This document shows, piece after piece, positions 1-64,000 of a DNA stretch of 64,000 nucleotides. Each line of letters starts with the position of its first letter. Positions within the stretch are counted from its first letter, which is position 1. The notes beneath the pieces are model-generated. The model saw only the letters and a list, made by a program, of their open reading frames with translations, made no database searches and had not been told where the DNA came from. Origin of the DNA: Vitreimonas sp. (GTDB lineage Bacteria; Patescibacteriota; Microgenomatia; UBA1400; PJMF01); assembly GCA_035627515.1 (NCBI GenBank), contig DASPLQ010000012.1, positions 778,331-842,330 of the forward strand. Direction: 5' to 3'. A program made the position numbers and the translations under genes.

Positions 1-20
1 TACCACCTCTTCAGCAAACG

Positions 21-974
21 TTGATATCGCAAGCACAGGTATTATTTTTAAGTTGGGCATTACCTTTTTTTTACTTTACTACTGCTGAGTTTTCTCTGTT
101 ATCTGTATATAAGCACGCTGATATTCTCTATTCGTGGTCACGTGTTAAAAAATTTATAGTACTGATTTTGTTTCACAGTGTAGTCATGTTTAGTTTGATG
201 ATGACGGGTCAGTTTCTAGCCGGTAATTTTTCAAGGTTAGAAAATTGGCTAGGATGGTACTTTTATTCACTAAAGTATGGTAATCCTTCAGCAGTAATTT
301 TTCTATTTCATGCCCTCCTCATCTATTTGGCAGCACATCTAGTTCAAAAGCTAGGACAACTTGTTTCGCTGAAGATAGTGAAATGTTTACTAGTAATAGG
401 GATGATTTTGACATGGTTTTTTTGCTATCAGTTGCCGCTCATTTTTCGGGCAACAGGCTTAACCATTAGCCTCACTTCATGGGTGGGGATGATGGTAGGT
501 TTTATCGTCACTTTACTACCATTTTCTTACTTTTCTCCAGCCAAAAAAGTATTAACTATGCCTATGCTATTGGCAGTAGTGGTTCTGCCAATGCTGATGA
601 GTGGTTTGCCATATTTATTATGGCCACAAGCTTTACCACTACAGGTGGCGGCTTTGATTTTACTAGGAATTACTCTTCATGGTTTGCGAAGAATTTTTGC
701 TCATTTGAGTGGTGCTCTAGCACAACGACTATCGCAATGGGGACAAGAATATTCACTGGGCATTTTTTTATTACATGGTCCAATTATGAAAACAATAGAT
801 TGGCTAATGACAAAATTACTAGCAGCTAATGATGGAGGGTCTGAGTTATTAGGAGTATGGCTAGCGATTAATTTGCTAACACTAGGGTTGACCTTAGTCA
901 TGGTAGTGCTGGTAGCTCACTCACCTTTGAGAACTTTAATTACTTTACAAACAGTCGCGGAGCAAAAAAAATAA
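21..974 (+). CDS. polytopic integral membrane protein (about 10 TM helices), possibly acyltransferase-3 family. The ORF is open to the window edge, so the 5' end may lie upstream.
   Basis: Highly hydrophobic with multiple predicted TM segments. FFYF near the N-terminus and a GIFLLHGP motif near the C-terminus resemble acyltransferase-3 signatures. No stop codon in frame back to position 3. Confidence 0.4.
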   Translation: MISQAQVLFLSWALPFFYFTTAEFSLLSVYKHADILYSWSRVKKFIVLILFHSVVMFSLMMTGQFLAGNFSRLENWLGWYFYSLKYGNPSAVIFLFHALLIYLAAHLVQKLGQLVSLKIVKCLLVIGMILTWFFCYQLPLIFRATGLTISLTSWVGMMVGFIVTLLPFSYFSPAKKVLTMPMLLAVVVLPMLMSGLPYLLWPQALPLQVAALILLGITLHGLRRIFAHLSGALAQRLSQWGQEYSLGIFLLHGPIMKTIDWLMTKLLAANDGGSELLGVWLAINLLTLGLTLVMVVLVAHSPLRTLITLQTVAEQKK

Positions 975-975
975 T

Positions 976-1395
976 ATGGTATCTGCAAACCCAACTTGTA
1001 TTATCTGTGATCTAGATGGAACACTGGCATTAATTGACCACCGTGATCCTTATGATGCCACCTTATGCGAGCTTGATTCTTTGAATCATCCCGTAGCAGC
1101 GGTATTAGAGCGCTTTGCTAATGATACTGATATTGTGTTAGTTTCTGGCCGCATCGATACTTGGCGAACAGAAACTGAGCGATGGCTAGAAACACATTGT
1201 ATACCTTACACGAAACTGTACATGCGCAGAGCAGGTGATCGGCGCAAAGATACAGTTTTAAAAAAAGAAATTTTTGAACGCCACATTTCACCGCAATGGG
1301 AAGTTCGCTTTGTGCTGGAAGATCGCAACCAAGTAGTGGTGATGTGGCGCGAGTTGGGTTTAGTCTGTTTCCAGGTAGCTCCCGGAGATTTTTAA
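976..1395 (+). CDS. HAD-superfamily phosphatase (polynucleotide kinase 3'-phosphatase-like small HAD)
   Basis: N-terminal DLDGTLA (HAD motif I, DxDGT), a VLVSGR Ser/Thr motif II, and a downstream Lys and acidic motif. Starts 1 nt after the upstream stop. Confidence 0.55.
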   Translation: MVSANPTCIICDLDGTLALIDHRDPYDATLCELDSLNHPVAAVLERFANDTDIVLVSGRIDTWRTETERWLETHCIPYTKLYMRRAGDRRKDTVLKKEIFERHISPQWEVRFVLEDRNQVVVMWRELGLVCFQVAPGDF

Positions 1396-1411
1396 GTGTT
1401 ATTATTAAAGA

Positions 1412-3403
1412 ATGCCCGTTCAGTTCTCAAGATTGGTGTTGATTGCTCAAGCTCTAGCACTCGTGATTCTAATCATTGCCTTACGTTTGTTTCCGACTGT
1501 TTTTTTCCCGGCCAAACCGACGCCTCTCCAGCCAACTGCCAGTAATCCCGCTATCTTTATTGCCCCAGCTTCACCGGAAGGTAAAACGACGCTTGAAAGT
1601 AAAGTCATTGCTGAAAAATTAGATCTGGAACGGAAGCTGATTCAACCCACTTCACCTCAGCAACTGCTTGTTATTGCTCAAACAGTTGAAAAAGCTGGAG
1701 GGACAGTTATTGAACAGGCTGATGGCTTCATCGTAGCTGAAATTCCTAAAGAAGTAGAAACAGCTGTTGTTGCTCAACTCAAAAGTACTCAAGCCATTAA
1801 AAATATTGAAGTGGATTATCCCACTTTTGTGACCAGCGACAGTATTGATTGGGGTGTGAGTCATATTACTGCCCCACCCGTGTGGCCGGTTACGCAAGGT
1901 AAAGGAGTCACAGTAGGTGTTTTTGATTCTGGCGTTGATTATACCCATCCTGAACTAAATCAGTTGTACAGTAATGGCTATGATTTTGTTAATGATGATA
2001 GCGATGCTTTTGATGACCATGGGCATGGCACCCACGTAGCAGGCATTATTGCCGCACGGACTAATGATAGTGGTTACATTGGGATTGCACCCCAAGCTCA
2101 GGTGGTGGGAGTGAAAGTGATTGGTGCTGACGGCTCAGGTTATATAAGCGATTTAGTAGATGCCTTTGACTGGGCTTTGACCCAAGATATTCAAATTATC
2201 AATGTATCACTGGGCACCACGTATGACAGTCAATTACTTCATGAAAAAATTACCCAGTTGACGCAAAAAGGGGTAGTAGTGGTGGCAGCAGCAGGCAACA
2301 ACTATGGCGGGCCGTTGTTATATCCGGCCGCTTATCAAGAGGTTATCTCGGTCGCTGCCAGTGATACTAATAATCAGCTCGCTAGTTTTTCCAATTTAGG
2401 CGCTGCCGTAACGGCACCAGGGGTAGGAATTACCTCAACTGTTCCTGGTGGTGGTTACGCAACGTGGTCTGGAACCTCGATGGCGGCCCCGCATGTCTCA
2501 GGCGCCATAGCCTTGATGCTCAGCCAAGGTCAAACGAACGTGCGTACTCAGCTTCAAAAAACTGCTATCGATTTAGGCCCAGCTGGCACTGATACCTACT
2601 TTGGTTATGGCATGATCGATGCTCAGGCCGCGACACTGGGCCTTGATACCTTAGCGCCGGTGGTGACTTTTTCACAGCCACTTCACCAAGCTACAGTTAG
2701 TGGCAGGGTGACAGTAACAATGGAAGTCCAAGATGAAGCACCCATTTCTCAAGCTGAGTTACTTCTTTACCGAGATCAGGTTTCAAGCCCAACTCCTCTA
2801 TACAATTGGACAAATGGTCCCTATGTATTTAGTTGGGACACCCAGTCTGTAGCTCCTGGTGACTATACCTTAGTGGCGCAGGCTAAAGATGAATCAGGAA
2901 ACATAGGCGGAGCGCGTGTTATGGTGACCGTGGTGGCTGAATCCGCTTCGGCGAGCCCTTCACCGAGCCCTACTGTTACTCCTCAGCCTTCTCCCCTCGT
3001 GTCAACCCCAGCTGCCAAATTAGCAACTTCTTCTGCGCGACGGCGTGACCGAGCCTTACCTACTGCAACCCCCTCAGCTTCTGTTGCTCCCACTCCCTCG
3101 CCGATGGCGAGTGCGAACCCTTCACCACAGCCCGCCAGCTCACCTACCTCCAGTCCGGTACTAACTGACACGCCCCCAGGAGCAAGCGGTGATCATCGTC
3201 AAGATCAGACCACCCCAGCCGAAGAGAATCGTCAAAATTTTTATCATGGACCTGAGTATTGGCCACCTGTCACTAACTTAGATCAACGTCATAAGTTTGG
3301 TGAAAGTCAAACCAGCAAAGATGAGAAAAGCGATCACGAAGATAAAAGTAACTCTCGTAGCCGAGTCAAAGGAGTGACTACTAGCTGGTGGCGATTTTGG
3401 TAA
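1412..3403 (+). CDS. secreted subtilisin-like serine peptidase (S8 family) with a C-terminal Pro/Ser/Thr-rich low-complexity tail
   Basis: Asp, His and Ser catalytic triad motifs VFDSGVD, HGTHVAGIIA and GTSMAAPHVSGA. N-terminal hydrophobic signal/anchor. C-terminal ~150 aa rich in SPSPTPA. Confidence 0.85.
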   Translation: MPVQFSRLVLIAQALALVILIIALRLFPTVFFPAKPTPLQPTASNPAIFIAPASPEGKTTLESKVIAEKLDLERKLIQPTSPQQLLVIAQTVEKAGGTVIEQADGFIVAEIPKEVETAVVAQLKSTQAIKNIEVDYPTFVTSDSIDWGVSHITAPPVWPVTQGKGVTVGVFDSGVDYTHPELNQLYSNGYDFVNDDSDAFDDHGHGTHVAGIIAARTNDSGYIGIAPQAQVVGVKVIGADGSGYISDLVDAFDWALTQDIQIINVSLGTTYDSQLLHEKITQLTQKGVVVVAAAGNNYGGPLLYPAAYQEVISVAASDTNNQLASFSNLGAAVTAPGVGITSTVPGGGYATWSGTSMAAPHVSGAIALMLSQGQTNVRTQLQKTAIDLGPAGTDTYFGYGMIDAQAATLGLDTLAPVVTFSQPLHQATVSGRVTVTMEVQDEAPISQAELLLYRDQVSSPTPLYNWTNGPYVFSWDTQSVAPGDYTLVAQAKDESGNIGGARVMVTVVAESASASPSPSPTVTPQPSPLVSTPAAKLATSSARRRDRALPTATPSASVAPTPSPMASANPSPQPASSPTSSPVLTDTPPGASGDHRQDQTTPAEENRQNFYHGPEYWPPVTNLDQRHKFGESQTSKDEKSDHEDKSNSRSRVKGVTTSWWRFW

Positions 3404-4514
3404 TATTTTTTGTTGTAGCGGCAGTAGTCATATCACTGCTAGGCTCAAAAATCACTTGCTGAGTGGGGTGGGCTAAACGCACTTGCTGCCGGTGAATCAT
3501 CTTGACGATTTCAATGTTAAGGCGTTGCTGGATATCCATGTATTGATTGTAATCACTATGAAGCACAAAATACACAATTTCGTAGACATATCCATTAGGC
3601 GTAATTTCTTTGAAGTGGACTCGGTCACATCTAATCATCTCTTCTTTAGCTAAGATTTCCCCAATTAAATCTGGCAACTTTTTTAACATGGCTGCAGAGG
3701 TGTCATAGGTAAATGTTAACTGAAATACTACTCGCCGCTCTGTCATGTGTTTGTAATTATTAACTCGCTCTTCAGTTAGTTTTTTATTGGGAAAAATAAG
3801 TTCCTGACCTTCCAGAGTTTGAATCCGAGTTGATTTCACGCCCACGTGCGTGACGATACCCATATCCTTACCAATGATAATAAAATCACCCACTTGAAAT
3901 GGTTTGTCAAAGTAAATGGAGAAAAAGGCAAAGAAATCTTCTAAGATATTTTGCAGTGCGAAGCCGATGGCAATACCGGCAATGCCTAACCCACTTGTCA
4001 AAGCTGTGACGTTGAAGCCTAAATTTTGCAAAATAACTAAGATAGCCACAATCCAAATCAAAACCCGACTGACTTTGACAATAAATTCCGCAATCACATA
4101 GCGGTCTGGGCTATCAGTATTCCTGACAAAGACTTGGCGCAAGCCATATTCACTTATCAGTTGTAAGACTCGGAAACAATAAACAGCGATAACGATAGTG
4201 GCTAGGTGACGTAAAAACTCTCCTGCCAGCAAGGGAACCTGTAACCAGTAAGTGGCTAGCCACACAGCCAAAAATATGTACAACGGCCACAGGTACGTGC
4301 GGCTAAGTTTACCAATGAAACGTTTCGAGCGGGAATGGGGATGGTGTGCTAAGTGATGTAACCGAGCAATACTAAAACGATGAAAAATGTGTGCTATCAC
4401 CAAAGTCATCACAAACGTCACTAGAGCAAGTGTCCAGTTTTGCTGAGTATTCGCGTACCAAAATTCCCATACGGAAGTATCTGAAAACATAGTTATGGAA
4501 ACAGAGTATATCAA
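3381..4514 (-). CDS. mechanosensitive ion channel, MscS family
   Basis: N-terminal TM helices followed by the conserved MscS core (LGFNVTALTSGLGIAGIAIGFALQNIL...VGDFIIIGKDMGIVTHVGVKSTRIQTLEGQELIFPN). The 3' end overlaps the peptidase gene convergently by ~23 nt. Confidence 0.8.
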   Translation of the reverse strand: MIYSVSITMFSDTSVWEFWYANTQQNWTLALVTFVMTLVIAHIFHRFSIARLHHLAHHPHSRSKRFIGKLSRTYLWPLYIFLAVWLATYWLQVPLLAGEFLRHLATIVIAVYCFRVLQLISEYGLRQVFVRNTDSPDRYVIAEFIVKVSRVLIWIVAILVILQNLGFNVTALTSGLGIAGIAIGFALQNILEDFFAFFSIYFDKPFQVGDFIIIGKDMGIVTHVGVKSTRIQTLEGQELIFPNKKLTEERVNNYKHMTERRVVFQLTFTYDTSAAMLKKLPDLIGEILAKEEMIRCDRVHFKEITPNGYVYEIVYFVLHSDYNQYMDIQQRLNIEIVKMIHRQQVRLAHPTQQVIFEPSSDMTTAATTKNITKIATS

Positions 4515-4588
4515 TAAATCGGAAAAATTGTGGCTGATTCAGTCTTTTTTAACAAAACTCTTACTGAACTGTGATTAAACTCACATGG

Positions 4589-5290
4589 CTAATAAGCTCG
4601 TGCTGAACGGTTTTTAAGGTACATGCCCAATACAGCCACTAGAACTAAAATTCCGGCAGTAAAAAATAATAACGGCACATACCGACTCATCACAGACTGG
4701 GAAGTAGCGCTCGGCACAGGCTCAGAAATAACTTGGGGAGAGCTCATAGGTACTGGATTGATGGGTAAATTGGGATCGATAGTCTGGATAGGACCAGTCG
4801 TGGTAAGTGGATCATTGAGGACGGCACTGGTGGTACTAGCGCCTTGCACTTGTCCTTGGCGAGAAGTGGTATCTTTTTCTTGTGCTTGAGAAATAAACTT
4901 TAACTGACCTGCGGTAGTTACCGTGAAGACTTTGGTGAAGGCGTATTGGGTACCATCAATAGATTCTAGTTTTAGTTCTAGTGCACCTTCTTTGACGGTA
5001 TGGATGACTTTTTGGCCATTGGACTCGGTCCCAGCTAAGTGCGTAGCAGAGAAAGCGTTTTTGGCATCACCTTTGCCGGCATTGGTTAGGGCTTGAGGGA
5101 CAGTAGCGCCTGTTTCAGCGGCCAGATAGGATAATGTGTAGTTCACACTTTTAGTGTTAGTGGCAGTGACAGTAAATGAATGATCACTGTGAGAGTAAGT
5201 CAAACCAACTTGAGGTGTTTTGACAGTAGAAGAAGTAGTTGTGGCCATAAAAACCATGAGTGACTGAAGTAACTCCTTAATAATACTCAT
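4589..5290 (-). CDS. hypothetical secreted or cell-surface protein with a C-terminal membrane anchor
   Basis: N-terminal hydrophobic segment, a Thr/Ser-rich body, and a C-terminal hydrophobic helix followed by a basic tail (LLFFTAGILVLVAVLGMYLKNRSARAY). No LPXTG motif seen. Confidence 0.45.
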   Translation of the reverse strand: MSIIKELLQSLMVFMATTTSSTVKTPQVGLTYSHSDHSFTVTATNTKSVNYTLSYLAAETGATVPQALTNAGKGDAKNAFSATHLAGTESNGQKVIHTVKEGALELKLESIDGTQYAFTKVFTVTTAGQLKFISQAQEKDTTSRQGQVQGASTTSAVLNDPLTTTGPIQTIDPNLPINPVPMSSPQVISEPVPSATSQSVMSRYVPLLFFTAGILVLVAVLGMYLKNRSARAY

Positions 5291-5343
5291 AAATCAGCTA
5301 TTTAGGCTAGTCGGGAATTGCCCGGCATCATACAATTAAGTTT

Positions 5344-5886
5344 GTGTTACTTTTTATTTCTCTTCTAGTTGGCTTGCTAGTGAGCAAGATACTGCTGTGG
5401 TTTGGGCACTGGGCTATGTATCAAGTCCAGTGGTTACACGATCCGGTCTATGTTCCTAGTACTGATCAAGCCACCCGTGACATGGTGGCATTGAAAAGTA
5501 AGTGGGAAGGGGTACGAGTGGCTGATGTAGGCTCTGGCAATGGCAAGCTTGTGATCGCTTTTGCTAAGGAGGGAGCCATCGTGGACGGTTATGAAAATAA
5601 ATGGTGGTTGGTTTGGAACTCACGTCGTCGTATAGCTCAATTAGGCCTCAACAATACCGCTCAAATTAAGTGGCAAAATTTCTGGCAGGTCAATTTTTGT
5701 GCTTACGATGTAGTAATTTTATATACTTCTAATCATCTGATGGCGCAGCTAGAGCGAAAGTTGTGGCAAGAGTTACAGCCTGGGGCAGCAGTGATTTCTA
5801 ATACTTTTCAGTTCCCGCACTGGCCGCTAAAAAAACAGCTGGGCAATGTGTTTTTATATGAGAAGGGTTTGCCATTTAAAACGTAG
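5344..5886 (+). CDS. class I SAM-dependent methyltransferase (small)
   Basis: Gly-rich motif I VADVGSGNGKL followed by an acidic motif II region. N-terminal TM segment. Confidence 0.5.
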   Translation: MLLFISLLVGLLVSKILLWFGHWAMYQVQWLHDPVYVPSTDQATRDMVALKSKWEGVRVADVGSGNGKLVIAFAKEGAIVDGYENKWWLVWNSRRRIAQLGLNNTAQIKWQNFWQVNFCAYDVVILYTSNHLMAQLERKLWQELQPGAAVISNTFQFPHWPLKKQLGNVFLYEKGLPFKT

Positions 5887-5940
5887 TACATATCTTTCAC
5901 AGGTGTCCTTTTTTTTTGGTCTGGTGTATCATGCTCGCAC

Positions 5941-7962
5941 ATGGCTAAAAAAGTCACTTCACCTCCAGCTCATTCCAGAGATACTTACGGTAAATTAATG
6001 ATGGAGTGCCAAAACGATTTAGCTTTACTGAATAGTATTTTGGAAAGTGCGCCTTTTGGCGTGGCATTTTTTAATACTCAATTGCAGTTTATTAAAGTTA
6101 ACCCCATTATGGCCAAGATCAATGGCAAACGGGTTAAAGCGCATTTAGGAAAAACGTTTACAGAATTAATGGGTAAGCCAGCTCAGTCATTTGAGGAGTA
6201 TCTACATAAAGTTCTTAAAACAGGCGAACCTATTTTTGAAGTTGAGTTTTCTACCCCGTCTATTAAAAAACCTGAGCAAGTCAATCATTGGTTAGCCGAT
6301 TACATTCCAATTTGTGCTGATAAAAAGTTAATTGGGGTGGCTGCGCTTATTTTTGAAGTTACTAATCGTAAAGAGGCCGAAGCTAAACTTCAACACCAAG
6401 CTAATTTACTGGAAAATGTTTCAGATGCGATTATTGCCACAGACTTAGATTACAATATCACCAGTTGGAATACAGCAGCCGAGAAATTGTATGGATGGAA
6501 GGCAGAGGAAGCGATTGGTGAAAATGCACGAGAAATTATTCCTACGACCTTCATTACTCATGCGCCAGAAGCTTTTAGATCACATGTGTATAAAGCCGGT
6601 TCGTGGCAAGGAGAGGTGATTCAACGGCGGCGTGATGGTGTTCCAATTGATATTTTAGCCTCAGTTAGTTTAGTCCGTGATTCAACCAAAAAAGTAGTGG
6701 GAATGGTGACCGTGAATCGGGATATGACTGAGATTAAGCAAACAGAAGAAGCTTTGCGTTTCTTGGCTGATGCCACTGGTGTGCTAGCATCATCTTTAGA
6801 TTATGAAACCAATCTTCGCCAGGTGGCTGAGTTAGCTGTCCCCACGATCGCTGACTGGTGTATTGTGCATTTGTTAGAAGGTGATGGTTCCTTGTCAGTG
6901 TCGGCACTTTCTCATTCTGATCCTGATAAAGTGAAGTGGGCATGGAAGTTAAGTGAAAAGTATCCACCCGATCCTGAATCGAGCTCTAGCATTATCACTG
7001 TTATTAAGACCGGCAAGCCAGATTTAATTAGTACAGTCACTCCCGAAATGATTAAGCTGGCGGCTCGGAGCAAAGAGCACTACAACATTATCAAAAAATT
7101 AGGCATGCGATCCTATCTATGTGTACCCATGAAAGCTGAAAATAAAGTGTATGGCGCTATCACCTTGGTGGCAGCAGAGTCAGGGTATAAGTTTTCACAT
7201 TTTGATTTAAGTATTGCTGAAGAGTTGGCAGGTCGGGCGGCTCTGGCAATTGTGAACGCCCGTTTGTTTGCGGCGTCCCTTCAAGCTGTGGAGGTACGCG
7301 ACGAGTTTATTTCCATTGCCTCTCATGAGCTTAAAACGCCTTTAACCAGTATCAAAGCTTTTGTACAACTGTTGCAGAAGCGCTTCAGAAATTCTAATGA
7401 TCTCAAGTCTCAGAGCTTTATAGAGAAGGTCCATGTCCAAATTGATAAGCTGACCCAATTAGTGACTGATTTGTTGGATGTCACTAAAATCCAAGCTGGC
7501 AAATTATCCTACAATATTGTGTCTTTCGATATTGGTGAGTTAGTGAAGACTGTTTGTGCTGACTTTCAAGATACGATTGATACGCATACCATTACCTGCC
7601 AAGTACTTTCGGTACAGGTAGAAGCAGATAAAGATAAAATCACCCAAGTCTTAACTAATTTTTTGTCAAATGCTGTCAAGTACTCGCCCAATGCTAAAGC
7701 GATTGAAGTTATTGTGAGTACTAAAAGTCAGCATGTGCGAGTGGCAGTCAAAGATCATGGAATTGGGATTGCCAAAGAACACTTGCCCAAAGTTTTTGAG
7801 CGCTTTTTCCGAGCTGGTGATAAAGAAGCTGGCACCATGTCTAGTTTAGGGCTAGGCTTATATATTTCCTCTGAAATTATTAAAGATCACGATGGCAAAA
7901 TTGGGGTATTAAGCGCAAAAGGCAAAGGCTCTACGTTTTACTTTGAGCTGCCACTGAAATAG
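5941..7962 (+). CDS. sensor histidine kinase with PAS and GAF domains (cytoplasmic)
   Basis: H-box SHELKTPLTSI. N/G1/G2 boxes of the HATPase_c domain (NAVKYSP, DHGIGIA, GLGLGLYIS). Two PAS-like repeats and a GAF-like region upstream. Confidence 0.8.
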   Translation: MAKKVTSPPAHSRDTYGKLMMECQNDLALLNSILESAPFGVAFFNTQLQFIKVNPIMAKINGKRVKAHLGKTFTELMGKPAQSFEEYLHKVLKTGEPIFEVEFSTPSIKKPEQVNHWLADYIPICADKKLIGVAALIFEVTNRKEAEAKLQHQANLLENVSDAIIATDLDYNITSWNTAAEKLYGWKAEEAIGENAREIIPTTFITHAPEAFRSHVYKAGSWQGEVIQRRRDGVPIDILASVSLVRDSTKKVVGMVTVNRDMTEIKQTEEALRFLADATGVLASSLDYETNLRQVAELAVPTIADWCIVHLLEGDGSLSVSALSHSDPDKVKWAWKLSEKYPPDPESSSSIITVIKTGKPDLISTVTPEMIKLAARSKEHYNIIKKLGMRSYLCVPMKAENKVYGAITLVAAESGYKFSHFDLSIAEELAGRAALAIVNARLFAASLQAVEVRDEFISIASHELKTPLTSIKAFVQLLQKRFRNSNDLKSQSFIEKVHVQIDKLTQLVTDLLDVTKIQAGKLSYNIVSFDIGELVKTVCADFQDTIDTHTITCQVLSVQVEADKDKITQVLTNFLSNAVKYSPNAKAIEVIVSTKSQHVRVAVKDHGIGIAKEHLPKVFERFFRAGDKEAGTMSSLGLGLYISSEIIKDHDGKIGVLSAKGKGSTFYFELPLK

Positions 7963-7966
7963 CAGA

Positions 7967-8603
7967 ATGTCTACTTTTTCTACAGTACTTTTTGATTGGG
8001 ATGGCTGTTTAGTTGATTCATTGCCCTTATGGCTGAAGGCATGCAAAGAGTGTTTACCAGCATTGGCTAGGCCTTTAAGCGATTACGAGATTGCACGTCA
8101 CATTATTCCTGAGCTGAAGATGTTGACACAGTACGGTGTCAGTGAAGATGAAGTGGAGAAGTTTGGAAAAGCGGTGATTGAGTCAATTTACAATATTATC
8201 TCAGAAGGCAAATTTCATGCTGGAGCGTTAGAGTTAATTGACACTTTGCAGATACAGAACAAAAATTTTGCTGTAGTAACATCTTCTAATCGCTATTTTG
8301 TAAACCTAATTTTAGATAAGCACCATGCTTCAAATTGCTTTCCTTATTTAGTAGCCCGCGAAGATGTTATTAATCGGAAGCCTCATCCTGAGCCACTTTT
8401 TAAGGCTTTGGATTTATTGAGTGCACATCCTAATGGTAGGTGACTCCAAGGTAGATGTTTTAGCCGCCAAGGCTGCGGGTGTGACAGCAGTGCTTTTTTA
8501 TCCCCCCTGCCATGAGCTGTTCTATGAATGGACAACAATTAAAGAAGCTCAAGCCGACTATGTGATTCGAGATTTTGCTGAGTTAGCTGAGATAATAGGT
8601 TAA
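7967..8603 (+). pseudogene. HAD-family hydrolase (beta-phosphoglucomutase/phosphatase-like) split by a 1-nt frameshift near 8425-8440
   Basis: ORF 7967..8443 carries HAD motif I (LFDWDGCLVDS) and ends ...LLSAHPNGR*. ORF 8421..8603 in the +1 frame begins with motif IV (ILMVGDSKVDVLAAKAAG). A single nucleotide indel would join them. A sequencing error cannot be excluded. Confidence 0.5.
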
Positions 8604-8651
8604 AGACTATCAACGAACTCCATTTAACTATTAAGAGCTCAATCTGCTAGA

Positions 8652-8735
8652 GAAGTTGGCCTGGAGTGTGTTCATGGTGTGCGTAATGTACATTTTGACT
8701 GTAATGACATGTGTCCAGGGGAACTTCTGAAGGAA
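8652..8735 (+). repeat. copy A of a ~76-84 nt conserved intergenic element (copy B at 44211..44291), containing the hairpin CCTGGA...TCCAGG
   Basis: 83% identity to copy B over 76 nt with no indels. Core is CATGTACATTTTGACTGyAATGACwTGTGTCCAGGsGAACTTCTrAAGGAA. Flanked here by GAAGTT/AACTTC inverted repeats. Conservation is at nucleotide level, not reading frame. Confidence 0.55.
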
Positions 8736-9117
8736 AATCTACGGTGAGGAGTGATAGTTGAAAGGCCTTTAAGAAGATTTCTGAAGGGGCGCGAAAAAAA
8801 TGTCTTATCTTTTTGTTTGACAGTGTGTGCTCAAAAAGTGAACTTTCTGGAGGTTGTATGATTTTTGCCATTATTCATACAAACGAAAAAACATGAGCTT
8901 AATAAAAGACTCTCTCCCTCGTAACATTCACCTTACTGAGCAAAGAAAAATCACCCTCACCACTCTTTCTCCCGACCCTCATTTTTACCGTGACATAAAT
9001 AGTGCACGATCGTGGCACAACTATGCCACGGACTTTTAAGAGTGTTCAACGACATACCTCACCACCCTATCATTATCAACCCAGCCAAAAACCTCCACAA
9101 AATGGTACAATGATGAC

Positions 9118-9573
9118 ATGGTTGTGCATGCAATTTACGCTTCTACCTCTGGTAATGTTGAGGCTGTGATCGAAAAAGTGGCAGGAATTTTGCGAGCGGC
9201 TGGACAAGCCGTGGAGCTCCACCGCGCTGAGCAGACTTCACTTGACGTGATTACTAATAATGACACTTTTATTATTGCCACTTCGACTTGGGAACATGGT
9301 GAGCTGAATCCGTTCTTTCGAAAACTGTTGGAAGAGATGAAAGACCAGGACTTCACAGGCAAAAGAGCAGCCTTTATTGGCTTGGGTGACACGCGTTATG
9401 AGCCCGTTTTGTTTTGCCAGGGGATGGAGATTGTTCGCAAAGCGTGGATAGATCAACAAGGTCAGCAGATTTTTCAAACCTTAAAGATTAATGGTGAGCC
9501 ATATCATCACCTAGAAACTGTGGTGAGTGATTGGGCTCAAGGTTTACAACAGACATTGGAATCACAAGGATAA
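9118..9573 (+). CDS. flavodoxin (short-chain)
   Basis: FMN phosphate-binding loop IYASTSGNVEAV near the N-terminus. Size ~150 aa. Alpha/beta pattern with a conserved Trp/Tyr-containing loop. Confidence 0.7.
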   Translation: MVVHAIYASTSGNVEAVIEKVAGILRAAGQAVELHRAEQTSLDVITNNDTFIIATSTWEHGELNPFFRKLLEEMKDQDFTGKRAAFIGLGDTRYEPVLFCQGMEIVRKAWIDQQGQQIFQTLKINGEPYHHLETVVSDWAQGLQQTLESQG

Positions 9574-9584
9574 CGAACACTCAC

Positions 9585-11354
9585 ATGCCAGATATTCATC
9601 ACTTCAAAAACCAACGCTTTGTAATCAAGATTGGTGGCGAATCGGGCCAAGGCGTAAACTCTATTGGTGAAGTTTTTGCCAAGGTTTTTAAGCGGAGTGG
9701 GTGGCACGTGTTTGGTTACCGTGAGTATCCCTCACTCATTAAAGGTGGTTACTCATGTTATCAGCTCGATGTGCAAGATCAGCCCCTCCGCAGTTCTTCC
9801 AGTCACTGTGACGTGTTAGTGTGTTTAAGCCGAGTCTCGCTCCATAAGTATCTGCCCACAGTCCGTCCCAATGGCATTGTGTTACATTCTTTGCCTCGCT
9901 TTGAGGTTTCAACAGAAGAGCAAACATACCTTGATCAGCATCACATAACCCTTCAGTATGTGCCGGCTGATAAGATTGCGATCGATAATGGTGGTAAACA
10001 CATTATGGCTAACACCGTTATGACTGGGATTGTTTCTCAGTTACTAGGTGTCGATTTAGAGCTGATTCGTTCACAAATTCGTGAAGAATTTTCTAAAAAA
10101 CCTCAATTACTTGATTTAAATATTCTTTGTTTAGAAAAGGGGTATGAATATGATTTGGAAATGTTACCGCGCGTATCTTTAGAGTTTGGCGTCACCGAGT
10201 CTGTCAGGGAGCAATTGTTGTTAACTGGCAATCATGCTATTGCCTTGGGAGCAGTCGCGGGTGGAGTGCGTGCTTATTATGCCTATCCCATGACTCCTTC
10301 CAGCTCCATTCTGAGTTATTTAGCTAATATTTATCACCAAACAGGGATGATGGTGAAACAAATTGAAGATGAAATTTCCGTAGCCCAGATGGCGATTGGT
10401 AGTATGTTTATGGGCACCCGAGCCTTAGTAGCCACATCGGGAGGTGGATATGACTTAATGACCGAATCGGTGTCGATGGCGGGCATTACCGAAATTCCTT
10501 TTGTGTGTGTTTTAGGTCAGCGGCCGGGGCCAGCAACAGGGTTGCCGACGTGGACGGCTGATGGTGATTTGAATTTAGCTATTTATGGAGGTCATGGTGA
10601 GTATGCTAAAGCGGTGTTAGCTGCCAGCGATCCGCAATCCTGTTATGACTTAGTCCAACGCGCGCTTAATTTGGCAGAAGTTTATCAAATACCGGTAATT
10701 GTGCTCACAGATAAAGAAATTGCTGAATCTTTATTTGCCATTGATGGCTTCCCGGCACCGTTACCAATTGAACGCAACTTAGTGGCTCAAGAGGAGTTAG
10801 CACATTTGACGCCTCATGATCGGTATGCTGATACGCCGAGCGGCGTTTCTAAACGCTGGTTGCCTGGTCAGGCTGAGGTCACTTATGACTCAAATAGCGA
10901 TGAACATCTAGCAGATGGTTCATTGACCGAAGAAGCTGCTCCCGTCAAAGTTATGTATGACAAACGAATGCGAAAAATGGCCACCATACTTGAAAATTTT
11001 CCTGAGCCAGTTATGTACGGAGATGATGATGCGGAGCTGACATTTGTAGGTTGGGGGAGTGTCAAAAATACTGTTTTGGATGTGATTGATATTCTTAAAG
11101 CCAGTAATCCAGCGTTGCGTTTAGGCTACCTTCACTACGAGTATATGTATCCACTCAAAACGGCTACTTTTAAGAAATTGACCCAGTCCCGCACTAAATT
11201 AGTCTTGATTGAAAATAACTACTTAGGTCAATTGGGTGCACTCTTAACTCAGGAAACTGGTTATCTTTTCCAATATAAACTGTTGAAATATGATGGTCGG
11301 CCGTTTTTCATTGAGGATGTCTTGAACTTTATTAGTCAGGAGGTAGCTCAATAA
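9585..11354 (+). CDS. 2-oxoacid:ferredoxin oxidoreductase, fused gamma/alpha subunit (KorA/OorA-like)
   Basis: N-terminal gamma-like domain (FVIKIGGESGQGVNSIGEVF) followed by an alpha domain (GNHAIALGAVAGGVRAYYAYPMTPSS). The start was moved to the ATG at 9585 (MPDIHHF) to avoid overlap with the flavodoxin gene. The track ORF starts at 9531. Confidence 0.8.
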   Translation: MPDIHHFKNQRFVIKIGGESGQGVNSIGEVFAKVFKRSGWHVFGYREYPSLIKGGYSCYQLDVQDQPLRSSSSHCDVLVCLSRVSLHKYLPTVRPNGIVLHSLPRFEVSTEEQTYLDQHHITLQYVPADKIAIDNGGKHIMANTVMTGIVSQLLGVDLELIRSQIREEFSKKPQLLDLNILCLEKGYEYDLEMLPRVSLEFGVTESVREQLLLTGNHAIALGAVAGGVRAYYAYPMTPSSSILSYLANIYHQTGMMVKQIEDEISVAQMAIGSMFMGTRALVATSGGGYDLMTESVSMAGITEIPFVCVLGQRPGPATGLPTWTADGDLNLAIYGGHGEYAKAVLAASDPQSCYDLVQRALNLAEVYQIPVIVLTDKEIAESLFAIDGFPAPLPIERNLVAQEELAHLTPHDRYADTPSGVSKRWLPGQAEVTYDSNSDEHLADGSLTEEAAPVKVMYDKRMRKMATILENFPEPVMYGDDDAELTFVGWGSVKNTVLDVIDILKASNPALRLGYLHYEYMYPLKTATFKKLTQSRTKLVLIENNYLGQLGALLTQETGYLFQYKLLKYDGRPFFIEDVLNFISQEVAQ

Positions 11355-11355
11355 T

Positions 11356-12240
11356 ATGTCATGCAACACTTGTACTACCACTTTCCATGATTTTTTCTCG
11401 GATAATTTGTACACCTGGTGCACAAACTGCGGCAACTACGGTATTCACGCAGCTATGAAGCGGGCTTTGGTGGCGGAAAATATTCCTCCTCATCAGGTGG
11501 TGCTGTGTTTTGATATTGGTTGTAATGGTAATGGCTCAGATAAAATTGGTGGTTATCGTGTACATGGTTTGCATGGTCGAGCTATCCCCTTAGCTTGTGG
11601 AGCCTCCAATGCCAACAGTAAAGTCAAAGTCATTGGTTTTGGGGGTGACGGCGGTACTTTGGGTGAAGGTATCAACCATTTGGTGCATGCCATTCGCGGT
11701 AACTATAATGTTACTTTTGTGCTCCACAATAATTTGAATTATGGACTGACACAAGGCCAAGCCTCATCAACCACTAAACCTGGCATGAAAATGAACTCTG
11801 CTCCCGATGGAATTACTTCTGATCCCTTACATCCCATGAATTTTGTGTTGAGTTTAAACGCTAGCTTTGCCGCTCGGACTTTTTCGGGTGATGTCCATCA
11901 CATGACGAAAACATTCCAAGCTGCGGTTGCCCACCAAGGTTTTGCCTTTGTAGAGGTTCTTCAAAGTTGTCCCACCTACAATAAAGCTACTCCTCACGAA
12001 TGGTATCAGGAACGAGTCTATGATGTGGCCAATCGACCTGATTATGACTCTAGTTCTTTAGCTCAAGCATTGGCAGTTTGCCAAGACATTGAAGAGCACT
12101 TGGCGTTGGGAGTTCTGTACCAAGACAAAACGCGCAAGCCTTTTATGCAGCGCCAAGCCAATCGTTTAGAGATTACCACTGAGCTCGTCGACGAAGTCGC
12201 ACCCCGGTCAGTTGATGATTTAGTAGGGAGTTTTAGATAA
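11356..12240 (+). CDS. 2-oxoacid:ferredoxin oxidoreductase, beta (TPP-binding) subunit
   Basis: TPP-binding region IGFGGDGGTLGEGINHLVHAIRGNYNVTFVLHNNLNYGLT and a Cys-containing N-terminal segment. Starts 1 nt after the alpha subunit stop. Confidence 0.8.
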   Translation: MSCNTCTTTFHDFFSDNLYTWCTNCGNYGIHAAMKRALVAENIPPHQVVLCFDIGCNGNGSDKIGGYRVHGLHGRAIPLACGASNANSKVKVIGFGGDGGTLGEGINHLVHAIRGNYNVTFVLHNNLNYGLTQGQASSTTKPGMKMNSAPDGITSDPLHPMNFVLSLNASFAARTFSGDVHHMTKTFQAAVAHQGFAFVEVLQSCPTYNKATPHEWYQERVYDVANRPDYDSSSLAQALAVCQDIEEHLALGVLYQDKTRKPFMQRQANRLEITTELVDEVAPRSVDDLVGSFR

Positions 12241-12242
12241 CT

Positions 12243-12476
12243 ATGTCTAAAAACTCCTCCAAACAAAATCTCGAACCTGCTCATCGTGTTTATCGCTCCC
12301 GTCGTGATTTATTTATTGATAATTTGGTAGGGGGGGTAGCATGGGGATTTGGCAGTGTGATGGGCGCCACTGTGATTGTGGCCATTATTTTACTGATTTT
12401 GGCTCAAGTTCAGACTCTACCTTTTGTGGGCAACGTCGTCCGCATTGTGATCGAAGAAGTTCGCAAATATCAATAG
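12243..12476 (+). CDS. small hypothetical membrane protein (77 aa)
   Basis: Single hydrophobic helix (VMGATVIVAIILLILAQV). Tightly coupled downstream of the oxidoreductase beta gene. Confidence 0.4.
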   Translation: MSKNSSKQNLEPAHRVYRSRRDLFIDNLVGGVAWGFGSVMGATVIVAIILLILAQVQTLPFVGNVVRIVIEEVRKYQ

Positions 12477-12549
12477 TTTTTCTCCATTTCTCATCTATTT
12501 ATAACTGAGTTCTATTATTTTTGTTGATATTTCCATCTAAGATACTCCT

Positions 12550-13878
12550 ATGTCTAAAGTGGATGTAGTTATTGTGGGTAGTGGTTTAGCGGGTCTGAGT
12601 TGTGCTCGGGAGTTGTGTGATCGAGGTTTGAAGGTGGTAATACTAGAGCAGTGCCCAGTGGTAGGGGGACGCACTTCTTCCTGGAACGAAAGAGGTATGC
12701 ACGTAGAGTCTGGATTACATCGTTACTTAGGTTTTTATCGTGCGATGCCGGAATTGTTGAGTAACTGTGGATTGAGTCTGGACGAGGTCGTTATATGGGA
12801 GGATGAGATGGAGATTCGGACTCCTCAGCTGGAGCCAGCTGTCTTTGGCATGTCTCCTTTTTTTCGACCCTGGCAGACAGTGACGAGCTGGCTTGATAAT
12901 CGACACCTTCTGAGTACCCGTGATAAGGCTTCATTACTTCCCTTTTTTTTGATGGGTTTAAAAGAGTATTACACTCGCCCCGGATATCTTGATCAATTTT
13001 CTGTAGCTGAGTGGGCAGATCGGTATAGTGTCACTGCGGCTGCACTCCAGCGTTTATTAGTCCCCTTGACCGCCGGTATTTTTTTCTTGCCACCGGAGCA
13101 GTATTCGGCGCAAGTGTTGATGGGTATTGTGGCTCAGGCCTTGCCCACCGGTTACAAAACCAGAATCGGAGCTTTCAGCGGAGGGATGACAGAGGTGATG
13201 ACGGGACCTATTGCCGGGTGGTTAACAAAAAAAGGGGTGTCAGTAATTACTGATGCCCCTGTCACGCGCTTGTGTGGTAGCCGTGACAAAATCACTGGCG
13301 TAGAAGTGAATGGCAAAAAAATCTTAGCTGAGCAGGTCGTGGTGGCGACGGGGTTGGGGCCGGCGCAACGATTGTTAACACCTTTGTTTAAAAATCACTT
13401 GCGTTTCAAAAATCTTTTTGCGTTGCCGACGATGGCGGAAATTAATATTCAGCTTGAGCTCGATAGTCCGGCATTACCTGTTGATCGAACTACTTTTGGT
13501 CCAGGTACTAGTTTGGCCTGTATGGCTGAACAGAGCAGAACTACCTTTCGTAACTTGCCGGGGAGACTCTCAATTATTTTAAGTCCAGCAGAAAAATTTT
13601 ATACCTTAACTCCAGCTGCCATTTTTGATCATGTGGTGGCGGAAGCAAAAAAGCTCCACATTTTTATCAAAGAGCGAGTCACCAAGTATCGGGTGATTAA
13701 ACATCCTAAGGACTTTTACGCCATTTCCCCAGGCACTGATCATCTCCGGCCTTCACAACATACCTCGGTGCCAGGTTTAGTACTGGCGGGTGATTATACT
13801 CAACAGCCCTGGTACTGCACCATGGAAGGGGCAGTTATTTCTGGCAAAAAAGCAGCTCAGGTAATCCTGAGCTGCTGA
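12550..13878 (+). CDS. FAD-dependent oxidoreductase, amine oxidase/phytoene desaturase-like fold (HpnE/PPOX-like)
   Basis: N-terminal Rossmann dinucleotide motif VVIVGSGLAGLSCARELC...VVILE. C-terminal GLVLAGDYT...GAVISG motif typical of this flavoprotein family. Confidence 0.65.
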   Translation: MSKVDVVIVGSGLAGLSCARELCDRGLKVVILEQCPVVGGRTSSWNERGMHVESGLHRYLGFYRAMPELLSNCGLSLDEVVIWEDEMEIRTPQLEPAVFGMSPFFRPWQTVTSWLDNRHLLSTRDKASLLPFFLMGLKEYYTRPGYLDQFSVAEWADRYSVTAAALQRLLVPLTAGIFFLPPEQYSAQVLMGIVAQALPTGYKTRIGAFSGGMTEVMTGPIAGWLTKKGVSVITDAPVTRLCGSRDKITGVEVNGKKILAEQVVVATGLGPAQRLLTPLFKNHLRFKNLFALPTMAEINIQLELDSPALPVDRTTFGPGTSLACMAEQSRTTFRNLPGRLSIILSPAEKFYTLTPAAIFDHVVAEAKKLHIFIKERVTKYRVIKHPKDFYAISPGTDHLRPSQHTSVPGLVLAGDYTQQPWYCTMEGAVISGKKAAQVILSC

Positions 13879-14029
13879 TTATAAAAAGCCTACGTTCTTA
13901 ATTGATTAAGCTAGATGCTACCCAAATTAAGAATAAGAGTCCGGCGGGAACTCCGAGGGCCCAAGCTACGAGATATTTAGCCATATTGTCTCCTCTCGTT
14001 ATAATTACTATTGGCGCTCGGATATTGTT

Positions 14030-14278
14030 TTACCGAGCAAGGACGCGACCGACCCAGATTAAGGCAATAGCACCTAAGGTGGCCACGAATAAGCTGTAAA
14101 GGTTAAAGCCAGAAACACCTGGTTCACCCATCATGTTCATCACAAAGCCACCGACAATAGCGCCAATTACGCCGAGGGCAATATCCCCCAAAGTGCCTTG
14201 TGTGTCATTAGTTCGCATCACAACTGAAGCTATGTAACCAGCCACTAAGCCGAGTGCGATAAAAAGTAAGATCCCCAT
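14030..14278 (-). CDS. GlsB/YeaQ/YmgE-family transglycosylase-associated small membrane protein
   Basis: 82 aa with three TM helices and Gly-rich repeats (GVIGAIVGGFVMNMMG). Matches the YeaQ/YmgE family pattern. Confidence 0.7.
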   Translation of the reverse strand: MGILLFIALGLVAGYIASVVMRTNDTQGTLGDIALGVIGAIVGGFVMNMMGEPGVSGFNLYSLFVATLGAIALIWVGRVLAR

Positions 14279-14404
14279 ACTGCTCCTTTCGTGAGTAAAT
14301 AGAGTACTTTAATTAATACTACTCGTAGTTTAGAGAGTAGCCTTCACAAGGGCTTAAGAGTGGCGTAAGAGAAGAGTAAGGGACACAATGACAGATTAAA
14401 GAGG

Positions 14405-15073
14405 TTAATCTTTAACCATGTAACCAAAGCCTCTGACTGAATGGATGAGAGGGTTTTTATAACCTTTATCAATTTTATTGCGCAAGTAACCTACGTAGAC
14501 ATCAACCACGCGGGTTTCGATATCAGCTGATGACCAGACCCGGCTCAAGATCATATCTCGTGTCAGCACTTTACCTTTATTAAGCAGTAAATACTCTAGC
14601 AGTTTGAACTCTAACGGTGTTAATTTAATTTCTTCACCGCCGCGGAGGACCTGGATCTTTTGAGTATCGAGGACTAAATCTTGGACACTTAATAAAGTAT
14701 CAGGTGAAGTAGCACTGCGTAAACGGGCTTTGACGCGGGCTAATAATTCTTCTAGTTCAAATGGTTTGGCGAGATAATCATCAGCGCCTAAGTTTAAAGT
14801 AGAGACAATATCCGCAGTGGTATGTTTAGCAGTCAGAACTAAAATTTGGGTATGAAGATTCATTTTCTTCACTTCTTTGCAGACAGATTCTCCGGATAAA
14901 TTAGGCAGACCTAAATCTAAAATCATTAAATCAGGAGCTTGCTGAGTGACCTTATTAATGGCCTGAATGCCATCTTCGGCTACTTCTACTTTATAGCCTT
15001 GGTCAATCATTATAGTGCGAAGATATTCTCTGACCTCTCGGTCATCTTCAACAATGAGTATCGAGTAATTCAT
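14405..15073 (-). CDS. OmpR-family two-component response regulator
   Basis: Receiver domain (ILIVEDD, phospho-acceptor in MILDLGLP, conserved T and K). C-terminal winged-helix domain (VLTRDMILSRVW...VDVYVGYLRNKID). Confidence 0.85.
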   Translation of the reverse strand: MNYSILIVEDDREVREYLRTIMIDQGYKVEVAEDGIQAINKVTQQAPDLMILDLGLPNLSGESVCKEVKKMNLHTQILVLTAKHTTADIVSTLNLGADDYLAKPFELEELLARVKARLRSATSPDTLLSVQDLVLDTQKIQVLRGGEEIKLTPLEFKLLEYLLLNKGKVLTRDMILSRVWSSADIETRVVDVYVGYLRNKIDKGYKNPLIHSVRGFGYMVKD

Positions 15074-15204
15074 GTCGGTATTTTATCAACTTATTTACTA
15101 AAAGCAAAATTTGAGGTGCTTACGGCTTTCTTACCAACTCTTGCTACAGCTTTTATGCTGCCGCTCTACAGTACAGTCATCGACAATAAATAACAAGGAG
15201 CAAG

Positions 15205-15621
15205 ATGACTGCCCACAGCCAAACTACTACAGCACAAATTAATGACCATGAAGCGTTATATTCCCAGCACACTGTCATGACCAGTGGTGGCATTATGGGC
15301 AGCTTTATGGGGGTGATTTCTGGCCTTAATTATGTGCTCAGTAATCAAGGGGGGTTGGTTTTTACCTTTGCGATTGCGATAGCGCTGCTAGCCCTAGCAA
15401 TCTTTGGAGGTATGGTAGGTATGTTAGCTGCTAGTTTATTAAGTAGTTTCATTCTTTTAGCAGTGGTGGAGTCAGCAGCAGCGGACAACGTGAATCAGAC
15501 AGAAGCAGATAAAAACCCTGGTCAATTACGACAAAAACAGTTAGGAATAAAGCGGGGTATCTCACGCCTGAACTTAGACACCGAGCTGGGGGGTTTTGAT
15601 CATCGCCTCCAGTTTGGATAG
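15205..15621 (+). CDS. hypothetical membrane protein
   Basis: Two to three hydrophobic helices. No recognisable motif. Confidence 0.35.
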   Translation: MTAHSQTTTAQINDHEALYSQHTVMTSGGIMGSFMGVISGLNYVLSNQGGLVFTFAIAIALLALAIFGGMVGMLAASLLSSFILLAVVESAAADNVNQTEADKNPGQLRQKQLGIKRGISRLNLDTELGGFDHRLQFG

Positions 15622-15650
15622 TACCAATGAGTAGCAGAAATTGAAAGTAT

Positions 15651-15887
15651 ATGCCCTTTACAAAATTAACTGACTTACCAACACAGGTAAAAGACGTCTT
15701 GCCCAAACACGCGGAAGAAATCTTCCTAGCTGCTTTTAACAGTGCTTGGGAACAATATGATTTGCCGGAAGAACGGCAAGGCGACGACACACGCGAAGAA
15801 ACAGCCTTCAAAGTGGCCTGGGCAGCAGTTAAACGAAAGTATGAAAAAAATGAAGAGACAGGGATGTGGGTAAAGAAAGATGACTAA
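15651..15887 (+). CDS. ChaB-family protein
   Basis: Matches the ChaB pattern: DLPTQVKDVLPKHAEEIFLAAFNSAWEQY with an acidic C-terminus. Confidence 0.65.
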   Translation: MPFTKLTDLPTQVKDVLPKHAEEIFLAAFNSAWEQYDLPEERQGDDTREETAFKVAWAAVKRKYEKNEETGMWVKKDD

Positions 15888-15914
15888 CGTTTTAGTTAGA
15901 CAAAAGGAAAGTAT

Positions 15915-16169
15915 ATGGCAACTTCAACATCTATCATCAGTGCCCCCACAGTGGCACCAGATACCACTCCACCTCAAAGACGTGACGAGGAGTGGGCAGG
16001 CGGTCACATGCCGAACCCTAATGGTGATGAAGTGGATCATTTATTAGAGGAAATGGATTTATATACCACTAAAAATGATGATGAAGCTCATGAGTTAAAT
16101 GTAGCTCAAGAAATTAATAATAATGAGCGCTCACGACATTTTGATATCGAAGAGGAAGATAGTATTTAA
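15915..16169 (+). CDS. hypothetical acidic protein (84 aa)
   Basis: ORF with an Asp/Glu-rich C-terminal half. No motif. Confidence 0.3.
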   Translation: MATSTSIISAPTVAPDTTPPQRRDEEWAGGHMPNPNGDEVDHLLEEMDLYTTKNDDEAHELNVAQEINNNERSRHFDIEEEDSI

Positions 16170-16189
16170 TATTTTAAGGAGCACCAACC

Positions 16190-16264
16190 ATGATTTTTTA
16201 TAGCGTTGATGAGTTACTCCTGACCATTGGTTTGGTAATGGTGATGTTAGTCACCTGGATGTAA
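16190..16264 (+). CDS. candidate 24-aa hydrophobic micropeptide (MIFYSVDELLLTIGLVMVMLVTWM)
   Basis: AAGGAG Shine-Dalgarno 8 nt upstream of the ATG. Located in the gap before the polyprenyl synthase gene. Coordinates approximate. Confidence 0.2.
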   Translation: MIFYSVDELLLTIGLVMVMLVTWM

Positions 16265-16339
16265 CTCACAAATTCCATCTTAATTTCCCTTTTCAGTCCG
16301 CTACAATAAGCTGGTATTTATTTGGAGCGAAGACTCAGC

Positions 16340-17398
16340 ATGAAAGACCAGCTCAGCGCCATCCGATCACAGTTAGTGGCCTTTTTAGAACAGTATTTAT
16401 CCCAGATAGCTTCTCAGTTCCCGCACTTGGAACCAAGTATTTCTCAGGTTTCGCAACAGTTATTGACGTTCTCCACTAGTGGCAAGATGCTACGGGGCGC
16501 GATGACGGTGATGGTATATCAAATGCATGGGGGACAGTTACTTCCAGAAGCTATCAAAGCGGGAGCTGCCTTGGAGCTATTTCAATCCACGCTTCTTATT
16601 CACGACGATATTATGGATCAAGATCGGATGAGACGTGATCAATTATCTGTCTATGCACAATATGAAGAACAAGCACTTAAAAATAACTATCGCCAACCCG
16701 CTCACTTCGGGATCAGCATGGGCATTTGCGTAGGCGATATTGCTTTATTTATGGTCCAGGACATTTTGGCGAGTGTAAAGATAGGAGACGATATCTTGGC
16801 GCCAGTTTTTCGATTGTTAGCTAAGGAATCAATTGGCACCGGGCTTGCTCAAATGATGGATACTGAAAATGGTTTATCCACTCACATCCCTTCGGTAGAA
16901 GAAGTGCGAGCGGTCAATATCCATAAAACTGCCCGCTACACCTTTTGTTTGCCCTTTATGCTGGGAGCGACCTTGGCGGGTCAATCCACCCCGGTGGTCG
17001 ATAAATGGGCTCAGCTGGGAGAAACCCTGGGGCTGTTATTTCAAATTAAAGATGACGAACTGGGATTATTTGGTAAATCGGCCGAGATTGGTAAGCCAGC
17101 AGGTTCTGATATTAGAGAACACAAAAAGACCCTCTATTATGTCTACCTCATGGCAGCTGCTGAGCCAGCAGTGAAACAGAAATTAGTAAGTATTTTTGGT
17201 AATCCCAACCTAGATGAAGAAATGATTGAGTATGTGCGTGAGCAAGTTATGAAAGTGGGGGCTAAAGCCAAGGTGGATGCGGAGCTAACAGCCTTGGAAA
17301 GCCAAAGTTATGCTCACATTGATCAATTAGCCGTGGCAGATGAGTACAAAGCAGCTTTGCGCCAATTTGTGCAATTTAATTTATTGCGCAAGCGCTAA
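16340..17398 (+). CDS. polyprenyl diphosphate synthase (trans-isoprenyl diphosphate synthase family, GGPP/FPP synthase-like)
   Basis: First Asp-rich motif LIHDDIMDQD and second Asp-rich motif FQIKDDELGLFG. The start was moved to the ATG at 16340 (MKDQLSAI). The track ORF begins at a TTG at 16322. Confidence 0.85.
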   Translation: MKDQLSAIRSQLVAFLEQYLSQIASQFPHLEPSISQVSQQLLTFSTSGKMLRGAMTVMVYQMHGGQLLPEAIKAGAALELFQSTLLIHDDIMDQDRMRRDQLSVYAQYEEQALKNNYRQPAHFGISMGICVGDIALFMVQDILASVKIGDDILAPVFRLLAKESIGTGLAQMMDTENGLSTHIPSVEEVRAVNIHKTARYTFCLPFMLGATLAGQSTPVVDKWAQLGETLGLLFQIKDDELGLFGKSAEIGKPAGSDIREHKKTLYYVYLMAAAEPAVKQKLVSIFGNPNLDEEMIEYVREQVMKVGAKAKVDAELTALESQSYAHIDQLAVADEYKAALRQFVQFNLLRKR

Positions 17399-18316
17399 GT
17401 GTGGACGTAAACTCGATAGAATATTCTCTTGCTGATCCTGCAATCTAAAGCCGATTAATACCAGTTTTGATGTGGAGTGAATATCCTGATCTTCCAAGGG
17501 GCTAATCTCGATCCGCGTACCGACTTTATTAATCAACATTACTTCTCCCGTATTTATCGACAGAATACCTTTGACTCTAAACACCGCTTTGGGCAGTGCC
17601 CCGAGGGCGGTCCTGAGACTGGTGAGGCTGGGGGGTTCAGCAACTGTAATAGTCAGAGTATCGATGTCCTCATGCTCATCGGCAGTATGAACGTGCTCAG
17701 GAGGGTGGGAGGTAATCTCAGCAGGATGAAGCCCAAATACCACCGCTGGCGAGATCTGACCGTGAGGTGCTTCTAGGATAGGGGAGCTGGCATTGAGTTC
17801 ACGAATGTAACCCACTACTGCGCGTTTACGGTCATCATCAACGAGCTCCACCTTGTTGAGCAAGATTAAATCTGTAAACTTAGCTTGCTGCTGGGCAGTG
17901 AAACTAATATCTTTATAACCCTCAAAATTTTCAACATCAATGATACTAATCACGCCATCACGAGTTAATCGAGCATGAGAAGAAACCATGAGAGCGATCG
18001 CTGAGGGCTCTGCTGCTCCTGAAGCTTCAATGATAATCCGATCAGGTTGGTGTTGGAGCATCAGCTCATCTATAGCTGAAATAAACGGGCCCACCAATGT
18101 ACAGCAAATACAGCCATTAAGTAACTCAGTGGTTTGGACGGTTTTATTTTGGGCTAACTGGCCATCAATATTCTCTGAGCCAATTTCGTTCTTGATGTAC
18201 ACCACTTGTTCCCCTCGTCTCTGTAGCTGATCAATTAATGACAGAATAATAGTAGTTTTCCCCGAGCCCAAAAAACCTGTCATAAGAGTAGTGGGGATTT
18301 TAGAAGGGTTTGGCAT
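17381..18316 (-). CDS. CobW/COG0523-family G3E GTPase (putative metallochaperone)
   Basis: Walker A GFLGSGKTT, the GCICCT metal-binding motif, and an NKVEL G4-like motif. Confidence 0.8.
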   Translation of the reverse strand: MPNPSKIPTTLMTGFLGSGKTTIILSLIDQLQRRGEQVVYIKNEIGSENIDGQLAQNKTVQTTELLNGCICCTLVGPFISAIDELMLQHQPDRIIIEASGAAEPSAIALMVSSHARLTRDGVISIIDVENFEGYKDISFTAQQQAKFTDLILLNKVELVDDDRKRAVVGYIRELNASSPILEAPHGQISPAVVFGLHPAEITSHPPEHVHTADEHEDIDTLTITVAEPPSLTSLRTALGALPKAVFRVKGILSINTGEVMLINKVGTRIEISPLEDQDIHSTSKLVLIGFRLQDQQENILSSLRPHLALAQ

Positions 18317-18330
18317 CGGTCTCTATGCTA

Positions 18331-19104
18331 TCAAATTCGCTTAACTTCAACAAAACGATTTTTATCAAAGTGGTCCTGATGATTAGTCCAGCTGAGATGG
18401 GATTTGGACTGAGAGAAAGCTTTATCGATGACTGACGGGGTGTGAGTATCATCGAGTTCCAGCCAGGCCACACCATAGGCAGATAAGTGTTGATCAAGAC
18501 CTTCAACAAGGGTAGTAATTAATTCAAGTCCCGTAGGGCCGCCATCAAGAGCTAACCACGGCTCAAACTCCTTCACACTGGGTTCTAAATCAGGCATACG
18601 CTGGTGGGGAATGTAGGGGAGGTTAGCGGTAATCATATCAAACTGAAGGGTGGCATCGATGTTTTGCCACAAGTTACTCTCAATATGTGTGGGCGATTGG
18701 TGGAGTAAGTGAGCAGCATTTTGATGGGCAACAGCTAAAGCGTCCGGACTGAGATCGCTTAAATATAATTGGTAAGGAAGCTGCCGTTGTTCCAGTTTCA
18801 CCCCTAAGCTAATGCCAATCGCACCTGAGCCGGTACCGATATCAATAATAGTAATTGCTTGCTGAGGAAACGAGTTACACCATTTTTCTGCAGCCGCTAA
18901 GGCCTTATGCACTAACTCTTCTGTTTCTACCCGAGGAATTAAGGTGGCCGGGGTGACCATAAATTCGAGTCCCGCAAACTCTACTTTTCCAGTAATGTAC
19001 TCAACTGGCATTTCGCCATACCGCTCAATCTGATCTGGATTTACCCCATGCTTGCGTAAATGATTATGCTCGTAGGGACTAAGCTGGCGGGAAGATGCAG
19101 ACAT
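18331..19104 (-). CDS. prmC: release-factor glutamine N5-methyltransferase PrmC/HemK
   Basis: SAM motif IIDIGTGSGAIGISL and catalytic NLPYIP (NPPY-type) motif. Confidence 0.8.
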   Translation of the reverse strand: MSASSRQLSPYEHNHLRKHGVNPDQIERYGEMPVEYITGKVEFAGLEFMVTPATLIPRVETEELVHKALAAAEKWCNSFPQQAITIIDIGTGSGAIGISLGVKLEQRQLPYQLYLSDLSPDALAVAHQNAAHLLHQSPTHIESNLWQNIDATLQFDMITANLPYIPHQRMPDLEPSVKEFEPWLALDGGPTGLELITTLVEGLDQHLSAYGVAWLELDDTHTPSVIDKAFSQSKSHLSWTNHQDHFDKNRFVEVKRI

Positions 19105-19208
19105 AGTGATATTGTACGGTACTTGATCTCAATCTGGACTTGTTTTTTTGTAAGAAATGTATCACTATAGAGCCTCAGACTGTAGTTAGTAATTTTTTGA
19201 GGAGCATT

Positions 19209-20084
19209 ATGGCTAGAACTCGATCATCAGCAAAAGCTGAGCCCAAATATACCCCTACCGCAGCCCCCGAGATGGGTTACGCTGCTAATGGAGGTTATGC
19301 CTATAGTAATAACAATCCTTACTCACTCCAAAGTGTGATGACAGCGATCAGCAATAACTTTGCGATTCTGTTATTAGCAGGCTTGTGTTTCTTGGGTGGT
19401 TTTTTCTTGGGTTCTGTCTGGACTGAAAACCAAATTTTACGATCAGGTAAATATGCCGGAGCTGCTCCTACTGCTGGTGTGCCTACTAACGGTGCCCCTC
19501 CAGCTGGCGCTCCGAGTGGTCCTACCGAAGATCAACTCAAAAACGCACCTGAAGTTAGCAACGATGATCATATTCGCGGCAATCGTAATGCCAAAGTAGT
19601 CTTAGTTGAGTACTCGGACTTCGAGTGTCCATTCTGTGCTCGGTTCCATCCGACTATGACACAAGTGATGGAAGAGTACGGCGACCAAGTGGCTTGGGTA
19701 TATCGTCACTATCCATTAAGTTTCCATCCTAATGCTCAAAAAGCTGCTGAAGCCTCCGAGTGTGTCGCTAAGCAACAAGGTGACGAAGGCTTCTGGAAGT
19801 TTGTTGATAGCATTTTTGAAGAAAATAACAAAGCCGGTGGTCAAATTTCCCCAGCTGTTATTGAATCAGTTGCTCAAAGCACTGGTGTCAACATGACGAG
19901 CTTCAAATCATGTTTAGACAGTGGTGAAATGGCTCAAAAAGTCAGTGATCACATGACAGGCGGGAGTGGAGCAGGCATTTCTGGTACGCCAGGTACTATC
20001 ATCTTTGCTGATGGCAAAGCTGAGTTAATCCCCGGTGCTTTACCTTTCGAACAAGTCAAACCGATGATCGATCGCTATCTGTAA
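19209..20084 (+). CDS. membrane-anchored DsbA-like thiol:disulfide oxidoreductase
   Basis: Thioredoxin-fold CxxC active site FECPFCARFHP. N-terminal TM anchor and Pro/Gly/Ala linker. The start was moved to the ATG at 19209 (MARTRSS), which has a GAGGAG SD. The track ORF starts at 19140. Confidence 0.75.
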   Translation: MARTRSSAKAEPKYTPTAAPEMGYAANGGYAYSNNNPYSLQSVMTAISNNFAILLLAGLCFLGGFFLGSVWTENQILRSGKYAGAAPTAGVPTNGAPPAGAPSGPTEDQLKNAPEVSNDDHIRGNRNAKVVLVEYSDFECPFCARFHPTMTQVMEEYGDQVAWVYRHYPLSFHPNAQKAAEASECVAKQQGDEGFWKFVDSIFEENNKAGGQISPAVIESVAQSTGVNMTSFKSCLDSGEMAQKVSDHMTGGSGAGISGTPGTIIFADGKAELIPGALPFEQVKPMIDRYL

Positions 20085-20108
20085 GTTTAATTTAGTTTGA
20101 TTATTAAA

Positions 20109-20134
20109 CCCCCGCGCTCAGCGCGGGGGTTTTT
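20109..20134 (+). terminator. intrinsic terminator after the dsbA-like gene
   Basis: CCCCCGCGC-tca-GCGCGGGGG (9-bp GC stem) followed by TTTTT. Confidence 0.8.
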
Positions 20135-20187
20135 GTTTTCCATACGATTTATCTTGATTAATTAAGCCTATTTATATTAATTATAAG

Positions 20188-20216
20188 TTGACTTATGTGT
20201 ATCAAAGAAGTATATT
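20188..20216 (+). promoter_or_regulatory. sigma70-like promoter upstream of the 20238 gene
   Basis: TTGACT -17 nt- TATATT, about 22 nt upstream of the ORF start. Confidence 0.5.
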
Positions 20217-20237
20217 ATGGCTCCTTAAAAGTATTAG

Positions 20238-21887
20238 TTGGTTATGACTAATTCCGCTCCCCAAGAAAAAAGAATTTTAGATCTGGATACTCTTGAAGAG
20301 ATTCTGAGAGGTAATTGGGCAACCAAACAACTGTCTAAAAATTGGATAGATTACTTAGCTTCTACTGCCTTCGGAAAAGCAATAGCGTTATCGATTGTTA
20401 ATACCCAATACCAGAGACAATCCCAAGAATACCAGCAGCAACAGCAAGTATTGCGAGCTGAACAGGAAGCTGCCGTCGCGCGTGCCCAGGATACCCGAAT
20501 GCCAATTGAGATTGGTGAAAGAGTAGTTGAGCATGAGTTAATCGCCACAGCAGAACAAGTCAAAGGAATTAATGCTACTTTAACAGCTGGTATTGCTTAT
20601 CTTGAGCGTCAATTAGCCTCGATTATTAATGCTGAAGGGGTACCTAACACCAGTCGTTGGGAAGAAGCTATTTCTCCCATTGAAGTAGTGAAATTATTTG
20701 CTAAGTCGAGAGCAGATGCTAACTTGCATACTCAAATGCTTGAGCAGGCAATGGGATATTTATGGAATCCTCATATAAATCAGATTGATAAAAGTGCAGC
20801 CAAACCTAAAAGCGGTGAAATTCAAAAGATTATGTGGGAATTTATGCAGGCTGCTAAGGGACCTGATGTTCATTTGGCTGAAGCTCAAATAGTTGTCACA
20901 CACACAGTAGATAAAGATGACACAGGTGAAGTTTTTAATCGTGAGGCGATGATAAATATCATTAATACAGTCATGGTGGCAAAAGCCGATAAGCAACGTT
21001 TAGTGAAGACTGCTGAAAACGATAATTATGCTACTTTAGAACTGGAAGCAATGTTGGAATTTTGTCGTCGCAAGGGATTGAGTGATACTTTAGTGAAAGC
21101 TGAGTTAGAAAAAATGCCTTCTCGAGAACTTCGGTTGAAATATCTCGCCTCATTGATGAAGTTGGTTTGGGAAACTAACTTGTGGTCTGGAAGAGATTAT
21201 AGTGGGGTAGCCCATAACATCCGTTTGCTTTATGAGCCTAGTCTCAAGGGCCATGAAACCGTTGTTCCGCTGCGACGCTTTAATAACAATATTTTTTGGA
21301 AAAGTATGGCTGGGGCATTGCGAGCTGACTTTTTTGATGCTGGTCAAAACAAAGCACTTTACTCAGAAACACATCTATTAATTGGAAAATTGGTTCGTTG
21401 TTTAGCGATTGTGGCCTTCTTCCGGGCCGTCATACTTCAAAATAGAAATGGATCTTTCTCTCAAGAGTGTAAAGAATCGTTCCGAATTTTTATTGAGCAA
21501 CAATATCCAGAGGAAGGTAGTAAAGCCGCCAAAGTATTTATGATGCCCAAAGAGACTAGCAAAACAAATATAGTCGCCATGGCCAATAAACTCATCAGAG
21601 GTCTGCAAGCCATAGAAGGTTTTACGATTGATGACATGCTCGAAATGTTTATTGATTCGAAAATTCCCAATATTCACAAACAATTACAAGCGTGGATAGA
21701 ACAACTTACCGCCCTCTTATTAAGTAATAGTCCAGTTTTCAAGTTCGATTTTGCTCTGTTAGAAATGCCTGAGCATGATACGCAAGAGGTGACGGCTCAA
21801 GCAATAGAAGCTGTTTTTCCTGAAGATGCAACTCAAACTGAAGACCACCCAACTCCGCCTTCTGCTGCTGCTTCAGCCACAGTCTAA
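20238..21887 (+). CDS. large hypothetical protein (549 aa) with no recognisable domain
   Basis: Long ORF with its own promoter and an upstream terminator. Gln-rich coiled-coil-like segment near the N-terminus. The start may be the ATG at 20244. Confidence 0.5.
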   Translation: MVMTNSAPQEKRILDLDTLEEILRGNWATKQLSKNWIDYLASTAFGKAIALSIVNTQYQRQSQEYQQQQQVLRAEQEAAVARAQDTRMPIEIGERVVEHELIATAEQVKGINATLTAGIAYLERQLASIINAEGVPNTSRWEEAISPIEVVKLFAKSRADANLHTQMLEQAMGYLWNPHINQIDKSAAKPKSGEIQKIMWEFMQAAKGPDVHLAEAQIVVTHTVDKDDTGEVFNREAMINIINTVMVAKADKQRLVKTAENDNYATLELEAMLEFCRRKGLSDTLVKAELEKMPSRELRLKYLASLMKLVWETNLWSGRDYSGVAHNIRLLYEPSLKGHETVVPLRRFNNNIFWKSMAGALRADFFDAGQNKALYSETHLLIGKLVRCLAIVAFFRAVILQNRNGSFSQECKESFRIFIEQQYPEEGSKAAKVFMMPKETSKTNIVAMANKLIRGLQAIEGFTIDDMLEMFIDSKIPNIHKQLQAWIEQLTALLLSNSPVFKFDFALLEMPEHDTQEVTAQAIEAVFPEDATQTEDHPTPPSAAASATV

Positions 21888-21963
21888 ATTTTCTGACGTA
21901 ATTTTACTTCTCCAGATGTGCTAAAATGTTTATGCCGTAAAGTAACGTGCATAAAGGATAATT

Positions 21964-22395
21964 ATGTCTCTCAAAACCCAACTTACCGATGATATGAAGC
22001 AAGCCATGCGCGATCGCAATTCAGTGAAATTGAACACGATTCGCTTCATGTTATCTGAACTCAAAAACTACGAAATCGATAATGGCGAGCAAGATGATGC
22101 TGGTGTCCAAAAATTAATTGCCAAACAAGTCAAGCAAATGAAAGACGCTATGGCTGAGTTTCAGCAAGGTGGCCGTGAAGATTTGGTTGCCGAAGAGCAA
22201 GCCAAAGTGGTATTTTTGGAAGCTTATTTACCTGCTCAAATGTCTGATGCTGATCTGGAAGCAATCGTCAAACGCGTCATTGAAGGTGCCAGTGATAAAT
22301 CAATGGGTGCCATCATGAACCAGGTCCGCGCCGAAGTGGGTGGGGCTGCTGACGGTGGAAAGATTGCCCAAATAGTCAAAGCTCACTTACAATAA
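21964..22395 (+). CDS. GatB/YqeY-domain protein
   Basis: Typical YqeY N-terminus (LTDDMKQAMRDRNSVKLNTIRFMLSELKNYEID). About 143 aa. Confidence 0.8.
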   Translation: MSLKTQLTDDMKQAMRDRNSVKLNTIRFMLSELKNYEIDNGEQDDAGVQKLIAKQVKQMKDAMAEFQQGGREDLVAEEQAKVVFLEAYLPAQMSDADLEAIVKRVIEGASDKSMGAIMNQVRAEVGGAADGGKIAQIVKAHLQ

Positions 22396-22399
22396 GAGC

Positions 22400-23044
22400 A
22401 TGAAGACCAAATCCATTGGTGAAATTCTTGGTGAGGAACGTGAGTTCCATCGATTAAGTTTAGCTGACCTTGCTAAGCGGACGCGCATTCGTTTGGAGTA
22501 CTTGCAGGCTTTGGAAAATAACGAGTTCGATAAGTTACCTTCCTCCACTTTTGTCAAAGGTTATATTCGCACCTACGGCCAGATTTTTGGGTTTGATTAT
22601 TTACCGCTGCTAGCTTTGCTACGGCGTGATTTTAAAGAAAGTGCTAAAGGCAAGCTAGTGCCACGGGAGTTTATCAAACCGGTCCTCAAAAAACGTCCTT
22701 TTTGGACCCCTATCACTGCCGCTATGGTCGTGCTTGGAACCTTGTTTTTGACCCTTATCACATATGTTCTAGTCCAGTGGTATCACTTCACTAAGCCCCC
22801 GCTGCTGGAAGTTTTCTCACCTGAAGCAGACGCTTTTGTCTCTGCCCAAGTGATGGTGGAAGGGAGAACAAATCCTGAAGCGGTAGTAGCGGTGAATGCT
22901 CAGCCAGTCTCATTACAACCAGATGGGAGTTTCCGGTATGAGCTGTACTTGCCGCGTGAAGGTATCACTACCATCACTGTGGAAGCCACTGATCGGCGTG
23001 GTAAAACTAATCTTCTCCAGCGGACGGTTTACGTAAAGTTCTAA
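22400..23044 (+). CDS. RodZ-like membrane protein with an N-terminal XRE-type HTH
   Basis: HTH region LSLADLAKRTRIRLEYLQALENNEFDKLPSSTFVKGYIRTY matches the RodZ N-terminus. Single TM, then an extracellular domain. Confidence 0.65.
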   Translation: MKTKSIGEILGEEREFHRLSLADLAKRTRIRLEYLQALENNEFDKLPSSTFVKGYIRTYGQIFGFDYLPLLALLRRDFKESAKGKLVPREFIKPVLKKRPFWTPITAAMVVLGTLFLTLITYVLVQWYHFTKPPLLEVFSPEADAFVSAQVMVEGRTNPEAVVAVNAQPVSLQPDGSFRYELYLPREGITTITVEATDRRGKTNLLQRTVYVKF

Positions 23045-23065
23045 ACGCGGTAAGATAGGGGTCAT

Positions 23066-23341
23066 ATGCCACCATATTTACCAGTCATTTTTGCTATCGT
23101 CTTAATTGTTCTCACTAGTGTTTTAACGGTGGTGGGTGTTCAAATCATTTTAGTTCTGGCTGAAATGAAGAAAACTCTCGAGAAAGTCAACACGACCCTC
23201 GACACCGCTGAAGCCAAACTTCACGCTGTCACCCAACCGTTGCAAAGTTTAGGTGGGATGGCTTCAGGGTTATCGACTGGCTTTAAAGTTTTTGAGGCCT
23301 TCACAGGTTGGTTGCATCGTTCTAAAGAGCGGGATGAGTAA
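23066..23341 (+). CDS. DUF948-like small membrane protein (YtxG-like)
   Basis: N-terminal TM followed by a coiled segment LAEMKKTLEKVNTTLDTAEAKL, typical of DUF948. Confidence 0.5.
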   Translation: MPPYLPVIFAIVLIVLTSVLTVVGVQIILVLAEMKKTLEKVNTTLDTAEAKLHAVTQPLQSLGGMASGLSTGFKVFEAFTGWLHRSKERDE

Positions 23342-23342
23342 C

Positions 23343-23690
23343 ATGTCACAGTCTTCACATGATTCAGGCTCATTTATTACCGGCTTTACGCTGGGGATGT
23401 TTGCTGGAGCAGCTGGATATTTCTTATTTGGCACCAAGCGCGGGGAAAAACTCAAAAAAGAGCTGAGCAAAGAGTGGCAAAAAGCCAGTGAGAATTGGCA
23501 AGAGTCTGGGGCAGCCCAAACAGGTACCGCGACCATCCGTGAAATGGCTCGCCAAGTTTTCGAGTGGCTGACCACTGAAGGTCAAAAAATGAGTGAAGAA
23601 ATGGATAAAGCTCAGCAAAAATCCAAAACTACGACCAAAACTAAAAAGAACTCCACCCCATCTAAAGAGAAAAAATTTAAAGGCCTCTAA
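23343..23690 (+). CDS. YtxH-like protein
   Basis: N-terminal GFTLGMFAGAAGYFLF hydrophobic segment followed by KRGEKLKKEL and a Lys/Glu-rich helix. The start was set at the ATG at 23343 (MSQSSHDS). The track ORF begins at 23253 inside the previous gene. Confidence 0.5.
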   Translation: MSQSSHDSGSFITGFTLGMFAGAAGYFLFGTKRGEKLKKELSKEWQKASENWQESGAAQTGTATIREMARQVFEWLTTEGQKMSEEMDKAQQKSKTTTKTKKNSTPSKEKKFKGL

Positions 23691-23737
23691 ACTTTTACTT
23701 GCTTTATAAAGGTTTTTTCTGAGATACTGATGGGATG
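23691..23737 (+). promoter_or_regulatory. conserved promoter cassette copy 1. Extended -10 (TGaGATACT) ending 6 nt before the ATG predicts a leaderless transcript.
   Basis: ACTTTTaCTTGCTTTaTAaAGGtTTTTTCTGAGATACTGaTGggATG. 35 of 43 positions identical to copy 2 (25634..25680). Confidence 0.45.
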
Positions 23738-25627
23738 TTTGTTGTTGAAGATGATTTAGCACATTTAGCCGAGACTCAGCCTGCTACTCCAAAAGTTGTC
23801 GACCCTACTCCGGTTCACAACGATACCGCTCCCACGGAGCCAGTTCTAAAAAAATCCCACATCCACAGTGACAAGGAACTTCGAGATGGAATTCAAGACG
23901 AACTTGATGCCTTACACCAAGATCCAGAGGAGTTATTAGCAGAGTTATTGCCTAGCGCTAGGCCGAGGGTGGAGAAATTAGCAGCTTTTTTAGCAGATAA
24001 ATTATTCAACAACTTTGCTGTCGGCGATAACGATTTAATAGGTTTGCTAGCTCAAGAGCCAGAGAGAATAATGAACTTCTATGGAAAGAAAGATGATGAA
24101 GTTGACGCGGAGGATTTACGACTCAAATTAACAACAGATTACCCCACTTTAGCTTTTGATTACGAACTAAATAGTGTGGGGATTGAGAGTGTTTTAACTA
24201 AACTTGTCGGGGTTATGAAGTCGCATCCTGAAGCTTTTGGGTATACCTTTCACGAATTAGAGTGGGCGACAACGTTACTCTATAAAAAGTTAGAAGAAAG
24301 ATATGCTGCCGGCCAGATGACAATTGCACAAAAGAAAGTAGGTGAAGTAGTGTTACTTTACCTTTTCACTGATAGCATTTGGTTTAAAGATGAGGTTTTT
24401 CTGAGTGATTGGCGAAATACGATCCCAGTAGGTCTTGACCACCCTGTTAGATACAATGCCGTACGTCACTCATTGGCAGTTTCTATCGCCGATTTTTGTA
24501 GGCAACATTTAGACATGGCACAAAACAAAATCCTTAGCGAGGAGGAGGAAGATAAATTATTTAAGGAGTTTAAAGAGCGTTTTCAAGGTCATAACTACGC
24601 TCAAGTATTCGGGGCGATCCAAAAAGTTTGGTATTATTTTGAGGCTACCACTAATGATAGACGGGCAGCGACCATTTTACATTCTTTAGCTTCCGAGCTA
24701 GCTTGGTATGCTAAGCCCAATAAAGGGGAAGTGTGGGATAAACTAAAAAAGACCAAGATCAAGTTAACTCCTGAACAGAAGCGGTATTATGCTGAGTTAT
24801 CTAAGGCATTCTTTGATTCAGACGATTGGCACCATCTTCGCCCAGAACAGCCTCCACCCCAGTGGTTATTCAAAATAGTCAAAGGATTATTTATTGGTTT
24901 ATCGATTGGCTCTGTTCTCACCATCGGTGCTAAAGAAAATCCACAAAAAACCAACGAGATAGTTAACACTGCTGAAAATTATTATCAGCTCAGCGCTGAA
25001 GCCCTAGCTGAGTTTTTGCCGGATAGGTTTGGTGGGCACGATGTAGATCGATCAAGTGCTGAAGCCACCGCTGTGAGTTCCAACGAACAAAATAAGCCTG
25101 GTGCTACTAACTTTACAGAGCAAGTTAACACGCAACCGGAGACTAGGCCTACACAAAGTGTCCCCACCCAACCTGCTCAGCCTCCACCCGAGAGCCCACC
25201 AGTAGTGTCGGCGACCCCAGAAGTAGTTTTGCCCACTACTGGTTGGCATACTTTCGTTGGCATTGATTTACAAGGTTGGCAAACAGTCAAAGAGTGGGAA
25301 AACGGTGGTTTTGGTTGGCGCGCGCCGGTGATCGAGCTAACAGAGTTTTTCTTGCGTGAAGCTCACACTAACCCCCAGGGAGCTGAGTATTCATATGGTT
25401 TTAATCCTCATGCCAGTGATGCCGAAACTATTGAGTGGGCAGTTCGCGCTGCTCAGGCAGTGCAGAATCAACATCCTGAACTTGCAGGTACAGTTACACC
25501 GGGTAACCTTGATGAAACAATCACTCCCATCATAGCTGGCATCGAGGGTAGCGCCACGGCTATTACACCGGTGCCAGTGACCAATTACACCGGCCTTGTG
25601 GATCGCTTAACCCAACGCTTGCCATAA
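23735..25627 (+). CDS. large hypothetical bitopic membrane protein (630 aa)
   Basis: Single TM near the middle (LFKIVKGLFIGLSIGSVLTIG). C-terminal half is Pro/Thr/Gln-rich and then globular. No known domain. Confidence 0.5.
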   Translation: MFVVEDDLAHLAETQPATPKVVDPTPVHNDTAPTEPVLKKSHIHSDKELRDGIQDELDALHQDPEELLAELLPSARPRVEKLAAFLADKLFNNFAVGDNDLIGLLAQEPERIMNFYGKKDDEVDAEDLRLKLTTDYPTLAFDYELNSVGIESVLTKLVGVMKSHPEAFGYTFHELEWATTLLYKKLEERYAAGQMTIAQKKVGEVVLLYLFTDSIWFKDEVFLSDWRNTIPVGLDHPVRYNAVRHSLAVSIADFCRQHLDMAQNKILSEEEEDKLFKEFKERFQGHNYAQVFGAIQKVWYYFEATTNDRRAATILHSLASELAWYAKPNKGEVWDKLKKTKIKLTPEQKRYYAELSKAFFDSDDWHHLRPEQPPPQWLFKIVKGLFIGLSIGSVLTIGAKENPQKTNEIVNTAENYYQLSAEALAEFLPDRFGGHDVDRSSAEATAVSSNEQNKPGATNFTEQVNTQPETRPTQSVPTQPAQPPPESPPVVSATPEVVLPTTGWHTFVGIDLQGWQTVKEWENGGFGWRAPVIELTEFFLREAHTNPQGAEYSYGFNPHASDAETIEWAVRAAQAVQNQHPELAGTVTPGNLDETITPIIAGIEGSATAITPVPVTNYTGLVDRLTQRLP

Positions 25628-25633
25628 ATTCTG

Positions 25634-25680
25634 ATTGTTGCTTGCGTGTCAAAGGGTTTTTCTGAGATACTGGTGAAATG
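25634..25680 (+). promoter_or_regulatory. conserved promoter cassette copy 2 (leaderless-type, extended -10 TGaGATACT 6 nt before the ATG)
   Basis: TTGCTTGCgTgtcAAAGGgTTTTTCTGAGATACTGgTGaaATG. Confidence 0.45.
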
Positions 25681-27504
25681 CATGAAGCTCCGATAACTGC
25701 TGTTAACTTGCCACTTTCTACGGCCATTAGAACAGATGGTGTTCTGAGTCCTCAACAAGAGGATACTTTGAAGTATCGAAATAGAGCCGAACAAAAAGCA
25801 GAAGATTTGCTAAATAACATTATCGGGGGAAGAGACTTAACAGTAGTAATGGGGTATGTTACTACTGAACCTAAGGCTGTTAATGAAGTTGTTCCTGATT
25901 TTTCAATTCTATTTAATACTGAAGCCACAGGAACTTTAACATCTGCGGTGCCTGCAGTTTTATCTCATGACACGATTGTAACTGAAGGCGAAACCCGCCT
26001 GCACAACGGTTTGTATCATCAACTTTCTACTGAGAATCATAGTTTTCAAGGTTTAAAAATTAATCAAATAGGTGATGAATATGTCACTAAACTTAGTTCA
26101 CTTTTAATTGATAAATATGGGGTGAACTATACAGCGGAAGATGTAATTAGAGCACTTGATAAGCTCTTCACTAAAGTTTCTGGCGATTCAGATTTGGCTG
26201 AGAAGGCTCGAACTCAACTTAAAGCAGTCTTAGAAGCAACTAAAGCTAAACTCAAACATCGATTCGCCACTGTTTCAATTGAGAATAAAACAGCTCCAGT
26301 GGAGAGACTCGAGTTGCTTAAGCCTGGAAATAGGGCTGTCAGAATTGAACTCACGCACTTTTGTTTAACTGAAGGATTTCAAGTTGATAACTCGGAAGCT
26401 CAGCGATCAAAGTTTGTGGCCAAATTTTTAGCTGAATTTGATGGTTACCAACCTGGAGTTTTGCGACACTACTTAGCTATTCTTTACAAAGAGTTATCTG
26501 TTTTGCCCAGTGATATGGGAGTGGTAAAACAAAGTATTGATCTTCTTAACACAGCAATTCTGCGCCAACAGGTCGATAATAAGAACTGGAAGCATCAATC
26601 AGATTCTTCCAAGTTAGGTGTTGTTTTTAGTAAGTATCGATTTTATCGCGATTTCCAGCGTGAGGTAGCTGAGGCCTTAAAAAACAAGCAAAAAGCCACC
26701 GAGGTTGAAAAGCAGAAGGCGCTGCTTGAAAAAACAGCTGTAAGTGCTGAAATAAGAAAACCTGTTCTTTCACGAAAAATGCTTTGGGGTGGGGTCGTTT
26801 TCTTATTGGTTGGGGCCTGTGGTTTAGTTGAGGCATTTAACCCTGGTGCATTGACTCAAGCGCGAGCTAACTTTAATGATAATAATGAAAACTCATCTTC
26901 AACTTCGATGGTCAGTGAGTTGTTTGCAGATTTGTTAGCAGCAGAAAAACATATCGAGCATATTTTGAGTGATGAATATGTTCCAGCCTTAGTGAATGAT
27001 CCATATAAAGAAATGCGTGCCGCTGCGGCTTCGCCGATAGTACCTGAAGCGTCAGTAACTCGTAGTGAAGGGATGCAAGAGTTGCATCAACTGAGTCAAG
27101 ATTTAGCTCTAGCATCTTTGCGCGATCAGGTCACAGGGGGGTCGCCTGAACGCCAACGCTTAGTTGATTACGTACGTTGGACGATCAATATGTCATATAA
27201 TCGGCCTGGAGATTTTGCGCGGCTAGTGTCTATTACGGGGGTAAGTTGGAATCCAGAAAAGTTGGAAACATATTTGCGGATAGCTACTCGGATTGAGAAG
27301 TATCTGCCTGATTTACATCAACAGGTTATAACTGGTCAATCTGACATTTTAGGAGCAGTTCAGGCAAATATGGATGAGTTCCCAGAAGGTTTTGATGCTC
27401 GTGCAGTTGAGCATGACAATACCACTCCAGATGCTTCAATTTCAGGAGAAATTGATACAGAATTACTAGATAAACTGCAAACTCTGACTAAGATTGCTGG
27501 CTAA
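25678..27504 (+). CDS. large hypothetical bitopic membrane protein (608 aa), same architecture as the preceding gene
   Basis: Single central TM (MLWGGVVFLLVGACGLV). No known domain. Shares the upstream cassette with 23735..25627. Confidence 0.5.
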   Translation: MHEAPITAVNLPLSTAIRTDGVLSPQQEDTLKYRNRAEQKAEDLLNNIIGGRDLTVVMGYVTTEPKAVNEVVPDFSILFNTEATGTLTSAVPAVLSHDTIVTEGETRLHNGLYHQLSTENHSFQGLKINQIGDEYVTKLSSLLIDKYGVNYTAEDVIRALDKLFTKVSGDSDLAEKARTQLKAVLEATKAKLKHRFATVSIENKTAPVERLELLKPGNRAVRIELTHFCLTEGFQVDNSEAQRSKFVAKFLAEFDGYQPGVLRHYLAILYKELSVLPSDMGVVKQSIDLLNTAILRQQVDNKNWKHQSDSSKLGVVFSKYRFYRDFQREVAEALKNKQKATEVEKQKALLEKTAVSAEIRKPVLSRKMLWGGVVFLLVGACGLVEAFNPGALTQARANFNDNNENSSSTSMVSELFADLLAAEKHIEHILSDEYVPALVNDPYKEMRAAAASPIVPEASVTRSEGMQELHQLSQDLALASLRDQVTGGSPERQRLVDYVRWTINMSYNRPGDFARLVSITGVSWNPEKLETYLRIATRIEKYLPDLHQQVITGQSDILGAVQANMDEFPEGFDARAVEHDNTTPDASISGEIDTELLDKLQTLTKIAG

Positions 27505-27506
27505 AA

Positions 27507-27535
27507 TTGACAAACCTCCAGCCACCACTTACAAT
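27507..27535 (+). promoter_or_regulatory. consensus sigma70-like promoter of the alaS leader
   Basis: TTGACA -17 nt- TACAAT, immediately after the upstream stop codon. Confidence 0.6.
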
Positions 27536-27541
27536 TCAAGC

Positions 27542-27766
27542 AACAACTTAACAACAGCGATGAATGGAAGAATTTTGAGTTCATTTGAATTCAGAAGGGC
27601 CGCCCAGGAGCTGCCAGCGAAGAGCTGAGCCGGAAGTTTACAAAGTTCACCGTCAACAGAACTAGAGCCCTATGCCGAAATGGTTTAGGGGAACCAAGGT
27701 GGTACCACGAGAAGCCTCGTCCTTGTCCAGAACTAGAGTAGTTCAGGATGAAGACGAGGTTTTTTT
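27542..27766 (+). ncRNA. candidate T-box riboswitch leader controlling alaS
   Basis: About 260-nt leader. T-box-like sequence AACCAAGGUGGUACCACGAG (27690..27711; consensus AAUUAGGGUGGNACCGCG). It contains UGGU, which is complementary to an NCCA 3' end with an A discriminator base, as in tRNA-Ala. It overlaps the 5' arm of a long terminator hairpin (27715..27733 / 27741..27759) that is followed by UUUUUUU (27760..27766). Confidence 0.55.
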
Positions 27767-27803
27767 ATTGGCATAAAGAAAATTACTTAACCCGAAAGGT
27801 CAT

Positions 27804-29684
27804 ATGACACCGAATCAATTACGCGACAAGTATTTACAGTACTTTGAAAAACAAGGTCATGCTATTGTGCCGTCTTCACCCCTGGTGCCTGAAAATGACC
27901 CAACTACCTTATTTACAGGCTCAGGCATGCAGCCGATGGTGCCCTATCTATTAGGTCAGCCTCATCCCAAAGGCACTCGAATTGTAGATTCACAGAAATG
28001 TTTCCGGTCGCAAGACATTGAAGAAGTGGGTGACAATCGCCACACCACATTTTTTGAAATGTTGGGTAATTGGTCGCTGGGTGATTACTTTAAAAAAGAC
28101 CAGTTGCGATGGTTTTTTACTTTTTTGACTGACGAAGTGGGCTTAGATCCGCATCGTATTTTTGTGACGGTTTTCCGTGGCAGTGAAGAATTAGATATTC
28201 CTCGTGATAGCGAATCTGTTGCTGTCTGGAAGGAGTTGTTTGCAGAGAAGGGTATCGCAGCTACCGATATCGATTTTGCTGATCGCGATGGCATGCAAGA
28301 CGGCCGTATTTTTTACTACGAAGAAAAGAAAAACTGGTGGTCTCGAGCAGGTGTGCCCGCGAATATGCCGGCTGGTGAACCAGGGGGTCCCGATAGTGAA
28401 GTTTTTTATGACTTTGGCGCTGAGTTACATCTTCACGAAAACTCAACTTTCAAAACTGAACCCTGTCATGTGAATTGTGATTGCGGCCGCTTTTTGGAAA
28501 TTGGGAACTCAGTATTCATGCAGTACCAGAAACAGCCCGATGGTAGTTTCAACGAACTGCCACAGAAGAATGTTGATTTTGGCGGCGGTTTAGAACGCAT
28601 TCTAGCTGCTCATAATCAAGATGGAGATGTTTTTAACACTGAGCTATTTAGCCCGATTATGACCCAGCTCTCACAAGTCAGTGGCCAAGAATATCGCACT
28701 GCGGATGACAAGGTCAAACGTTCTTTTCGAGTGATTGCTGACCATCTGAAAGCAGCGACGATGTTAGCAGCCGATGGCGTATACCCAGCCAACAAAGAAC
28801 AAGGTTATTTTGCTCGGCGCTTGGTACGGCGCGCAGTGCGTTATGGCAGAATGATTGGCATTACGCAACCATTTGTGAGCCAAGTTGTGCAGGTCGTAGG
28901 TGAAATATATGAGCAGGCTTATCCCGAAGTTTTTGGTCAGTTAGAAAAAATTAAAACCGGCCTCAGTGATGAAGAACAAAAATTTAATAAAACCTTGGAA
29001 AAAGGTTTGCGAGAGATCGAAAAAATTGGTGAGCTGACGGGTGAGTCTGCCTTCAAGCTCTATGAAACCTATGGTTTTCCCTTGGAGTTGACAGAGGAAA
29101 TCGCTCAGGAGCGCGGCCAAATCGTGGATCGCGAAGCTTTTCGTTTGGCGTTCAATGAACACAAAGATAAATCACGGACCGCTTCGGCTGGCAAGTTCAA
29201 AGGTGGTCTGCAAGATCACTCAGAAGTGACGATTAAGTACCATACAGCTACACATTTGCTTCATGCTGCGTTGCGGCAGGTATTGGGTACCCATGTCCAA
29301 CAAAAAGGCTCTAATATTACGGCCGAGCGGTTACGATTTGATTTTTCTCACCAGCAGGCTATGACGGAACAAGAAAAGCAGCAGGTGGAACAACTCGTAA
29401 ATAACTGGATCAAGCAAGATTTGTCAGTCACGCGCCAAACGATGCTCAAACAAGAGGCACTCAATTCAGGCGCCATTGCTTTCTTTTTAGAAAAGTATCC
29501 CGATGAAGTTTCGGTCTATACAGTTGGCCAGGATCCTACTGGTAAACAAGGTGAGGGCTGGATTTCTAAAGAGTTTTGTGGAGGGCCACACGTAGAGCAC
29601 ACTGGGCAAATTGGACCGATCAAGCTTACAAAAGAACAAGCTACCTCAGCTGGCGTACGGCGGGTGTATATGGAGTTGGCATAA
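27804..29684 (+). CDS. alaS: alanyl-tRNA synthetase, short form lacking the C-terminal C-Ala domain (626 aa)
   Basis: Class II catalytic core (FTGSGMQP, GDNRHTTFFEMLGNWSLGDYFK). Editing-domain zinc motifs HTATHLLHAALRQ and CGGPHV are present. The protein ends ~250 aa short of canonical bacterial AlaRS. Confidence 0.85.
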   Translation: MTPNQLRDKYLQYFEKQGHAIVPSSPLVPENDPTTLFTGSGMQPMVPYLLGQPHPKGTRIVDSQKCFRSQDIEEVGDNRHTTFFEMLGNWSLGDYFKKDQLRWFFTFLTDEVGLDPHRIFVTVFRGSEELDIPRDSESVAVWKELFAEKGIAATDIDFADRDGMQDGRIFYYEEKKNWWSRAGVPANMPAGEPGGPDSEVFYDFGAELHLHENSTFKTEPCHVNCDCGRFLEIGNSVFMQYQKQPDGSFNELPQKNVDFGGGLERILAAHNQDGDVFNTELFSPIMTQLSQVSGQEYRTADDKVKRSFRVIADHLKAATMLAADGVYPANKEQGYFARRLVRRAVRYGRMIGITQPFVSQVVQVVGEIYEQAYPEVFGQLEKIKTGLSDEEQKFNKTLEKGLREIEKIGELTGESAFKLYETYGFPLELTEEIAQERGQIVDREAFRLAFNEHKDKSRTASAGKFKGGLQDHSEVTIKYHTATHLLHAALRQVLGTHVQQKGSNITAERLRFDFSHQQAMTEQEKQQVEQLVNNWIKQDLSVTRQTMLKQEALNSGAIAFFLEKYPDEVSVYTVGQDPTGKQGEGWISKEFCGGPHVEHTGQIGPIKLTKEQATSAGVRRVYMELA

Positions 29685-29723
29685 CTTTTGCTTGCTTTGT
29701 ACTAAAAAATTCTGCATACTAAC
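29685..29723 (+). promoter_or_regulatory. conserved promoter cassette copy 3 (TGcATACT extended -10), about 40 nt upstream of the 29765 gene
   Basis: ACTTTTgCTTGCTTTgTActAAAAAATTCTGcATACTAA begins right after the alaS stop, exactly as copy 1 begins after its upstream stop. Confidence 0.4.
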
Positions 29724-29764
29724 TTCAACACAGTTACTGTTGTGATGACTGTGGTGAAAGTTGT

Positions 29765-31603
29765 ATGTTTGCTCAAGGTGGTATCCCCGAAGAACATAAA
29801 GAAAAAAGTGAGTTACTCAAACTACCTGCTAGTGGGCATCGGTTGGATAACTTACCACAGCTGTTAAAAGAGCAAAAGTCTGCTGCGGAGTTGGCACAAA
29901 AGACTCATGAGGTAGTTGATGGATTAATTAATCCATCTTTAACTGCGCTTGCAACAGAAGCCTCTAAGAATGTTGAGGGTAATCCTGCTAACGCTTCGAA
30001 AAATCCGGTGGCAACAGAGATAAACGCGCTCTTACAGAAAGATTCTCCTTTACAGCTGCTAAAGGAGACAGCCGATCTCCAATTAGAACAAACGAACTCT
30101 ACATTAACCACCTTAGCTAATGATGCGATGACAGCACTGGGTTTTTTCCAGAATCGTGGTTTTTATGACAAATTTTCATCTCAGTATGATGTGGGAGGGA
30201 TCTTAGATGATCTTAAGACACCCGGAAAGACTCGAGTAGATTGGCTCAAAGACAATGCCGAGAAAATCGCCCATGCTTTAAAAGATGCGTGCGCTAAACA
30301 TTTTGAAATAGCTGACGGTGTTTTAGATCTCTATGCTCTTATTTTCCCGGGAAATCAAAAAATTATAAGATTACAGAGAATGCATCCTAACGGGAATGCT
30401 CCTGGTGAATTATGGTCAAGCGAAGACCTGCAAAGATTTGATAGAGACATGAAGGCAACTCAGCAAGATTTGAAGCCCAAGCTAGAAGAAATGGTAAGAA
30501 CCTGGCAGAAATTGGGTCACAATCCTTCACAAATTATGAACTTTTTAAATGGAGACTACAATCAAATGAGATTTGATGTGGAGTCAGTAAAAGGGCAACT
30601 GACAACTTTAATGCGAGACGTTGAGGCTCAACGACAGGCAGCTGAGGCGACTACGGCTGTTGGTCTACTGAGGTTCCTTGAGCAAGGGAATGATGCCGTA
30701 ATCAGTGTGGCAGCAGAGTCAGGTCTACAAAAAATACTCAAGCCTGACCAATATCAGAACTTAATTGATATTTTAAGTAACAACGCTCAAGCTAATGGTG
30801 GTGATAAAGTTTCACTCCTGCAGCTAGCCGCCTTTGAAGCTCATGGGGTTTCAACACAACAACTTATTAAAGATATTTTTCGAAGAAATCCGGCTCTAAT
30901 TATCAAACTTTCAGAGCAACTACAAGATTGGAGTCAAGTTGATGGTAGAAATCTCAGATTTGCCCAGCAGGTGAGTGAAAAATACTTGACTGGACTTAAA
31001 GCCAGAGCTGATAAAACTAAATCGCCAAGTGAAGCGTTGAGCTCTCTCAAGCAATATCTGACAGAAATGAGTCAGCCGGCGATCAAAGTCAAGGAAACAA
31101 GGGAGCAGGTGGAAAAGTCTATTGAGCGCTTTGATAACGATAAATTGCAAAACAGAGATGCCGCTGATACCTATGACGATTTGGCTAAGCTGGCATGTAA
31201 GTTATTGGGTATGGGTGAGCAAGAGACTTTACTTAATATGAACCCGCTTCTCGAAGCTTTTACGAGTAGAAATTTGCGCAGAGCGCTTTTAGCCCACTTG
31301 CCAGAAGGGTCCTCGGCCAGAGCTGAATATGCAAATTTCACCATCCTGTTGCCAATTGATGGGAACAGAAAGATGGAAATCAGTATTACAAGTGCTCTGA
31401 ATATCGCTTATATGAGCTTGAAAGCCCACCATCCAGATGGAGTGGGTACAGTGGGAGTGATGCTGGGTTATCAATTTAATGATAAAGGCGACAGGCCAAA
31501 AGTAACGCGAACCGCCTCAAGCCCAGTCTTTGGTTTGCAGGATGTGACTAAGAATCTTTTAATGATTAATGACAATGTCAAAAAAGTAGAAATTCCTAAG
31601 TAA
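29765..31603 (+). CDS. large hypothetical soluble protein (612 aa)
   Basis: No TM and no known motifs. Helical, Gln/Leu-rich N-terminal region. Confidence 0.5.
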   Translation: MFAQGGIPEEHKEKSELLKLPASGHRLDNLPQLLKEQKSAAELAQKTHEVVDGLINPSLTALATEASKNVEGNPANASKNPVATEINALLQKDSPLQLLKETADLQLEQTNSTLTTLANDAMTALGFFQNRGFYDKFSSQYDVGGILDDLKTPGKTRVDWLKDNAEKIAHALKDACAKHFEIADGVLDLYALIFPGNQKIIRLQRMHPNGNAPGELWSSEDLQRFDRDMKATQQDLKPKLEEMVRTWQKLGHNPSQIMNFLNGDYNQMRFDVESVKGQLTTLMRDVEAQRQAAEATTAVGLLRFLEQGNDAVISVAAESGLQKILKPDQYQNLIDILSNNAQANGGDKVSLLQLAAFEAHGVSTQQLIKDIFRRNPALIIKLSEQLQDWSQVDGRNLRFAQQVSEKYLTGLKARADKTKSPSEALSSLKQYLTEMSQPAIKVKETREQVEKSIERFDNDKLQNRDAADTYDDLAKLACKLLGMGEQETLLNMNPLLEAFTSRNLRRALLAHLPEGSSARAEYANFTILLPIDGNRKMEISITSALNIAYMSLKAHHPDGVGTVGVMLGYQFNDKGDRPKVTRTASSPVFGLQDVTKNLLMINDNVKKVEIPK

Positions 31604-31690
31604 GATCGTTGTTTTCACTCTCTCCCTTCCCATTACACTCGATCTTTGCTTTAATTAAGCTGAAGCCTTTTTAGCAAGGCTGTCTTTGCT

Positions 31691-33997
31691 ATGGAGTTAC
31701 CAAACCTGTTTTCGTCACCGGCTGGGCCTGATAAATTGTTGTTGGCAGTTGTGCTGACTGGGAGCACTGTTCAAGCAGCGTTGTGGAAGGTGAAAGATGG
31801 TGAGATCGTAGTGGTCCATACCTCAAGTGTTCTGGAATACACCGATGATGAGAACTGCTTAGTGGTGACTGATGAGAGCTTGCAAGAGTTGGGCAAAGAA
31901 TCTGAAGATGTTGAGGAGGTGGTGTTTGGCTTTGCACCGAGTTGGGTTGATGCTCAAGGTATTGTTGATGTTCATAAACCATTGTTGAAGAAATTAACTA
32001 AACAGCTCAGCCTCAAAGCGGTGGGTTTTGTGGTAATTGATGAAGCTTTATTTCAAGAACTAAAAGAGCATGAGCCTTTTTTAAGTGCATTTTTGATTGT
32101 GGCGGCTCAGCAAGAACTGCGAGTGTCGGTCATTCATCAAGGTAACTTAGGTTTTACGATTGAAGTGGGCAAATCTGATGATGCCGCTGCCGATGTGATT
32201 GAGGCTTTAGCGCGCGCCACAGCCGAGGGCAAGAAGCTACCTCCAGTTTTACCGGCCAAGATGTTATTAGCTTCAGCTGAGCTGGACGAAAGTGAAGTTA
32301 CCGATATCCAACAAAGTTTAATTGCACACGATTGGGTGGCATCGCATGGGTTGTTACATCCTCCCACCGTCGATGTCTTATCCACGACAAGCGTGGTAGA
32401 AGCGATCACCCGTCAAGGTGGGCGAGCAGTTGCTGAAGTTCAAGGGCTGATTAAACGAGCAGCCAGTAGTACAACGCCCACTCCACAAGTGCCTCAGCTG
32501 GAGAGTGACGTAGTACCTGTAGCAGGTGAAGTTGTTGCCGACGAATTAGGTTTCGAGCCCATGGTGCTCGAAGCCCAACCCAATGAGCCGCAGCCTGCCA
32601 CGCCTAGTTTGCCAGAAGCCGAAGAATATGCCGTAGAGCAAGCAAATGTGGTACTCCCTAATCATGCTCAATCTAGCTTTGGTGTCCCCATTGGTTTGCA
32701 CCACTTGGAAAAGTCTAATTCTGGAACTTCTCCAGCGTTCCGCACTCATGAGGATGAAGAGTATGCATTTGAAACTGAACAACCTGCCAGTCACAGTCAA
32801 GCAAGTTCACCGCGTCAGCGACTTGGAACTTTTATTCACGCTCATCGCTTATTTATTACCTTGGGATTTATTGGGGGAGTTTTAGCATTACTTCTGATTG
32901 CCTTTGGTGCCATTGCGATGAGTACGCAAGCTCAGGTGGCAATCACACTCAATAGTAAGCCACTCTCGCAAGAAGTTCCCGTGACTTTAGATGCCAAGGC
33001 AACTGCTGTTGATGCCGCTAACCGAGTCCTACCTGCTAAAGCCGTAACTCAGGAGCTGAGTGAGACTAAGTCCCTGCCCACTACCGGGATTAAATTAGTG
33101 GGGGACAAGGCTAAAGGCACAGTCACTTTGATCAACAAAACTGAGTCATCTAAATCATTTGCTGCTGGGACAGTGCTGACTGCTGGCAAGCTCAAGTTTG
33201 TTTTAGATAAAGAAGTGACCGTGGCATCTGCCAGTGTCAGTAAGCGTGGTAGTGAAGGTGAAAACAAAACCTATGGTAAAGCTGATGGGGCAGCGACGGC
33301 TCAAGCTATCGGTACTGAGAGCAATGTTGGTCAAAATGTAGAGTTTACGGTCGGTGACTTTTCAGGGAATACGTACTCAGCGATCGCCAAGAGTGCTTTC
33401 AGCGGCGGAGCTAGCCGTGAAGCTCGTGCAGTCAGTGAAAAGGATCGTGAAAAAATTCTAGCCGATCTGAAGACTGAGCTGATTAAAAAAGCCGAAGCTG
33501 CTTTTCAAGAACAATCAGGAAATGGCAGTTATACTGTCCCCACCGGCAAAGTCTCGGTCAAAACCTCTGAGTACAGCGGTAAAGCCGGTGAGGAAGCAGA
33601 TACCCTGACGCTGAAAGCGACGATGGTAGTGGAGGGTCTAAGTTATCAAGTAGGAGATTTACAACCGCTGGCTAAAGAGATCTTAGCTACCCAACTGCCG
33701 AGTGAGTATGAGCTAAGTGATGAAGCCCCTCAGGTGTTATCTACCCCTTCGCAAACCGCCAGCAATTCCGGCAAAGTGGTGTTACAGATGAACATGAGCA
33801 CTGTTGCCTATCCTAAGATCGATGTTGCAGCTTGGCTGAATCAGCTGCAAGCTAAACAACTAACTGAAGCCGAGAGTGAGCTCAAAACTAAAGCAGAAGT
33901 AAAAAGTGTCGAGATTACTCTTCAGCCCAAGATTGCTGAATGGGTTTGGCCACGGTTACCGAGTAAAGCTGAAAGAATTAAGGTACAAACACAATGA
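31691..33997 (+). CDS. large bitopic membrane protein (768 aa), translationally coupled to the sortase gene
   Basis: About 380-aa cytoplasmic N-domain, one TM (LFITLGFIGGVLALLLIAFGAIAM), and a ~360-aa extracellular C-domain rich in Thr/Ser/Lys/Gly. ATGA overlap with the downstream sortase gene. Confidence 0.5.
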   Translation: MELPNLFSSPAGPDKLLLAVVLTGSTVQAALWKVKDGEIVVVHTSSVLEYTDDENCLVVTDESLQELGKESEDVEEVVFGFAPSWVDAQGIVDVHKPLLKKLTKQLSLKAVGFVVIDEALFQELKEHEPFLSAFLIVAAQQELRVSVIHQGNLGFTIEVGKSDDAAADVIEALARATAEGKKLPPVLPAKMLLASAELDESEVTDIQQSLIAHDWVASHGLLHPPTVDVLSTTSVVEAITRQGGRAVAEVQGLIKRAASSTTPTPQVPQLESDVVPVAGEVVADELGFEPMVLEAQPNEPQPATPSLPEAEEYAVEQANVVLPNHAQSSFGVPIGLHHLEKSNSGTSPAFRTHEDEEYAFETEQPASHSQASSPRQRLGTFIHAHRLFITLGFIGGVLALLLIAFGAIAMSTQAQVAITLNSKPLSQEVPVTLDAKATAVDAANRVLPAKAVTQELSETKSLPTTGIKLVGDKAKGTVTLINKTESSKSFAAGTVLTAGKLKFVLDKEVTVASASVSKRGSEGENKTYGKADGAATAQAIGTESNVGQNVEFTVGDFSGNTYSAIAKSAFSGGASREARAVSEKDREKILADLKTELIKKAEAAFQEQSGNGSYTVPTGKVSVKTSEYSGKAGEEADTLTLKATMVVEGLSYQVGDLQPLAKEILATQLPSEYELSDEAPQVLSTPSQTASNSGKVVLQMNMSTVAYPKIDVAAWLNQLQAKQLTEAESELKTKAEVKSVEITLQPKIAEWVWPRLPSKAERIKVQTQ

Positions 33998-34959
33998 TAG
34001 GGCAGACACCACCTATTGCCAGAGACGACATGGTCAAGCTCTACCGACAAGCTTTAGCTTCTGGTGTGCCACTGACCAAGCTAGAAGAGAAAATTGAGCG
34101 GTTAAGCCATCGTACTCAGGTGGCTCAAGCAGTGGAAAGTACCCAGGTGGCTGAGCGTGTCACTACCCTCAAAAATCGATTACCTAAAGCAATTAGAGTG
34201 GGGGCAGCACTGGTGCCGTTATTTTTCATCATGGTAGGTATGGGTTTAGTGGGGAATGCTTTATTACCATTTGCTCAGTATTACTTTGTGGAGCTGCCCC
34301 AAATCCAAGCTAGTACCCTCACCTCCCCGTTACCACCAGAACAGGTGTTAGATGCCAACCCCATTGTGATTGCTCAAGCGCAAGCGAGCACTGCTGAAGG
34401 CCCCTTACAAGGAGTGGGTATGGGGGAAAGCACCAAACCGATTATTCTCGATACTAAATTGGATTTCACTAATCTATCGAACTGGTTTGGTGAAACTGAG
34501 TTGAGCGAGTTGGAGAAGGGTGCACAGGAAGAAGAAGTGTATTATATTGATATTCCGTCAGTAGATGTCACTAATGCTGAGGTGCGGTTGGGTGGCGTCA
34601 ACTTAAATAAGAGTCTCATTCAATATCCTGGAACGGCAGCTCCAGGCGAGCCAGGGGCACCAGTTATTTTTGGTCACTCAGTATTACGGCAGTTTTACAA
34701 CCCGAGTGAAAAAAACCCTCGCCGATATAACTCGATCTTCAGTTATATTATGACGTTGAAAAAAGGTGATGAGATTTTTGTAACCTACAAAGGGGTACGT
34801 TATCGCTACCTGGTTCAAGATAGAGCTGAGGTGAAGCCCACTGATGTCCATATTTTGACTCAAAAGTATGATACTCGCCAGATCAAGCTGGTGACGTGTT
34901 ACCCTGAGGGATCGTATAAAAATCGCGGTGTGATAACTGCAGTATTAGTGCCTAATTAA
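33994..34959 (+). CDS. sortase-family transpeptidase, membrane-anchored
   Basis: Conserved His (IFGHSVL), the TLxTC-type catalytic Cys motif (IKLVTCYP), and a downstream Arg (NRGVITAVL). N-terminal TM after a ~60-aa cytoplasmic segment. Confidence 0.75.
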   Translation: MIGQTPPIARDDMVKLYRQALASGVPLTKLEEKIERLSHRTQVAQAVESTQVAERVTTLKNRLPKAIRVGAALVPLFFIMVGMGLVGNALLPFAQYYFVELPQIQASTLTSPLPPEQVLDANPIVIAQAQASTAEGPLQGVGMGESTKPIILDTKLDFTNLSNWFGETELSELEKGAQEEEVYYIDIPSVDVTNAEVRLGGVNLNKSLIQYPGTAAPGEPGAPVIFGHSVLRQFYNPSEKNPRRYNSIFSYIMTLKKGDEIFVTYKGVRYRYLVQDRAEVKPTDVHILTQKYDTRQIKLVTCYPEGSYKNRGVITAVLVPN

Positions 34960-34961
34960 GT

Positions 34962-35348
34962 ATGATTCCCAAAACACTTGCTATTGATTTTGGTTTAAGC
35001 CGAGTTGGTTTGGCTGTTTCGTATGGGACGTTGGCAGAGCCGTTGAAAATTATTCCTCATGATGATCGGTTATTTGCGACGTTAGCTCAAGTCATTGTAG
35101 CTGAAGGAGTAGAGCAAATTGTGGTAGGTATGTCTGAAAATGAGATGGCTGAAAAAACACGGGGATTTGTAGAGCAGTTAAAAACCCAGCTTTCGCTGCC
35201 CATTTTCATGACTGACGAAACGCTTAGTTCTAAAACCACCCATACTAAGCAGCTCGAAGCTCATTTAAGTTTATCCAAGCGCCAACAACCCATCGATCAC
35301 TTGGCTGCCGCTGAGTTTCTTCAAGAGTGGCTGGATGAGCATAGTTAA
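34962..35348 (+). CDS. ruvX: Holliday-junction resolvase-like protein YqgF/RuvX
   Basis: N-terminal LAIDFGLSRVGLAVS motif and an RNase H-like fold pattern. About 128 aa. Confidence 0.8.
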   Translation: MIPKTLAIDFGLSRVGLAVSYGTLAEPLKIIPHDDRLFATLAQVIVAEGVEQIVVGMSENEMAEKTRGFVEQLKTQLSLPIFMTDETLSSKTTHTKQLEAHLSLSKRQQPIDHLAAAEFLQEWLDEHS

Positions 35349-36346
35349 TGTTATACTCTGTAGCGATGTCGTTTTTATTAAAGACTTTCTTCATTGGCGC
35401 CTTATTAGCTATTCTCGTATTAGCTGGTGTAACAGGTTATGCCTACACGCAGCTGCAACCAGCCTCATCTACCCCGACTGATTCAACAACGTTTGTGATT
35501 CCCAAAGGTCAAGCCATTTCCATTATTGGTCACCGCCTGGCGGAAGAAGGCTTAATCAAAAATCCCTTAGCTTTTCGGGCGTATGTTAAGTTCAAAGGTT
35601 TGGGTGATAAGCTCCAGGCAGGGTCATTCAAGCTTAATAGTGGTATGTCTCTCGGCGAGATCGCTCAACAGTTAACGACTGGCACTGATGACCTCTGGAT
35701 TACGATTCCCGAAGGCTGGCGAGTGGAGGAAATTGCTGATAGTTTAGATCGCCAGGAGTTAGGATCGTTTGATAAAGATGAGTTCTTAGAGTTAGCTGAT
35801 GTCAGTGAGGGCAAACTTTATCCTGATACCTACTTAGTTTCTCGAGACTCTACTGCTGCTACCATTTATAACTTACTGACCAACACTTTCGAGCAAAAAG
35901 TAGTGGAAGGTTTGGCTGATGAGATTGAAGCCTCCGGTCATACGCTGGAGGAAGCAATAATTATGGCTTCTATAATTGAGCGCGAGTCCTCTGGTGAAGA
36001 GGATATGGCAGTAGTCTCAGGTATTTTATGGAATCGTTTTGAGATAGGGATGCCACTCCAGGCTGATGCAACGCTCCAGTATGTAAAGGGATATGATAAA
36101 ACTCAACAATCCTGGTGGGTACCACCTTTGGCAGTAGATAAAGAGCTCAACTCTCCCTTTAATACCTACAAAAACCCCGGTTTACCTCCCCGGCCAATTG
36201 CGAGCCCAGGCGCCGCTGCTATCAAAGCTGCTCTCGATCCTGCTCAGACAAACGACTTGTTTTATATTCATGATCGCCAGGGCCAGATTCACACAGCCCG
36301 TACTTTGGATGAGCACAATGCCAATGTGCAGAAGTATTTGAGATAA
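35348..36346 (+). CDS. mltG: endolytic murein transglycosylase MltG (YceG family)
   Basis: N-terminal TM, a LysM-like region, and conserved ITIPEGW, LYPDTY, ASIIERE and GLPPRPIASPG motifs. Confidence 0.8.
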   Translation: MLYSVAMSFLLKTFFIGALLAILVLAGVTGYAYTQLQPASSTPTDSTTFVIPKGQAISIIGHRLAEEGLIKNPLAFRAYVKFKGLGDKLQAGSFKLNSGMSLGEIAQQLTTGTDDLWITIPEGWRVEEIADSLDRQELGSFDKDEFLELADVSEGKLYPDTYLVSRDSTAATIYNLLTNTFEQKVVEGLADEIEASGHTLEEAIIMASIIERESSGEEDMAVVSGILWNRFEIGMPLQADATLQYVKGYDKTQQSWWVPPLAVDKELNSPFNTYKNPGLPPRPIASPGAAAIKAALDPAQTNDLFYIHDRQGQIHTARTLDEHNANVQKYLR

Positions 36347-36396
36347 TAAATTCCAAATCTCAAAATTCAAAGTTTGACATTTGGATTTTGGAATTT
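36347..36396 (+). repeat. A/T-rich hairpin repeat, copy X1 (related copy X2 at 57211..57271)
   Basis: AAATTCCAAATCTCAAAATTCAAAG...ATTTGGATTTTGGAATTT. The arms form a ~16-bp interrupted stem. It starts right after the mltG stop codon. Confidence 0.5.
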
Positions 36397-36409
36397 TTAT
36401 AACTCCCGC

Positions 36410-36438
36410 TTGCACTTATCTGCCAGACTTGTTATACT
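36410..36438 (+). promoter_or_regulatory. sigma70-like promoter for rpoB-rpoC
   Basis: TTGCAC -17 nt- TATACT. Predicts a ~170-nt 5' UTR before the rpoB ATG. Confidence 0.5.
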
Positions 36439-36612
36439 ACCCCCTATTCTCAAAAACGTAGCAATATAATTCCTGGAAAATTCTCTTGCTGACAGACATT
36501 GCCATATTCAGCACCAAGTAAATCAGCACAGGGCACGGTTGTGGCCTGGCTTTTTGTGTGCCTGTTAGTAAGAGAGTTTTCCACAGTGAAAATACGGATA
36601 AAAGGAGTCTTC

Positions 36613-39600
36613 ATGCCGACACAGCAACGCGCCTATTGGGGGAAACAACATCGCAACCTTCCCGAGTTAAATTTAGTTAGGTTACAACTACAAAGCTATG
36701 AGCGCTTTTTAAGTAAAGGCATCGGCGAGGCGCTAGCAGAGGTAAATGGTGAAAAAGGTATTGAAGATTTTACCGGCAAAAACTGGCGAATTACTTTTGG
36801 TGAGTATCGCTTTGGTAAGCCTAAATACACCTTAGCCCAAGCTAAGCGTAAGGCTGTCAGCTACGACGTGCCTCTCTACGTAGAAGCTACATTACTCAAT
36901 AAAAAAACTGGCGAAGAGCAAACCCAGGAAGTGTTTTTAGGTGATATTCCTAAGATGACCCCTGTGGGTACCTTTGTGATCAATGGTATTGAGCGGGCAG
37001 TGGTGACGCAGTTAGTGCGCTCTCCAGGTATTTTCTTTTCAGGTGATGAAGATCCAGCGACCGGTCGGATGCTCTACCGGGCTGAACTGCGTCCTAATCG
37101 TGGCTCATGGTTAGAAATTGGTGTTGGTCGTCGCGATGTGATTACAGTTAAGATCGATCGCCGCCGTAAGATGCCAGTTACCGTTTTGTTACGGGCTATG
37201 GGCTATGGCACCGATGAAGAATTATTAGATTTATTCAAAGATCTCAAAGATAAAGATGAATCTGATTTGATTGCCAAAACTATCGAAAAAGATCCTACCA
37301 AGAGCCAAGCAGAAGCTTTAATTGAGCTTTACGAAAAAATGCGCCCTGGTGAGCCAGCCGTGTTAGATAACGCTAAGGAATACTTAAAACAATTATTCTT
37401 CGATCCTCGTCGTTATGATCTGGATGAAGTCGGTCGTTATAAGCTTAACCGTCGCTTGAAGGTCAACGCTGATCAAAAAACCACTGTCCTCACTACTGAA
37501 GACGCCGTGGCTGCTGTTCGTTACTTGATCAAATTACAAAATGGCGAAGGTAAAACTGATGACATCGATCACTTGAGTAACCGCCGCGTTCGCCGGATTG
37601 GTGAGCTCGTCCAAACCAATGCTTTGCGGATTGGTTTAATTCGCTTAGAGCGTTCCATCCGTGAAAAAATGTCTTTGACCAAAACAGATGAAGTTTTAAC
37701 TCCAGCTGCTTTAGTCAATGCTCGGCCGTTGATCGCTACTATCTCTGAATTTTTCCGCCGTAACCGCTTATCCACTATCTTAGATCAAACTAACCCGTTA
37801 TCAGAAATTGATAACCTGCGTCGGTTGTCAGTGATGGGTAGTGGTGGTGTGACTCGTGAGCGCGCCTCATTCTCAATGCGTGACATCAACGCGTCTCAAT
37901 ATTCACGGATTGACCCCGTCCGGTCTCCAGAAGGTCCAAACATCGGTTTGGTTACCTACTTAGCTTTATACGCTCAAGTTAATGATTTTGGTTTCTTAGA
38001 ATCTCCTTATCACAAAGTGGAGAACGTCAAAGGCAAGATGAAGATTTCAGATCAAATCGTATATCTGGCCGCTGATGATGAAGAAGAATACAAAATTACC
38101 CATGCCGGTGTCGAAGTCAGTGATGATGATGTCATTACCCAAGCTTGGGTGCCAATGCGGTCTATGAACCAATTCATCGAAGGCCCAGTAGAAGACGTGC
38201 AGTATATTGACGTCGTTCCTCGCCAAGTGATTGGTACTTCTGCCTCTTTAATTCCCTTTATCTCTCATGACGAAGCTAACCGGGCTTTGATGGGTACGCA
38301 CATGCAATGTCAGGCTGTGCCCTTGATCAAACCTCAAGCTCCGATTGTAGGTACCGGTATGGAAGAAGCCGTAGCTACTGCCATGGGACGCACCGTTCGG
38401 GCTCGCCACAGTGGTGTGGTGAAGTATGTGGACGCTCAGCAAATCGTGATTGATCTGGATACTAAAGAAGTGGCCAAAGCCAAAGATTTAGCTGCCAGTG
38501 ATGAAAATGCGATGGTGACTGTCGAAGGCAGTACTGAGGTCTATCATATCGAAAAGTTTGTCCGTACTTCACAAAGTACTTCATACTCTCAAAAACCAAT
38601 GGTTAGTCTTGGTCAAAAAATCAAAGCTGGTGACATCATTATTGATGGCCCATCTGCTGATGGTGGTGAGTTAGCCTTGGGTGCTAACTTGATCATTGCT
38701 TACACTTCATTTGAAGGATTAGGGTATGAAGACGCGATCGTCATTTCTGATCGTTTAGTCAAAGAAGATGTCTTGACCTCAGTCCAAATCAGTGAGCACC
38801 GCGCTCAAGTGATGGACACCAAGTTAGGTCCTGAAGAATTGACTAACGATATTCCTAATGTTTCTGAGGCTTACTTAAGTAACTTGACGCCTGATGGCAT
38901 TATCCGGGTTGGTTCAGTTGTGGGTGCTGGTGACATCCTGGTGGGTAAGATTGCCCCCAAAGGTGAAACCGAGTTGACTCCAGAAGAGCGGTTATTGCGC
39001 GCTATCTTTGGTGAGAAATCACGCGAAGTTCGTGACACCTCCCTCCGTGTGCCTCACGGTGAAGGTGGTACTGTCATCGAAGTCCAAGTACTCGATCGTA
39101 CTTTAGGTGATGAACTTGACCCTGGTACTAATATGGAAGTGATTGTCAAAGTCGCTCAAACTCGGAAGATCACTGTCGGTGACAAGGTAGCCGGTCGTCA
39201 TGGTAACAAGGGTGTTATCTCGAAGATTGTGCCTCAAGCTGACATGCCTCATCTCGAAGATGGGACTCCAGTCGATATCATCATTTCACCACTGTCAGTC
39301 TTGGCTCGTATGAACTTAGGTCAGCTGTTAGAAGCTCACTTGGGTTGGGCAGCCAGTAAATTAGGCTATAAAGTGGCGATCCCAGCTTTTGAAGAAATTA
39401 ATGAAAGCAAAATTTGGGAAGAGCTCGAGAGAGCTGGTTTACCACGCGATGGTAAAGCTCAATTAATCGATGGCCGCACCGGCTTACCATTTAGTGAGAA
39501 GACCGTGGTTGGTATCGGTTATATCTTGAAGCTGATCCACATGGTGGAAGACAAGACTCATGCTCGGTCCACTGGTCCATACTCGTTAGTCACACAACAA

Positions 39601-40092
39601 CCTTTGGGTGGTAAAGCTCAAATGGGTGGTCAACGGTTGGGAGAAATGGAAGTCTGGGCTTTGGAAGCACACCGAGCTGCGCATACCCTCCAAGAAATGT
39701 TGACGATTAAATCAGATGACGTGATGGGTCGGGCTAAAGCCTTCGAAGCTATCGTTAAAGGTACGCCGATTCCCGCTCCAACAGTGCCTGAGGCCTTTAA
39801 AGTGATGATGCGCGAGTTGAACTCACTTGGTTTGGAAGTTGTGGCTCACGAAGTCAAAGAAGTTGATGACGAAGTCGCCGCTCCAGTTGGAGTAGCTGCT
39901 TTGGTTGCTGATGATCAAGTAATTACTGATGATCAGGCTCAGCTCGTAGCTGATGATGGGATGATCACTACCGATGATCCCGCTGCTCAAAGCGATGATT
40001 CAGATGACGTCAGTACCGATGACGCCGACGACTTGGAGGCGGTTGATGAACCCTCCGAAGCCGATTTAGAAGATGTTAGTGACGAACAATAG
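36613..40092 (+). CDS. rpoB: DNA-directed RNA polymerase beta subunit, with a ~85-aa Asp-rich C-terminal tail
   Basis: Universal RpoB motifs throughout. The start was moved to the ATG at 36613 (MPTQQRAYWG), which has an AAGGAG SD 6 nt upstream. The track ORF extends to 36499 through a hydrophobic non-conserved region. The C-terminus is ...DDQVITDDQAQLVADDGMITTDDPAAQSDDSDDVSTDDADD... Confidence 0.95.
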   Translation: MPTQQRAYWGKQHRNLPELNLVRLQLQSYERFLSKGIGEALAEVNGEKGIEDFTGKNWRITFGEYRFGKPKYTLAQAKRKAVSYDVPLYVEATLLNKKTGEEQTQEVFLGDIPKMTPVGTFVINGIERAVVTQLVRSPGIFFSGDEDPATGRMLYRAELRPNRGSWLEIGVGRRDVITVKIDRRRKMPVTVLLRAMGYGTDEELLDLFKDLKDKDESDLIAKTIEKDPTKSQAEALIELYEKMRPGEPAVLDNAKEYLKQLFFDPRRYDLDEVGRYKLNRRLKVNADQKTTVLTTEDAVAAVRYLIKLQNGEGKTDDIDHLSNRRVRRIGELVQTNALRIGLIRLERSIREKMSLTKTDEVLTPAALVNARPLIATISEFFRRNRLSTILDQTNPLSEIDNLRRLSVMGSGGVTRERASFSMRDINASQYSRIDPVRSPEGPNIGLVTYLALYAQVNDFGFLESPYHKVENVKGKMKISDQIVYLAADDEEEYKITHAGVEVSDDDVITQAWVPMRSMNQFIEGPVEDVQYIDVVPRQVIGTSASLIPFISHDEANRALMGTHMQCQAVPLIKPQAPIVGTGMEEAVATAMGRTVRARHSGVVKYVDAQQIVIDLDTKEVAKAKDLAASDENAMVTVEGSTEVYHIEKFVRTSQSTSYSQKPMVSLGQKIKAGDIIIDGPSADGGELALGANLIIAYTSFEGLGYEDAIVISDRLVKEDVLTSVQISEHRAQVMDTKLGPEELTNDIPNVSEAYLSNLTPDGIIRVGSVVGAGDILVGKIAPKGETELTPEERLLRAIFGEKSREVRDTSLRVPHGEGGTVIEVQVLDRTLGDELDPGTNMEVIVKVAQTRKITVGDKVAGRHGNKGVISKIVPQADMPHLEDGTPVDIIISPLSVLARMNLGQLLEAHLGWAASKLGYKVAIPAFEEINESKIWEELERAGLPRDGKAQLIDGRTGLPFSEKTVVGIGYILKLIHMVEDKTHARSTGPYSLVTQQPLGGKAQMGGQRLGEMEVWALEAHRAAHTLQEMLTIKSDDVMGRAKAFEAIVKGTPIPAPTVPEAFKVMMRELNSLGLEVVAHEVKEVDDEVAAPVGVAALVADDQVITDDQAQLVADDGMITTDDPAAQSDDSDDVSTDDADDLEAVDEPSEADLEDVSDEQ

Positions 40093-40105
40093 GAGTGGAG
40101 CAAAT

Positions 40106-43100
40106 ATGAAACAAATTGTAGATTTTTCTGCCTTACAAATCAAAATTGCTTCACCGCAAACCATTAAATCTTGGTCACATGGTGAAGTCAAAAAACCAGA
40201 AACGATTAACTACCGGTCTTTGAAAGCCGAAAAAGATGGTCTCTTTGATGAGAAGATCTTCGGCCCCATGAAAGATTACGAGTGTTACTGTGGTAAGTAC
40301 AAACGGATTCGTTACAAAGGTATCATCTGTGATAAGTGTGGTGTGGAAGTTACTCAAGCTCGCGTCCGCCGCGAACGCATGGGTCACATTACCTTAGCTG
40401 CTCCGGTGGCTCACATCTGGTTTTTCAAGGGTGCTCCTTCTAAGTTGTCATTACTCTTGGATATCTCACCTCGTAACTTAAGTGCCATCATTTACTTCTC
40501 CCAATACTTAGTGTTGGAAGTGAACTCAGATGATAAAGCTCAAGTCATCGAACAACTTGATGCTGACTTAGTAGCTGCTCAAGACGAGCTGCGCGCTGCA
40601 GCTGAGAAAACCTTACAAAAGGTCAAAGATGACTTGGATACTGATAAAGCCAAGCTCAAAGAAAAAGTTACTAACAAAGAAACGTTAGAACTCAAAACTT
40701 CTGAGCTCGAGCTAAAAGCTAAGCAAGTCATGGCTACGACCAAAGAGCAACTGATCACGCAACTCGAACAAACTGAAGAGATCTACAAAACCGTCAAAGG
40801 TATGGTCAAGAAGATCCGCAAAGGCACGATTCTTTCCGAAGATGAGTACCTCAAGCTTGATGAGTACAACGCCGCTGATCACTTGCGCGTGGGCATGGGT
40901 GCCGAAAGCGTGATGGAACTCGTCCGCGAGCTCGATCTCGATACTTTAGTGGAAAAACTGCGCGTGGAGATGGCCGAAAGCAAAGGTGCCAAGCGCATCA
41001 AAGCTACCAAACGCTTACGCGTCGTGGAAGGTTTACGCAAAGCCAGCATTAACGCCGAGTGGATGTTTATGTCGGTCTTGCCAGTTATCCCTCCCGACCT
41101 GCGTCCGATGGTGCAGTTATCCGGTGGCCGTTTTGCGACTTCGGACTTAAATGACCTCTATCGTCGTGTTATCAATCGTAACAACCGTTTGAAGCACTTG
41201 ATTGAGTTAGGTGCTCCTGACATCATTTTGCGCAACGAAAAACGAATGTTGCAAGAAGCCGTCGACTCCTTGATTGATACCACTCAAGCTCGTCAGTCTC
41301 GCCGCCGTGCTACTCGCCGTCCGTTACGCTCTCTCTCAGAAATGTTGAAGGGTAAGCAAGGTCGGTTCCGTCAAAACTTGCTCGGTAAACGTGTCGACTA
41401 TTCTGGTCGGTCAGTGATCGTAGTCGGTCCTGAACTCAAACTCAATGAGTGTGGTTTACCTAAAGACATGGCTTTGGAAATGTTCAAGCCATACGTGTTA
41501 CGCGAGTTAATCGTCCAAGGTGTAGCTCCTAACGTCAAGAGTGCTCGTCACTTACTCGACCGTCGCGAACCAGTGGTGTATGACATTTTGGAACAAGTGA
41601 CACGCAACCACCCGGTGATTTTGAATCGTGCTCCGACACTTCACAAACTGGGTATGCAAGCCTTCTTCCCACAATTGATTGAAGGTAATGCTATTCGTTT
41701 ACATCCTTGTGTCTGTGCGGGTTATAACGCTGACTTCGACGGTGACCAAGTAGCTGTCCACGTGCCGTTGACCGAAGAAGCTCAGGAAGAAGCTCGTCAA
41801 TTAATGATGGCCACTCACAACTTGTTGAAACCTGCCAATGGTGAACCAATCACTGTGCCTAACAAGGAAATGGCGATGGGTATGTACTTCTACACCTCAG
41901 TTGATGAGAACGTAGATCCTGCTCCGACCATTTTTGCTTCACAAGATGAGGCTTATCATGCGTACCAAGTGGGCATAATTGGTTTACGCCAATTAATCAC
42001 GATCCGCTTGAGTGTCGGTGGCAAATCACAATTGATGAAAACCACCGTTGGTCGCTTAGAGTTCAATGATATCTTGCCAGAAAGTTTGCGCTTTATTAAC
42101 GAAGCCGTCACTGCCAAGAAAATCAAGGAACTGGTGACTACCGCTATCGGTAGCCAACCTCAACACGAAGTGGCTATCTTGATCGACAAGATTAAGAACT
42201 TAGGCTTTAGTGCCGCCACCTTGTCTGGTCTGTCAGTGTCAGTTAGTGACTGTCAAATGCTTGATGAAAAAGACGTCATCATTGGCGAAGCTAACAAAAA
42301 GGCTGAACAAGTCCAAGAGAACTATCTGCAAGGTTTAATCACCAGTGACGAGCGCCGGAAATTGACTTTCGAAATCTGGATGCAAACCACTGATGAAGTG
42401 GCCGAGAAGACCTGGAACTCATATGACGAGAACAACGCCGTCAAGATCATGATTAACTCAGGTGGTACCCGGGCCTCTAAAGACCAAGTAAAGCAGCTGG
42501 CTGCTATGCGGGGTCTCGTCGTTGACCCCTTGGGTAACATCGTGGAAATGCCAACGAAATCAAATTTCCGTCAAGGCTTAACCATCTTTGAGTATGTGAC
42601 TTCTGCTCGTGGTTCACGCAAAGGTTTGACTGACTCAGCTCTGAAAACTGCTGACGCCGGTTACCTGACTCGCCGGTTGGTTGACGTCTCACATGATGTC
42701 ATCATCCGCTTACAAGATTGTGAAACCACTGACAGCCTGACACTGATCAAAGCTGAGCGCCCAGATGTCTTTGCTAACCGTATGGTGGGTAGAGTTGTCG
42801 CTCAAGATGTGGTCATCAAAGGCAAGACGTTAATTACCAAAGGTGAAGTCATCACTGTCGATATTTCTCAACAAATCGATGCAGCTGGCGCCACTGAAAT
42901 TCAAGTCCGGTCCCCATTGACCTGTCAAGCTCCCAAGGGCATGTGTGCCCAGTGTTACGGTTGGGATTTCTCAACCCGTGCCATTGTCGAAATTGGTGTG
43001 CCAGTCGGCGTAGTTGCCGCTCAATCAATTGGTGAACCAGGTACGCAGCTAACAATGCGGGTGAAGCACTCTGGAGGTATCGTCGGTCTCGACGTGACCC

Positions 43101-43858
43101 AAGGTTTGCCTCGTGTGGAAGAGTTGTTTGAAGCTCGGATTCCTAAAACTCCAGCCTTAGTGGCTGAAGTAGCCGGAAAAGTTACGATCGCTGAGACAGA
43201 AGACGGCCGCATTTTGACCATCAAACCTACCAGTGAAGGTGTGGAAGAACGCAGCTATGCTGTGCCTAACAACGCCGTGTTGCTGGTCGGGGAGGGTGAT
43301 TTAGTCCATATGGGTGCGCAATTAAGCGGTGGTTCTATTGATGTCCGCGAGTTACTCCACGTCCGAGGGTTATTGGCTGCACAACAATACGTTGTCAACC
43401 AAATCCAAGCCGTGTACGAATCACAAGGCATTCCTATCCACGACAAGCACTTTGAAGTCATTGTCCGCAAGATGGGTGACAAACTGCAAATTGAAGCTGC
43501 GGGTGACACCGAGTTCTTAACTGGTGAAGTCATCGAACGCTCCAAGTTCATTGCCAACAATGATGCAGTCATCGCCGCTGGTGGTGAGCCTTCAACTGCT
43601 AAGGTCATGATCTTGGGTATTACCCGGTCATCACTCTTTACCAGTTCGTGGTTATCAGCTGCTTCATTCCAACACACTAAGAACGTGTTGACTGATGCCG
43701 CTTCCGCTGGAGCTGTCGATTACCTCGAGGGCTTGAAGGAAAACGTCATCATTGGTCGCTTAATCCCCACTGACTCAGAACGCGCCAGTTTGGATTATGT
43801 CCCACCAGTAGTGGCAGAAGAAATCACCAACACTGAAGAAGTGGTGATGGCAGCCTAA
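40106..43858 (+). CDS. rpoC: DNA-directed RNA polymerase beta' subunit
   Basis: Zn-binding CxxC...CxxC near the N-terminus, catalytic NADFDGD motif, trigger-loop and bridge-helix regions. The start is set at the ATG at 40106 (MKQIVDF), which has a GGAG SD. Confidence 0.95.
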   Translation: MKQIVDFSALQIKIASPQTIKSWSHGEVKKPETINYRSLKAEKDGLFDEKIFGPMKDYECYCGKYKRIRYKGIICDKCGVEVTQARVRRERMGHITLAAPVAHIWFFKGAPSKLSLLLDISPRNLSAIIYFSQYLVLEVNSDDKAQVIEQLDADLVAAQDELRAAAEKTLQKVKDDLDTDKAKLKEKVTNKETLELKTSELELKAKQVMATTKEQLITQLEQTEEIYKTVKGMVKKIRKGTILSEDEYLKLDEYNAADHLRVGMGAESVMELVRELDLDTLVEKLRVEMAESKGAKRIKATKRLRVVEGLRKASINAEWMFMSVLPVIPPDLRPMVQLSGGRFATSDLNDLYRRVINRNNRLKHLIELGAPDIILRNEKRMLQEAVDSLIDTTQARQSRRRATRRPLRSLSEMLKGKQGRFRQNLLGKRVDYSGRSVIVVGPELKLNECGLPKDMALEMFKPYVLRELIVQGVAPNVKSARHLLDRREPVVYDILEQVTRNHPVILNRAPTLHKLGMQAFFPQLIEGNAIRLHPCVCAGYNADFDGDQVAVHVPLTEEAQEEARQLMMATHNLLKPANGEPITVPNKEMAMGMYFYTSVDENVDPAPTIFASQDEAYHAYQVGIIGLRQLITIRLSVGGKSQLMKTTVGRLEFNDILPESLRFINEAVTAKKIKELVTTAIGSQPQHEVAILIDKIKNLGFSAATLSGLSVSVSDCQMLDEKDVIIGEANKKAEQVQENYLQGLITSDERRKLTFEIWMQTTDEVAEKTWNSYDENNAVKIMINSGGTRASKDQVKQLAAMRGLVVDPLGNIVEMPTKSNFRQGLTIFEYVTSARGSRKGLTDSALKTADAGYLTRRLVDVSHDVIIRLQDCETTDSLTLIKAERPDVFANRMVGRVVAQDVVIKGKTLITKGEVITVDISQQIDAAGATEIQVRSPLTCQAPKGMCAQCYGWDFSTRAIVEIGVPVGVVAAQSIGEPGTQLTMRVKHSGGIVGLDVTQGLPRVEELFEARIPKTPALVAEVAGKVTIAETEDGRILTIKPTSEGVEERSYAVPNNAVLLVGEGDLVHMGAQLSGGSIDVRELLHVRGLLAAQQYVVNQIQAVYESQGIPIHDKHFEVIVRKMGDKLQIEAAGDTEFLTGEVIERSKFIANNDAVIAAGGEPSTAKVMILGITRSSLFTSSWLSAASFQHTKNVLTDAASAGAVDYLEGLKENVIIGRLIPTDSERASLDYVPPVVAEEITNTEEVVMAA

Positions 43859-43881
43859 AAGTTCTGTAAAAGGAATTCAGA

Positions 43882-43918
43882 AAAGCCCTGGTCCGCCAAC
43901 TGGCGGATGGGGCTTTTT
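43882..43918 (+). terminator. intrinsic terminator after rpoC
   Basis: GCCCtgGTCCGCC-aact-GGCGGAtgGGGC hairpin followed by TTTTT. Confidence 0.7.
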
Positions 43919-43923
43919 GGTAG

Positions 43924-44130
43924 TTAGCGATACTTTTTACCTTGGGATTTGGGTCGCTCAGGATCATACATTGTGGGAGGCACCCCTCTTAATATCGCTA
44001 CTATTCTTCCTCGTCTTCTAATGAAAATGGGTTGTTGCTGAAAGTAGGCAATATGGAGCAACTCGAAGAAGTCATTCCGAGCTTGTGTAGCTGTTACAAA
44101 GATACGGCTGCGGTTGTAAATAGATTTCAT
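43924..44130 (-). CDS. Phd/YefM-family antitoxin-like protein (68 aa), with no cognate toxin gene adjacent
   Basis: N-terminal ~50 aa (VTATQARNDFFELL...QPIFIRRRGRIVAILRGV) fits the Phd/YefM pattern. TTGCAT direct repeats (operator-like) lie just upstream on its strand. Its 3' end overlaps the rpoC terminator. Confidence 0.5.
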   Translation of the reverse strand: MKSIYNRSRIFVTATQARNDFFELLHIAYFQQQPIFIRRRGRIVAILRGVPPTMYDPERPKSQGKKYR

Positions 44131-44210
44131 ATACGTACTTTATAGGAAATTTCTTGCATTAAGCTTGCATACAGCAAACTCTACCTATCTCAGTATCAAC
44201 CTGTAGAAAA

Positions 44211-44291
44211 GTGAACCTGGACACTGTCTATCGTGTGCAACATGTACATTTTGACTGCAATGACTTGTGTCCAGGCGAACTTCTAAAGGAA
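44211..44291 (+). repeat. copy B of the ~76-nt conserved intergenic element (copy A at 8652..8735)
   Basis: Contains a 9-bp stem CCTGGACAC/GTGTCCAGG around the conserved core ATGTACATTTTGACTGCAATGAC. Same orientation as copy A. Confidence 0.55.
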
Positions 44292-44378
44292 GTGGTCAAG
44301 GCATAAAAAAGCAGCTCATCACAAGGTGTAAAACACAACCTGGTATAATACACATTCATTACTCAATAAGTAATAAAT

Positions 44379-44612
44379 ATGTGTAAAGTAGAGCGGGTGA
44401 GACAAGAGTTACTACAGAGGTTAGATGCTGGCCAAAGTCCTGCCAGACTTCATGAGTGGTTAGCTGAGGAATTTAATGCGGCAGCTTTTGAAGATGATGA
44501 TCCCATTGATTGGGAGGCTTACGATGCTTTATTCATGATGTGCCCGTTGCCTCCTACACGCAGTCAATTAGAATTGGAAACTGTCTTGGACGAGACACCT
44601 TTTACGAGGTGA
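44379..44612 (+). CDS. hypothetical acidic protein (77 aa)
   Basis: ORF with a TATAAT-like box ~30 nt upstream. No motif. Confidence 0.3.
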   Translation: MCKVERVRQELLQRLDAGQSPARLHEWLAEEFNAAAFEDDDPIDWEAYDALFMMCPLPPTRSQLELETVLDETPFTR

Positions 44613-44639
44613 CATGTTTTTAACACAATTCTTTCACTA

Positions 44640-44668
44640 TTGGCTAAGAATTCCTCTTATGTTACAAT
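44640..44668 (+). promoter_or_regulatory. sigma70-like promoter for rpsL-rpsG
   Basis: TTGGCT -17 nt- TACAAT, about 45 nt upstream of rpsL. Confidence 0.55.
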
Positions 44669-44714
44669 CAACGCCTGACTAAAAATAGTTTATAAGTATA
44701 TCTGGAAGTCACGA

Positions 44715-45125
44715 ATGCCAACCATTAACCAACTGATTCGAAAAGGTGGACGGACAAGTAAAGTGAAACGCATCAAAGCTACTGCTTTGCGCCGTAGTTT
44801 TAACACGATTACTAACAGTCCTGTCAAAACCACTAACCCTCAAAAACGAGGTGTGTGTACCGTGGTTAAAACCATGACTCCTAAGAAACCTAACTCAGCC
44901 TTACGTAAAGTAGCTCGTGTCCGCTTGTCCAACAAGATGGAAGTCACGGCTTACATCATGGGTGAAGGTCATAACTTAGCTGAACACAGTATCGTCTTAG
45001 TTCGTGGTGGTCGGGTCAAAGACTTACCTGGTGTGAAGTATCACATCGTCCGCGGTAAATTTGACTGTGCTGGTGTCAATGGTCGTAAGACCAGTCGTAG
45101 TAAATACGGCGTCAAGAAAAGTTAA
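44715..45125 (+). CDS. rpsL: 30S ribosomal protein S12
   Basis: [13 protein letters not shown]...conserved [10 protein letters not shown] and the [12 protein letters not shown] loop. Confidence 0.95.
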
Positions 45126-45198
45126 TTATTAATACTCATACCTTCTCACGATTGGTGAAGAAGGAGTAACCACGCTCAGCGTGGTGAAGAAAGAGCCT

Positions 45199-45675
45199 AT
45201 GCGCGCTAAAAAAGCCAAAGTCAGACAAGCTGTCCCAGACTTCAAATATAACTCCGTTAAGATCGCCCGGTTGATCAACTATGCCATGTATGATGGCAAA
45301 AAAACTGTGGCCCAAAAACAGGTCTATGATGCCTTAGAGCAGATTAGCCAACAATTAAATCGCCCTGCGCCAGAAATTTTAGAAGACGTATTACGCAACG
45401 TGACTCCACAAATGGAAGTCCGTTCTCGCCGCGTGGGTGGTGCTGCTTACCAGGTGCCGATGCCTGTCAAAGGTCGCCGTGGTTCATCACTCTCCTTGCG
45501 CTGGTTAATCCAAGAAGCTCGCAAACGCCCTAACAAGCAATACCACTCCTTTGCTGAGAAATTAGTCGCTGAAATGACTGACGCTCTCAACAATGCTGGT
45601 GGTGCGATCCAACGCAAAGAAACCTCACATCGCATGGCCGAAGCCAACAAGGCTTTCAGTCACTTCCGGTGGTAA
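45199..45675 (+). CDS. rpsG: 30S ribosomal protein S7
   Basis: S7 signature region NYAMYDGKKTVAQKQVYDAL...RRVGGAAYQVP. The start is most likely the ATG at 45199. The track ORF begins at a GTG at 45181. Confidence 0.9.
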   Translation: MRAKKAKVRQAVPDFKYNSVKIARLINYAMYDGKKTVAQKQVYDALEQISQQLNRPAPEILEDVLRNVTPQMEVRSRRVGGAAYQVPMPVKGRRGSSLSLRWLIQEARKRPNKQYHSFAEKLVAEMTDALNNAGGAIQRKETSHRMAEANKAFSHFRW

Positions 45676-45715
45676 GAGTTGGCTATTAAGTAGCTGCCTA
45701 AGACAAGGATAGTTT

Positions 45716-46528
45716 ATGCCTCCAGTTGAACGAGGTATTCGACTAAACGAAGAAGACTTAGCATTACTGGAACAGCTTTTAGCAGCATCTCTCCCTACGG
45801 CGGTTCTATTTGATTTACCGGCAACTGAAGCGACAAAGGAAGTTCTCACGCAATCAGACGAAGTTGAATCACCTCCAGTAACAGCCGAAGAATATCTGAC
45901 TGAATATCAGCTTCAACAAAATCCCACTAAAGATGAGTTACAAATGGCTTTAGAAAATAGTGGTTTGACAGTAGGGGAAGCTCAGCAGTTATTACATAAA
46001 ACTCGCTGGATTATTCCCTGGGATAACCCCTTGCACCTTGCTGAGGTTTTTCACATCATGATTAATTTCACAGATGGAGCTGAACTGAGTTTAAGAACAG
46101 AGAAGGTTGATCATGCTCTAAGCCTTCGGAAACTTAGAAAAACAGACTTAATTTTATTTAGGCAAGCATTATTACTAATAGGCAATCAAAAGAAAACTTT
46201 ATTATCACGAGATATTCGTAATAACCCTAATCTGCTCGAAGGCGTAACCTTGCGTCGTCTTTTAATGGCACATGGCTATGCCCCAAGGCTAGCTACCCAA
46301 GCTGTAAATGGTTTAGTTCGCCATAACTTCATTAATCCTTTTGAACAAGCGGCTAATGAACAGTCAACTGAGGTTATTGAGATGTTGCGTACAGCTGTTA
46401 ATTTAGAAGACTTTGGAGAAAAAGTTTTCAATCGCAGATCATTCTCAATACCAGGCGTAATTCATCATTTAGGTAACATAGGCTTTGAGGCCTTACATGA
46501 TGTGTTTACTAAATTAGAAAATAAATAA
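45716..46528 (+). CDS. hypothetical protein H1 (270 aa), inserted between rpsG and fusA
   Basis: Starts 40 nt after rpsG with no intervening promoter. No known motif. Confidence 0.45.
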   Translation: MPPVERGIRLNEEDLALLEQLLAASLPTAVLFDLPATEATKEVLTQSDEVESPPVTAEEYLTEYQLQQNPTKDELQMALENSGLTVGEAQQLLHKTRWIIPWDNPLHLAEVFHIMINFTDGAELSLRTEKVDHALSLRKLRKTDLILFRQALLLIGNQKKTLLSRDIRNNPNLLEGVTLRRLLMAHGYAPRLATQAVNGLVRHNFINPFEQAANEQSTEVIEMLRTAVNLEDFGEKVFNRRSFSIPGVIHHLGNIGFEALHDVFTKLENK

Positions 46529-46654
46529 CTCACCCCTTTTCCTGTATTGATTTCGGCGTATAATCACTTTTTGTTACACATCCATGGCGGATGAAAAACG
46601 TAGTAAAAGGGCTGGCTAGAAGGTACTAAATTCCATTTTTAGCCTGGATTTTTT

Positions 46655-47119
46655 ATGGCAGGATTTACAGTAGAACACTCACGAGTAGGGAATGATGCCG
46701 GCAGTTTAACAGCATGGTTATTAAATATGGTTCGAGGGCAAGAAGAAGGTGGTCAATCTGATTCTAATCGTGTTGAGGCTGGAGCCATTGTTTGGCAGTG
46801 GAATCAAAATGGTGCTACTTCCCACATTGACCAAGACCATCTCACTCAGAGTGTTAATATGCTGAAGCACCATGATGACGAGAGATTCCAGGCAGCTTTA
46901 GAGAGTTTCACTGTTATTGCTCCTAGTACCCAAGTAGCAAGTCAAGTAACCTACAGGGAATGCAAACTAATGCTAACTCTTGATGATCAGCGCCAAGTTC
47001 CTCAACAACAAGTTGAAACAGTTTTACAGATGTTAGTTCAAAACAATATTCCTTTTAGTGTAAAGATCGAGGACGCAGTTGATCCTAGAAAAGACGCATT
47101 AGTGATCCGAGTTTATTAA
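46655..47119 (+). CDS. hypothetical protein H2 (154 aa)
   Basis: ORF between H1 and H3. No motif. Confidence 0.4.
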   Translation: MAGFTVEHSRVGNDAGSLTAWLLNMVRGQEEGGQSDSNRVEAGAIVWQWNQNGATSHIDQDHLTQSVNMLKHHDDERFQAALESFTVIAPSTQVASQVTYRECKLMLTLDDQRQVPQQQVETVLQMLVQNNIPFSVKIEDAVDPRKDALVIRVY

Positions 47120-47137
47120 CCTCAAGCAGAGTGCTTT

Positions 47138-47800
47138 ATGACTCCAGAAGATAATCATAAGCATTGGTATGAGTTAACGGTTTATGATTTGTCTGAAAAG
47201 GAGCGCTTTGCACTCCAAAATAGTATTGCTCGAGCCTTATTGCAGTTTGATCTCAAGGTAGGTGTCGCAGAGGGAGAGCTGAAGGCACTGTACTTTGCTA
47301 ACAGACTTAGTATCGAGTTCCCACATTGGGCTTATCAATTAGTGCAAACTGTTCTCGAAAAGCATTTCCCAAATATCACCTATGAAGCGATTAAGATTGC
47401 TGAGCGAGACCCTAGTCACGAGCAAGGGGCTTTAGCGTTAGATATGGTCATGGCACTTGTTGCACGACAGAAATTACTGTCAGTATATGAAGCTCGGCTT
47501 TTAAAAGAGATGATAATCAAAAAAGAATGGGCCACTCATGGGTACATTTTTCCCGAAATTGTAAATGCAATTTTAGCTTTACCAGCTGAGGTAAGTACTA
47601 TCACTGGGTATCAGGCTAAATTACCACGAATCTTAAAAAGGCCAAGTAAAATTAATTACTTTAGAGGTAGTGAAGGTATTACTCCCAAAGAGATGGGAAT
47701 ACTTAAAACTGCCATCGAAAACCTAGTCAATCAACAACAAATTTACTTTTTAAGTTCTAAGATAGATGACGAGTGGATCGAAGACGAGCGGAAAGACTGA
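47138..47800 (+). CDS. hypothetical protein H3 (220 aa)
   Basis: ORF immediately upstream of fusA. No motif. Confidence 0.45.
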   Translation: MTPEDNHKHWYELTVYDLSEKERFALQNSIARALLQFDLKVGVAEGELKALYFANRLSIEFPHWAYQLVQTVLEKHFPNITYEAIKIAERDPSHEQGALALDMVMALVARQKLLSVYEARLLKEMIIKKEWATHGYIFPEIVNAILALPAEVSTITGYQAKLPRILKRPSKINYFRGSEGITPKEMGILKTAIENLVNQQQIYFLSSKIDDEWIEDERKD

Positions 47801-47914
47801 TTTCCACACCTTCCCTCAGAGCGGTTTTCTCGGTATAATCCTCTGTTACTTTGCCCAAAAGTTTTGTGCATATTTAAATACGTAATACACTTCGTCATTT
47901 GACAGAGGACATAT

Positions 47915-50062
47915 ATGGCAGGTCAACAAACCGTCAAAACTACCAACCGTAACCTTCCGCTCGATCGGATTCGGAACATCGGTATTATTGCTCACATCGA
48001 CGCTGGTAAGACCACTACTACTGAGCGCATTCTTTATTACACTGGTAAGTCCTACAAAATTGGTGAAGTTCATGAAGGTGCTACCCAAATGGACTGGATG
48101 GACCAAGAGCGTGAGCGTGGTATTACAATCGTGTCAGCTGCCACAACAACTTTCTGGACTCCTGTTTTCGACACCCACTTAACTAAAGATTCTTACCGCT
48201 TCAATATCATCGATACTCCAGGACACGTGGACTTCACTGCCGAAGTGGAGCGCTCACTACGCGTGCTCGATGGTGGTATCACTGTGCTCGATGCCGAAGA
48301 GGGTGTACAGTCACAATCAGAAACTGTTTGGCGCCAAGCTGACAAATACAATGTGCCTCGGATCTGTTTCGTCAACAAAATGGACAAGCTCGGTGCTGAT
48401 TTCATGCGCACGATTCAAGATATCCGTGACAAATTCGGCGTCAAACCAGCCATCATGGTCTTGCCAATTGGTGTCGAAGATACTTTCAAAGGCGTGATCC
48501 AGTTACTCGAGCGCAAAGCTTGGGTGTGGGAAAAAGGTCACTTAGGTGCTGAGTACAATGAAGTCGAGATTCCAGCCGAGATGAAGGATGATGTCGAGAA
48601 GTATCGTTCACAATTAATTGAACAAATTTCCGAAACTGATGATGCTTTGTTAGAAAAATATTTAGCTGGTGAAGAACCCTCAGTGGCTGAATTGAAGGCC
48701 GCTTTACGTGCTGCCACTATTGGTTACAAATTAGTGCCTATTTATTGTGGTTCATCGTTGCGCAACACTGGTGTACAAATTCTCTTAGATGCAGTCGTTG
48801 AGTACTTACCATCTCCTCAAGACATCGTAGAAATCAAAGGCACTCACCCCAAAACTGGTGAGGAAGAAGTTCGGCAACTTGTTCCTGAAGAGCCTTTCTG
48901 TGGTTTGGCCTTCAAGATCCAAACCGATCCTCACGTGGGTCGTTTGACCTATGTCCGGATTTATTCTGGCAAATTGGCTTCAGGTTCCTATACGTTTAAC
49001 TCCACTCGCAAAGCTCGCGAGCGCGTGGGTCGCTTGCTGTTAATGCATGCCAACCAACGTGAAGAAATCACTGAAGCTTTTGCTGGTGAGATCGTCGCTA
49101 TTGTGGGTTTGAAGGACACCAAAACTGGTGACTCACTCTGTGACGAAGGCAAGCCGATTGTGCTCGAAGGTATCAGCTTTGCTGATCCGGTGATTTCCTT
49201 AGCAATTGAACCTAAGACTAAGTCTGACCAAGAAAAGATGGGTGTAGCTTTAGGTAAATTAGCTGAAGAAGACCCCACCTTCCAAATTAAGAGTGATCAA
49301 GAGACCGGTCAAACCATTATTGCCGGTATGGGTGAGTTGCACTTAGAAATTTTGGTTGACCGCATGAAACGCGAGTTCAAAGTAGATGCCAATGTGGGTG
49401 CGCCTCAGGTAGCTTACAAAGAAACTATTAAAGTGGCTGCTGATGGTGAAGGTAAATACATCAAACAAACTGGTGGTCGCGGTCAATATGGTCACGTCTT
49501 ACTCAAAGTCGAGCCTAAAGATCGTGGAACTGGTTATGAATTTGTTAACGCCATCACTGGTGGTACCGTGCCTAAAGAGTACATCGAGCCGACTAATAAA
49601 GGTATCCAAGAGTCATTGGAAAGAGGTTTCATTGCTGGTTTCCCAATGAGTGATATCAAAGTCACTTTGTATGACGGGTCATTCCACGAAGTGGACTCTA
49701 GTGAACTGTCATTTAAAATGGCAGGCTCACTGGGTATGCGTGACGCCATTTCTCGCGCTCAAGCCGTGATCTTGGAACCAATCATGAAAGTGGAAGTCAC
49801 TACCCCTGATGAATTTATGGGTGATGTGATTGGTGACCTCGGTGCTCGCCGGGCTCAAATCCAAGGTACTGCTAACCGTAACAATGTCACGATCATTACC
49901 GCTTTGGTGCCCTTAGCTCAAATGCAAGGTTATGTGACTATCTTACGGTCCATGACCCAAGGCCGTGCTTCCTCAGTGATGTTACCAAGTCACTACGAAG
50001 AAGTGCCTTCTAGTATTCAAGCTAAATTAATCGAAGAGAGAAAAGGGATTAACGTTCGGTAA
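47915..50062 (+). CDS. fusA: elongation factor G
   Basis: GTPase G1-G4 motifs ([21 protein letters not shown]) and EF-G domains II-V. Confidence 0.95.
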
Positions 50063-50085
50063 ACTCTCATAGTTACACAGAGAAA

Positions 50086-50113
50086 GGGGTGCCCAGCCGG
50101 GCGCCCCTTTTTT
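50086..50113 (+). terminator. intrinsic terminator after fusA
   Basis: GGGGTGCCC-agcc-GGGCGCCCC followed by TTTTTT. Confidence 0.8.
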
Positions 50114-50184
50114 ATTACTTCTTTTTAACACCTTTTGGCATTTTTATTGACATGCTATGCTCCCTTAAGTAACAGAAAGGCCAT

Positions 50185-50628
50185 ATGGTTATTGAGCAGT
50201 TAAGCAAGCCAGATTTTAGCAATTTCATTAACTATACTATTCAATATTGGGAACTAATTGATAAATTTAATAAAAAAAATGAGAGCTTTGAGGAAGAGGA
50301 TGTGGAGACATTTCTAGGTGTATGTGCGCTATTAATTGAGTTTGCCCGTTTAGATAGAGAAGTGCAGCCGGCGGTAATCAGAATGTTTACCGGTGTGATC
50401 GATGAGACTGAAAGGCCCTCATCATCTAATGCATTAACTGAAGAGCAAAAACGGCAACAGGAAATCTTTCAAGCCTGGTTTGAGACAGAAATTTCATTGG
50501 CATTGTTGGTAGAGAATGCACACACTTTTAAAGAAGCCTTGCGCAAACTTAAAGTTAGTGCCGATCGTCCGATTATGAAAATCTTGCAAAACAGAAAGAG
50601 AACCACTCATGCAAAGCTGGCGAGTTAG
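50185..50628 (+). CDS. hypothetical protein H4 (147 aa), member of a family of small proteins interleaved in the str/S10 region
   Basis: Shares the FINYTIQ and EEDVETFLGVCALLIEF segments with H6 and H7 (FINEIRT / DDELETFFPIIAMIF). Confidence 0.45.
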   Translation: MVIEQLSKPDFSNFINYTIQYWELIDKFNKKNESFEEEDVETFLGVCALLIEFARLDREVQPAVIRMFTGVIDETERPSSSNALTEEQKRQQEIFQAWFETEISLALLVENAHTFKEALRKLKVSADRPIMKILQNRKRTTHAKLAS

Positions 50629-51322
50629 GATGGAGAATGGAAGTAATTATCTGGAGAGAATGGCTCCCGATCAGCTTTCATTGCAGCCTCTTGTTTCATC
50701 ACTGCTGGAGTTAAAAGCTCCTAAGAGGCAGCGGCTGAGGTTGCGTCGTCAGCGCCAGTACTTTGTTTCATATCTTGATAAATTATCTTCACATGAGCTG
50801 CCATCGGCTGAGTTACAAGCAGAGTTAGAGACATTTATTCAATCTACCCATTCACTTTACTTGGAAACACTGACCTTAATTGATAGTAGTTTTGGATCAG
50901 CTACGGAAGCTGAAATAAAAATCAAAAGTGAGCAGCGGAAAAATGGGGAGATTATTACTGTAAGATCAGCTGCAGAGACAAAAAGATTAATTGATCTTGA
51001 GTATTTGTTTTTTTGTTACTCGCGGTGGGCGGCGGTGTTGGTGCGTGAGCGATTTGTGGAGGCACTCCAGAATATCGAAGATGAGCTTACAGTGACCGGG
51101 GCTGTAATTTGTAGTGAGAGCGAGCACGTGGAGGGAGTAGGAGCACACCAGAGTTTTATGGAGATATATATTGAAGTTCCTCTCACTACCCTTAACCAAA
51201 CTTTGGCTATTCTTGAGAAAATAGGTATTACGTACGATCTTTCAACTCTGCAATCCACTGATGGGATAGTAGCCTTAGAAATTTTCAATGAACCCGCTTT
51301 TTCAAGCAGTACTAAGGGATAG
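50609..51322 (+). CDS. hypothetical protein H5 (237 aa)
   Basis: Overlaps H4 by 20 nt. Contains an AELETFIQ segment resembling the family motif. Confidence 0.45.
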   Translation: MQSWRVRMENGSNYLERMAPDQLSLQPLVSSLLELKAPKRQRLRLRRQRQYFVSYLDKLSSHELPSAELQAELETFIQSTHSLYLETLTLIDSSFGSATEAEIKIKSEQRKNGEIITVRSAAETKRLIDLEYLFFCYSRWAAVLVRERFVEALQNIEDELTVTGAVICSESEHVEGVGAHQSFMEIYIEVPLTTLNQTLAILEKIGITYDLSTLQSTDGIVALEIFNEPAFSSSTKG

Positions 51323-51395
51323 AGAGTAAGTTCACTATAAAAAGTTTTTTTATGATGAGTAAACTCATCGATAATGTCCGCACTAAAACCTCCCT

Positions 51396-51424
51396 TTGCC
51401 AACTTGCCCCAGAGGCTTTATAAT
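51396..51424 (+). promoter_or_regulatory. sigma70-like promoter for tuf
   Basis: TTGCCA -17 nt- TATAAT, about 105 nt upstream of the tuf ATG. Confidence 0.6.
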
Positions 51425-51528
51425 CAACTCTCGATTGTTTTCCAATCGCTCGTATTTTAGTATTAAGTACTTCTAGTTTAGTCATTAATAATTAGTAACT
51501 AGAAATTACCTTTACCGGGAGGACTCAT

Positions 51529-52725
<1,197 letters not shown>

Positions 52726-52767
52726 TTTTAGTTGATTGCGCTTAGCGCAATTGCATTGAAAACAAAA

Positions 52768-52796
52768 GCCCTCTCCGCTTATGGAGGGGGCTTTTT
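52768..52796 (+). terminator. intrinsic terminator after tuf
   Basis: GCCCTCTCC-gcttat-GGAGGGGGC followed by TTTTT. A second small hairpin (TTGCGCTtAGCGCAA) lies just upstream. Confidence 0.8.
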
Positions 52797-52844
52797 GGTA
52801 GAAAAATTTTTATCAGTGGTAAAATAATCAACACTTTATTTCCT

Positions 52845-53369
52845 ATGTCATTTTTACTCAAGTATCGTGAGCTTGGTATTTTTCCCCACCCATGGAAATG
52901 GAGAGACTATGAAGTGGGTGATGATGTGCGCTTATTAGCCTTCATTAATGAAATCAGAACGCCATTTACTTCCAAAAGGCGAATCAAAAAAGTTATTAAG
53001 CAATTGCAGTCCGTCGATCAAATTCATCAATTAAGTAGCCAAGATGATGAGTTAGAGACTTTTTTCCCTATCATTGCCATGATCTTTAGAAGGGAGTTAT
53101 CAGACAGTTTACAAAAAGTTATTATCCAGCCCCCCCAGCAGGTGTTTCGCCTCAAACCTGACCGTGAACTTGACCTGACTCAATTAGTCCGTATTAGCGC
53201 TAGCAGCACCGCCCCCGATAGCAGAGAACTGCAAGGCTATAAGTTTCATCCTTATTATGTGGAAACTGAAGCTGGAGCGATCAGTCTGGCCGCTAAAGTA
53301 CCTCAGCTAATTTTTGAGGATATTAGCTATATTATTTATCAAAAATTGTTGGCTGAAGCCAAGAAATAA
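52845..53369 (+). CDS. hypothetical protein H6 (174 aa), tandem paralog of H7
   Basis: Shared segments with H7: KYRE, ELETFFPIIAMIF vs ELELFFPLMAQLF, and HPYYVETEAGAISL vs FRYYAETELGYLTL. Confidence 0.5.
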   Translation: MSFLLKYRELGIFPHPWKWRDYEVGDDVRLLAFINEIRTPFTSKRRIKKVIKQLQSVDQIHQLSSQDDELETFFPIIAMIFRRELSDSLQKVIIQPPQQVFRLKPDRELDLTQLVRISASSTAPDSRELQGYKFHPYYVETEAGAISLAAKVPQLIFEDISYIIYQKLLAEAKK

Positions 53370-53417
53370 AATACTCACTGATTACACACATCAAATGGAG
53401 TGCTAGAATAACTGACT

Positions 53418-53933
53418 ATGAGCATGAGAGTTGGGGTAAAGTACCGAGAGTTTATAGAATTCAGTGACATCGAAAGATGGTCAGTGTTTAAATCAAAACC
53501 AGAAGCCTACGCATTTATCTCAACTATAACTCAACCCTTAGATACAGAGGAGTACCTACTCAGTATTATTGATTCTTTGGAAGATTATCGCCAACTGCAA
53601 GAAGTTCTCCCAGAAAGTAGAGAGCTGGAATTATTTTTCCCCCTCATGGCTCAGCTTTTTATTTTAAACAACCAAGAGCATGGCATACGGGTTCCACAAC
53701 GGTCTGCCAATGAGCGATACCGACGGGGGGCAAATTTAATAGTCCATCAACCATCAAATCGCTCTGTGCAAATTTACCCCTCACCTAAAGCACTGCACCC
53801 GTATGATGCTCCACACATATTCCGCTATTATGCTGAGACGGAATTAGGATATTTAACACTGCAAACGCGTGCGACTGATGCCGAGCGAAATAGTCTCAGG
53901 GAGATAATTTTTCAAGTGTTGAAGGGAACTTAA
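53418..53933 (+). CDS. hypothetical protein H7 (171 aa), tandem paralog of H6
   Basis: See H6. Confidence 0.5.
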   Translation: MSMRVGVKYREFIEFSDIERWSVFKSKPEAYAFISTITQPLDTEEYLLSIIDSLEDYRQLQEVLPESRELELFFPLMAQLFILNNQEHGIRVPQRSANERYRRGANLIVHQPSNRSVQIYPSPKALHPYDAPHIFRYYAETELGYLTLQTRATDAERNSLREIIFQVLKGT

Positions 53934-54020
53934 GTTTCTCTCAGGGTTGTAAAAAAAGGTGGTAAAAAGAGAGTATTTGCAGCTATGAAGTGGGAAGAGC
54001 AGCCGGCTCAAAACTCCCCT

Positions 54021-54050
54021 CTTGCTACCAGGTGAAATTCTCTGTATAAT
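54021..54050 (+). promoter_or_regulatory. sigma70-like promoter for the S10 operon
   Basis: TTGCTA -17 nt- TATAAT, about 75 nt upstream of rpsJ. Coordinates +/-1. Confidence 0.6.
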
Positions 54051-54123
54051 CACGCTCTGTCTTTAAAAATGTAAGAGGATTGATAAAAATTCGTAAGAAG
54101 CGAAATTTAACAAGTGAAACAGT

Positions 54124-54450
54124 ATGGCAGCGACCACATCTACAGCTAGCTACAAAATCCGAGTCCGGCTTAAGGCCTATGATCATCGGGTGATTGACGA
54201 AGCTTCTAAAAAGATTTTAGAAACTGCTTTATCAACCGGTGCTAAAGTAATTGGTCCGGTGCCTTTGCCAACTAACCACAAATGGTTTACTGTTTTGGCA
54301 TCACCACATACTGATAAAGATGCTCAAGAGCATTACACAATCCGAACGCACAAACGCTTAATTGAAATTGTCAATCCAACTGGTAAAACTATTGATTCTC
54401 TAATGCACTTAGAGTTACCAGCCGGTGTTGATATTCAAATTAAGATGTAG
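54124..54450 (+). CDS. rpsJ: 30S ribosomal protein S10
   Basis: [15 protein letters not shown]...conserved S10 fold sequence. Confidence 0.9.
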
Positions 54451-54505
54451 CCTCCTCGTGAGTCTACTTTTTTAATGACAAAAATAAACAAAAAAAAAGA
54501 TATAT

Positions 54506-55240
54506 ATGTTAACGACAGTATTCGCCACCAAACTCGGCATGACCCAGGCTTGGACCAAAGAGGGCAAGCGCATGGCTGTGACTCGTTGTAAAGTCACACC
54601 GAATGTAGTCGTTGGTACTCAAAATCCCCAAGAAAAATCAGTTGTTTTAGAAATTGGTTACGGCACTAAAAAGCTCAAAAACATGAACAAACCACTCAGA
54701 TCGCAATTAGAGAAGAGTGGTTTTTCAATGGGTATTACCCAAGTCAAAGGCGTAAAAGTCGCTCTTGATGGTGAAACCCCAGCTCCTAAAGCTGGTGACA
54801 GTATTACTATTGATCAAGTTTTACAAATCGGTGATATCGTCAAAGTTCAAGGCATCACTAAAGGTCGCGGCTTTGCTGGTGCCGTCAAACGCCATGGTTT
54901 TGCTGGTGGCCCTGAAACTCACGGTCAATCAGATCGTGTCCGTGCTGTCGGTTCTATCGGCGCTGGTACTACTCCAGGTCGTGTTTTCAAAGGCAAACGC
55001 ATGCCTGGCCATTATGGTGTCGATACCAAAACTGTGACTGGGTTAGTCATTTTACACATCGATCCTACTACGCAAGAAGTATGGTTGAGCGGTCCAGTCC
55101 CTGGCCACAATCAAGCAGTCGTACGAATTTTGAAAACCGGTCAAACGAAGCAAGTTGAATTATTAAACGTGCAAAAATCTGAAGCTGTGGTCGAAGCAGC
55201 TCCAGCTGAAGAAGCACCAGTAGCAGAGGCACAAGCATAA
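54506..55240 (+). CDS. rplC: 50S ribosomal protein L3
   Basis: KLGMTQAW...GFAGAVKRHGF motifs. Short Ala/Glu-rich C-terminal tail. Confidence 0.9.
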   Translation: MLTTVFATKLGMTQAWTKEGKRMAVTRCKVTPNVVVGTQNPQEKSVVLEIGYGTKKLKNMNKPLRSQLEKSGFSMGITQVKGVKVALDGETPAPKAGDSITIDQVLQIGDIVKVQGITKGRGFAGAVKRHGFAGGPETHGQSDRVRAVGSIGAGTTPGRVFKGKRMPGHYGVDTKTVTGLVILHIDPTTQEVWLSGPVPGHNQAVVRILKTGQTKQVELLNVQKSEAVVEAAPAEEAPVAEAQA

Positions 55241-55247
55241 GTATCTC

Positions 55248-56069
55248 ATGAAAGTCACACACGTTACTTCTACCGGCAAACACAGCGAACTCGCACTCAA
55301 TGATGCTGTGTTCGGTGCGCCCGCAAACTTGAGCTTATTAAGCCAAGCTGTGCGTGTGTACCAATCAAACTTGCGCCAAGGGAGTAGTAAGGTCAAAACC
55401 CGTTCTGAAATTAACCGCACTAAAAAGAAATGGTTTAAACAAAAAGGTACCGGTAATGCTCGCCATGGTGCTCGTACCTCCAACATCTTTGTAGGTGGTG
55501 GTGTTTCTCACGGTCCTAATGGTGAACAAAACTGGTCTTTAAACATGAGTCAAACTATGAAACACCAAGCTTTGGTTAATGCCTTGAGCATTCAAGCTTC
55601 CAAAATCGTGGTGCATGATGGTTTAAGCGCTTTGGGTGGTAAAACTGCTGAGGCCATGACCGCCTTGAAAGCTGTCGTCGAGCCTACTGAAAAAGTGTTA
55701 GTAATTATTCACAGTCCAACACTCAACATCATTCGCGGCTTGCGCAATGTAGAGACGGTCTTAGTTACCCAAGCTGATCGTGTCACCGCTTTAGAAGTTT
55801 CTTTAGCTGATAGAATTGTGTTAACGAGTGAAGCCATTACTACTTTAGAAAAACGCTTGACTGCTAAACCCACCAAACCAGCTGCTAAAACTGTAGCTGC
55901 AACCAGTGACAAAGCTGTCAAAGCTGAAACCAAAGCTCAGCCCGTTGCTAAAGCCGCCAAGCCCGCAGCCAAAAAAGCAGCGACTGCGCCTAAAGCTGAA
56001 CCTAAGAAAGCAGCCACCAAAAAAGCCGCTCCTAAAAAAGAAGCCGTGAAAGCTAAAAAAACTAAATAA
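55248..56069 (+). CDS. rplD: 50S ribosomal protein L4, with a ~70-aa Ala/Lys/Pro-rich C-terminal extension
   Basis: L4 core (KQKGTGNARHGARTSNIFVGGGVSHGP). Tail is AKPTKPAAKTVAATSDKAVKAETKAQPVAKAAKPAAKKAA... Confidence 0.9.
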   Translation: MKVTHVTSTGKHSELALNDAVFGAPANLSLLSQAVRVYQSNLRQGSSKVKTRSEINRTKKKWFKQKGTGNARHGARTSNIFVGGGVSHGPNGEQNWSLNMSQTMKHQALVNALSIQASKIVVHDGLSALGGKTAEAMTALKAVVEPTEKVLVIIHSPTLNIIRGLRNVETVLVTQADRVTALEVSLADRIVLTSEAITTLEKRLTAKPTKPAAKTVAATSDKAVKAETKAQPVAKAAKPAAKKAATAPKAEPKKAATKKAAPKKEAVKAKKTK

Positions 56070-56074
56070 ATATC

Positions 56075-56371
56075 ATGAACGCTTTTATTATTAAACAACC
56101 AGTCATTACCGAAAAATCAATGTTACTTGCTAACACTGAAAACACTTACACGTTTGAAGTGGCTCGCAATGCAAATAAACAACAGATTCAAGATGCTGTG
56201 GAAAAACTGTATGGTGTGGCAGTTGAGTCAGTCAACACCGTGGTGGGCCATAACTCACCAGTACGAACTGGTCGTAAACGTTTGAAGAGCGTCCAAACTA
56301 AAGTCAAAAAAGCTATGGTCAAGTTGAAAGCTGGTCAAACAATTGCCTTGTTTGACTTATCAGGGAACTAA
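56075..56371 (+). CDS. rplW: 50S ribosomal protein L23
   Basis: Typical L23 N-terminus (IIKQPVITEKS) and size. Confidence 0.9.
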   Translation: MNAFIIKQPVITEKSMLLANTENTYTFEVARNANKQQIQDAVEKLYGVAVESVNTVVGHNSPVRTGRKRLKSVQTKVKKAMVKLKAGQTIALFDLSGN

Positions 56372-56376
56372 GTATC

Positions 56377-57210
56377 ATGTTAATTAAACGTAAAGCTACT
56401 AGCGCCGGACGTCGACACCAAGTGTCGGTGGATCGCAGCCACCTTCACAAAGGTGAACCTGAAAAAGGGTTGATGGCTACCGGTCACTTGAAACGACAAG
56501 GTCGCGGCTATAAAGGTCGTATCACTGTCCGTCATCGTGGTGGTGGTGTCAAAAAACGTTTGCGAATTTTGGACTGGAAACGCAATAAGTTCGGCGTACC
56601 AGGCAAAATTGAGCGCTTAGAATATGATCCATTGCGCAGTGCAAACATCGCCTTAGTTATTTATAATGATGGTGAGAAACGCTACATGGTAGCACCTGAT
56701 GGTCTGAATGTTGGTCAAGAAGTGCTCTCAGGTCCCACTGCTGAAGTACGAGTTGGTAATGCTTTACCTTTAAAAAACATCCCTGTCGGAACTCCGATTC
56801 ATAACTTAGAGTTACACGCAGGTAAAGGTGGTCAAATCGTTCGCGGAGCAGGAACAGCAGCTTATATCCAAGCTAAAGAAGGTGCTATGGTGACTGTGCA
56901 GTTGCCTTCTCGAGAATTAAGATTGCTAAATGCCGAGTGTTTCGCTACAATCGGCCAAGTCGGAAATCAAGATCACAAAAACCAAAAAATTGGTAAAGCT
57001 GGCCGCAAGCGCTTAATGGGTATTCGTCCTGGAGTGCGGGGAACTGCACAACATCCAGACAGTCACCCACATGGTGGTGGTGAAGGCCGGAGTGGTATTG
57101 GTCTCAAATATCCCAAGACTCCATGGGGCAAACATGCCTTGGGTACTAAGACACGTAATAAACGCAAGAACAGTAGTAAGTATATTGTGAGAGATAGAAG
57201 AGTTAAGTAA
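56377..57210 (+). CDS. rplB: 50S ribosomal protein L2
   Basis: Conserved L2 motifs (GRNxxGxIT-like region, PGVRGTAQHPDSHPHGGGEG). Confidence 0.95.
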   Translation: MLIKRKATSAGRRHQVSVDRSHLHKGEPEKGLMATGHLKRQGRGYKGRITVRHRGGGVKKRLRILDWKRNKFGVPGKIERLEYDPLRSANIALVIYNDGEKRYMVAPDGLNVGQEVLSGPTAEVRVGNALPLKNIPVGTPIHNLELHAGKGGQIVRGAGTAAYIQAKEGAMVTVQLPSRELRLLNAECFATIGQVGNQDHKNQKIGKAGRKRLMGIRPGVRGTAQHPDSHPHGGGEGRSGIGLKYPKTPWGKHALGTKTRNKRKNSSKYIVRDRRVK

Positions 57211-57271
57211 AATCCAAATCCCAAAATCCAAACGTTAAAATTGGATTTTGAAATTTGAAACTTGGAATTTG
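57211..57271 (+). repeat. A/T-rich hairpin repeat, copy X2 (related to X1 at 36347..36396), in the rplB-rpsS spacer
   Basis: AAAATCCAAATCCCAAAATCCAAACGttaaaaTTGGATTTTGAAATTTGAAACTTGGAATTT, with a perfect 10-bp stem CAAAATCCAA/TTGGATTTTG. Starts right after the rplB stop codon. Confidence 0.5.
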
Positions 57272-57277
57272 AGCACT

Positions 57278-57562
57278 ATGTCTAGATCAAGTAAAAAAGG
57301 ACCATTTATTGACCCAAAGCTCTTAAAAAAGGTTTTGGCTCAGAAATCGTCAGGCACTAAAGCTCCTATCAAAACTTGGAGCCGGTCATGTGTGATTTCA
57401 CCTGACTTTGTAGGTCACACGTTTATGGTGCATCAAGGTAAGAAGTTTGTAGAGGTATTTGTTAGTGAGGCCATGGTGGGTCACAAGCTGGGAGAATTTG
57501 CTCCAACTCGTAACTTCCGCGGTCACGGTAAAGTGGTTAAACGCGTCTTGAGTAAGACGTAA
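57278..57562 (+). CDS. rpsS: 30S ribosomal protein S19
   Basis: [12 protein letters not shown]...[12 protein letters not shown]...[11 protein letters not shown]. The track ORF begins at an upstream TTG at 57248 inside the repeat. Confidence 0.9.
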
Positions 57563-57606
57563 AAAATTGATCCGCCAGTTGGCGGACGAAAATTGGAATT
57601 TAAATA

Positions 57607-58026
57607 ATGTTAATTACGGCACAGCAAAAATACATTCGTCAGACACCACGCAAGTTGCGTTTGGTGGCTAACACTGTCAAGAAATTGAGCTTGGATAAAG
57701 CCATCAATCAATTAGCAGTGATTGAACGCCGGGCTACTTTGCCAGTTATGAAAGTAGTCAAGCAAGCCGTCGCTAACGCTCTTAACAACCATAAATTACA
57801 GTTCAGCGACTTAGTATTAAAAGATATTCAAGTTGGTGAAGGTCCACGCTACCGCCGTTTTCGAGCTGTTAGTCGTGGTCGCGCTCATGACGTCAAGAAA
57901 AGAACCAGTCACGTGACTGTGACATTGATGACTCGTGACGAAATCAAGCCCGTTGCTGCCCCTGCAGCCGAGCCTGTTAAAAAAGCAGTTAAACAAGACA
58001 AGAGTACCAAAAAGGAGACTAAGTAA
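57607..58026 (+). CDS. rplV: 50S ribosomal protein L22, with a short Ala/Pro/Lys C-terminal tail
   Basis: L22 core (RKLRLVANTV...RFRAVSRGRAHDVKKRTSHVTV). Confidence 0.9.
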   Translation: MLITAQQKYIRQTPRKLRLVANTVKKLSLDKAINQLAVIERRATLPVMKVVKQAVANALNNHKLQFSDLVLKDIQVGEGPRYRRFRAVSRGRAHDVKKRTSHVTVTLMTRDEIKPVAAPAAEPVKKAVKQDKSTKKETK

Positions 58027-58055
58027 CTTCATTACAGGAGTTGCTCATCACGCAC

Positions 58056-58709
58056 ATGGGACAAAAAGTAAATCCAACTAGCTTTCGTATCGGTAACACT
58101 TTCACCTGGAAATCACGCTGGTTTGCAGATAAAAGTAGTTACTCTGACACCATGCTCGAGGATTATTCCTTAAGAAAGTTCTTATCAGGAAAATTATCAA
58201 ATGCTGGTTTAGTCCAAATTGATATTGAACGATCATTAACAAGTATCAAAGTCATGTTATATGTTTCACGCCCTGGTGTTGTTATCGGCAAAGGTGGCGT
58301 AAACTTAGAAGCTATCAAAAAAGACATTGAACGCATTTTGAACGTCGCTAAAAAGAAAAAAGATAAAGTCCGCGTGGAATTAAAAGTTGAAGAAATTAAG
58401 AAACCTGATTTAAGTGCTCGCTTAGTAGCAGAACGAATTGCTGAGCAATTAATCAAACGTTTCCCTCACCGCCGTGCAGTGATGCAAGCTTTAGAAAAAG
58501 TGATGGGAGCCGGTGCTAAGGGCGTAAAAATCGCTTTGTCAGGTCGGATTGGTGGCGCCGAGATTGGTCGCAGTGAGAAATACTTCCAAGGAAGTGTGCC
58601 CACTCAAACTTTACGCGCTAATATTGATTATTACCAATCTCCAGCTCGTACTCGATCTGGATACGTGGGTATTAAGGTCTGGATTTATAAAGGTGAAGTA
58701 GTTCATTAA
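58056..58709 (+). CDS. rpsC: 30S ribosomal protein S3
   Basis: MGQKVNPTSFRIG N-terminus and KH domain. The track ORF starts 15 nt upstream at 58041. Confidence 0.9.
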   Translation: MGQKVNPTSFRIGNTFTWKSRWFADKSSYSDTMLEDYSLRKFLSGKLSNAGLVQIDIERSLTSIKVMLYVSRPGVVIGKGGVNLEAIKKDIERILNVAKKKKDKVRVELKVEEIKKPDLSARLVAERIAEQLIKRFPHRRAVMQALEKVMGAGAKGVKIALSGRIGGAEIGRSEKYFQGSVPTQTLRANIDYYQSPARTRSGYVGIKVWIYKGEVVH

Positions 58710-58715
58710 GAAGAT

Positions 58716-59120
58716 ATGTTACAACCGAAAAAATCAAAATTCAGAAAACAATTTAGAGGCAAGAACCGTGGTGTAGCCTTACGTGGTTCGAGTGTCACTT
58801 TTGGTGATTTTGGTTTGAAAGCAGTCACGGCTGGCTGGATTACTTCTCGCCAAATTGAAGCTGCTCGTAAAAAAATTACCTATGCTACCAAACGTGCTGG
58901 TCGTTACTGGATGAAAGTGTTTCCTCACAAACCAGTTACTCATAAACCAGTGGGTGTGAAAATGGGCTCTGGTAAAGGTGATATTGATAAATACGTAGCA
59001 GTCATTAAACCAGGTATGGTGTTGTTTGAAATTGGTGGTGTGACAGAGCAAGAAGCTCGCTCAGCTTTCACCAAAGCTGGTCACAAGTTGTCAGTGAAAA
59101 CGACCTTAATTAAGAAATAA
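58716..59120 (+). CDS. rplP: 50S ribosomal protein L16
   Basis: MLQPKKSKFRKQFRGK...conserved L16 sequence. Confidence 0.9.
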   Translation: MLQPKKSKFRKQFRGKNRGVALRGSSVTFGDFGLKAVTAGWITSRQIEAARKKITYATKRAGRYWMKVFPHKPVTHKPVGVKMGSGKGDIDKYVAVIKPGMVLFEIGGVTEQEARSAFTKAGHKLSVKTTLIKK

Positions 59121-59127
59121 AACGAGT

Positions 59128-59331
59128 ATGAAGCGCAACGATATTAAAGCTCTAAAAGATAAATCAGTAGCTGAGTTACAAAAACAACTCGCTCAGTTAG
59201 TGGTGGAGCTGGCTCGCAAGCGCCATGAGAAAAAAGTTGGTAAAATAGTTAACTCACGATCTGTTTCAGTGATGAGTGATGACATTGCTCGCATTAAAAC
59301 AATCTTAAAAGAGAAAGAGTTGGTAGGATAA
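59128..59331 (+). CDS. rpmC: 50S ribosomal protein L29
   Basis: 67-aa helical protein (ALKDKSVAELQKQLAQLVVELARKR) in the canonical position. Confidence 0.85.
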   Translation: MKRNDIKALKDKSVAELQKQLAQLVVELARKRHEKKVGKIVNSRSVSVMSDDIARIKTILKEKELVG

Positions 59332-59334
59332 ATC

Positions 59335-59568
59335 ATGAAAACATTACAAGGCACTATTACTTCGCTCAAGAACACAGCTACTGCTCGTGTGACTGTGACG
59401 ACTCGCTGGCAACATCCGTTGTACAAAAAGTACGTCAAGCGCAGTAAAAATTATGCCTGTCATTATGAGAACATTGCCTTAGCTGAAGGTGATTTGGTCA
59501 CGATCCAAGAGTGCCGACCCATCAGCAAGACCAAACGTTTTAAAGTCGTAGCAAAAGTAGAAAACTAA
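59335..59568 (+). CDS. rpsQ: 30S ribosomal protein S17
   Basis: [37 protein letters not shown]-fold S17. Confidence 0.9.
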
Positions 59569-59569
59569 C

Positions 59570-59944
59570 ATGATTCAATTACGAACCGTACTACAAGTTG
59601 CAGATAACAGTGGCGCCCGACAGCTTCGCGTCATTCAAGTCCATGGTGGTTCACGCCGCCGGTTTGGACACGTGGGTGACATCGTCAGTGCTTCCGTTAT
59701 TGCTGCTGATCCTAAAGGGACGGTTAAAAAAGGCGAAAAAGTCAAAGCTGTGATTGTCCGCACTCACAAGGAAGCCCGCCGCGCTAGTGGCGAGTACATC
59801 CGCTTTGATGATAACGCTGCTGTAGTGATCGAGTCTCGCAGTAATCCTAATCCCATTGGAACTCGCGTTTTTGGACCGGTTGCTCGCGAAGTAAAAGATA
59901 AAGGTTTTGCTAAAATTGCAAGTTTAGCACCAGAAGTATTGTAA
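59570..59944 (+). CDS. rplN: 50S ribosomal protein L14
   Basis: [17 protein letters not shown]...conserved L14. Confidence 0.95.
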
Positions 59945-59948
59945 ACGT

Positions 59949-60263
59949 ATGAAATTTAAAGTCGGCGATCAAGTCATAGTCACCAGCGGCAAAGATAAAG
60001 GTAAAAAAAGCAGTATCACTGCCGTTTTACCTAAAGACAATAAAGTCGTGGTTGAAGGTTTGAACATGTTTGTCAAACACGTCAAACCACAAGGTGATCG
60101 TGAAGGTCAACGCATTCAACGCGAACGAGCTTTGGATGTCGCCAAAGTCGCTATCTTAAACAATGGTAAGCCTGATCGGATCGGCTACAAAGTCGAAAAA
60201 GATGGCACCAAAGTCAGAGTGTATAAGAAAACTGGAAAAGTAATTGAGAGTAAAAAGAAATAA
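59949..60263 (+). CDS. rplX: 50S ribosomal protein L24
   Basis: KVGDQVIVTSGKDKGKK, KOW motif. Confidence 0.9.
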   Translation: MKFKVGDQVIVTSGKDKGKKSSITAVLPKDNKVVVEGLNMFVKHVKPQGDREGQRIQRERALDVAKVAILNNGKPDRIGYKVEKDGTKVRVYKKTGKVIESKKK

Positions 60264-60265
60264 AT

Positions 60266-60817
60266 ATGAATCGCTTACAAACATTCTACCAAGAGACTGT
60301 GGCTCCAACTCTGATGAAAGAGATGAAGTATAGTACGGTCATGGCTATCCCTAAGATTAAAAAGGTAGTCATTAACACTGGTATTTCCCAACCTCAGGAG
60401 CCTCGGGCTCGCCGTGAGGTGGTCAATAATGTAGCTGAGCAATTTCAAGTTATCAGTGGTCAAAAAGCGCAGATCACCACTGCTCGCAAAGCCATCTCTA
60501 ACTTTAAGTTGCGCAAAGGTGATCCGATGGGTGTGGTAGTTACGCTCCGCAGCCAATTCATGTGGGAGTTCTTAGACAAATTGATTTCAGTAGCTTTACC
60601 TCGGGTAAAAGATTTCCAAGGTGTGTCTCGCACAGCTTTCGATGGTCAAGGCAACTACAACTTGGGAATTGAAGAGCAAATCATCTTCCCTGAAATTGAG
60701 TACGATAAAATTGATCAAGTCCGAAGTTTACAAATTACAGTAGTGACTTCAGCTTCTACTAATGATGAAGCTCGTCGCTTGCTCGAATTATTAGGTATGC
60801 CTTTCAAAAAGGCATAA
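60266..60817 (+). CDS. rplE: 50S ribosomal protein L5
   Basis: L5 conserved regions (KIVINTGI-like, RKGDPMGVVVTLR). Confidence 0.9.
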   Translation: MNRLQTFYQETVAPTLMKEMKYSTVMAIPKIKKVVINTGISQPQEPRARREVVNNVAEQFQVISGQKAQITTARKAISNFKLRKGDPMGVVVTLRSQFMWEFLDKLISVALPRVKDFQGVSRTAFDGQGNYNLGIEEQIIFPEIEYDKIDQVRSLQITVVTSASTNDEARRLLELLGMPFKKA

Positions 60818-60839
60818 TAGATGAGGTTGAGATTATAGT

Positions 60840-61070
60840 ATGGCTAAAAAATCAAAAATCGCTAAAGCTCAAAAACTGTTACGGAAACGTGACATGTTAC
60901 TCCAATCTGGAGTCAAAAAAGCAAACCGCGTATCGACTCGAGGAGAAAACCGGTGTAAAATAACTGGCCGTCCACGTGGATACATGCGTTTCTTCGGTTT
61001 GAGTCGGTTGACTTTCCGTGAGTTAGCAGCCAAAGGCGAATTACCCGGTGTGGTGAAAGCAAGTAAGTAA
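60840..61070 (+). CDS. rpsN: 30S ribosomal protein S14 (short form without the Cys4 zinc knuckle)
   Basis: 76 aa, ...[39 protein letters not shown]. Only one Cys, so not the Zn-ribbon type. Confidence 0.85.
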
Positions 61071-61083
61071 GTGAATAACTAAT

Positions 61084-61473
61084 ATGACTGATCCTATCGC
61101 AGACATGATCATCCGAATAAAAAATGCTTTACTCGTTCGTAAAGCAGAAGTTGAGATTCCTTTCTCCAAAATGAAGCAATCAATTGCCACCATTTTGAAG
61201 GAAGAAAACTACATCGAAGAAATCGAAGTAAAACCAACTACACCTCAAGCTACTTTAGTCTTGAAGTTGAAGTATGTAGGTCGAACCCCAGCTATCACCG
61301 ACGTCAAGCGCTTATCAAAGCCTGGTCGCCGTATGTATGCTACCGTCGATCAAATTCCTCAATCATTGGGTGGATATGGATTAACTTTGGTCTCTACCAG
61401 TAAAGGAGTCATGACTGCTACTAAAGCTCGCCAACTCAATGTCGGCGGCGAAGTACTGTGTCAGATCTGGTAA
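61084..61473 (+). CDS. rpsH: 30S ribosomal protein S8
   Basis: MTDPIADMIIRIKNA...conserved S8. Confidence 0.9.
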   Translation: MTDPIADMIIRIKNALLVRKAEVEIPFSKMKQSIATILKEENYIEEIEVKPTTPQATLVLKLKYVGRTPAITDVKRLSKPGRRMYATVDQIPQSLGGYGLTLVSTSKGVMTATKARQLNVGGEVLCQIW

Positions 61474-61478
61474 TCGTT

Positions 61479-62015
61479 ATGTCAAGAATTGGTCGCAAAC
61501 CTATCACTGTTCCATCCGGAGTTACAATTGAGACTCAAGATCATCAAATTGTAGTCCGTGGCCCTAAAGGTGAACTCAAAGTAGAGTTACTCTCAGGCGT
61601 TAAAATGGAGAAACAAGAAGACAAAGTTGTGTTGAGTCGCGTTAATGATGAAAAGCAAAATCGCGCTAATCATGGCTTGATTCGCAGTTTAGTCAATAAT
61701 GCTGTGGCTGGTGTAACAACTGGTTACAAAAAAACCTTGAAATTATTGGGTACTGGATACCGCGTCTCGATGAAAGGGGCTGGTATTTCCTTAGCGGTGG
61801 GTTTCTCCCATCCAGTTGATATTGCTGCTCCAGCTGGTATCAAGCTCAGTATCGAAGGTAACGACACCATTTATATTGAAGGTATCGATAAACAATTAGT
61901 CGGTCAAGTTGCAGCTAATATCCGCAAAGTCCGACCACCTGAACCTTACAAGGGTAAAGGTATTCGTTATGAAGATGAAGTAGTTAGAAGAAAACAAGGT
62001 AAAGCTGCTGCTTAA
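61479..62015 (+). CDS. rplF: 50S ribosomal protein L6
   Basis: MSRIGRKPITVP N-terminus and two L6 repeats. The track ORF starts at an upstream ATG at 61458 overlapping rpsH. Confidence 0.9.
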   Translation: MSRIGRKPITVPSGVTIETQDHQIVVRGPKGELKVELLSGVKMEKQEDKVVLSRVNDEKQNRANHGLIRSLVNNAVAGVTTGYKKTLKLLGTGYRVSMKGAGISLAVGFSHPVDIAAPAGIKLSIEGNDTIYIEGIDKQLVGQVAANIRKVRPPEPYKGKGIRYEDEVVRRKQGKAAA

Positions 62016-62020
62016 CGCCA

Positions 62021-62371
62021 ATGCCAAAAATTACGCATACACTATCTAAAATTGTCAAAAGAAAACTGCGCGTTCGTGGTAAGTTATTTGGAACTAATGC
62101 TCGGCCTCGTTTGTCGATCAATCGTTCTAACAAACACACCTACTTGCAAGCTATCAGTGACGAGCAGGGTGTGACCGTGGCTTATGCCAGTGACGTAAAA
62201 ATCGAAACAGGCACTAAGACTGAGCGCGCTGTCCAAGCCGCCGAGACCTTAGCTAAAGCCTTAATGAAACAAGGTATTAAAGCAGTAATTATTGATCGTG
62301 GTAGCTTCCGCTATCATGGTCGGATCAAGGCCGTCGCCGATGCTGTCCGTGCAGCCGGGGTGGAGGTTTAA
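62021..62371 (+). CDS. rplR: 50S ribosomal protein L18
   Basis: RLSINRSNKHTYLQAISDEQGVTVAYASD...conserved L18. Confidence 0.9.
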   Translation: MPKITHTLSKIVKRKLRVRGKLFGTNARPRLSINRSNKHTYLQAISDEQGVTVAYASDVKIETGTKTERAVQAAETLAKALMKQGIKAVIIDRGSFRYHGRIKAVADAVRAAGVEV

Positions 62372-62374
62372 ATC

Positions 62375-63082
62375 ATGGCTAATCAACATCAACAACGCAA
62401 TCAGATGCAACAAGGCGAAAACCAAGTCAATGAATTTGATGAAAAAGTAGTGCAGATCTCTCGGGTTTCCAAGAAAACCAAGGGTGGCAACAAAATGGGT
62501 TTCTCCATTTTAATGGTAGTTGGTGACCGCAAAGGTCGCGTTGGTGTCGGTTTAGGTAAAGCTGGCGATGTGTTGTCAGCCATGCGCAAAGGTGTCAAAA
62601 AAGCTAAGAAAAAGTTAATCTCTGTGCCTTTAGATGGTACAACTATCCCGTTTGCTTTGACCGTTAAAAAAGGTGCTAGTCGTATCATGTTGAAACCAGC
62701 TCCTAAGGGTTCTGGAGTCATCGCTGGTGGACCTGTGCGCGCCGTGGTGGAAGCTGCAGGTATTCGTGACATCTCAAGCAAAATTTTAGGAACCACTAAT
62801 CAAGCTTCAAATGTGTATGCCACGTTTGATGCTCTGAAACGCATTGAAACTATCGTTAAGTTAAAAGGTATTAAATTGAAGTCTATTGCCGAAATCGAAA
62901 CTGAAGAAGCTAAGAAGATGCAAGAGCTCCAGGAAAAAGCTAAGAAAACTGAAAAAGCCCCTGAAGTGAGTAAAGAAGCTAAGGTTGAAGACAAAACCGA
63001 GAAAAGTGCAGACAAAGCTACCAAACCAGCCAAGAAGCCGGTAGCGAAAAAGGAAAGTAAGAAAAAGGAATTAAGTAACTAA
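62375..63082 (+). CDS. rpsE: 30S ribosomal protein S5, with N- and C-terminal low-complexity extensions (~60-aa Lys/Glu-rich tail)
   Basis: S5 dsRBD and C-terminal domain (VVQISRVSKKTKGGNKMGFSILMVVGDRKGRVGVGLGKAGDV). Tail is EEAKKMQELQEKAKKTEKAPEVSKEAKVEDKTEK... Confidence 0.9.
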   Translation: MANQHQQRNQMQQGENQVNEFDEKVVQISRVSKKTKGGNKMGFSILMVVGDRKGRVGVGLGKAGDVLSAMRKGVKKAKKKLISVPLDGTTIPFALTVKKGASRIMLKPAPKGSGVIAGGPVRAVVEAAGIRDISSKILGTTNQASNVYATFDALKRIETIVKLKGIKLKSIAEIETEEAKKMQELQEKAKKTEKAPEVSKEAKVEDKTEKSADKATKPAKKPVAKKESKKKELSN

Positions 63083-63162
63083 GTAAATGAGTAACTAAGT
63101 AATTCGCTAACGCGCTAAATTACTTAATTACTGAATTACTCAATAACTCAATTACTCAACTC
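63083..63162 (+). repeat. 80-nt A/T-rich spacer with short direct repeats, at the position where rpmD (L30) normally lies
   Basis: AGTAACTAAGTAA x2, CGCTAA x2, and four 8-mer repeats ATTACTNA (attactga attactca ataactca attactca). No ORF. Confidence 0.5.
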
Positions 63163-63603
63163 ATGTCATTGTTAAACCAACTCATCAGCATTACCACTAA
63201 GCCCAAGAAACGCGTTGGTCGCGGCTATGGATCCGGTAAAGGAAGTCATACTTCTACTCGCGGTACCAAAGGTCTTAAATCACGCGTCGGTGGCAAAGTA
63301 GCCTTATGGTTTGAAGGTGGTCAGTTACCATTGGTCAAGCGCTTACCGATGATCCGTGGTAAGGCTCGCTTCAAAGCTCTTAATCCAGCCGCTGAAATTA
63401 CCTTAAATGACCTCCAAAACATGAGTGCGACTGTTATTACGTTGGACACATTGAAATTAGAAAAAGTCATTGATCAACGCTTTAAAAAAGCTAAAGTAAT
63501 TGCAACTGGATCATTATCTCGAGCCGTGACAGTCAAGGGTATTCCTGCCTCCGCAGCAGCTCGCCAACAGATTGAAAAAGCTGGTGGCTCGCTCGAGAAT
63601 TAA
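63163..63603 (+). CDS. rplO: 50S ribosomal protein L15
   Basis: KRVGRGYGSGKGSHTSTRGTKG...conserved L15. Confidence 0.9.
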   Translation: MSLLNQLISITTKPKKRVGRGYGSGKGSHTSTRGTKGLKSRVGGKVALWFEGGQLPLVKRLPMIRGKARFKALNPAAEITLNDLQNMSATVITLDTLKLEKVIDQRFKKAKVIATGSLSRAVTVKGIPASAAARQQIEKAGGSLEN

Positions 63604-63644
63604 CCCCAGGTCTTGACTTTTCCCACCGTTCCCGTAATACTCAG

Positions 63645-64000
63645 TTGCTCGTTTGTGCTGTGCAACAAATCTTAACCATTTTTAATACCATTGCTCGCAA
63701 TCCAGAACTTCGCAAGAAGTTATTATTTACGGCCGCTATTTTTTTGGTTTTTAGACTCTTGGCTCAAATTCCCGTGCCCGGTGTGGACATTGCTCAAATT
63801 CGCACGTGGTTCAACGCCAACTCATTTTTAAGCTTTTTTAATATTATTTCCGGTGGTACTTTAGCTAACTTCTCAATTGTGGCGGTGGGGATTAATCCTT
63901 ATATTACGGCCTCAATCATTTTTCAGTTGGCTGCGATGGTGTTCCCGGCCTTGAAAGAAATGCAAAAAGAAGGTGAGTCAGGCCGAGAGCGTATTAATCA
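63645..64000 (+). CDS. secY: preprotein translocase SecY, N-terminal part (runs off the window end)
   Basis: Translation from a TTG near 63645 gives ...ILTIFNTIARNPELRKKLLFTAAIFLVFRLLAQIPVPGVDIAQI...GINPYITASIIFQLAAM, a canonical SecY N-terminus. It is not in the supplied track because there is no ATG start. Start codon is uncertain. Confidence 0.6.
   Translation, partial: MLVCAVQQILTIFNTIARNPELRKKLLFTAAIFLVFRLLAQIPVPGVDIAQIRTWFNANSFLSFFNIISGGTLANFSIVAVGINPYITASIIFQLAAMVFPALKEMQKEGESGRERIN

Follow-up and report, generated by a model that had tools for sequence, protein, structure and literature searches.

The stretch of DNA analyzed here, referred to as the window, covers 64 kb of a 1,409,795-bp contig (1.4-Mb genome), and the local searches described below cover all or part of it. 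It contains orf68, a minus-strand reading frame of 68 codons with an ATG start (43924..44130), whose position and translation are exactly those given in the original prediction. The flanking genes are rpoC (TIGR02386, 1511 bits) and rpsL (TIGR00981, 199 bits), and the wider gene order, with rpoB upstream and rpsG and fusA downstream, is that of the rpoBC-str gene cluster. The features of the locus are as follows.

43859..44714 (unstranded): rpoC–rpsL spacer of 856 nt, holding orf68, a hairpin and orf77; ~0.8 kb of it is lineage-specific
43881..43918 (unstranded): bidirectional intrinsic terminator, common to rpoC (plus strand) and orf68 (minus strand)
43924..44130 (minus strand): orf68, a 68-aa stand-alone Phd/YefM-type N-terminal domain; NCBI hypothetical protein VD999_04250
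43927..43989 (minus strand): tail of orf68, codons 48–68; proline-rich, basic and predicted to be disordered, on the basis of low pLDDT and the alignment
43990..44103 (minus strand): predicted folded core β1-α1-α2-β2-β3 of orf68, codons 10–47; DNA-binding/dimerization domain according to AlphaFold2 and Foldseek
44137..44144 (minus strand): −10-like box TATAAA overlapping TAAAGT, 6–8 nt before the ATG; candidate promoter
44153..44170 (unstranded): paired 7-mer CTTGCAT-N4-CTTGCAT, candidate operator, −24 to −41 relative to the start codon
44209..44282 (unstranded): imperfect inverted repeat with 16-nt arms, between orf68 and orf77; alternative operator candidate
44379..44612 (plus strand): orf77, an ORFan of 77 aa, acidic and predicted to be helical, divergent from orf68

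An insertion between rpoC and rpsL

The distance between rpoC and rpsL is unusually large at this locus. Across 150 related loci, the spacer had a median length of 76 nt (quartiles 59–125) and reached at least 500 nt in 12 of the 150; the enlarged spacers that we examined in relatives hold unrelated lineage-specific ORFs. In the two closest genomes (L001 and L002), the spacer is ~60 nt long and carries just the conserved rpsL promoter GTAGTACAATACCAA. The orf68 locus is a lineage-specific insertion of ~0.8 kb. The C-terminal 299 residues of rpoC, used as a query, retrieved Patescibacteria/CPR genomes alone (Pacebacteria, Paceibacterota and Microgenomates), with a best identity of 84% among species representatives and 79% among metagenome contigs. 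Near the rpoC 3′ end, a Phd-like ORF or similarity to orf68 or orf77 was found in none of 160 loci (80 from genomes and 80 from metagenomes). For the original prediction, an ORF conserved in no relative would have counted as a refutation, and the outcome is divided: there is no syntenic orthologue among the 160 loci, which is weak evidence given that the nearest rpoC is only 84% identical, but more remote homologues of about the same length occur in other genomes, as described below.

Within this insertion, orf68 is, in our reading, a genuine small gene and is presumably expressed. Its codon score was the highest of the six frames and exceeded that of 96% of spurious ORFs, but 95% of real gene chunks scored higher; so low a score would be expected of a gene that is foreign or weakly expressed. 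The gene is at present annotated as "hypothetical" and, whether functional or a remnant, should not be called an antitoxin from its domain alone.

The second gene of the insertion, orf77, has signals of its own, namely an extended −10 box TGGTATAAT at 44342–44350 and a terminator at 44596–44611, and a codon score above that of 99% of spurious ORFs. Database searches with orf77 returned itself alone, with no Pfam, NCBIfam, PADLOC or PHROG match, and the fold matches of its helical model all had a probability of ≤0.15. We considered orf77 as a possible partner of orf68 and rejected it, given its ORFan status and a helical model that is uninformative. A phage or defense origin was likewise rejected for both genes, since neither orf68 nor orf77 matched any PHROG or PADLOC model. 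Two 12-nt inverted repeats, complementary at 11 of 12 positions, lie near the ends of the insert (43867–43878 and 44648–44659). We discounted them as evidence of a mobile element, because, by our estimate, chance alone would yield roughly one pair of this kind in a region of this size, and both arms hold the self-complementary GAATTC.

At its 3′ end, orf68 meets the terminator of rpoC, as originally proposed: its stop codon lies 5 nt from the hairpin at 43881–43918. This inverted repeat, AAAAGCCC...GGGCTTTT, is preceded by an A-run and followed by a T-run, and was called on the plus strand by a terminator scan. Read on the minus strand, the hairpin is followed by TTTTCTG. Flanked in this way by an A-run and a T-run, the same hairpin can terminate both convergent genes.

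A Phd/YefM-type domain without its C-terminal part

The original prediction assigned orf68 to the Phd/YefM N-terminal fold. Against the curated models, the protein scored below threshold both with PF02604 (17.2 bits, gathering score 29.8, E = 0.0044) and with TIGR01552 (19.4 bits, cut-off 20.8, E = 4.8e-4), and a word-indexed search of 5.8 billion proteins matched orf68 to itself alone. An exhaustive phmmer search of 1.84 billion proteins (cluster representatives) identified four relatives besides orf68 itself, P0002, P0003, P0004 and P0005. The best of these is P0002, a protein of 73 aa with 46% identity (E = 3.6e-7), and P0003 was matched at E = 2.4e-4. P0004 and P0005 are proteins with tandem Phd domains that match PF02604 at 4e-26 and 3e-10, respectively; through P0004, orf68 is therefore tied to PF02604 transitively.

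A profile built from orf68 and its relatives retrieved 1092 proteins, with PF02604 present in nearly all of the 120 listed, and the same profile matched solely Phd/YefM-fold antitoxins in the PDB (VapB46, Phd, RelB and YefM). A cleaner test was provided by hhalign, in which the query profile was restricted to orf68, P0002 and P0003 and the target was an alignment of 39 PF02604 proteins that are bona fide (ParE-linked) Phd/YefM antitoxins. This comparison gave a probability of 98.3% and E = 1.5e-14 over 46 columns. Judged by these alignments, the resemblance of orf68 to Phd/YefM is beyond chance despite the sub-threshold curated scores. The homology is confined to the N-terminal DNA-binding/dimerization core, residues ~10–47.

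The predicted structure is in agreement with the sequence evidence. AlphaFold2 was given a 56-sequence alignment of family members, so the model leans towards the family fold; it reached a pLDDT of 93–96 at residues ~11–50 and comprised β 10–13, α 14–19, α 21–30, β 35–39 and β 42–47. In a Foldseek search of the PDB, the best 45 matches were all Phd/YefM-fold proteins (N-terminal domains of Phd, YefM, RelB and VapB46), with an rmsd of 0.6–2.3 Å over ~40 residues and a probability of ~1.0. The best overlap was with 6jqy, at an rmsd of 1.0–1.3 Å over 41–44 residues and a target-normalized TM-score of 0.83–0.86. Isolated N-terminal domains are among these matches (4zlx from Phd and 6jqy from VapB46), and since such domains, including Phd 1–57, exist in isolation, a core of the size of orf68 is a known autonomous unit. 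In size and secondary structure, orf68 equals the truncated 4zlx, 3hs2 (Phd to residue 57) and 6jqy; those constructs, which show that a domain this small can fold by itself, were made in the laboratory by shortening two-domain antitoxins, whereas orf68, known from sequence, stands alone as a natural gene. The fold assignment of the original prediction is thus upheld by hhalign, the phmmer relatives, the PDB profile matches and Foldseek, and sensitive profile comparison does place orf68 in the family: it is homologous to the Phd/YefM N-terminal domain and has its fold.

In solved Phd/YefM members, the β-α-α-β-β domain dimerizes and binds operator DNA, and in full-length structures helix α3 contributes to the dimer. 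R18 and R39 of orf68 fall in columns of the family alignment where R is invariant or nearly so, and align with R10 and R31 of YefM, whose sequence we checked against PDB 2a6q. These two YefM arginines are essential for operator DNA binding (PMC4803016, PMC3920265). The orf68 core is uninterrupted, with zero internal stops, and keeps the RRG motif as well as the key arginines. At two positions where conservation in the closest subfamily reaches at least 90%, orf68 has another residue (N26 to H and R27 to I); neither position is conserved in Phd or YefM themselves, and these changes are a mild sign of divergence and could reflect decay. We infer that orf68 dimerizes and binds DNA.

The resemblance ends where the DNA-binding core ends. 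All orf68 matches stop at residue ~47–54, and pLDDT falls to 74 and then to 56 in the tail. Full-length relatives have 85–101 aa, adding an EDLxxLExLED helix and a C-terminal segment, and an alignment with 55 family members revealed no counterpart of either in orf68, which thus lacks both helix α3 and the toxin-binding C-terminus. In Phd/YefM antitoxins, wrapping and neutralizing the toxin is the job of the C-terminal segment. The term "antitoxin" in its functional sense, as used in the original prediction, is therefore not supported, with homology and confident fold ending at ~47 and both α3 and the neutralizing segment missing. Lacking the toxin-neutralizing C-terminus and an adjacent toxin gene, orf68 would be unable to act as a canonical antitoxin.

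The relatives include other short or toxin-less forms. P0002, encoded on a contig of 517 bp, shares with orf68 the start of the tail, LRGV...Y.P, which, read from the sequences, argues that the short Phd architecture of the two proteins predates the insertion. P0003 has 51 aa under the standard bacterial code (code 11), and the gene 3′ of it (179 aa) matched no Pfam family and nothing in the window. P0094 has 67 aa, and the ~490 nt downstream of its gene are free of called genes. By contrast with these short forms, the full-length relatives P0056 and P0041 have a ParE gene directly downstream, and P0092 has a PIN gene in this position. Three Dojkabacteria proteins, P0013, P0018 and P0010, have 92–95 aa and ~39% identity to orf68 over the core. 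Their genes occur on at least 21 contigs in the order ABC ATPase, Phd-like gene, glycosyltransferase, beside rpoB and with no toxin. Toxin-less Phd-domain genes are thus not rare in this lineage, which makes a stand-alone orf68 likelier than a purely local truncation.

Candidate regulatory elements and the search for a partner

The TATAAA box described in the original prediction is indeed present, at 44139–44144 on the minus strand and 8 nt from the ATG; the overlapping TAAAGT lies 6 nt from the ATG. The orf68 start has no Shine-Dalgarno sequence, as is also the case for most genes of the window. A TANNNT motif ending 5–10 nt before the start codon was found in 15 of the 58 window genes, compared with a background of 9%. 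The placement of the orf68 box fits this habit of the genome, and such placement points to transcripts that are leaderless or nearly so. The orf68 box went uncalled in a consensus promoter scan, for want of a −35 match.

The TTGCAT direct repeats spaced 11 nt, proposed as an operator, are also present and proved to be longer than first described. The two copies (44154–44159 and 44165–44170, with a period of 11 nt) are really 7-mers, reading ATGCAAG on the orf68 strand. Their palindromic TGCA cores lie one helical turn apart, at the expected place of the −35 element, and the pair occurs a single time in the 64 kb. A 7-mer direct repeat with a period of 9–13 is found in 2.3% of random 60-nt windows here, in a test that was devised post hoc. 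The paired ATGCAAG is thus a mildly unusual, weakly significant motif that is suggestive of an operator, and both the orf68 operator and any regulatory target of the protein are putative. In E. coli, the yefM-yoeB promoter is overlapped by paired TGTACA hexamer palindromes, 12 bp apart (PMC3920265). It is by analogy with these palindromes that the orf68 pair is taken as a candidate operator, although its 7-mers are directly repeated and their palindromic cores measure 4 bp.

The inverted repeat at 44209–44282 would, if transcribed, form a hairpin of −31.5 kcal/mol (z = −4.0 against shuffles), and its link to orf68 is uncertain. At the apex of the hairpin (44238–44253), ~110 nt upstream of orf68, lies the near-palindrome CAACATGTACATTTTG, whose core TGTACA matches the hexamer that makes up the YefM operator in E. 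coli (PMC3920265); this likeness may be a coincidence. The hairpin is unique in the window and is bracketed by neither a promoter nor a terminator.

As the original prediction stated, no toxin ORF follows orf68, whose downstream side is occupied by the rpoC terminator and rpoC itself. None lies upstream either, where the longest stop-free frame on the orf68 strand has at most 44 codons. A degraded toxin frame, for which a check upstream had been suggested, was sought over 43859–44714 in all frames: the stop-free segments of at least 25 codons, compared with Pfam at E values up to 10, gave nothing relevant, and no frame of this interval held a trace of the missing antitoxin 3′ half. Across the 64-kb window, tblastn with the ParE toxins from two relatives' neighborhoods (L087 and L089) found nothing below E = 0.28, and the family HMM run on the six-frame translation matched orf68 alone, with no paralogue. 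The solitary status of orf68 therefore holds, with no toxin ORF or recognizable degraded frame in 43859–44714 and no ParE-like gene or paralogue in the 64 kb. The suggested type III or other non-protein partner fared less well: Tandem Repeats Finder detected no repeats in 43800–44800, and Rfam gave no match near orf68 at E values up to 1.

Interpretation of a toxin-less Phd/YefM-type gene

Our preferred reading, which we hold with about as much belief as doubt, is that orf68 was inserted laterally and encodes a mini-Phd protein that stands alone, binds DNA and probably regulates its own gene, and that is not a canonical antitoxin. On this reading, the lineage-specific insertion of ~0.8 kb would have brought orf68 into the rpoC–rpsL spacer. 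The gene would be transcribed in leaderless style from the −10-like box just before its ATG, with transcription stopped by the hairpin common to rpoC. The product would be a small dimeric DNA-binding repressor with a short disordered basic tail, and it may repress its own promoter via the paired ATGCAAG or the nearby palindrome. The homology and predicted fold, the two arginines, the short and toxin-less relatives and the gene-like signals favor this reading. Weighing against it are the lack of an orthologue in the relatives compared, the low codon score, the changes at N26 and R27, the loss of α3 with its part in the dimer, a structural model that leans on the family alignment, the missing −35 element and the weakly significant operator motif.

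Several known systems frame this proposal. With the Phd/YefM antitoxins (P1 Phd, E. coli YefM, P0056 and P0041), orf68 shares the β-α-α-β-β domain and the two arginines; unlike them, it has no α3, C-terminal segment or downstream toxin and falls below both curated thresholds. As in autoregulated TA operons (PMC3920265), the gene is small and a repeat motif overlies its putative promoter. Orphan antitoxins are widespread and have been read as degraded cassettes, regulators or anti-addiction modules (PMC7354431), and orf68 resembles them in being an antitoxin-family gene without an adjacent toxin in the 64-kb window. Most of those described are full-length, whereas orf68 lacks the toxin-binding part and lies in a Patescibacteria rpoBC-str cluster. 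Orphan antitoxin genes are thus already well documented (PMC7354431), and orf68 is a divergent, truncated new one. The Dojkabacteria genes resemble orf68 in being toxin-less Patescibacteria genes with no precomputed Pfam match and an adjacent RNA polymerase gene; they are longer and lie in a conserved gene string, whereas orf68 is confined to one genome and has another context.

The main rival is that a cassette of Phd/YefM with ParE (or with PIN, YoeB or Doc) once entered the rpoC–rpsL junction and then lost the toxin and the antitoxin 3′ half, so that orf68 is a functionless leftover in decay, with the surviving 5′ half open by chance or transiently. We consider this somewhat unlikely. The full-length relatives sit directly 5′ of ParE or PIN toxin genes, so the ancestral state is a two-gene cassette, and orf68 breaks off at the expected start of α3, immediately next to the terminator of rpoC. 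Two residues conserved in the subfamily are altered, the codon score is borderline, no other genome has the ORF, and in surveys most orphan antitoxins are reported to be degraded cassettes (PMC7354431). Decay sits less easily with a core that is intact and stop-free and keeps its arginines and RRG motif, with promoter-like and terminator signals in place, or with a P0002 that is equally short and has the same tail start; moreover, the toxin and the antitoxin 3′ half are traceless in all frames of 43859–44714.

An orphan antitoxin acting in trans, against a distant, mobile-element or phage toxin in the manner of anti-addiction, or as a heterodimer that tunes the system of a full-length Phd/YefM paralogue, appears quite improbable to us. 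In its favor are the wide occurrence of orphan antitoxins and their proposed role in anti-addiction (PMC7354431), together with a fitting domain family; our searches cover 64 kb of the 1,409,795-bp contig, which leaves room for partners elsewhere. Yet the neutralizing C-terminal region is missing, and this lack of a toxin-binding part disfavors the anti-addiction reading; in addition, neither a toxin nor a paralogue was found in the window, and no defense or phage model matched. It is very improbable, in our estimate, that orf68 is no gene but a frame left open by chance within inserted intergenic DNA, its likeness to Phd/YefM being fortuitous. Such a view could appeal to the two sub-threshold curated models, the word search of 5.8 billion proteins that returned orf68 only, and the missing Shine-Dalgarno and −35 elements. 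It is largely refuted already by the phmmer match at E = 3.6e-7 in 1.84 billion proteins and the hhalign match at E = 1.5e-14; furthermore, every sequence match and every confident PDB fold match falls in one fold family, and the orf68 frame tops the six-frame codon scores. Lowest in our estimation, and barely credible, stands the proposal that orf68 supplies the protein component of a system whose partner is an RNA (type III-like or a small RNA) encoded in the 248-nt gap between orf68 and orf77. The stable hairpin at 44209–44282 (z = −4.0) and the absence of a protein partner speak in its favor. Against it stand the lack of tandem repeats and of an Rfam match, a hairpin sequence that is unique in the window, and the lack of a promoter or terminator around it. 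Proteins of the Phd/YefM fold are, moreover, not known to partner RNA toxins or RNA antitoxins.

Should the preferred reading of a functional stand-alone protein be correct, orf68 would be a natural example of a Phd/YefM DNA-binding module working alone and would illustrate the recycling of toxin-antitoxin parts. Patescibacteria have tiny genomes with very few recognizable transcription factors, to which a functional orf68 would add a candidate regulator family. More speculatively, and with considerable doubt on our part, orf68 together with P0002, P0003, P0094 and the P0013 group may represent a recurrent domestication in Patescibacteria, yielding a toxin-free minimal transcription factor of ~50 residues. 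If such domestication has occurred, orf68, placed between the RNA polymerase and ribosomal protein operons, might in addition affect how far transcription reads through the rpoC–rpsL junction or runs antisense there. If orf68 is instead a remnant, the locus would show that this normally tight junction tolerates the insertion of mobile TA-type DNA.

The rpoC–rpsL junction as a site of extra sequence

The spacer that holds orf68, the 68-aa Phd/YefM N-terminal-domain gene, carries the following further features.

44209-44282: imperfect inverted repeat with 16-nt arms, apex at 44238-44253
43867-43878 and 44648-44659: 12-nt inverted repeat, 11/12 complementary, with GAATTC in both arms
44342-44350: extended -10 box of orf77 (TGGTATAAT), a perfect match 28 nt upstream of the gene
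44379-44612 (+): orf77, a 77-aa acidic ORFan divergent from orf68 (NCBI VD999_04255)
44596-44611: terminator-like hairpin at the 3′ end of orf77

The imperfect inverted repeat occurs once in the window, and its folding energy lies far below that of shuffles (z = -4.0). At its apex sits a near-palindrome, CAACATGTACATTTTG, with TGTACA inside, the hexamer that forms the core of the E. coli YefM operator (PMC3920265). A search of 5.8 billion proteins returned no homologue of orf77 other than orf77 itself, and a fold search with its predicted structure, which is modelled as helical, gave no match.

The rpoC–rpsL spacer reaches 0.5-2.9 kb in ~8% of relatives (L003, L007, L013, L020, L022, L027, L041, L100, L101, L120, L129 and L166). 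The seven enlarged spacers inspected (those from L003 to L041) hold unrelated, lineage-specific ORFs, with one 147/187-aa ORF family common to L022 and L020. Insertions appear to recur at this junction. The arms of the 12-nt inverted repeat lie almost exactly at the two ends of the additional sequence that separates rpoC from the rpsL promoter. We estimate that chance alone would give about one pair of this kind, so the repeat was rejected as evidence of a mobile element.

Homologues of orf68 on other contigs

On Dojkabacteria-type contigs (L082-L085, L090 and L175), a Phd-like gene of 92-95 aa (~4001-4279 in L082) has an ABC ATPase gene on one side and a gene for a GT4 glycosyltransferase on the other, adjoining rpoB, an arrangement conserved on at least 21 contigs. 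The gene is without a precomputed Pfam hit, and no toxin gene adjoins it; possibly it encodes a Phd-domain regulator that has been domesticated. Another homologue of orf68, P0003, lies on L081.

L081, 244-462: P0003, recorded length 72 aa

Under the standard bacterial code, P0003 meets a TGA stop after 51 aa, which the recorded product reads through as W. Related ORFs that have the motif QKxQQLDKLVEQSExILF in common lie to either side of P0003.

Flanking gene clusters

Downstream of the spacer, the rpsL–rpsG–fusA–tuf–rpsJ cluster, compact as a rule, is broken up by seven ORFs without family matches.

44715-45125: rpsL, ribosomal protein S12, 136 aa
45716-47800: three ORFs without family match, between rpsG and fusA
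50185-51322: two such ORFs, between fusA and tuf
52845-53933: two such ORFs, which separate tuf from a 108-aa ORF (at 54124) presumed from its position to be rpsJ

For the 270-aa member of the seven, no counterpart was found in 80 related loci. Residues 1-135 of S12 cover 121 of the 124 positions in the bacterial model. An insertion of ~14 residues is implied, and by eye it falls near residues 25-40.

Elsewhere in the window, several large ORFs follow one another.

23735-31603: four consecutive ORFs of ~610-630 aa each

The ORF at 27804-29684 is alanyl-tRNA synthetase-like, at only 626 aa; none of the remaining three matches a Pfam family. Nearly identical upstream sequences in the first two (TTTTTCTGAGATACTG) suggest that these arose by tandem duplication.

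Source organism and gene starts

Vitreimonas is an alphaproteobacterium. The public record of orf68 (P0001) bears the source name 'Vitreimonas sp.', which is probably a taxonomic mislabel, since the rpoC of the source groups only with Patescibacteria genomes (Pacebacteria/Microgenomates-like). Many of these Patescibacteria rpoC relatives are themselves labelled 'uncultured Pseudomonadales'.

Most genes of the window lack a Shine-Dalgarno sequence. At 15 of its 58 gene starts, a TANNNT box ends 5-10 nt ahead of the start codon; the background rate is 9%. This placement, together with the scarcity of Shine-Dalgarno sequences, suggests that leaderless or very short-leader mRNAs are frequent in the source organism.

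Follow-up and report, generated by a model that had tools for sequence, protein, structure and literature searches.

The window, that is, the whole 64,000-nt stretch of DNA analyzed here, comes from a contig labelled "Vitreimonas", but EF-G places this genome in the Patescibacteria (CPR), with a relationship to Woesebacteria. The named matches of the window's EF-G are from Patescibacteria (83% identity) and Woesebacteria (78% identity). The gene order rpoC-rpsL-rpsG-fusA-tuf-rpsJ is kept, and its conserved anchors are found on the + strand: rpsL (44715-45125; 88–94% identity to relatives), rpsG (45181-45675; 65–73%), fusA, encoding EF-G (47915..50062), tuf, encoding EF-Tu (51529..52725; 90–94%), and rpsJ (54124..54450), the first gene of the tightly packed S10 cluster. 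From rpsJ on, this cluster is free of further interleaved ORFs, and the rpsJ|rplC gap does not exceed 141 nt in any close relative. The tRNA and Rfam scans revealed no tRNA genes and no Rfam elements in the window, and no paralogy was found among the large ORFs without Pfam domains located upstream.

The gaps between the anchors contain ORFs, all on the + strand. Three lie between rpsG and fusA: H1 (45716..46528; 270 aa), which starts 40 nt past rpsG, H2 (46655..47119; 154 aa), for which a perfect TATAAT lies 96 nt upstream, and H3 (47138..47800; 220 aa), which starts 18 nt past H2. The fusA|tuf gap contains H4 (50185..50628; 147 aa) and H5 (50609..51322; 237 aa, or 230 aa from the NCBI start at 50630), the end of H4 and the start of H5 overlapping by 20 nt. 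Finally, H6 (52845..53369; 174 aa) and H7 (53418..53933; 171 aa) lie between tuf and rpsJ. These seven ORFs had all been listed in the initial annotation and were found exactly where it placed them. An additional ORF of the same kind, H0 (44379..44612; + strand), encodes an acidic protein of 77 aa between rpoC and rpsL, outside the region covered by that annotation, with TGGTATAAT 35 nt upstream.

We subjected each gap to 500 dinucleotide shuffles and took the longest ORF of every shuffle; H1–H7 are all longer than the 99th percentile of these lengths (130–137 aa). Using a frame-specific codon model trained on the known genes of the window, we obtained scores of 0.18–0.36 for the H ORFs (0.32 for H0), relative to 0.25–0.73 for known genes and at most 0.01 for antisense shadow ORFs. 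Moreover, H6 and H7 are both intact and collinear despite their divergence to 26–30% identity. Judged by ORF length, codon frame and these intact paralogs, H1–H7 are real protein-coding genes. Alternatively, the gaps could harbor non-functional or barely functional DNA, either inserted genes in decay or young proto-genes that arose in expanded spacers, with frames open by chance or through weak selection. The absence of homologs everywhere is compatible with such an origin, as are the GC3 (0.28–0.40) and coding scores of the H ORFs, which are below those of the neighboring genes, and the fact that H2, H3, H6 and H7 are preceded by a weak Shine-Dalgarno sequence or by none at all (by direct reading of the sequence). 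AlphaFold2 likewise yielded unusable models for H6 (with H7; pLDDT 32) and H1 (with its homolog described below; pLDDT 36.5). However, seven + strand ORFs of 147–270 aa fill these gaps, far beyond what was obtained in the shuffles, their coding scores are clearly positive when those of shadow ORFs are not, and H6 and H7 are still collinear over their full length at ~28% identity. The analogous genes of related genomes also present a pN well below pS (0.32 vs 0.71), which is the only statement that could be made for these genes since dS was saturated in all usable pairs. We consider it improbable that the H ORFs are relics or chance frames.

The predicted transcription signals suggest that these ORFs are located at the borders of independent units. 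A terminator-like hairpin, with a 15-bp stem and a T run behind it, is found after fusA (50080..50113, + strand) and another is predicted after tuf (52769..52788, + strand), in agreement with the terminators previously assigned to both genes. A perfect TATAAT is located 81 nt upstream of fusA, and promoter-like sites precede tuf (51396..51424, + strand; TTGCCA-17-TATAAT, 11/12 matches) and rpsJ (54022..54050, + strand; TTGCTA-17-TATAAT). Because fusA, tuf and rpsJ have their own promoter-like sites, and fusA and tuf their own terminators, the spacers can be viewed as unit borders that would tolerate insertions. The 40-nt gap between rpsG and H1 contains no predicted promoter, as had been noted, and no predicted terminator either; H1 is probably co-transcribed with rpsL-rpsG and would be carried on their transcript. 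H2–H3 might possess their own -10 element. H4–H5 and H6–H7 are downstream of terminators, so that they would rely on weak promoters or read-through. We infer these transcription units from sequence signals only.

We then searched for homologs of the encoded proteins. No credible match was found for H0–H7 in Pfam, PHROGs, PADLOC or PDB sequences (the best PADLOC match had E=0.0013), and the earlier statement that H1–H7 contain no recognizable domain therefore holds for these libraries. In clusters at 90% identity, all H proteins, including H0, were singletons with the exception of H5, whose sole co-member is the NCBI 230-aa call of the same gene. A word-index database search with H6 matched only H6 itself, and an exhaustive search of 1.84 billion representative proteins with the H6+H7 profile returned only H6 and H7. 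Starting jackhmmer from each H protein recruited nothing, save H6 and H7 from one another and one homolog from H1. H1 is indeed alone among the H proteins in having a homolog elsewhere: a 299-aa ORF in the equivalent rpsG|fusA slot of a related locus (L084:8921-9820; phmmer 2.4e-6; BLASTP 2e-7 over the C-terminal 125 aa). This family has two members, and a database word-index search with both of them matched only those two. No other H protein had a match among 81 related loci; in a set of 45 proteins, the only matches of H2 were sub-threshold ones (E ~0.09) to the ORFs that L081 and L087 have in the same slot. In addition, viral contigs scanned with H1, H3 and H5 contained no relatives. The library, database and related-locus searches bear out the view that these ORFs are lineage-specific, and by these searches H1–H7 qualify as taxonomically restricted (orphan) genes, the status of H2–H5 being based on 90% clusters, family libraries and related loci, which are weaker tests than those applied to H6/H7.

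The relationship between H6 and H7 as tandem paralogs, already recognized in the initial annotation, was confirmed (BLASTP E=4.4e-10 over the full length; phmmer 2e-9; Smith-Waterman z=18). That annotation had gone further and proposed at least four paralogous ORFs in a repeatedly duplicated family. We found no match of H1–H5 to each other or to H6/H7. Searching the 574 ORFs of the window with the H6+H7 profile (hmmsearch) ranked H4 fifth with E=1.2, and H5 was absent from the match list. Probabilities from hhalign were 0.2–0.3% for H4 and H5 against H6/H7 (0.2% for H4), and the corresponding BLASTP E-values were at least 8. Only one pair is related, H1–H5 being unrelated by BLASTP, profiles, jackhmmer and hhalign. 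The ELETF-type motif previously pointed out in H4–H7 does exist as a string, but in a test that covered every 5-mer of H6 its sharing did not exceed chance (P = 0.23–0.35).

These observations bear on the reading that repeated duplication of a single gene gave rise to H4–H7, or even H1–H7, as a family of translation or ribosome factors specific to this lineage. In its favor, besides the H6/H7 pair, a regular expression chosen post hoc, [DE][LV]E[TL][FV], has five matches in H proteins (five of the eight: H0, H4, H5, H6 and H7) and none in the other genes of the window (16,057 aa); the ELETF-like string is also absent from 35,520 aa of slot ORFs of the relatives and from ~70,000 aa of + strand ORFs at the loci of the clade. 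A rarity-weighted 5-mer test on the H proteins reached P = 0.016, but this signal came from a 5-mer other than the ELETF-like one. At the DNA level, H5 and H6 have a string in common (14/15 nt). Against this reading, the profile and profile–profile tests were negative, the motif sharing did not exceed chance over all 5-mers of H6, jackhmmer showed no growth beyond H6/H7 and H1 with its homolog, and neither the slots of the relatives nor the 1.84 billion representative proteins contained any further members. At the sequence level, a single family is largely refuted, and we regard it as highly improbable.

We further compared the same gaps in 11 related loci whose EF-G is 76–90% identical to that of the window; these were obtained through EF-G matches and a clade-specific EF-G fragment (in a contig scan with EF-Tu, only L001 and L067 were informative among the matches listed, the others being from unrelated phyla). 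Gaps larger than 300 nt were observed in rpsG|fusA for 9 of the 11 relatives, in fusA|tuf for 6 and in tuf|rpsJ for 10. ORFs are present in the slots of the relatives, but they are almost always unrelated to each other and to H1–H7, of which only H1 has a homolog there (in L084). In total, the slots of the compared loci contain 199 ORFs, of which 125 were singletons. Their number (0–3), size (71–299 aa) and sometimes their strand vary, and L088 and L093 present empty slots with no gene after rpsG. Known unrelated genes were also identified in these slots: glmS, 23S_rRNA_IVP (PF05635; tuf|rpsJ slot of L086) and a DUF559/MTES_1575 nuclease (rpsG|fusA slot of L090). The latter two proteins occupy identical positions to H proteins but have no sequence similarity to any of them. 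More distant CPR genomes contain ordinary metabolic genes in the slots (HhH-GPD, GpsA, SPFH, subtilase and others). L085 and L086, whose S7 proteins are 86% identical, have an rpsG|fusA ORF in common at 50% identity, two ORFs against none in fusA|tuf, and a 186-aa orphan against the IVP protein in tuf|rpsJ. These differences are direct evidence of turnover.

The position after rpsG requires separate consideration. An ORF is found within ~160 nt of rpsG in 8 of the 9 annotated relatives (the DUF559 nuclease in L090), its start ranging from a 7-nt overlap to 156 nt downstream and lying within 15 nt in L081, L083, L084 and L089; two more loci, for which gap sizes only were considered, have gaps of 365 nt and 100 nt after rpsG. 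Together with the L084 homolog of H1 in the equivalent slot, this recurrence could indicate that the H genes, the post-rpsG ORF in particular, are old residents whose orthology is undetectable and whose function is tied to the neighboring translation genes, for instance as ribosome- or elongation factor-associated accessory proteins. Several rpsG|fusA ORFs have other rpsG|fusA ORFs as their best sub-threshold matches, and same-slot pairs for this gap present a slight excess of weak similarity (z > 3 in 7.3% vs 2.4%). Slot ORFs evolve 3–10 times faster than r-proteins (for the common rpsG|fusA ORF of L085 and L086, dN is 0.41, and EF-Tu, S7 and L3 of these two genomes give 0.04–0.12), and orthologs at the distance of this genome would consequently be invisible. 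Likewise, since the S7 of the closest database relatives is at most 73% identical, the failure to detect orthologs of H1–H7 could represent divergence past recognition rather than non-orthology. However, same-slot similarity was not enriched overall (P = 0.37; Mann-Whitney test), the slot ORFs differ in number, size and strand, and the post-rpsG gene is missing from two relatives and a DUF559 nuclease in a third. Such speed or loss would be abnormal for an essential ribosome partner. Aligning the post-rpsG ORFs of five genomes revealed no conserved columns, and jackhmmer searches from the slot ORFs of the relatives led to no family growth. Overall, positional orthology with a translation-linked function appears unlikely. 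We are more doubtful still of the specific version in which the fusA and tuf borders are a conserved nursery of hyper-fast-evolving genes under the transcription of highly expressed operons, with at least H1 and its post-rpsG counterparts associated with the ribosome or an elongation factor and diverged past recognition.

Genes that turn over rapidly, duplicate in tandem and encode small acidic proteins might also be the cargo of mobile or conflict systems (defense, anti-defense, immunity or toxin–antitoxin) targeting conserved, highly expressed loci. The DUF559/Vsr-like nuclease and the 23S-rRNA-IVP protein in the slots of the relatives point in this direction, as does a weak Phd/YefM-like ORF at 43924-44130. 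Yet PADLOC, PHROG and Pfam gave no credible matches, the viral contigs contained no relatives of the three proteins scanned, and the window has neither tRNA genes nor Rfam elements. No flanking repeats, integrase or transposase were found, and a repeat and DNA-motif search detected no insertion-site signatures. It is very improbable that such systems account for these genes.

Our results are best explained by H0–H7 being taxonomically restricted accessory genes in a tolerated insertion zone with one tandem duplication, and not a translation-associated family, a reading to which we assign a probability of roughly 0.55. The proteins appear to be orphan, fast-evolving, soluble and mostly acidic. 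H0–H7 would be located at the borders of independently transcribed units in a fragmented rpoBC-str-S10 cluster of Patescibacteria (Microgenomates/Woesebacteria-related). In this clade, the order of rpsL-rpsG, fusA, tuf and the S10 operon is maintained, and the spacers would be free to gain, lose and duplicate genes without harm to the essential ones. The present occupants may then result from a mix of rapid divergence, gain and loss, and the H6/H7 tandem duplication. We favor a tolerated insertion zone over a translation-factor family because the relatives hold different genes in the same gaps. The genes are real and orphan, they are not one family, and the content of the slots is variable among relatives; the features expected of inter-operon insertions are observed here and in the relatives, namely few genes between conserved units that have their own signals, with the order retained.

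It had also been suggested that these ORFs play a translation- or ribosome-associated role. The H proteins have no Pfam or PDB sequence match to known ribosomal or translation-factor families, and the slots of the relatives contain unrelated ORFs, known genes or nothing. One would expect the sequence and the position of a dedicated translation factor to be conserved across relatives, and only H1 has a positional homolog, a distant one; the attractive idea of a new family of translation factors is therefore unsupported. H1–H7 would be dispensable genes, and they probably have no role in translation. An association of the post-rpsG product with the ribosome, if demonstrated, would be one more peculiarity of CPR ribosomes beyond those already known.

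Genes of unknown function have been described in the neighborhood of ribosomal protein genes, such as GU_19737823 of Pseudomonadales, located between rpsF-rpsR and rplI (PMC9132574). This gene resembles H1–H7 in its surroundings, but its sequence and position are conserved across an order and it has a fitness phenotype, whereas H1–H7 are not conserved. In Candidatus Patescibacteria, 54,343 clusters of unknown function have been counted as lineage-specific, including 42,710 at the species level (Vanni et al. 2022, PMC9132574). The H proteins are similarly restricted and without family. Those unknowns, however, form a statistical category rather than a family, and their clustering around fusA and tuf was not described in that study. 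The lack of homologs is the norm in CPR genomes and not the mark of a special function. What the locus does provide is a clean natural setting in which to study how genes are gained, lost and perhaps born beside essential, highly expressed genes: within one CPR clade, the normally rigid order rpsG-fusA-tuf-rpsJ is kept and its spacers turn over rapidly with orphan genes.

Small sets of genes are known to invade the inter-operon borders of the rpoBC-str-S10 cluster (PMC8046335). Among the insertions in operon spacers that preserve the overall order are tusDCB, located between rpoBC and str, and bfd-bfr, which separates str from S10; insertions were identified as the origin of 77 of 115 events (PMC6735719). 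The present case is similar, with few genes in the spacers of conserved translation and transcription operons whose order is kept. In contrast to those insertions, the genes here also interrupt the canonical str operon itself (at rpsG|fusA and fusA|tuf), the cargo consists of orphan ORFs rather than known genes, and its content differs within a single CPR clade.

The genes rpoB, rpoC, rpsL, rpsG, fusA, tuf, rpsJ and the compact S10/spc cluster all lie on the + strand of the window. Seven small ORFs placed among them by the initial annotation were each recovered exactly, all on the + strand: H1 (45716-46528), H2 (46655-47119) and H3 (47138-47800) in the 2,243-nt rpsG|fusA gap, H4 (50185-50628) and H5 (50609-51322) in the 1,470-nt fusA|tuf gap, and H6 (52845-53369) and H7 (53418-53933) in the 1,402-nt tuf|rpsJ gap. 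A similar 77-aa ORF, H0 (44379-44612, +), lies in the 860-nt rpoC|rpsL gap. Dinucleotide shuffling of the gaps showed each of H1-H7 to be longer than the 99th percentile of the longest-ORF lengths obtained for its gap, and a frame-specific codon model trained on the window's known genes gave each a positive own-frame score (0.18-0.36; antisense shadow ORFs ≤0.01). The ORFs are therefore not products of chance. All eight proteins are soluble, without a transmembrane-like segment, and seven are acidic. The rpoC|rpsL gap also contains, directly after the rpoC terminator, a 68-aa ORF (43924-44130, -) weakly similar to Phd/YefM antitoxins (E = 0.004, below the Pfam cutoff); a partner toxin gene would not fit.

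H1-H7 had been proposed to form a repeatedly duplicated, possibly translation- or ribosome-associated family with at least four paralogs. All-against-all comparisons (BLASTP, phmmer and Smith-Waterman with shuffles) identified a single related pair, the tandem paralogs H6 and H7 (E = 4e-10; 26-30% identity over full length; z = 18). In a search of the 574 window ORFs with an H6+H7 profile, H4 ranked fifth (E = 1.2) and H5 was absent from the list, and profile-profile comparison (hhalign) gave H4, H5 and H0 probabilities of 0.2-0.3%. With pairwise, profile and hhalign tests all negative outside H6/H7, H0-H7 are not one family as judged by sequence comparison, and a duplicated, translation-associated family is unsupported; there is a small chance that a lineage-specific ribosome-associated protein is hidden among the genes in these gaps. 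The motifs reported in H4-H7 are real strings but do not indicate homology. A pattern built from them, [DE][LV]E[TL][FV], matches H0, H4, H5, H6 and H7 and has no match in the 16,057 aa encoded by the window's other genes, 35,520 aa of ORFs from the same gaps (hereafter slots) in relatives, or about 70,000 aa of clade-locus ORFs. This pattern was picked post hoc: the maximum over all H6 5-mers gave P = 0.23-0.35, and a rarity-weighted test gave P = 0.016, yet for another 5-mer. Its sharing is unexplained and is no evidence of homology.

As first described, the proteins have no recognisable domain: Pfam, PHROGs, PADLOC and PDB sequence searches were empty or far below threshold. Clustering at 90% identity joined no distinct protein to any of H0-H7, the H5 cluster containing only H5 and the 230-aa version of that gene called by NCBI. 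A single-sequence database search with H6 and a search of 1.84 billion representative proteins with the H6+H7 profile recovered nothing beyond H6 and H7, and viral contigs scanned with H1, H3 and H5 yielded no relatives. AlphaFold2 models were unusable (pLDDT 32 for H6 and 36.5 for H1). By sequence similarity, H1 is the sole exception to this absence of homologs elsewhere: its match is a 299-aa ORF that occupies the same rpsG|fusA slot in L084, a locus from a JGI metagenome genome (phmmer 2.4e-6; BLASTP 2e-7, covering the C-terminal 125 residues). Querying the database with this pair found no third member.

The public record labels the 1.41-Mb contig 'Vitreimonas sp.' (Alphaproteobacteria). 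The window has a GC content of 44%, its closest EF-G sequences are metagenome proteins (named matches: Patescibacteria 83%, Woesebacteria 78% identity), and it shares the sortase-ruvX-mltG-rpoB-rpoC neighbourhood with these EF-G-related MAGs. On these grounds the genome appears to belong to Patescibacteria near Woesebacteria, and the label seems wrong. Upstream of sortase, ruvX and mltG, which precede rpoB, a short alaS (626 aa) is flanked by four large ORFs with no Pfam domain (630, 608, 612 and 768 aa; 23735-33997); these four showed no paralogy when compared to each other.

We obtained nine relatives' loci through EF-G matches and 71 more metagenome loci through a clade-specific EF-G fragment; the close set consists of the 11 distinct loci whose EF-G is at least 76% identical to that of the window. 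Spacing exceeds 300 nt in 9/11 of these for rpsG|fusA (empty in L088 and L093), 6/11 for fusA|tuf and 10/11 for tuf|rpsJ; rpsJ|rplC is tight in all 11, as is rpsL|rpsG outside L084. The slots are used persistently in the clade and their content is not conserved. ORFs are present in the same slots of relatives, but, the L084 match to H1 apart, they show no significant similarity to H1-H7. Singletons represent 125 of 199 slot ORFs (≥70 aa; phmmer at 1e-4), and at this threshold only four related pairs occur within the close clade: H1 and the L084 ORF, H6 and H7, the rpsG|fusA ORFs of loci L085 and L086, and a tandem 113-aa pair in L083. Beyond these, L089 and L093 have in common an ORF of roughly 450 aa in tuf|rpsJ. 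Recognisable, unrelated occupants of some slots include glmS (fusA|tuf, L088), a 23S_rRNA_IVP protein (before rpsJ, L086) and a DUF559/MTES_1575 nuclease-like protein (after rpsG, L090). The same borders in more distant CPR harbor an HhH-GPD glycosylase, a sorbosone dehydrogenase, a DsbD-thioredoxin protein, a GDP-mannose dehydratase, a subtilase, GpsA, an SPFH protein, a histidine phosphatase and a GreA-N-only mini-protein.

This mini-protein, the GreA/GreB N-terminal coiled coil alone (73-91 aa, conserved GDLSENAAY tip), sits immediately upstream of fusA in the rpsG|fusA slot of 11 more distant CPR metagenome loci (L099:8954-9229; L103, L104, L116, L119, L125, L133, L134, L140, L144 and L153) and is absent from the window's clade. 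L083, the relative with the most similar EF-G (90% identical), carries three consecutive 113-aa ORFs before rpsJ (L083:8774-9811), two being clear tandem paralogs (E = 1e-30); this duplication is independent of H6/H7, affecting an unrelated protein in the same slot. In L001, a more distant low-GC MAG (EF-G 69% identical) missing rpsL-rpsG upstream of fusA, the fusA|tuf gap reaches 4.7 kb and contains an internally duplicated segment (L001:5494-7577; paired ORFs, E = 1e-30 to 1e-37) that flanks a minus-strand 401-aa ORF with a P-loop by sequence (GPRQAGKT).

Turnover and divergence both happen in the slots. L085 and L086 present S7 (the rpsG product) 86% identical, but their common rpsG|fusA ORF is just 50% identical. 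Its dN of 0.41 exceeds the 0.04-0.12 of EF-Tu, S7 and L3 in the same genomes, making its evolution 3-10 times faster than that of its neighbours; pN of 0.32 versus pS of 0.71 indicates purifying selection. The same genomes differ in fusA|tuf (two ORFs versus none) and in tuf|rpsJ (an orphan versus the IVP protein). S7 identity between the window genome and its nearest relatives is only 65-73%, a distance at which orthologs with such rates would escape detection, so the lack of matches does not prove a lack of orthology. This bears on the main rival explanation, which we consider unlikely, that some H genes, chiefly the post-rpsG gene, are old positional residents with functions tied to their neighbours. 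The rpsG|fusA slot has a small excess of pairs with z>3 (7.3% versus 2.4%); weak similarity between same-slot pairs overall is not enriched (P = 0.37).

We favor, with a probability of roughly 0.55, the reading that H0-H7 are orphan accessory genes which diverge and turn over rapidly at the borders between units of a fragmented str cluster, where insertions are permitted. Judged solely from consensus matches, rpoC, fusA and tuf are each followed by a strong terminator-like hairpin, as previously reported for the latter two, and the 40 nt separating H1 from rpsG contain no signals, also in line with the initial annotation. The + strand of the 64-kb window has just 12 perfect TATAAT sites, of which six (36465, 44344, 46559, 47834, 51419 and 54045, +; often TATAATC) precede rpoB, H0, H2, fusA, tuf and rpsJ, respectively, by 34-110 nt, those of tuf and rpsJ with good -35 boxes too. 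These signals suggest that the cluster is organised in separate units, and insertions would be tolerated in the spacers between them, where harm is least. A similar invasion by small gene sets is described for the inter-operon borders of this cluster in Gammaproteobacteria and Bacilli (PMC8046335), and the window's orphans fit the very many species-level unknown gene clusters of Patescibacteria (PMC9132574). The slot pattern is a tidy example of a phenomenon already known in kind. The rpoC and tuf terminator tails (43905-43923 and 52783-52801) have an 18/19-nt string in common, GG(A/G)(T/G)GGGGCTTTTTGGTAG.
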